Shown piece by piece: positions 1-28,814 of a stretch of DNA of 28,814 bases. Below the pieces are notes generated by a model that was given only the letters and a program-made list of their open reading frames with translations, searched no databases and was not told the origin of the DNA. The position numbers and the translations under genes were made by a program. Numbering within the stretch: the first letter of the stretch is position 1; every line of letters begins with the position of its first letter. The DNA comes from Macrostomum lignano (lineage: Eukaryota). The stretch is from positions 1-28,814 of the forward strand of contig NIVC01005002.1 of NCBI GenBank assembly GCA_002269645.1. The letters are read 5' to 3'.

Positions 1-55
1 TTCCAAGTTGATTTTAATCTTTTCGTGACCGATTTGCTTCTATGTTGGCGCCGTC

Positions 56-918
56 CTGGGTAGGTGGGTGAGGTGGGGTAACGCTGGAGTGAGGTGGTGA
101 TACCGGAGTAAGGTGGGTGCTGCCGGAGTGAGGTTGGTGATTCTGGAGTGAGGTGGGTGTTGCCGGAGTGAGGTTGGTGATGCTGGAGTGAGGTGGGGTG
201 ATGCCAGAGTGAGGTGGGTGATGCTGGAGTGAGGTGGGATTCTAGAGTGAGGTGTGGTGATGCTGGAGTGAGGTATGGTGATGCTGGAGTGAGGTGGGTG
301 ATTCTGGAGTGAGGTTGGTGATTCTGGAGTGAGATGGGTGATTCTGGAGTGAGGTGGTGATTCTGGAGTGAGGTGGGTGTTGCCGGAGTGAGGTGTGATG
401 CTGCGTGGAGTGAGGTGGATGATTCTGGAGTGAGGTGGGTGTTGCCGGAGTGAGGTTGGTGATTCTGGAGTGAGGTGGGTGTTGCCGGAGTGAGGTTGGT
501 GATGCTGGAGTGAGGTGGGTGTTGCCGGAGTGAGGTTGGTGATTCTGGAGTGAGGTGGGTGTTGCCGGAGTGAGGTGGTGATGCTGGAGTGAGGTGGGTG
601 ATTCTGGAGTGATGTGGGTGATTCTGGAGTGAGTTTGGTGATTCTGGAGTGAGCTGGGTGATTCTGGAGTGAGGTTGGTGATTCTGGAGTGAGGTGGGTG
701 ATTCTGGAGTGAGGTGGGTTATGCTGGAGTGAGGTGGGTGATGCTGGAGTGAGGTGGGGTGATGCTGGTGAGGTGGGTGATGCCTGAGTGAGGTGGGTGA
801 TGCTGGAATGAGGTGGGTTATGCCAGAGTGAGGTGGTGATTCTGGAGTGAGGTGGGTTATGCCAGAGTGAGGTGGGTGATTTTGAAGTGAGGTGGGTGAT
901 GTCGGAGTGCGATGGGGT
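56..918. repeat. Intronic 20-bp satellite (CTGGAGTGAGGTGGGTGATT)n
   Basis: Direct inspection; exact 20-bp period around 601-720, degenerate at the edges. Confidence 0.95.
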
Positions 919-957
919 GATTCTGACCCACACGTCAGTCCCATTCCCCGCACTCAC

Positions 958-1766
958 TTGAATATTAACACCTGGCACACTGTAGGCCTTGCCAGGTGTA
1001 ATTTCCACCGGAGTGCTAATCTGTTCCTCAAAGCCTTTTATTTCTCCACCAGGCGTGTTAACCAGCAGCACTCCGAATCTGAGCTGATCTTCAGGCTTAA
1101 TATAGGCCAAGCTGGTTATGGTGAGGCCGAGCGTAGAAGCATTATAAGGCAAAGTTTCGAATACTTTAACACCTGGCGGAGTGTTGAGCAGCTGTAGTTC
1201 GTAGCGGATCGGTACGCCGTTAAAGCGATCAGGCTGCTGCCAGGTGCATCGCACCTTATTGAGCTGATTGGGCACAGGTGAACAGGCAAAGCCTCTCGGC
1301 TTGGTGGCTTTGTACGGGTCGGTTCGAATCACAATACCAGCAGATGGCGTCACTGCGGCAGTTTCCGTTGCTCCATTGAATTCCACTTTAGCTTCGATAG
1401 TAAAATGGTACCAAGTGTAGGGTAGCAGATCAGGTGCCAGGTGGGTTGCACCAGTTTCCGTTTTAGGAGTGGAGGAGTTCCGAACTACGTTGTAACTGAC
1501 ATCGCATAAGCCGTGAGTAACTGCTTTCCAGGTCAGCTTAACAGTATCATGAGTTGTTTCTATGGCGGTAACGTTGCGAACAACCACACTGGCGCTTAGA
1601 TCGCCAATTTTTGTTTTGCTGGGGACGGAAGCCTCGCTGCTGTTGTCGTAATTGTTCTCCGTGAGTAGCTTAAAGTTGTAGTTACCGCACTGAGTGAGGG
1701 GGTCGCCCGGTAGGTCTGAAGAGAGATGTTGAATGAATGCGAGGTTCTCATCTTAAACTTGAACAG
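958..1766 (-). CDS. Exon with end of one FN3 plus two FN3 domains, one frameshift near 1610; 5' boundary uncertain
   Basis: Only nearby phase-0 acceptor is GTCAG|CTG at 1767 (weak pyrimidine tract). SFNISLQTY..., LLPYTWYHFTI, WQQPDRFNGVPIRY. Donor CAA|GTGAGT at 957. Confidence 0.72.
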
Positions 1767-4700
1767 CTGACCTGACTTTCTCGCACACTCTGAGGCTTGT
1801 AGCCTAGTGGTTAGAGCGTCGGACTCACGACTTGAAGGCCGGGGGTTCGATTCCCAGTCCCACCCGAAACAATTTGTGTCCTTGAGCAAGACACTTAACT
1901 CTGAATTGCTTCAGTTCACCCAGCTGTAAACTGGGTACCAGAATTAGGCACAGATACTAGAATAACTAGATGGGCCACTCAGCACATTCGCGTATAAACT
2001 ACTTACAGATCAGTAGTAAGTTAAACAAGCATTTTCATGTATGAGCCAAGGCTCATTTTTTGGTTCTTATTGATTTATTAGCTTTAAACCATCCAACTAT
2101 CCCCCCTGCCCCAATTTTATTGCCTTTCCGGAATTCCAGCCTAAAGCAGCGATGTACATTTCAGTGGACTGGATAATGTACATTAGCTGTGGTAATTGAG
2201 GCTGTGTGTGGCGACCCCCCCCCTCCAGTCCTTGGACTGAACAGCCGAACGCAGCCTTCAGATGCGCTGTCGGTTGCACATCTGGCCCAATTGGCTCCGC
2301 CCTCACGGGTGTTTAATGCTGCTGTTCTACTCACCTCTAAAGAATAGTCAGGCAGCGAAGTCCAAAGACTTTTAACAGAGCCTGTTTCAATCCTGAACCA
2401 GTACTGCTGGAACACGCCATTCAGCATAGTAGGCGGAGTCCAGCCCAGCACAGCGAATGTGTCTCCTATTTCCTTCACATTGAGACCTTCAGGTGGATCA
2501 GGCGTGTCCGGCAGAGTTCGATCGGTGCGACTCCAAGTCTGTCCGGCCAGAGTCTGGCTGACTGGCGTCACGGACACGCTGTAGTTGGCCCAGGGCCACA
2601 GGCCAAGCAGCTTGATGGGTGCCGACGAGCTGATGTTGGAGATCTGCGAACAGCCAGAGAGCAGCTGGTTGACTGTGTCGCTAACGTTGCACTTATCCGG
2701 CGGTGACAGCTCGCAGGTCAAATTCAAGTCCGTCACGTAGCCCCCAATACAGCTTCCATTGCTGGCACTTAAGCTAACAGTGTAGGCCATGATGCGGCCT
2801 CGAGTCACGGCTGGCAGGCCGAAGTTCAGGTCAATCTGGCGCTTGTCAGGCGTCAGAACTGGCGAGCTAACTGGATCGCTCGGCTGCTCAAGTGTTCGGG
2901 CAACGGAGCTGGTGCTGCTCGGACCTGGACCGGCTCGATTCACCGGCCACACGGTGATTCGGTAGGGCGTGTACGGCTCCAGAATGTCACCAGTGTCCAC
3001 CTGCAGGTCCTGGCCGTTAGTCTGGCTGTAGCTGAAGCTCGAATTTGTCACATTTGAGCAGCCGTCCAGTTCGCTCAACGGCCCGGGGAGTTGACGTCGC
3101 GAACAGTCGGTGCACACTATTCTAGCCGCAAAAGAGCAGCTAATGGGGCTGTTGCCGCTGCTAACGTTGATCTTATCCAGCCGCAGGACGTACTCAAATA
3201 TCAGGCCTCGGCTAAACTGGAAGCTCTTCCACAGCGAGACCACGCCTTGACCGCGGCGGCTGGCAAACTGAGGCGCCTCTTCCAGTGACTTGCTCGGTGC
3301 CAGATCGTCGAGCAAAGTCAGATTAGTTTTAGGGCTGGACGGACTCTCGCCCGCCGAGGTCCACGCGGTGACGCTGCAGTCGTACTGGACTCCGGGAGAC
3401 AAATCGTTAATGGTGGCGTTAAAGGTAGTGTTAGTGCCGGCGTTAAGTGTGACGTTCTTCGGCACGGAGTTGACCCCGGAGCCGATGCCATTGGCGAAGC
3501 AGCGCACAGTGTAGGCAATGATGACACCGTTGGGCTCGGACGGAGGCGACCAAGACAGCTGCAGCCAGTCGGTACTGAAGTTGTTGGCCGAGCATCTTGC
3601 GGAGCCGTTGGGAATCCTGTAGAGTATCCTGCAGTCTCGGCGATGCCGCTGGCGACGTTCGCTCGTAATAGGCAGCGTTGACATTAAGCGAGTAGTTCGT
3701 GTGGGGCGACAGCGGCTGGAACTCGAGTTCGCAGGACTGCACCCATCGAGGGCAAGATTTATTGAATAAGACGTTGCCAGCAATATTGCTAAGTTGTGCA
3801 ATGAGCAGCTCAGAATGCGAGGTGGCCTCCAGTTTGACTTTGAGGCTTCTACTATTCACAGATGTCCAAGTCGCATTAGGCGCGCTAGGATCTGAAATTG
3901 ATTGACAATCAAATTATGAAGATAAAATGCCAGTCTTGTGAAAGGGCAGGTTTCGCAAGCCACAACTCCACAAACTTCCAACTCCACAAACTCCAACTTC
4001 ACAAACACAAATTCCACAAACCCCAACTTCACAAACCCCCATCTCTACAAACCCCAAATTCACAAACACAAATTCCACAAACCCCAACTCCACAACCCCC
4101 AACTCCACAAACCCCAAACTTCATAAACCCCCAACTCCACAAACCCCCCAACTCCACAAACATCCAACTCCACAAACCCCAACGCCACAAACCTTCAACT
4201 CCCCAAACCCCAACTCCACCAACCCCCAATTCCACAACCCCCCAACTCTCCAAACCCCAACTTCATAAACCCCCAACTCCACAAACCCCAACTCCCCAAA
4301 CCCCAACTTCACAAACCCCAACTTCACAAACACAAATTCCACAAACCCCCAACTTCACAAAGCCCAAATTCCACAAACCCCCAACTCCCCAAACCCCAAC
4401 TCCACAAACCCCCAACTCCACAAACCCCCAATTTCACAAACCCACAACTCCCCAAACCCCAACTTCACAAACACAAATTCCACAAACCCCTAACCCCCCA
4501 AACCCCTAACTCCCCAAACCCCAACTCCACAAACCCTTAACTCCCCAAACCCCAACTCCACAAACCCCCAACTCCACAAACCCCAACGCCACAAACCCCA
4601 ACTTCACAAACACAAATTCCACAAACCCCTAACTCCCCAAAGCCCAACTCCACAAACCCTTAACTTCCCAAACTCCAAAATCACAAACCCTCAATTCCAC

Positions 4701-7700
4701 AAGCCCCCAACTCCACAAAGCCCCAACTCCACAAAGCCACAATTCCACAAACCCTAACTTCACAAACCCCTGACTCCACAAACACAAAATCCACAAACCC
4801 CGAACCTCCCCAAACACCAACTTCACAAACCCCCGATTCCACAAACCCCAACTCCACAAACCCCGAATTCCACCAACCCTTAACTCTACAAACAGCAACC
4901 ATATGAGAATTCTAAAGTTCACAATCCTCAGGTTTCACAAGACTATGAACTTCAAAAGAGCCAAAACTACTGAAGAAAATAATTACTCACACAGCCTAAA
5001 AGCACCCAATACGAGTATGGCTACCCTAAACAGATTGCAAGCCCCGATTATAAATTGCACCTGCAAGCATCAGCCACTCACCTGTACGCTGTACAACCGT
5101 ATAAGTTCCGGAGCTGTTTTGCACCAAACCGTCCTTTTCGGCAACAGCCACCACTTCAATGGTTACATTATCCGAATAGGCGTATTCGCCTTTAAACTCT
5201 GCTTTCAACTTATCAAATGTCTCTTTCTTATTCATATTAAGCTTTGAAGATTTCAAATCGATGCTCAGAAAGTCTGCACCAATTGCGACGGTGCTGGTCC
5301 ACACTGCGCTCAGAGCAGAGTTTGCCAGCGTTACGGCGTCCAGCTTAAAGTCGGTGCTAAATGTTGCGCTGTTGGCGTTGAGACGGGGCTCTGAAATGTT
5401 GTGTTAAACAGGGAATGCTTCTTTTTATCAAGGACGACTTAAGTAGAAGGACGGGAAACCTCGTTTCTTGGACAATTTTCGAAAGCAGCTTTTTCTGAAA
5501 AAATACACTACAGAGATAGGAAGTTTTCATTTTTTCTGCACAAAAATTGCTATTGCTTTTGATAGAAGGCAGATCCGGTGTTCATCTTTTGATATGTTGT
5601 GCCTTTCTTATTGCTCTAGCTATCGATATTCATAAAGCTTTTCCTTTAGAAAATTAGGATTCTATGTTAATTTTTATTCATAAAAGAATCATAAAAATGC
5701 ATGGCACAGCTCCAATCTTTGCTTTTATGAATCCATTTTATCATCTATGTTACAAATATTTGTTACACAGTCAGCTAAGAAGGATAAAATAGATTCATAA
5801 AACCAAAGAGCCGAGCCGTGGCATTTTATTGGATTTCAGGCACAAGACACCTGAAAATCTACGTAGAATAAAAATCTACTATAAAACACTAGTATTTAAA
5901 ATCGCATCTTACTAGTCAGAGCCTTCGACATTGCCGGTAATGAATCCGCGAAGCCGGCCTTCTTAACAATGATATCAATACTTTGCACTGAGCCGGGGCT
6001 TAAGCCAGTTTGGTTCGTGCTAGTCTCGCTCAGCTGTTCTGTAGGGTTTGAGCCGATGGTCACTGAGTACTGCACGTTGAGACTGTTGGATGCATTCCAG
6101 CTCACGTGCACGCTCTCGTAAGTTGAACTCCAAACGATGGACGCGTTGGTTACGGGAGACAGGCCTGGGAGAAGCAGATTGCGAACAAATTAACTGATGC
6201 ATTTTATTTCAAATAAGCAAGAAATGAGGAAAATTAAACAAGATTGAGCTGCTAAACTCACGAGTCTGTCCCACTACACTGGCGGGAGAGCTGTTGTTAA
6301 AGCCAGGCTTAACCACAACAACAGTTGCTGTGTGGTTCTCTCCCGACTGCAGACCGCAGCATCTGCCTTTCAGCTCTCGGCCGACATCAATCGGAGAATT
6401 GGAGCCACAGGTCAGGTTGTATGTCACACCTGACGTATTGGAGGCTGGCCACTCTACATCAAGACAGGTCTCGTTGGAGCCCGTCACGTTGACAGAAGCC
6501 ACGGGTGACACCACTGGAACCGGGTTTCAGTTCGTTTGACAGAAAAAGTCAGTTAGAAGAGATCAAATCCTGTGTCGATAAAGCTAGAAGTGTTTTAAAA
6601 AACATAAAAAACTACTTAAAAGATTGCTACGCTACTGAAAGTAGCGAGTTAGGTCATTCCTGTCAATAGAAAACCCTAAATAAATGTTTGGAAAAAATTC
6701 CACATGTTACACGCAAGTCGGAAACCTCATAGCAATGTGGAAGAAACCGCATCACAAAAATTACCTACGAGTATGAGTAAAGGTGAATAAATGCAATGCA
6801 ATCTTGTGCACTGATTGCACTCATTGACTCTTCCCTCGAGTTTAAATTTCGATTTTTACAGTTTAATAGCAAAGCCTTTGCTGGGGTTCAAATTTGACAG
6901 TTCGAATAAAAAATGCCACGGCAGTGAGGCAAGAAACTCAGAAACATCGGGTGTGAAAACTCACGAGTCTGTCCCACTCTACTGGCGGGAGAGCTGTTGT
7001 TAAAGCCAGCCTTAACCACAACAACAGTTGCTGTGAGGTTCTCTCCTGACTGCAGACCGCAGCAGCTGCCATTCAGCTGTTTGCCGGCATCAATCGAAGA
7101 ATTGGAGCCACAGTCAAGCTCGTATGTCACATCCGATGTATTGGAGGCTGTCCAGTCTACATCAAGACAGGTCACATTGGATTTCGTCACGGTGACAGAA
7201 GCCACGGGTGACACCACTGAAACCGGGTTGCAATTCGTGTGACAAATAAGGTCAGTTAGAGCACAATAAATCGTGCGCTATTGTTGGATAGCTGTTGCAA
7301 AAAATAAAATAAAACCTTAAAAGATCACTACGCTACTGAAAGTAGTAAGTTAGGACTTTCCGGTCAATAATTAACCCCTCATAAGTGCTCTGTAAAATGA
7401 CAATAGTTACATGCACGTCGGAAGTCTCACAAAAACATCGAAGAAGCCACGTCACAAAAACTACTTATGAGTAAAGGTGAGTAAATACAATGCAGTCTTG
7501 TGCCCTAATTGCACTGCTTGAAACTTTCCTTGATTTTCAAATTCGATTTCTACAGACTAACTGCAAAGCCTTTGCTGGGTTTCAGTGCACAATTTGAATC
7601 AAACAATGCCCCGGCGCTGAGGCAAGAAACTCAGAAACATCGGCTGTGAAAACTCACGAGTCTGTCCCACTCTACTGGCGGGAGAGCTGTCGTTAAAGCC

Positions 7701-10700
7701 AGCCTTAACCACAACAACAGTTGCTGTGAGGTTCTCTCCCGACTGCAGACCGCAGCAGCTGCCATTCAGCTGTTTGCCGGCATCAATCGAGAATTGAGCC
7801 ACAGGTCAGGTTGTATGTCACACCTGACGTATTGGAGGCTGGCCACTCTACATCAAGACAGTTCACGTTGGAGCCCGTCACGGTGACAGAAGCCACGGGA
7901 GCGACCACTGGAAGCAAATCAAACAAGGTGTACAAATGTGCATTTTTCAATACAGTTATAGTTAATACTGCTCATACTTATTCACTGACTGCAGTGTCTT
8001 CAGTTCTGTATAGTAAGTTAATAACAATCTGATACAAACTGTACCAAACACTCTAAAAAGCTTTTAAGCTCCGAAAAAAGGCAAAGGCGGAGCTGTCGCT
8101 CAAGCTGCATCAGCTGCTGCAATCATTTCTGCTGCAAAATCAGAGTGATGGAAAGCAGTAAAATTTGAAAAATTGTGTTAAAGGCCACGCATCTGAAACT
8201 TAAAAAATTTCTACATTGGTGACATCACTGCAGTAAAAAGGCTTTTGTATTGGCCTTAAAGTTGCACCACATCCACAGCAATTTTTTCAACACTTTGAAA
8301 ATTGAATTACAAGCCTGCGTCAGATCAGCTATTAAGCATGGGTGAACTCGCTACCTGGCAAAAACTGTCGTCAACTTACATTCTGCTTTGCGGAGGAATT
8401 TACGAGTAATTTATACAAAAAATCAAAGCCGTCAGTCAAAGCTCAGCCCCGTCAATCAACATCCCTAAAAGCCGCAAAGCATCACAGTCGAATTAAAGGC
8501 CTGCGTCAGTTGAGCAATTAAGCATCAAGCACTCTGATTTGCAGAGGAATTTAATTCAGAAAAATCAAACTTCAGCCCTGTCAGTCAACATCCTAAAAGC
8601 CGCAAAGCATCACAGCAACAAAGCCATCTGACTCAGAGCAGCTCATCTGAGCACACAGAGCTGCTGAACTCACGAGTCTGTCCCACTTACTGGCGGGAGA
8701 GCTGTGTTAAAGCCAGGCTTAACCACAACAACAGTTGCTGTGTGGTTCTCTCCTGACTGCAGACCGCAGCAGGAGCCTGAGGTTCCTGAGTCCACTTTAA
8801 TTGCACCTGACCCACAGTCAAGCTCGTATGTCACACCCGATGTATTGGAGGCTGGCCACTCTACATCAAGACAGGTCACGTTGGAGTTCTTTACGGTAAC
8901 AGAAGCCACGGGTGACACCACTGAAACCGGGTTTCAGTTCGTGTGACAAAGAAGGTCAGTTAGAGGAGCTCAAATCCGGTGTCGATAAGGGCTTGTAGTT
9001 TCCAAAAATTAAAAAATTACTTAAAAGATCGCTAAACCAATGAAAGTAGTGACATTAGGACATTCATGCAATAATACAACCTTCTGTGGAACGACAGTAA
9101 CTTCAAAGTAACATCATTTAATTTAGGTCACAAAAAGTACGTATAAAAAACGTGACTGAATGCAGTGCACGCTTGTGCCTCTACTGCACTCGTTGAACTT
9201 TTGTTTGAGTTTAAATAATCTCGATTTCTACAGACAAATTCAAAAGCATTTGCTGGGTTCGCAGTGCACAATTCGAATAGAAAATATCACCGCAACGTTA
9301 CTGTTGCGCTCTGGATTGATTCAATTTATTAGATATCAGAGCAAAACTGTTCATTCAATGAGTCATGTCGTGAATGAAATCACGTTGCACTACCACAAAA
9401 TTCTCCTCCCTAAGGTAAACTGTTGCACCGGAGTTGGCCTGAGCAGTTGCAGCTGGCGTCAGTGCGGTGAGAGCGTGCTGGCTGGTCCTGTAGTAGGTCT
9501 TGAACACCAAGTCGATGGCGTCCTCGAAGGCTCGAACTTCACTCCCGCCCTTAAGTTCGACTCAGCGGTTGCCCTTTGAGTAACACTGGCTAGCTCGGCT
9601 GTGTCGGATGCCCTCCGCTTGCAGGAAGTCCTCGAACTCTTCGCTGACGAACTGGGGCCCGTTGTCGCCGATCAGCATTTTTGGCACACCGCATCGACCG
9701 AATAGTTTCTGTAGCGCTTTGATAATGTTGGCAGAGGCCACTGTCTCCATGGCTGCAGTCTTCGGTCACTTGCTGTAGAGATCGTGGATCCCCAGTAGGA
9801 ATCGCTGATGTCGAGGAGCTGCGGCGACCTCGCCGAAGATTTCGATCTCGACCTTTGTCCCACGGTCCATCTGGCCACTCGACTGGTGCCACGGTTGTCT
9901 GGTGCGGCTTGCCGGTCTTCTCCGCGAGGTTGCAGGCCGTGCAGTTCTTGACGTGGTCCTCTACGTGCTGAGCAATCCCAGGAAACCAGACCGTGTCGAC
10001 GCACTGACTGATGCTCCAACAGAAGAGCTTCTCGCGGATGTTGTACTACGGCCGAAGAGTACCAGTACTGCTTACCTCGGTCGGCCAGCCGTCAGCGATG
10101 TGTCGTAGAACCGGCTGCAATTCTTCGTCATTCCTGGTTGCAGTCGCTAGCTTATCGTCCATTTGCGTTGTATTCAAGTCGAAAATTGCGTAGAGGTAGC
10201 TCTCCTCATCTGTCTCGACTGAAACGCGTTCGGTCGTGGCCCATTTGTACAGCATGTCTGCGCACTGGTTCTCAGCGTCAATGCTTCTCGCTCGCCGCTG
10301 AGTATCTCTTTTCCGCTAGACTCAGAGCTCTTGACGCGAACACGATTGGCACCTCTTGTCCATTTCATCTCTTTGCTTCTTGCTAAGCGCCTTTATGTGG
10401 AGCTCTGAGCTGCTAAACTGCTTGGCGTCCCTGCATGATGGCTGCTTCGATTCGCTCGACCTTCTTAATGGCGTCGTCAAGCGTCAGACTATGTCCCAAA
10501 TCAGCAGTCTTTTCGTGATGCGAGGTTCGCATGTTTTCTTCACGAGTTGGTCCCGTATCATCACACGGTGGAAGTTGCCAAAGTTGCAGTTTGTTGCCAG
10601 TTCTCTCAAGGCCATCATGTTGTCTCCGATGCTCTCGCCGTCATGCTGGGCTCGCAGCCGAAAGACGAAGCGCTCTGCTATGACGCTTCTCGACGAGTTG

Positions 10701-13700
10701 AAAATCCCCTTCAGTGCCTTTTTGGCCAACTGAAGCGACTTGCTTGCATCGACGTTTGCAGCTCGTCGGCGTCCTTCCTCACTGAGTAGATGCAGGGGGA
10801 TCGCCTTTTTCCGACACTCTGATGCCCCTTCAAGATTTCCAGCTACCAGAAAGTTCTCAAATGACTTGATCCACCTTGCCCATGGCACAAGAGGTTTACC
10901 TGGTTGAAACTCCACTGGGTATGGGAGTCCGCTCATCGCTATTCGTTGTGCTTTGGATTGATTCAATTAGTAAGATATCGTAGCAAAAATTTTATCTCTA
11001 CTCTAACTATACCCAAAAATTTACAACATGGGTCATGCCGTGAATGAAACCCAGTTGCACTGCCAAAATCAATGCAAGAATTTTAGAAAGATTAGGATCA
11101 GAAAACTCACGAGTCTGTGCCATTGTACTGGTGGAAGAGCTGTCGTTAAAGCCAGGCTTAACCACAACAACAGTTGCTGTGAGGTTCTCTCCCGACTGCA
11201 GACCGCAGCAGCTGCCATTCAGCTGTTTGCCGGCATCAATCGGAGAATTGGAGCCACAGGTCAGGTTGTATGTCACACCTGACGTATTGGAGGCTGGCCA
11301 CTCTACATCAAGACAGTTCACGTTGGAGCCCGTCACGGTGACAGAAGCCACGGGAGCGACCACTGGAAGCAAATCAAACAAGGTGTACAAATGTGCATTT
11401 TTAGATACAGTTATAGTTAATACAGCTCATACTTATTCACTGACTGCAGTGTCTTCAGTTCTGGTATAGTAAGTTAATAACAATCTGATACAAACTGTAC
11501 CAAACACCTCTACAAAAGCTGTAAGCTCCGAAAAAAGGCAAAGGCGGAGCTGTCGCTCAAGCTGCATCAGCTGCTGCAATCATTTCTGCTGCAAAATCAG
11601 AGTGATGGAAAGCAGTAAAATTAGAAAATTTGTGTTAAAGGCCACGCATCTGAAACTTAAAAAATTTCTACATTGGTGACATCACTGCAGTAAAAAGGCT
11701 TTTGTATTGGCCTTAAAGTTGCACCACATCCACAGCAATTTTTTCAACACTTTGAAAATTGAATTACAAGCCTGCGTCAGATCAGCTATTAAGCATGGGT
11801 GAACTCGCTACCTGGCAAAAACTGTCGTCAACTTACATTCTGCTTTGCGGAGGAATTTACGAGTAATTTATACAAAAAATCAAAGCCATCAGTCAAAGCT
11901 CAGCCCCGTCAATCAACATCCCTAAAAGCCGCAAAGCATCACAGTCGAATTAAAGGCCTGCGTCAGTTGAGCAATTAAGCATCAAGCACTCTGATTTGCA
12001 GAGGAATTTAATTCAGAAAAATCAAACTTCAGCCCTGTCAGTCAACATCCCTAAAAGCCGCAAAGCATCACGGCAACAAAGCCATCTGACTCAGAGCAGC
12101 TCATCTGAGCACACAGAGCTGCTGAACTCACGAGTCTGTCCCACTTTACTGGCGGGAGAGCTGTTGCTAAAGCCAGGCTTAACCACAACAACAGTTGCTG
12201 TGTGGTTCTCTCCTGACTGCAGACCGCAGCAGGAGCCTGAGGTTCCTGAGTCCACTTTAATTGCACCTGACCCACAGTCAAGCTCGTATGTCACACCCGA
12301 TGTATTGGAGGCTGGCCACTCTACATCAAGACAGGTCACGTTGGAGTTCTTCACGGTGACAGAAGCCACAGGTGACACCACTAAAACCGGGTTTCAGTTC
12401 GTGTGACAAAGAAGGTCAGTTAGAGCACAATAAATCGTGCGCTATTGTTGGATAGCTGTTGCAAAAAAACCTTAAAAGATCACTACGCTACTGAAAGTAG
12501 TAAGTTAGGACTTTCCGGTCAATAATTAAACCCTCATAAGTGCTCTGTAAAATGACAATAGATACATGCACGTCGGAAGCCTTACAAAAACATCGAAGAA
12601 GCCACGTCACAAAAACTACTTATGAGTAAACGTGAGTGAATACAATGCACTCTTGTGCCCTAATTGCACTGCTTGAAACTTTCCTTGATTTTCAAATTCG
12701 ATTTCTACAGACTAACTGCAAAGCCTTTGCTGGGTTTCAGTGCACAATTTGAATCAAACAATGCCCCGGCGCTGAGGCAAGAAACTCAGAAACATCGGCT
12801 GTGAAAACTCACGAGTCTGTCCCACTATACTGGCGGGAGAGCTGTCGTTAAAGCCAGCCTTAACCACAACAACAGTTGCTGTGAGGTTCTCTCCTGACTG
12901 CAGACCGCAGCAGCTGCCATTCAGCTGTTTGCCGGCATCAATCGAAGAATTGGAGCCACAGTCAAGCTCGTATGTCACATCCGATGTATTGGAGGCTGTC
13001 CAGTCTACATCAAGACAGGTCACATTGGATTTCGTCACGGTGACAGAAGCCACGGGTGACACCACTGAAACCGGGTTGCAATTCGTGTGACAAATAAGGT
13101 CAGTTAGAGCACAATAAATCGTGTGCCATTGTTGGATAGCTGTTGCAAAAAATAAAATAAAAACTTAAAAGATCACTACGCTACTGAAAGTAGTAAGTTA
13201 GGACTTTCCGGTCAATAATTAACCCCTCATAAGTGCTCTGTAAAATGACAATAGATACATGCACGTCGGAAGCCTCACAAAAACATCGAAGAAGCCACGT
13301 CACAAAAACTACTTATGAGTAAACGTGAGTGAATACAATGCACTCTTGTGCCCTAATTGCACTGCTTGAAACTTTCCTTGATTTTCAAATTCGATTTCTA
13401 CAGACTAACTGCAAAGCCTTTGCTGGGTTTCAGTGCACAATTTGAATCAAACAATGCCCCGGCGCTGAGGCAAGAAACTCAGAAACATCGGCTGTGAAAA
13501 CTCACGAGTCTGTCCCACTCTACTGGCGGGAGAGCTGTCGTTAAAGCCAGCCTTAACCACAACAACAGTTGCTGTGAGGTTCTCTCCCGACTGCAGACCG
13601 CAGCAGCTGCCATTCAGCTGTTTGCCGGCATCAATCGGAGAATTGGAGCCACAGGTCAGGTTGTATGTCACACCTGACGTATTGGAGGCTGGCCACTCTA

Positions 13701-16700
13701 CATCAAGACAGTTCACGTTGGAGCCCGTCACGGTGACAGAAGCCACGGGAGCGACCACTGGAAGCAAATCAAACAAGGTGTACAAATGTGCATTTTTAAT
13801 ACAGATAGTTAATACAGCTCATACTTATTCACTGACTGCAGTGTCTTCAGTTCTGGTATAGTAAGTTAATAACAATCTGATACAAACTGTACCAAACACC
13901 TCTACAAAAGCTGTAAGCTCCGAAAAAAGGCAAAGGCGGAGCTGTCGCTCAAGCTGCATCAGCTGCTGCAATCATTTCTGCTGCAAAATCAGAGTGATGG
14001 AAAGCAGTAAAATTAGAAAATTTGTGTTAAAGGCCACGCATCTGAAACTTAAAAAATTTCTACATTGGTGACATCACTGCAGTAAAAAGGCTTTTGTATT
14101 GGCCTTAAAGTTGCACCACATCCACAGCAATTTTTTCAACACTTTGAAAATTGAATTACAAGCCTGCGTCAGATCAGCTATTAAGCATGGGTGAACTCGC
14201 TACCTGGCAAAAACTGTCGTCAACTTACATACTGCTTAGCGGAGGAATTTACGAGTAATTTATACAAAAAATCAAAGCCATCAGTCAAAGCTCAGCCCCG
14301 TCAATCAACATCCCTAAAAGCCGCAAAGCATCACAGTCGAATTAAAGGCCTGCGTCAGTTGAGCAATTAAGCATCAAGCACTCTGATTTGCAGAGGAATT
14401 TAATTCAGAAAAATCAAACTTCAGCCCTGTCAGTCAACATCCTTAAAAGCCGCAAAGCATCACAGCAACAAAGCCATCTGACTCAGAGCAGCTCATCTGA
14501 GCACACAGAGCTGCTGAACTCACGAGTCTGTCCCACTTTACTGGCGGGAGAGCTGTTGCTAAAGCCAGGCTTAACCACAACAACAGTTGCTGTGTGGTTC
14601 TCTCCTGACTGCAGACCGCAGCAGGAGCCTGAGGTTCCTGAGTCCACTTTAATTGCACCTGACCCACAGTCAAGCTCGTATGTCACACCCGATGTATTGG
14701 AGGCTGGCCACTCTACATCAAGACAGTTCACGTTGGAGCCCGTCACTGTGACAGAAGCCACAGGTGACACCACTGAAACCGGGTTGCAATTCGTGTGACA
14801 AATAAGGTCAGTTAGAGCACAATAAATCGTGTGCCATTGTTGGATAGCTGTTGCAAAAAATAAAATAAAAACTTAAAAGATCACTACGCTACTGAAAGTA
14901 GTAAGTTAGGACTTTCCGGTCAATAATTAACCCCTCATAAGTGCTCTGTAAAATGACAATAGATACATGCACGTCGGAAGCCTCACAAAAACATCGAAGA
15001 AGCCACGTCACAAAAACTACTTATGAGTAAACGTGAGTGAATACAATGCACTCTTGTGCCCTAATTGCACTGCTTGAAACTTTCCTTGATTTTCAAATTC
15101 GATTTCTACAGACTAACTGCAAAGCCTTTGCTGGGTTTCAGTGCACAATTTGAATCAAACAATGCCCCGGCGCTGAGGCAAGAAACTCAGAAACATCGGC
15201 TGTGAAAACTCACGAGTCTGTCCCACTCTACTGGCGGGAGAGCTGTTGTTAAAGCCAGGCTTAACCACAACAACAGTTGCTGTGAGGTTCTCTCCCGACT
15301 GCAGACCGCAGCAGCTGCCATTCAGCTGTTTGCCGGCATCAATCGGAGAATTGGAGCCACAGGTCAGGTTGTATGTCACACCTGACGTATTGGAGGCTGG
15401 CCACTCTACATCAAGACAGTTCACGTTGGAGCCCGTCACGGTGACAGAAGCCACGGGAGCGACCACTGGAAGCAAATCAAACAAGGTGTACAAATGCATG
15501 CATTTTTAAATACAGCGATAGTTAATACTGCTCATACTTATTCACTGACTGCAGTGTCTTCAGTTTCGGTATAGTAGTTAATATCTGTCTGATACAAACT
15601 GTAGAAAGGTGTAAACATACAGTCATTCCGAATGCAGCAGCAATCTTATACAGACAGTCTGTACATCTTACGCTCCTTAGTAATCAGAATTACCACCTGC
15701 TATCTTCGTCGTCATCATTTCGTCTTACTAAAAATATATTAAACTGCAGTAAATAAAACCTTGCTATCAAACTGTTTAAGCATTTGATGATGAAGGAAGG
15801 TAAACACACTGAAGTTTCCATTTGCAGCTAGTAGCTGCTTTAAAAAAGCACCCTTACTGCACAAGAAGAACTGCGCAAATTCACAGTTTCTAAATTTCTC
15901 AGGAAATTCCGAACAAAATTACATGTATAAGCTTCGATAGTTTTAAGTAGCAAAACCTTGCATAGTTGCTAACACAAAATCCAAGTGGAGCAAAGTTGTT
16001 GATGACTCGATACACAGCGTTCTTCATAAACTTTGATTTAACGAATTGCAAACATTTATCGTATCCCCTGCATTCATTGCCTCTGACCGGATAGGCATTT
16101 CAAGTGTGCTTTAGTGTGTGACAGTGTCTGCTTTAGTGTGTCACAGTGTCTGCTTTAGTGTGTCACAGTGTCTGCTTTAGTGTGTCACAGTGTCTGCTTT
16201 AGTGTGCCACAGTGTCTGCTTTAGTGTGTCACAGTGTCTGCTTTAGTGTGTCACAATGTCTGCTTTAGTGTGCCACAGTGTCTGCTTTAGTGTGTCACAG
16301 TGTCTGCTTTAGTGTGTCACAGTGTCTGCTTTCGTGTGTCACAGTGTCTGTTTTAGTGTGTCACAGTGTCTGTTTTAGTGTGTCACAGTGTCTGTTTTAG
16401 TGTGTCACAGTGTCTGTTTTAGTGTGTCACAGTGTCTGTTTTAGTGTGTCACAGTGTCTGCTTTAGTGTGTCAGTGTCTGCTTTAGTGCGTCAGTGTCTG
16501 TCTTAGTGTGTCACAGTGTCTGTCTTAGTGTGTCACAGTGTCTGTCTTAGTGTGTCACAGTGTCTGTCTTAGTGTGTCACAGTGTCTGTCTTAGTGTGTC
16601 TTTGCGTTTCTCTTAGTGAGCCGTTCTGTTTTAACACATCTGTCATAGGAAGACATTTGCTCAAAAATGGGGTTGCTGAGTTTCAAAAGCTCCAAGAGAA

Positions 16701-17214
16701 AAGGTGTCTGAGATTACAAAAGTCAAGAGCCAACTACAATTGATGTCAGCGCTGTTTCCAAGTGTTTGACCCAGAAGCTTCACTCACGAGTTTTGCCTGT
16801 GGCGCTGCTGGGCGGGCTGTCCAGATGTCCTGGAGCTTGTGCTACGACTGTCACGCTGTGCTCTGCGCCGGAGCTCAAACCGGTACAGGTGTAGCTGCTG
16901 GCGGTGATGTTGCATTCAAGAGGCTTTCCCGAGCAGTTGACACAGTATGAGGCGCCTGCTCCTGACACAGGCGTCCATGAAAAATACACCGAATCTACCG
17001 TGGCTCTTGCCGCATCCGATTTGAGATCGGTCACCGACGGTAGAGTTGGAGTTGGAGTTGGAGTTGGAGTTGTCGGAGCTTCCGTAGGCGCCTCCGTAGT
17101 TGTCGCTGGTGCGTCGGTTGTCGATGCTTTCGTCAACTGCAGGACCGGCAAACTGCAGACTGTCAACAGAAGCAGCACTGCTGACGCCCGCGAACTACTA
17201 GCAGGAGTTGGCAT
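958..17214 (-). CDS. Multi-exon gene (5' part) encoding a signal-peptide protein with ~20 FN3 domains; R3-type receptor tyrosine phosphatase-like or adhesion-receptor ectodomain, 3' end outside window
   Basis: 14 exons assembled by hand with GT/AG boundaries and compatible phases. FN3 signatures include W.PP...NG.I..Y and L.P.T.Y.(I/V).V. The PTP-like identity is inference only, because no TM or PTP domain is visible. Four apparent frameshifted spots (~1610, ~3616, ~7790, ~8690-8705). Confidence 0.88.
1793..2025 (+). mobile_element. tRNA-derived SINE with CORE/Meta-like central domain; 3' end approximate
   Basis: A box TAGCCTAGTGG 1800-1810 and B box GGTTCGATTCC 1844-1854, with broken acceptor and T stems. 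Followed by GTGTCCTTGAGCAAGACACTTAAC...CACCCAGCTGTAAACTGGGTACC (1876-1939), which resembles conserved metazoan SINE cores (from memory). Confidence 0.8.
2335..3891 (-). CDS. Large exon with ~4.5 FN3 domains, one frameshift near 3616
   Basis: TTTCAG|AT at 3892. Frame of ORF 3443-3859 switches to frame of ORF 2161-3801 at LQ/IPNGS. WSPPSEPNGVIIAY, LEPYTPYRITVWPVNRAGPG, WTPPTMLNGVFQQY. Donor GAG|GTGAGT at 2334, phase 0. Confidence 0.82.
3961..4898. repeat. Intronic degenerate 15-16-bp satellite (CCCCAACTCCACAAAC)n
   Basis: Direct inspection; almost G-free on the + strand. Confidence 0.95.
5082..5390 (-). CDS. Exon, 309 nt, divergent FN3-like domain
   Basis: TTTCAG|AG at 5391 and ACAG|GTGAGT at 5081; open frame, phase 1-1; LSAVW...YAYSDNVTIEVVAV. 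Confidence 0.8.
5913..6164 (-). CDS. Unique FN3 exon, 252 nt, distant paralogue of the cassettes
   Basis: CTCCCAG|GC ... ACTA|GTAAGA, phase 1-1; LSPVTNASIVWSSTYESVHVSWNAS...GLSPGSVQSIDIIVKKAGF. Confidence 0.85.
6262..6513 (-). CDS. FN3 cassette exon 10 (divergent type D), 252 nt
   Basis: TTCCAG|TG ... CTC|GTGAGT; TGSNETCLDVEW...IDVGRELKGRCC. Confidence 0.9.
6965..7216 (-). CDS. FN3 cassette exon 9 (type C), 252 nt
   Basis: TTTCAG|TG ... CTC|GTGAGT; open frame. Confidence 0.9.
7658..7907 (-). CDS. FN3 cassette exon 8 (type A), 250 nt, two 1-nt deletions
   Basis: Splice sites intact. gg to g at ~7789 and ~7796 relative to the paralogues. Pseudo-exon or sequencing error. Confidence 0.75.
8674..8920 (-). 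CDS. FN3 cassette exon 7 (type B), 247 nt, two 1-nt deletions
   Basis: Splice sites intact. Deletions at ~8688 (ttt to tt) and ~8705 (tt to t) relative to the paralogues. Pseudo-exon or sequencing error. Confidence 0.75.
9302..11067 (-). mobile_element. Degenerate, internally deleted Gypsy/Ty3 LTR retrotransposon (Mag-like) with very short LTRs
   Basis: 3' LTR 9302-9397 (TGT...CAACA, AATAAA at 9325-9330) preceded by PPT AGGGAGGAGAA (9401-9411). Diverged 5' LTR 10944-11067 followed by PBS-like TAGCGATGAG. gag remnant (WARWIKSFENFLVA...KKAIPLHLL), DEELQPVLRHIADGWP linker, integrase remnant (DNGPQFVSEEF...GIRH). No RT recognised; no TSD seen. Confidence 0.88.
11111..11362 (-). CDS. FN3 cassette exon 6 (type A, divergent 3' end), 252 nt
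   Basis: TTCCAG|TG ... CTC|GTGAGT; ends SSSTSTMAQT instead of SSPASRVGQT. Confidence 0.88.
12132..12380 (-). CDS. FN3 cassette exon 5 (type B), 249 nt
   Basis: TTTTAG|TG ... CTC|GTGAGT; VTVKNSNVTCLDVEW...YELDCGSGAIKVDSGTSGSCC. Confidence 0.9.
12813..13064 (-). CDS. FN3 cassette exon 4 (type C), 252 nt
   Basis: TTTCAG|TG ... CTC|GTGAGT; VTVTKSNVTCLDVDWTASNTSDVTYELDCGSNSSIDAGKQLNGSCC. Confidence 0.9.
13506..13757 (-). CDS. FN3 cassette exon 3 (type A), 252 nt
   Basis: TTCCAG|TG ... CTC|GTGAGT; open frame, phase 1-1. Confidence 0.9.
14524..14772 (-). CDS. FN3 cassette exon 2 (type B body with A-like 5' end), 249 nt
   Basis: TTTCAG|TG ... CTC|GTGAGT; VSPVASVTVTGSNVNCLD...YELDCGSGAIKVDSGTSGSCC...KVGQT. 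Confidence 0.9.
15214..15465 (-). CDS. FN3 cassette exon 1 (type A), 252 nt
   Basis: Acceptor TTCCAG|TG, donor CTC|GTGAGT, phase 1-1; VAPVASVTVTGSNVNCLDVEW...YNLTCGSNSPIDAGKQLNGSCC...RVGQT. Confidence 0.9.
16103..16600. repeat. Intron-1 22-bp satellite (CTGYYTTAGTGTGTCACAGTGT)n, ~22 copies
   Basis: Direct inspection; variant blocks GCTTT, GTTTT (x5, from 16348) and GTCTT (x5, from 16498). Confidence 0.95.
16788..17214 (-). CDS. Exon 1: signal peptide, Thr/Pro/Ala stalk, first FN3
   Basis: ATG at 17214 (MPTPASSSRASAVLLLLTVCSLPVLQLTKA), then STTDAPATTTEAPTEAPTTPTPTPTPT, then FN3 (VYFSW...GLSSGAEHSVTV). Donor ACTC|GTGAGT at 16787, phase 1. Confidence 0.88.
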
Positions 17215-17439
17215 AGCAACAGAGAAGGGACGCAGAGGGAAGGGAGAATCACGGCAGAGAAGTACGTCTTCCGTTGGCAAACCGCCAAGACACCTTTGCT
17301 ATTGCTGCAAAGATTTTTAGAAAAAAAGAAGACAACTTTAGCAACTTTAGCACAACAACTAAAGCGCTTGCGCGTCCTAAAGAAAAACTGCAATCTCAAA
17401 CAGTTCTCAACAACACGGAAACGCGGTGTTTGAATAATA

Positions 17440-17491
17440 TAAACTAAGGCATGGGAGAGAGGCGAGAGAGAGGGAGAGAGAGAGAGAGAGA
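17440..17491 (-). promoter_or_regulatory. Candidate core promoter of the FN3 gene: GA/CT tract with Inr-like TTAGTT
   Basis: (GA)n tract 17453-17491 about 240 bp upstream of the ATG; TTAGTT on the minus strand at 17442-17447. Position-based inference only. Confidence 0.3.
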
Positions 17492-18837
17492 TAGTGCAGT
17501 CGAGGCTCTGCGTCATTTTTTTATTTAATGCGATTTGCTTCTTACGGTAGCGAAAGAGAGAGCAGTGAGAGAGCTGTGAGGTGAGGTGGGCTTCGGAAAA
17601 CCTAATTGGCCTGTGTTGAGTTAGGAGGGGCTACCCCTCTGTCTGTACGCACGCAGGCACAACCCTACTGTGCAACACACGTCGAGGCTAAGGTTCGAAA
17701 CCGAAGCTCTCTCTCTGCATGCGTGTCCCTCTCGTTCTTGCTCACCGAACGGAAACACAAGCTCTTAACTGCATTCATCAACAAATATTCAGCTTACTAT
17801 TTTTAGCTTGTTTAATAGCCAAAAACGCACACTTTGAGCTAGATATAAATTATAATAGGCGAGCTTCGCCTTTAGGGTGGGGCGGCTAGTTCAAGGCTGA
17901 ACAATGAACATCTGATTGCACATCCAGACAATGGTAGACCGTACAGTGCATAAACACAAAGCCGAAGGCGTAGCCACCAACGATACATAATGGAAAAACT
18001 AAAATAGAAACAAGGATTCTGCCAAGCATGACTACATTTAAATATATTTACTTCGCCAGCCCACTAAAATCGCAAAGAAAAAAGAGAACTTGCGTTTTAA
18101 AAAAAGAAGTTTAAACCATATAGTCTGAAGTAGGTGGGGACAGACAAAACTGCGAAACCAACCTAATCTCCGCCTAAGAAAAATCGAGAGAACTCGAGAG
18201 AATCTAAAATAGAATTGGCGTCCTTGCAAGAAAAAATACTTTTATCTCTCTAGTCAGTGTGCGCAGTGCTTAGCAGAGACTTTCAGAGACTTTATCGGAC
18301 ATAATATTGAGATTCAAAGAGTCAGCCATGCAGGGCTCGAACTACATTGTAAGCTAGTATCCTTAACTGTGGAAATGCAAATTAAGCAAATGTGTCCAAC
18401 AATTTATTCGAAGAATTTGCATTCAAGAACTGTATATGCAGTCACCATAGTGGTTAGTGAAGTTAGTAATACAGAAGAGTGGTAAACTATAAGTTATATA
18501 AAGGAGTAATATCGTTTTAAAGCGCAAATCTGATGTCGATTTTCTAAATTAAAACTAATTATGAACAAGTTTAGACTTTACCAACTTCCTTTAAGATACA
18601 ACGGTTTTGCTTCCATTAATATAAACTCTGCTAGCAAATGTCTGGAAGTCTGTAGACCACTATAGTAGCTCTGACCACTAGAAGCTGAATGATATAAACA
18701 GTATTGGTCTTAATAAATCATGCTAGTTATACTCAACTATAGTTCTATAAGTTTACTATATTGGTGCATTATAGGCGCATATCTGTTGATAACTTTATAC
18801 TAAATTGTAGAATTTTAACTAAAAGGATGGTGCATGC

Positions 18838-19400
18838 GAGGGGCGCACTGAAGGGTGAGGGGCACTCTGAAGAGTGAGGGGCACTCTGAAGGGTGAGGGG
18901 CACTCTGAAGGGTGAGGAGAACTCTGAAGGGTGAGAGGCACTCTCAATGGACTCTGAAGGGTGAGGGGCACTCTCAATGGACTCCGAAGGGTGAGAGGCA
19001 CTCTCAATGGATTCTGAAGGGTGAGGGGCACTCCAATGGACTCCGAAGGGTGAGAGGCACTCTCAATGGATTCTGAAGGGTGAGGGGCACTCCCAATGGA
19101 CTCCGAAGGGTGAGAGGCACTCTCAATGGATTCTGAAGGGTGAGGGGCACTCTCAATGGACTCTGAAGGGTGAAAGGGCACTCTGATGGATTCTGAAGGG
19201 TGAGGGGCACTTTGACGGGACTCTGAAGGGTGAGGGGCACTCTGAAAAGCGAGGGGCACTCTGAAGAATGAGAGGCACTCTGAAGGGCAAGGGGCACTCG
19301 GAAGGGACGCTGAAGGGCGAGGGGAATTCTGAAGATTGAGGGGCACTCTGAAGGGCAAGAGGCACTCTGAAGGGTGAGGGACACTCCTGTAGGGTGAGGT
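18838..19400. repeat. Composite satellite: 19-bp (GGGGCACTCTGAAGGGTGA) flanks around ~10 copies of a derived 30-bp unit
   Basis: Measured period of 19 at 18861-18900 and 30 at 18941-19001. Confidence 0.93.
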
Positions 19401-21689
19401 AGAAAGTACAAGGCACTCTAGGAAAGGTTTCAAAGTTTAATTGTGAAACAGGCAATAGAGTTTTTAAGATTGCATATTGATCAGTTTAAGATAACATTCC
19501 CAGAATCATAGCTAATGAAATATTTGATATGAATTTATATAGAAAAAACTCTGTTATTTTTTCAAGTATATTATATAACGATTATATAGTTTCAATGCCA
19601 GAGCATTAATAGCAACAAATTTATATAAGATATCAAACTAAAACAGAAATTTCTTTATAATTTGGAATATTTTATATTAATCTATAAGTTTAATACTGGC
19701 TATACTTTGCAGCATAAATTGTTTATATATCAAATTAAATACCTATAGTTTGTAGTCTTAAAAATTAGTCATATCAAAAAATGTAAAAAATATTGTAGAA
19801 ATGTTAAAAATTAAGTATAACTCTTTGTAAAAATATAATTTTAAAATGCATGCTTAATCTTAATTTATATTGAAAAGACAATAAAAAGACTGGCAATGGT
19901 CATCGCCTAAAAATATTTATAGTTTATTAATTTTACAAAAAGTAGGTTGAACAGAGCATGTCTACGATGAATAGTATCTTTTAAAAGCCATACAGGTATC
20001 GCAATAAGAGCTTTCAGCTACAGAAAAAAAGAAAAATGCAGTAAACGCAACTGTTTTACACACTTCCTTTAAATTTAAGTCGTAAGTGTTGATTGAATTG
20101 GACTTATCTAAGAAAATAACCTTTTTGAAATTCCTCGATGAAGCTTCAAAAAACAAACAACAAAACATGTATTTTGTATTATTTTAGTTAATTTTTGCAC
20201 ATGCATGAAATAATTTCACATTTATTCAGCAGATGTTTTAGCAAAATACGCGCGAATTTATTCTCCTTTATTTTTATTTTCATCTTAAAATTGTTAAATG
20301 CAGCTATAAACGATGGCGGAATTAGCGCGCGCAGAGAAAACGTACCTCTCGTTTGACTGTAGTAGTTTAGTGTTTAAAATTCTTCGATGTTCCTGCATGG
20401 AACTCAACTTTCTCGTTGCCTGATTCGCGGGGTTGGAGTGGGTGTTTTGGGCGAGTAAACTGATTCATGGGGTTCTTCGTGTCATTCTTGTTGAGAATTA
20501 CATGTAGACCGAAAGCTTCAATTACATGTAGACCGCGGGCTTGAGTGCTGAAATTAATTACTGAGCAACCTGACCATTCACTCCTTCAGATCAAGGTAGC
20601 TAAGATGTTGGCGAGCAGCTGGATTCAGCTACAGAGAGTACAAAAAATTAAGAGAGACAATTACAGGGAGGATTGCGATAGTGTGTACGTACATGTACTG
20701 TAAATTGCTAACCCGGTAAAGCTGTAATTGGGAATGCAGGAACGCATTGCAGACTGAGAGGACTTCTGCAGGGTTTTTTACTCTGGCAAAGTCTACTGTA
20801 CAGTGCTGTTTTATACTAGTACACTTATTTAATTTTTATAAAAAATATAGTACATCGTACATGTACATTATATTATAATGTACACGTAGCTTTTAGCAAT
20901 AAAATGGACGATGACCTGAAGTCTAGGGTATTTTCTAACGACTGGAAATGAACACAAAACGCTATCATGCATAGATTGCAAGACAAGCCCGGATGACTGC
21001 AGACTATGACTCCGATATAGATGTACATCTACATGTAACAGCAGCTCAGGTCCCATAAAAATCATGTTTTATTCACTAAGTGCGCCGAACGCGATCCCGG
21101 TGAACCCTAGATATCCAGGCTCTTCTCCCGATGACTCATCAGATGACTCATTCCTGCATCCACCCCACTCCTTCCCCCACTTTATCCTTCGCGATACTTT
21201 GTTAAAAAAATCACTGAAATGGAACCCAATGGAACGGCAATTCAAGGTATTGCACATAACGAGCCACGAGCATGGGACATGAATTCATTACGTGCTATTT
21301 GAGCAGCGCGTTTTTACCACCTTTGTGGCAGCCCGGCTCTTCCCCTTCCCCTTACGCGCCGAGCGCGGCTCTTATTCGACTTGTTCGGCTCTTGGGTAAC
21401 TTTCCGGAACCTAGCTTCCGCACCTTCATCTTAGACGAGCCACCACTTCCCTAGGGTCACCACACCACAGAGTTTATCCACGAGTTTAAGTCAACCTGCG
21501 AGATCGCCATTTAATCCTCCCTTTGATCCTCGTCGAATCCCTGATTCCCTATCCCTGATTGATTGAACCGAATTTTTTAGAGGCAGGGGGCTGTGTGCAC
21601 CCTGGTGCACAAGCGACGCAAGGACTACTAAAGTAGAATTGACGGAAGCGACGCACGGGGGCACGAGGAGACTGGCGCAACTCGAGCAT

Positions 21690-21724
21690 GCGCTGGTTCG
21701 CTGGTTCGCTGGTTCGCTGGTTCG
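21690..21724. repeat. (GCTGGTTC)x4 at the 5' junction of the RTE element
   Basis: Direct inspection. Confidence 0.9.
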
Positions 21725-23179
21725 CTGCGACACCAACTGCGACACCATGGCTCCACAGGCTCTCCGATCAGACTATCGGCTTCTGCTCTGCGACTTGCGG
21801 CTCCACGACCAGCTCTACCGACCGCCAAAGCAGCGGCCACGGCGCTACTATCACGCTCTGTCGGGCGCCCACGTGAAGCGTCAATTCTCAGGCGCTTTCG
21901 TCGGCGTGTTTGGAGATCAGCGCGAGGCGGAGTATTCCGACATCAGAACCGCCGTTAGAGCTGCTGCGGCTCCGCTGTGTAGCCTCCCAGGTCACAGGCG
22001 TCATGAACCTCATGCTCGCTGGCACCCCCGCGCCCACCGAGTGGACGGTTGTGCACATCGTGCCGATCCCGAAGAAGGCAGAGACAACGCGGAAAGAAGA
22101 CCACCGCGGGATCTTGCTGATGTCCTGCACCGCGAAGCTCTTCAACCGGCTGCTGCTCGATCGTCTGCAGTCGGTACTGGACCCGTACCTGCGATACGAG
22201 TAGAACAGATTCCGGCCACAACGCGGTACAGTGACCCAGATCCTCGCACTCCGCCGTGTCATCGAGGAGGCGCGCATCCACCAGTCTACGCTGATCATTG
22301 TCTGTCTTCGTTGACTTTCGAAAGGCGTTTGACTCGGTGTTGAGAGCCGCGCTTCCCTTTGTCCTTCGAGCCTTCCGGGTACCCCAGCAGCTAATCGACG
22401 CTGTCATGGCGCTCAAGCTGCTGTGACAGCGTCGATGACAGCTGTGACAGCTGCTGTGATGACGGCGGACGGCCTGTCTGACCTCTTTGACACTTCATCA
22501 GGAGTTCTGCAGGGCAACACGCTGGCGCCATTCCTCTTTGTGCTGCTGCTGGACTGAGTGCTTCGGACCGCACTCCCCTCGGCTGACGACGGCTTCCTGC
22601 TGCGCATACGTATCGGTCGCCCCCAATGCCTGAGCGTGCTGTCCTTGTCCGTTGAAGGCGCCCAACGCCAGATCGACAGGCTGGTCGAGGGTGGCATCGA
22701 GCGTCGGTCTCGTTGTCAACATGTAGAAGACCGAGGTGCTGACTGTGCCGGCCGAAATCCCAGCGGAACTGACGTGTCGCGGCGCAGACGGGCAGACGAC
22801 CAGGCTCGCACGCTGCCAGCGGTTCACCCACCTCCGCGGTCTGGTGCCCCACGTGGAAGAGGACCTCCGGCGGCGCAGAGGACTTGTCTGGGCGGCCTTC
22901 CATTCGATCCGGGCCGTCGTCCAGTCCAAAGCGCTGCCCGACCGCCAGAGTTTCGGCTGTGGCAGGCGGTGATGGAAACCGTCCTGCTCTACAACGCCGA
23001 GACATGGAGGCTGACGGCTGCGCTGGAGCGGCAGTTGGACTCGGTGCACTCAGTGCGACCTTTCGAGCTGACGAGAGCGTCGGGATCGAGTCCCTGTACG
23101 ATCGGGCCAAGCTGCAGCGCCCGTCCATCATCCTGCGCAGGCGACGACTTCAACTGGCGGGCCACGTGATCCGGGCCGG

Positions 23180-23182
<3 letters not shown>
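21725..23182 (+). mobile_element. Decayed RTE-like non-LTR retrotransposon (APE C-terminus plus RT), truncated at both ends
   Basis: LRSDYRLLLCD (APE end), IVPIPKK..HRGILLMSCTAKLFNRLLL.RL, FVDFRKAFDSV, GVLQGNTLAPFLF, ETVLLYNAETW, LRRRRLQLAGHVIR. Stops, frameshifts, YADD segment missing. Confidence 0.9.

Positions 23183-23236
<54 letters not shown>
23183..23236. repeat. (CT)27 microsatellite
   Basis: Counted directly. Confidence 0.98.
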
Positions 23237-23239
<3 letters not shown>

Positions 23240-25413
23240 CTCTCCAGGTCGTAATTGAGACGGGCCAGAAGCATACGCTCCGCACACTTGGCGACGCAGC
23301 TGGTGAGTGCGACGGGGCGGTAATTGTCCGGTGATGTGGCGTCTTGCCCTTTTTTCTGAATCGGTATAATGGTGCCGGTTCGCCAAATGGTGGGTGTTTT
23401 GCCCTCACGCCAGGTGCGCTTGATAAGGCTAAGTAAGGCTTTGTCAGCGGTCGGCGGGAGGCGTTGAAGCATCTCGTTAGAGATGCCGTCGGTTCCCACA
23501 GCCTTCCCTGATTTCAGGCAGCGGATAGCGGCGCGGAGCTCGTCGATATTGAAAAGGGCGTCCGGGCCGTCAGCTTGGGGGTCGCTCATAGGAGCCGTGG
23601 CCTTGTTCGTCTCGTATCTGATTGCTGAGTCCGTTTTTCGTCTGGGGACTCGGCTAACTCCGGCGTAAAGTTGACAGAAGAGTTCGGCCTTCTCTTTGTT
23701 AGTGCGGGCGATGCGCTCTGGCGAGTCTGGGGACGCGGCCCTGATAATGGTTGCCGGACCCGGGGTTTTGAAACCCTCGCCTCTCATAGCGCGGAGTAGG
23801 CCGAAAATGTCCGAGTCCTCGCTGAAGCTTGCCGCTTTATCGAGCAGAAAGGCTTTCTTCTCTCTCCGGAGGCAGCCTGAGGCGTTGTAGCGGGCTCTGT
23901 CTGCAGCAGCGATATTTTCTCTGCAGTTCGTCTTGCGGTGCGAGTAGCTTTGGTGGCCTCGTCGCAGGCTTCGTTCCAGAAGGGGAGGCGTCGCGCCTTT
24001 TTTCCGGAGCTGCGCGGGATGGCAAGTCTTGCTGCGATCAGGATAGCTTCGGAGAGGCGTGTGGCCTCCATGTTTAGTGTGGTATCGCTGCGTTCGGATT
24101 CTGCCCATGTGTTTAGCGATTCTCTGAAGGCTCCCCAGTCTGCTTTCTTGTAAATCCAACGTCTTTGCCCACAATGGCGAGTTTTATCGGCGTTAGAGGC
24201 TGAGAGGCCGAAGACGATCGGCAGGTGATCGCTTCCCCAGTCTGGTAGCGTCTTCCAGGAGTCCGTGATGGTTCCGGCAATGGCACTACTACAGATAGTC
24301 ACGTCTGGGCTACTAAGGCGGCCAGTACTTAGGGCAGGTGCGTGTGTGACAGGTGGCGTTACAGATGACAAGCCCATTGTGGGCAGCCCACTCGTCGACA
24401 GTCTGGTCTCCGACATCTTCATCAATATGGCGGTCCCAGCTTCCGTGTGCGTTGTAGTCGCCTCCTAGGATGACTCTGCCGGTGGTCGGGAGGTTGGTGA
24501 AGCTGGGTTGCCATGTTTTGTCGGGGCGTTGGCAGCTGGTTGGCGGTGCGTAGATAGATGCAATCACGATCGGCTGCTGTCCTTTAAGGCAGATGCGGCA
24601 GGCGGCGACGTCAAGAAGGTCGTGTTCTTTATCGACTTTGAGTCTGTCATACTGGACATCATCCCGGATTAGCACCGTGGTGCCTCCCCGTCCCGTAATT
24701 TTTTTGTTGATTTTTGGGATAGTGGGCTGGGCTGGCGGTAGCGTGCTGGTGTTGTCTCGTCCGGATACGCTCGTATGCTGGTTTGTGCTGGCTGGTTGTC
24801 TGTGCCATGCCATGGTGTGAAACGGACGCTGCTGGTGGTGCGGCCGCTGCGACATCCGGCGCACCAGTTTTCGCGGAGTCCTGGGAATCTCAGCCGACAG
24901 CGCGGGTTGGTACGGCGCCGTGTCCCGGCGGAACCTGTACCAGATGGGTCGGGAGGCCGATTTGAGTGAGCTGATGGTGCGTCAGCGCGGACATCGGTCC
25001 GGCGTTTTGAAGTCCATCTTCTCTGGCGGCCACCACGTTACCCCACGGCGGGTTATAGTCTTCTTCTCTCTTAAGTTTTGTTTTCTGTAGGAGTATAGCG
25101 GCGGGGCGCAGGGAGGCCAGCCTGTGGCCAGCTCCGTATTACGGCTTTTGATGCCATTGCAGTTGAACTGCACCAGGAGCTCTTGGTTCGGCCCGGCTTT
25201 GCGCGATGCTGTTATCCTGTGTCTCCTGCGCGTCCGTCGGCGGTGGAATGTACTATCGCTGTTTCCGCCGCAGAGTCGCATGACGGATAGAAGGTTCTCG
25301 GAGATAGACGAAGGCGTAGACGCGTTTCCTCGATTCTCTTCGCAGGCTCGGTGATGGTACGGTCCGTTAGTTAAAACCAGGGGCACCTCTTGGAGGTCGG
25401 CCGTAGGCCCCTG
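23237..25413 (-). mobile_element. ingi/I-group-like LINE: APE endonuclease plus N-terminal RT, no gag ORF, 3'-truncated, frameshifted
   Basis: QFNCNG, ILLQKTKL, GGTTVLI, IYAPP, GGDYNAH, GSDHLPI, WIYKKADW, KAVGTDGISNEML, IIPIQKKG..NYRPVALTSC. Ends at the (GA)n tract inside the RT. Confidence 0.88.
25358..25413 (-). ncRNA. Putative HDV-like self-cleaving ribozyme (56 nt) at the LINE 5' end
   Basis: P1 CAGGGGC/GCCCCUG; P2 UACGGCCG/CGG(A)CCGUA; P3 ACC/GGU; L3 UCCAAGA; J4/2 CUAA; P4 nearly absent. Folded by hand. Confidence 0.75.
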
Positions 25414-25599
25414 CCCCCAACCTGTTCAGGACGCTGCTCACCTGCTTAAGACGGGCGGAAAAATGGCTTGGTATTCCTACTGTTAATGTTTTTTGAAATT
25501 CCCAACCCGTAAACTTTTGTTGTATATTTCTATTGTATTAGCTATAACAAAAAACAGCTGTTAGAACGCACAAATTTGGGCCGTACTCCTGAAAAAGGT

Positions 25600-25835
25600 C
25601 AACCCCCCTCAGAGTCAGAGTCAGAACTGGGCAGTCAGAACGTCGTTCACGCAATTGTCTGCTGGCATAGAGTTGGACTCGGAGCCAGACACGCTGCTTC
25701 TCCAGGGCATCCGTCAGGGTCCATGTCTCAGCGTTCACGTGGAGCAGAACGGTCTCAACGACTGCCCGAAAACATCTGAGCCCTGGTGCCGTCATCCAGA
25801 GCCTCAGATCGCAGCACTGAGTGCGTCACCATTCT
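25600..25835 (-). mobile_element. Short RTE-like LINE fragment (RT C-terminal region)
   Basis: FRAVVETVLLHVNAETWTLTDALEKQ is paralogous to ETVLLYNAETWRLTAALERQ at ~22970-23035. Confidence 0.75.
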
Positions 25836-26012
25836 GATTGCAGGAATTAAACTTCTTGGTCATTGCTTTTAGCTATTAGTTGATAAAATTATGTCCAGTC
25901 GTATGCTGCGAGACTAAAGTGCACTGTGCTGCAGATGTAGAGGAGAAGCTGATCGGTTCAGATGAAGCACTTAAGATATACTTAAGAGAACTGAAGATAC
26001 TCATACTTAATC

Positions 26013-26311
26013 CAGGGGCGTCGCCACCGGCATCGCCATCGCCGCCCAGTAAAAACTATGGGGGACAAGCCTTTTGCTTTAGGGTGCCAAAATGAGTGAC
26101 TGCGGCATCAAAATGAGTGACTGCGGCATCAAAATGAGTGACTGCGGCACCAAAATGAGTGACTGCGGAACCAAAATGAGTGACTGCGGAACCAAAATGA
26201 GTGACTACGGCACCAAAATGAGTGCCAACAACACAGATTCTCAAAATACAAGTACATGTAGAATTCTTGGCTTTGTCCCCCCCACCATAAAAACACATGG
26301 CGAAGCCCCTG
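26013..26311. mobile_element. MITE-like element with imperfect terminal inverted repeats
   Basis: CAGGGGCGTCGCCA (26013-26026) versus the reverse complement of 26298-26311, CAGGGGCTTCGCCA (13/14). Subterminal TATGG..GGGGACAA(A)GC is also inverted. No TSD found. Confidence 0.65.
26088..26224. repeat. 21-bp minisatellite (CAAAATGAGTGACTGCGGCAC), 6 copies plus a partial one, inside the MITE
   Basis: Direct inspection. Confidence 0.95.
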
Positions 26312-26704
26312 CTTAGCGCTGTCTCTATCTCAAAACCAGATCAGGCGCAATCTCTCAGAAGACCGCAGGGAACTTGACAGATGCGGCGCAGCCTATACTA
26401 GAAGTAATAGAGAAAGGTATAAGAGTGCGTGAGTCGACGTCTTTTATTACTGAATTACTGAATAATAAATGGTACTTTGCAATCGGTCTTAATCCACTTT
26501 TTGAGTAAGAATATTTTCAGCAGCTCAATTCCTGCACACTGGCTTGCTGCAGACAATGTCCATGATTAGGGGCAGCAGCTGTTGCACGCTGGGAAAGATT
26601 ATTTATTTTGGAGCAGCAATACAAACTTCCTAGCTGCTGCCTTCAACAGCTGGTCAACTGCGCTGGATTTGGGAGGCCGCTGTGGAAAGCTGAAGACCGG
26701 ATAA

Positions 26705-27734
26705 CCCAGATCCCCACTCCCAAATCCCCACTCCCAGATCCCCACTCCCAGAACCCCACTCCCAGATCTCTACTCCTAGATCCCCACTCCAGTCCACTCC
26801 CAGATCCCGACTCCCAGAACCCCACTCCCAGATCTCCACTCCTAGATCCCCACTCCCAGTCCACTCCCAGATCCCCACTCCCGGATCCCCACTCCCAGAT
26901 CCCCACTCCCAGTCCACTCTCAGACCCCCACTACGATCTCCACTACCAGATCTCCACTCCGGATCCCCACTCCCAGATCCCCACTCCCAGATCCCCACTC
27001 CCAGATCCCCACTCCCAGATCCCCACTCCCAGATCCCCACTCCCAGATTCCCACTCCCAGATCCCCACTCCGAGATCCACACTCCCAGATCCCCACTCCG
27101 AGATCCACACTCCCAGATCCCCACTCCCAGATTCCCACTCCCAGATCCCCACACCGAAATCCCCACTCCCAGATCCCCACTCCCAGTCCACTCCCGGATC
27201 CCCACTCCGAGATCCACACTCCCAGATCCCCACTCCGAAATCCCCACTCCCAGATTCCCACTCCGAGATCCACACTCCCAGATCCCCACTCCCAGATCCC
27301 CACTCCCAGAACCCCACTCCCAGATACCCACTCCCAGATACCCACTCCCAGATACCCACTCCCAGATTCCCACTCCCAGAACCCCACTCAGATCCCCACT
27401 CCCAGATCCCCACTCCCAGATCCCCACTCCCAGATCCCCACTCCCAGATCCCACTCCCAGATCCCCACTCCCAGATCCCCACTCCCAGATCCCCACTCCG
27501 AGATCCCCACTCCAGACCCCACTCCCAGATCCCCACTCCCAGTCCACTCCCAGATCCCACTCCGAGATCCCCACTCCCAGACCCCCACTCCCAGATCCCC
27601 ACTCCCAGATCCCATTCCCAGATCCCCACTCCCAGACCCCCACTCCCAGTCCACTCCAGACCCCCACTCCCAGTCCACTCCCAGATCCCCACTCCAGTCC
27701 ACTCCCAGATCCCACTCCCAGATCCCACTCCCAG
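26705..27734. repeat. 14-bp satellite (CCCAGATCCCCACT)n
   Basis: Direct inspection; G3/G4 tracts on the minus strand. Confidence 0.97.
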
Positions 27735-28174
27735 CTCATTATTCAGTAATGGATTAATGCCTGACAAATAAATCAACTGACAAACGATAGCGTTGACGGT
27801 ACAGACTCCATTATTTGACTCATTACTTTCTTTATCTACTCTATAGTTTTACGCAAGCAGTGCATATGCTTTTTAAGATATGTAAAAATGACAGTTCCCA
27901 TTGAGCAATAATGCTGGTAAATGATTGACAGACGTTTATCATTCATGTACGAATCCGATAAGAACCGGGCTATTTTTACAACAGCAACAACCCCGCTTAT
28001 CGGCTAATTTTATATCCAACAGTCTCTGCTAGGCCTGTTCACTTTGAGGCATTCGTGGAGAGGATATAGGTCTGGTTGTCCTACAGTTCTCTTGAGCCTG
28101 CACAATGCTTGCTGAATCTACCTGATCGCCCTCTCTCCCTTGGGTATCGGTGGCTCAGACACCATGTTGGGATG

Positions 28175-28814
28175 CCAGGGCTTTAGCACCAGGGGCTTTA
28201 GCACCAGGGGCTTTAGCACCAGGGCTTTAGCACCAGGGGCTTAGCACCAGGGGCTTTAGCACCAGGGGCTTTAGCACCAGGGGCTTAGCACCAGGGCTTT
28301 AGCACCAGGGGCTTTAGCACCAGGGGCTTTAGCACCAGGCTTTAGCACCAGGCTTTAGCACCAGGGGCTTTAGCACCAGGGGCTTTAGCACCAGGGGCTT
28401 TAGCACCAGGGGCTTTAGCACCAGGGGCTTTAGCACCAGGGGCTTTAGCACCAGGGGCTTTAGCACCAGGGGCTTTAGCACCAGGGGCTTTAGCACCAGG
28501 GGCTTTAGCACCAGGGGCTTTAGCACCAGGGGCTTTAGCACCAGGGGCTTTAGCACCAGGGGCTTTAGCACCAGGGGCCTTTAGCACCAGGGGCTTTAGC
28601 ACCAGGGGCTTTAGCACCAGGGGCTTTAGCACCAGGGGCTTTAGCACCAGGGGCTTTAGCACCAGGGGCTTTAGCACCAGGGGCTTTAGCACCAGGGGCT
28701 TTAGCACCAGGGGCTTTAGCACCAGGGGCTTAGCCACCAGGGCTTTAGCACCAGGGGCTTTAGCACCAGGGCTTTAGCACCAGGGCTTTAGCACCAGGGC
28801 TTTAGCACCAGGGG
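28175..28814. repeat. 15-bp satellite (GCACCAGGGGCTTTA)n, runs off the window
   Basis: Direct inspection; highly homogeneous apart from G-run length slips. Confidence 0.97.

Follow-up and report, generated by a model that had tools for sequence, protein, structure and literature searches.

The locus and its exons

The window examined here is a whole 28,814-bp scaffold of Macrostomum lignano, on which the gene model PAA46194.1 is annotated. The gene runs along the minus strand and is truncated by the end of the scaffold, before the TM and PTP parts. Behind its first exon lies an array of ten exons, referred to here as cassettes e1 to e10, which fall into four types (A to D). In the direction of the gene, the features are as follows.

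16788..17214, minus strand: coding part of exon 1, with ATG at 17214, signal peptide, Thr/Pro-rich linker and one FN3 domain; phase-1 end with donor CTC/GTGAGT
15466..16787, minus strand: intron 1, 1322 nt
15214..15465, minus strand: e1, type A, 252 nt, intact
14524..14772, minus strand: e2, type B, 249 nt, intact
13506..13757, minus strand: e3, type A, 252 nt, intact
12813..13064, minus strand: e4, type C, 252 nt, intact
12132..12380, minus strand: e5, type B, 249 nt, intact
11111..11362, minus strand: e6, variant of type A with a ...STMAQT end, 252 nt, intact
8921..11110, minus strand: intron i6, long (2190 nt), interrupting the array
8674..8920, minus strand: e7, type B, 247 nt, frame broken by two separate 1-nt deletions
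7658..7907, minus strand: e8, type A, 250 nt, equal to e3 but for two 1-nt deletions in CC runs
6965..7216, minus strand: e9, type C, 252 nt, intact
6262..6513, minus strand: e10, type D, 252 nt, intact, followed by a 97-nt intron
5913..6164, minus strand: unique diverged FN3 exon, 252 nt, phase 1-1, acceptor cag/GC and donor A/gtaaga
5083..5397 (approximate), minus strand: following coding exon, from tblastn matches
2287..3895 (approximate), minus strand: large coding stretch with several FN3 domains (Pfam fn3, E=1e-22)
949..1701 (approximate), minus strand: further FN3-coding stretch, from sequence and Pfam

The product of exon 1 is identical to the N-terminus of PAA46194.1, and its FN3 domain matches Pfam fn3 with E=4.6e-4, which falls under the family cut-off. 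Intron 1 harbors a 22-nt minisatellite of 22.6 copies (16107-16600), and over its final ~100 nt it shares homology with the 3' end of those inter-cassette introns that measure 766 nt. Intron i6 holds a degenerate retroelement fragment that includes an integrase-core remnant at 9562-9750 (PF00665 rve, E=8.7e-8). At the other end of the array, e10 matches the proteins P0001 and P0063 at 100%. The downstream coding stretches give significant Pfam fn3 matches, except for 5083-5397, where the Pfam search gave no match.

All ten cassettes were found on the minus strand where the first-pass annotation had put them, in phase 1-1 and with the donor CTC/GTGAGT and the acceptor (c/t)ag/TG. The flanks given there, exon 1 ending at 16788 with the same donor and a next unique exon at 5913-6164, also hold. 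Two exons had been described as 2 nt short; the lengths are indeed 247 nt (e7) and 250 nt (e8), but the shortfall is in each case made up of two separate 1-nt deletions. In the window, FN3 domains are encoded by single exons with phase-1 introns on both sides. The inter-cassette introns measure 432-769 nt and are all GT-AG, and the polypyrimidine tracts of the B, C, and D exons (0.45-0.55) are weaker than those of the A exons (0.73), with e10 the weakest.

By sequence similarity, the cassettes are FN3 domains, sharing 40-42% identity with residues ~316-383 of the M. lignano protein P0003, a region that is itself a significant Pfam fn3 match; direct Pfam matches of the cassettes are weak (Fn3_Dep-1_3rd), and a low-confidence structure model of a cassette (pLDDT 61) gave no significant fold match. 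Each module contains four cysteines and 3-7 N-glycosylation sequons.

Repeat structure and origin of the array

Type A comprises e1, e3, e6, and e8, type B comprises e2, e5, and e7, type C comprises e4 and e9, and type D is represented by e10. Their order is A-B; A-C-B; A-(retroelement intron)-B; A-C-D. The nine distinct sequences counted in the first pass can be confirmed, in that e8 equals e3 apart from indels, yet they represent only four real types. The variation is concentrated centrally, as had been noted, at alignment columns ~100-152.

The repeat units are of a higher order and include the introns, with A-C-B amounting to 2392 nt and A-B to 1708 nt. Recent copies have introns that are 98-100% identical, and e1 and e3, each taken together with its intron, show 2 mismatches over 693 nt. 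Across types, the introns are 72-81% and the exons 88-94% identical. Chance likeness is not an issue, since the array is a repeat family with its introns included. With only four types and introns that are 98-100% identical, the duplicates are therefore very young.

Outside the central segment, the comparison of A with B gives a pN of 0.028 against a pS of 0.14, and the B-type exons are for this reason judged to be true coding exons with flanks under purifying selection. Among the youngest copies there are 14 nonsynonymous changes and 1 synonymous change, a trend toward relaxed or diversifying evolution that is not significant.

The array is likely to go back to three or four older, diverged domain exons (A, C, B, D), which would then have been multiplied, introns included, as a higher-order unit. 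Unequal crossing-over between the near-identical introns is the presumed cause. Because the exons all have a length of 3n and are in phase 1-1, every copy gained would add one more FN3 module of ~84 residues. With splicing mainly in series, the most likely outcome would be a longer, glycan-rich ectodomain stalk, whose length would depend on gene copy number and might in turn affect function.

A second locus and the R3 assignment

A second, near-identical locus lies on NIVC01000130.1, an independent 910-kb contig (L001) that was assembled from the same inbred line. It carries 11 cassettes and a relic, as against 10 in the window, and the arrays of the two assembled loci diverge in their 3' part. 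The loci may be alleles, homeologs, or assembly variants. Exon 1 and the first six cassettes are identical in protein between the loci, bar one 1-nt frameshift, and the retroelement intron i6 is found at the second locus at equal size (L001 10014-12203). Between ~17750 and ~9260, the window hardly differs from L001, most 500-nt bins having 0 substitutions; downstream of ~9260 the identity falls to ~94%, giving a mosaic pattern. A constitutive, copy-number-variable extension of the stalk, one of two readings raised in the first pass, fits these findings, as the gene encodes a receptor and its two assembled copies differ in cassette number.

The second locus (~94-99% identical) runs on into a TM segment (IGGIVGGVLGALLVVAIVVLLI) and one Y_phosphatase domain (E=3e-69), which carries the HCX5R motif as VHCSAGVGRTG. 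Among single-domain PDB chains, this PTP domain is closest by score to R3 members, the best being PTPRJ (184 bits), VE-PTP (183.7), PTPRH (179), and PTPRO (175.6); the same comparison gave ~164-165 bits for PTPRB and 160 for Ptp10D. The gene in the window is assigned to the R3 family through this ~94%-identical paralog, from which its TM and PTP parts are predicted. A C-terminal YxN motif is typical of many R3 members, and none is evident in the paralog tail when read by eye. Exon 1 is known in at least three or four variants (P0005, P0006, P0066), and the related M. lignano paralogs P0003 and P0014 have near-identical FN3 repeats joined in series.

Frame breaks and the quality of the assembly

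The coding exons of the window contain six single-base deletions, two in e7 (AA>A and AAA>AA), two in e8 (CC>C twice), and two that cause a frameshift near 3611 relative to the second locus. Each of the frame breaks is due to the loss of one base, and several lie in short homopolymers. Together with its intron, e7 has 7 single-base indels relative to its twin, against 2 indel events (one of 2 nt) in another twin pair. In e7 and e8, the broken frames can most likely be put down to errors of the long-read assembly that went uncorrected. The assembly, made from PacBio reads with Canu and short-read polishing, has a high level of redundancy, with 180 Mb of duplicated blocks at >=95% identity (PMC5730564). 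If the breaks in e7, e8, and near 3611 were real, inclusion in series would truncate the protein, and the copy would either be a pseudogene or depend on exon skipping.

These features also bear on a somewhat unlikely alternative, in which the scaffold is a degraded or misassembled redundant copy (a haplotig, chimera, or pseudogene), such that its exact cassette number, order, and frameshifts are not those of a functional gene. The six coding deletions, the mosaic identity to L001, the scaffold end within the gene, and the duplicated blocks of the assembly all point in this direction. Against it, eight of the ten cassettes are intact, and a similar array, in which the first six cassettes and the retroelement intron recur, lies on an independent contig; the array itself is therefore real.

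Splicing of the cassettes

Neither of the two GenBank models is consistent with simple inclusion of all cassettes, and cassettes of types B and C occur in none of the database protein models. PAA46194.1 has one chimeric cassette, with an A-type 5' half and a 3' half from e10. The join falls inside an 81-nt stretch common to e1 and e10 and not at splice sites, and the chimera is therefore a product of repeat collapse in short-read assembly or BLAT mapping. In the paralog model PAA89945.1, the end of p6 is joined to p8 and p8 to p11 at canonical sites. The transcript-derived protein (P0064) thus holds two full cassettes and the tail of a third in series, with cassette-to-cassette junctions (...MAQT/LVAPVAS...). 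The annotation, for which short reads were allowed up to 1000 multi-mappings, StringTie/TACO was set to an isoform-frac of 0.75, and de novo contigs were mapped by BLAT (PMC5730564), is unreliable within repeats that are 98-100% identical.

Most cassettes are most likely spliced in series, as in other R3 phosphatases. A doubtful alternative is combinatorial skipping of the kind known from tenascin-C and the EDA and EDB exons of fibronectin, in which individual cassettes are optional, the B type for example being often skipped, and isoforms differ in length and loop composition. Any subset of cassettes does preserve the frame, as stated in the first pass; PAA89945.1 omits the intact B-type cassettes p7, p9, and p10; its junction between a MAQT end and an A-type start is impossible by in-order splicing of the paralog locus; and the weaker polypyrimidine tracts of the B, C, and D exons would suit optional use. 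However, that junction could stem from another, unassembled paralog, multi-mapped short reads make for poor annotation here, such that the skipping of B-type exons may be noise, and these exons are intact with flanks that appear to be under purifying selection. The exon with the weakest tract, e10, is moreover present in all models. It is accordingly unlikely that transcripts take different cassette subsets to yield a family of ectodomains with different lengths, glycan loads, and C'-E loop regions. If cassettes were optional, a tenascin-like and, at the extreme, Dscam-like diversity would be placed on a phosphatase receptor, on top of germline copy-number variation.

Complementarity of the docking-site/selector kind was looked for in the introns. 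An inverted-repeat scan returned only weak matches of 14-22 nt with 82-93% complementarity. Five candidate docking regions were considered, of which three are parts of intron 1 and the others are i10 and the intron downstream of exon 5913-6164. They were scored against five intron types by GU-tolerant local complementarity, with 40 dinucleotide shuffles each, a procedure that covers ungapped pairing short of very long-range structures. Most pairs scored no higher than the shuffle mean. Three isolated pairs exceeded the shuffles (0-1/40 reaching the observed score) but at different sites, and there is therefore no shared dock; between intron 1 and the inter-cassette introns, the sole excess was an isolated 21-nt match to i9. 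Within the pairings covered, a docking/selector architecture is absent.

Choice of one cassette in ten per transcript, giving a Dscam1-like repertoire of receptor tips, is thus highly improbable: homologous exons in tandem that share their length, phase, and splice sites, variation confined mostly to one loop region, and the single cassette in the model of the window scaffold would agree with it, but that single cassette is a chimera, the serial cassettes of the paralog model argue against exclusivity, no common dock with selector complements was found in intron 1, the last intron, or the next one, introns that are 98-100% identical in an array of only four types have left no time for selectors to evolve, and neither frame, steric, nor spliceosome-type incompatibility can enforce exclusivity, because the exons are 3n whole domains and the introns are 432-769 nt and all GT-AG. 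The proposal of a Dscam-like diversified receptor, made in the first pass, is not sustained on these grounds, and the exon layout of the array is ordinary for the R3 phosphatase family.

Interpretation and significance

The array probably arose when single-domain FN3 exons were amplified in tandem, very recently, in the part of an R3-type receptor phosphatase gene that encodes the membrane-distal N-terminus; it would be variable in copy number, with its cassettes used mainly in series. The locus thereby provides a clear and very young case of domain-exon amplification in a receptor phosphatase, apparently via unequal crossing-over. It also illustrates how short-read annotation can fail, one model having a chimeric single cassette and the other being truncated with exons skipped. 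If the R3 stalk length truly varies among gene copies or individuals, a natural test of size-dependent ectodomain function would be available in a flatworm capable of transgenesis. A new class of receptor diversification is not opened unless cassette choice proves to be regulated.

Comparison with known systems

In Dscam1, the exons of clusters 4, 6, and 9 are spliced in a mutually exclusive manner through docking-site/selector RNA pairing (PMC6071210). The M. lignano gene shares with it a tandem set of homologous, equal-size exons between constant exons in a cell-surface receptor. However, Dscam1 encodes Ig half-domains or whole domains where M. lignano encodes FN3, and the array has no dock/selector pairing that could be found, cassette-to-cassette junctions in the paralog model, only four types of very young duplicates, and no enforced exclusivity.

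Tenascin-C (A1-D) and fibronectin (EDA, EDB) contain alternatively spliced FN3 cassettes. These are likewise single-domain, phase 1-1 exons that keep the frame when skipped, and the skipping of B-type exons in the paralog model would fit this pattern. The M. lignano cassettes are far more alike, and their alternative use is a candidate property.

The R3 phosphatases include PTPRB/VE-PTP, PTPRJ/DEP-1, PTPRH, PTPRO, and PTPRQ, together with Drosophila Ptp10D/Ptp4E and C. elegans DEP-1. They have multiple FN3 repeats, and the combination of a single TM segment with a single PTP domain is seen in the M. lignano paralog. Their FN3 domains are mostly encoded by single exons between phase-1 introns, as here, and differ in number among sequences (PMC5336234). 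In contrast, the distal repeats of M. lignano are extremely young, with exons 88-100% and introns 98-100% identical in a higher-order repeat, two assembled copies in a single genome have unequal cassette numbers, and the tail motif of many members is not evident in the paralog.

The kringle IV-2 repeats of LPA and the SRCR repeats of DMBT1 are copy-number-variable coding repeats that are spliced in series. The M. lignano array differs in its domain (FN3), its protein (a receptor phosphatase), and its organism, and its copy number is seen to differ between two assembled loci (10 vs 11). As in LPA and DMBT1, near-identical units of exon and intron stand in tandem and each contributes one in-frame module, and as in those genes, unequal recombination would change the copy number and with it the size of the protein.

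Anatomy of the cassette array

The donor motif CTC/GTGAGT has eleven occurrences on the minus strand of the window: exon 1 ends in one (16788), and so does every one of the ten cassettes, which run from e1 (15214-15465) to e10 (6262-6513). Every cassette has a single AG acceptor, located 247-252 nt upstream of its donor and followed by TG, and all ten share a common phase of 1-1 and translate into a module of about 83 residues. The module carries four conserved cysteines and between 3 and 7 N-glycosylation sequons. The first-pass annotation was accurate in its account of the lengths, phase, donor and acceptor of these exons. The array introns, named i1-i10 after the cassette that each follows, are 432-769 nt long, apart from one of 2190 nt and one of 97 nt after e10.

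Exons of the window gene
17214 (ATG) to 16788, minus strand: exon 1, encoding a signal peptide, a Thr/Pro-rich linker and one FN3 domain
e1, e3, e4, e6, e9 and e10, minus strand: cassettes of 252 nt
e2 and e5, minus strand: cassettes of 249 nt
e8, minus strand: cassette of 250 nt
e7, minus strand: cassette of 247 nt
5913-6164, minus strand: unique exon beyond the array, a diverged FN3 of 252 nt in phase 1-1

The cassettes belong to four sequence types. Type A comprises e1, e3 and e8 (99-100% identical) together with e6 (97.6%), type B encompasses e2, e5 and e7 (96-98%), type C consists of e4 and e9 (99.2%), and type D is represented by e10 alone. The introns have been duplicated along with the exons, such that copies of the 441-nt type (i1, i3, i4 and i8) are 97.5-100% identical and copies of the 766-nt type (i2, i5 and i7) 99.0-99.5% identical. 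Between types, the introns are 72-81% identical, whereas the exons are 88-94% identical. The array is ordered A-B / A-C-B / A-(2190-nt intron)-B / A-C-D, and its repeats are spaced at 1708 and 2392 nt, which represent the A-B and A-C-B units. This is the pattern that unequal crossing-over inside a higher-order repeat would leave, and here the exchanges would be very recent.

A second locus and the gene family

Word-indexed protein searches with the window give matches in Macrostomum lignano only. The window is a complete scaffold of the Mlig_3_7 assembly of this species, and its gene model is GenBank PAA46194.1 (BOX15_Mlig023446g1, partial), and a second protein, PAA89945.1, is encoded on a 910-kb contig (NIVC01000130.1, locus L001), where exon 1 is identical to that of the window at the protein level and is followed by eleven cassettes (p1-p11) and a 3' relic. 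The two loci are essentially identical from ~17750 to ~9260 of the window but only ~94% identical downstream. The first six cassettes are common to both; the 3' part of the array differs, reading B', A', B', relic, B', A' in L001, so that the two assembled copies are unlike in cassette number and order. All that is left in the relic (L001, 14860-14895) is the 3' end of an A/C-type cassette, ~20 codons long (VVVVKAGFNDSSPASRVGQT), whose CTC/GTGAGT donor is intact but which has neither an acceptor nor a 5' part. It records an unequal exchange within the array.

Within the identical overlap, substitutions between the loci are bunched in 14252-13758, 11757-11260 and 9259-8760, at 9-12 per 500-nt bin against 0 elsewhere. 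All of these bins coincide with repeated intron or exon copies, and the clusters could be due to gene conversion between repeats or to mis-polishing. The 2.19-kb mid-array intron (8921-11110), which is also present in L001, harbors retroelement debris on the gene strand, including an integrase-core (rve) remnant at 9562-9750 and a 160-aa ORF without family assignment at 10484-10966.

The L001 gene continues through further FN3 domains into a transmembrane segment, and its product has one Y_phosphatase domain containing VHCSAGVGRTG. Among single-domain PDB chains, this domain scores best with the R3 members PTPRJ, VE-PTP, PTPRH and PTPRO. These features place the gene family among the R3-type receptor tyrosine phosphatases; the window copy leaves the scaffold before its transmembrane and phosphatase parts. 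Candidate paralogous loci, which the earlier annotation had proposed should be sought, are L001, with its eleven cassettes and relic, and those behind the M. lignano protein models P0005, P0006 and P0066, in which exon 1 and the first cassette occur in three or more distinct versions. These versions indicate several paralogous or homeologous phosphatase gene copies, fitting the duplicated genome of the species.

FN3 identity and selection

Direct Pfam matches of the cassettes are weak (Fn3_Dep-1_3rd, E=0.007, under the family cut-off). The cassettes are, however, 40-42% identical to a segment of P0003, a paralog from M. lignano, that has a significant Pfam fn3 match (residues ~316-383). An AlphaFold2 model from an eight-cassette alignment has seven strands in FN3 order at low confidence (pLDDT 61), and Foldseek of this model against the PDB gave no match at E<=0.001; the assignment of the FN3 fold therefore rests on the sequence links and not on the model. 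A cassette profile search of PDB sequences returned nothing significant, and an exhaustive profile search returned 59 relatives, of which only three are close; the remainder are FN3 proteins of a generic kind, and several come from bacteria.

In the flanks of the module, comparison of types A and B gives a pN of 0.028 against a pS of 0.14, and the B-type exons are therefore under purifying selection. They are intact in both loci, and on this and the flank values the reading of them as dead pseudo-exons was rejected. The central 20 codons are saturated between A and B at both kinds of site (pS 0.75, pN 0.45). As evidence of positive selection this divergence is equivocal; it points to a central segment, old or mosaic, that is kept distinct while the flanks stay similar. 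The youngest copies differ by 14 nonsynonymous changes and 1 synonymous change, an excess that is not significant (binomial estimate, p about 0.07).

Frame breaks and other features of the scaffold

Two exons, e7 and e8, had been described as 2 nt short. Their shortness stands; the loss in each is not a single event of 2 nt but two separate 1-nt deletions. Cassette e8 equals e3 apart from two single-C deletions, each in a CC run, and e7 has two single-A deletions relative to its twins. With their introns included, e7 and e5 are separated by seven single-base indels, and the twin pair e2/e5 by two indel events, one of them of 2 nt. L001 also has one cassette of 251 nt. In the large FN3-coding stretch of the window, a frameshift at ~3580-3640 (minus strand) consists of two 1-nt deletions 32 nt apart relative to L001 (near 3611, TTCCCC to TTCCC and CTCAGG to CTCGG), which account for the overlapping ORFs 3443-3859 and 2161-3801.

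The assembly was made from PacBio reads with Canu and short-read polishing, and contains much redundancy (PMC5730564). Where repeats are nearly identical, polishing with short reads would be expected to perform badly, and residual consensus error is the simplest reading of the frame breaks; the window may otherwise be a decaying redundant copy.

Minisatellites are unusually dense on the scaffold, at 68-925, 3956-4893, 16107-16600, 18838-19399, 26087-26224, 26705-27734 and 28178-28814, with periods of 14-31 nt and 6-76 copies. Two lie within introns of the phosphatase gene and one reaches the scaffold end. A 515-aa ORF (40-1587) spans the 20-nt repeat at 68-925, a stretch that the paralog protein omits. 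On the minus strand at ~21600-25400, a non-LTR retrotransposon whose ORFs are frame-broken occupies a GC-rich block (58-62% GC); it includes an endonuclease-like match at 24313-24864 (Exo_endo_phos_2, E=4e-5, under cut-off) and an ORF at 23128-24174 that is reverse transcriptase-like by eye, with no Pfam match.

Use of the cassettes in transcripts

Two readings had been put forward for the array, a Dscam-like diversified receptor and a copy-number-variable stalk extension. The latter is probably correct, and gains from the presence of young FN3 repeats in tandem in a receptor gene, with 10 and 11 cassettes in the two assembled copies. P0003 and P0014, paralogs from M. lignano that are more remote, likewise have serial FN3 repeats that are nearly identical to one another.

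The gene models in GenBank were built from StringTie/TACO assemblies of short reads and from de novo contigs placed by BLAT, and multi-mapping was permitted. PAA46194.1 is partial, joins exon 1, one cassette and exon 5913-6164, and ends in the wrong frame after the frameshift. Its cassette is chimeric, with an A-type 5' half (e1) and a 3' half from e10, joined inside a stretch identical in both; the single cassette is accordingly rejected as a splice isoform and attributed to repeat collapse. PAA89945.1 starts with the Met that comes next downstream of the frameshifted p4, in the MAQT that closes p6, and from there joins p8, p11 and the unique exon, omitting the intact B-type cassettes p7, p9 and p10. 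This omission could be real skipping or an annotation artefact, and some skipping of cassettes is conceivable though unlikely. The word-indexed protein searches gave M. lignano fragments only, which stop at the array edges, and yielded no transcript-derived protein that spans the B or C cassettes.

Four known modes of enforcing the choice of one exon per cluster were considered: docking/selector pairing, steric constraint, U2/U12 incompatibility, and frame disruption with mRNA decay. Steric constraint by very short introns is ruled out by the array introns of 432-769 nt (plus 2190), spliceosome incompatibility by the GT-AG ends and shared donor of every intron, and frame disruption by the intact cassettes, all of which are 3n in length and encode whole domains. 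As to RNA pairing, the matches found when the locus was scanned for inverted repeats were all weak and 14-22 nt long. Intron 1 (in three parts), i10 and the intron that follows exon 5913-6164 then served as five candidate docks, which a GU-tolerant local complementarity scan set against five intron types, with 40 dinucleotide shuffles per pair. Most pairs lay at or under the shuffle mean; three isolated pairs beat nearly all shuffles, at different sites, and there is therefore no common dock. Whole-length RNAduplex between introns was uninformative, giving full-length pseudo-duplexes no better than shuffles. The 22-nt minisatellite of intron 1 was considered for the role of docking array and rejected: none of the inter-cassette introns offers it a complement that reaches the shuffle mean, and in the inverted-repeat scan it matches exon e2 alone (17 nt, 82%). 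Competing structures can arise from duplications (PMC6071210) and could evolve at this array, where none is detectable. The cassette-to-cassette junctions of PAA89945.1 also speak against strict mutual exclusivity. The Dscam-like reading is thus not supported and is very improbable, and literature searches found neither a mutually exclusive FN3 exon array nor a description of this gene.

Comparison with known systems

R3 receptor phosphatases mostly encode each FN3 domain in one exon with a phase-1 intron on either side, and repeat number differs between sequences (PMC5336234); the exon architecture of the array is therefore normal for the family. The locus stands out by how young its distal repeats are, by their higher-order organisation, and by the difference of 10 versus 11 cassettes between the two assembled copies. 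In this the array resembles kringle IV-2 of LPA, a set of copy-number-variable coding repeats in series. If the cassettes are optional, the closest analogue is the splicing of FN3 cassettes in tenascin-C and fibronectin, and not Dscam1.
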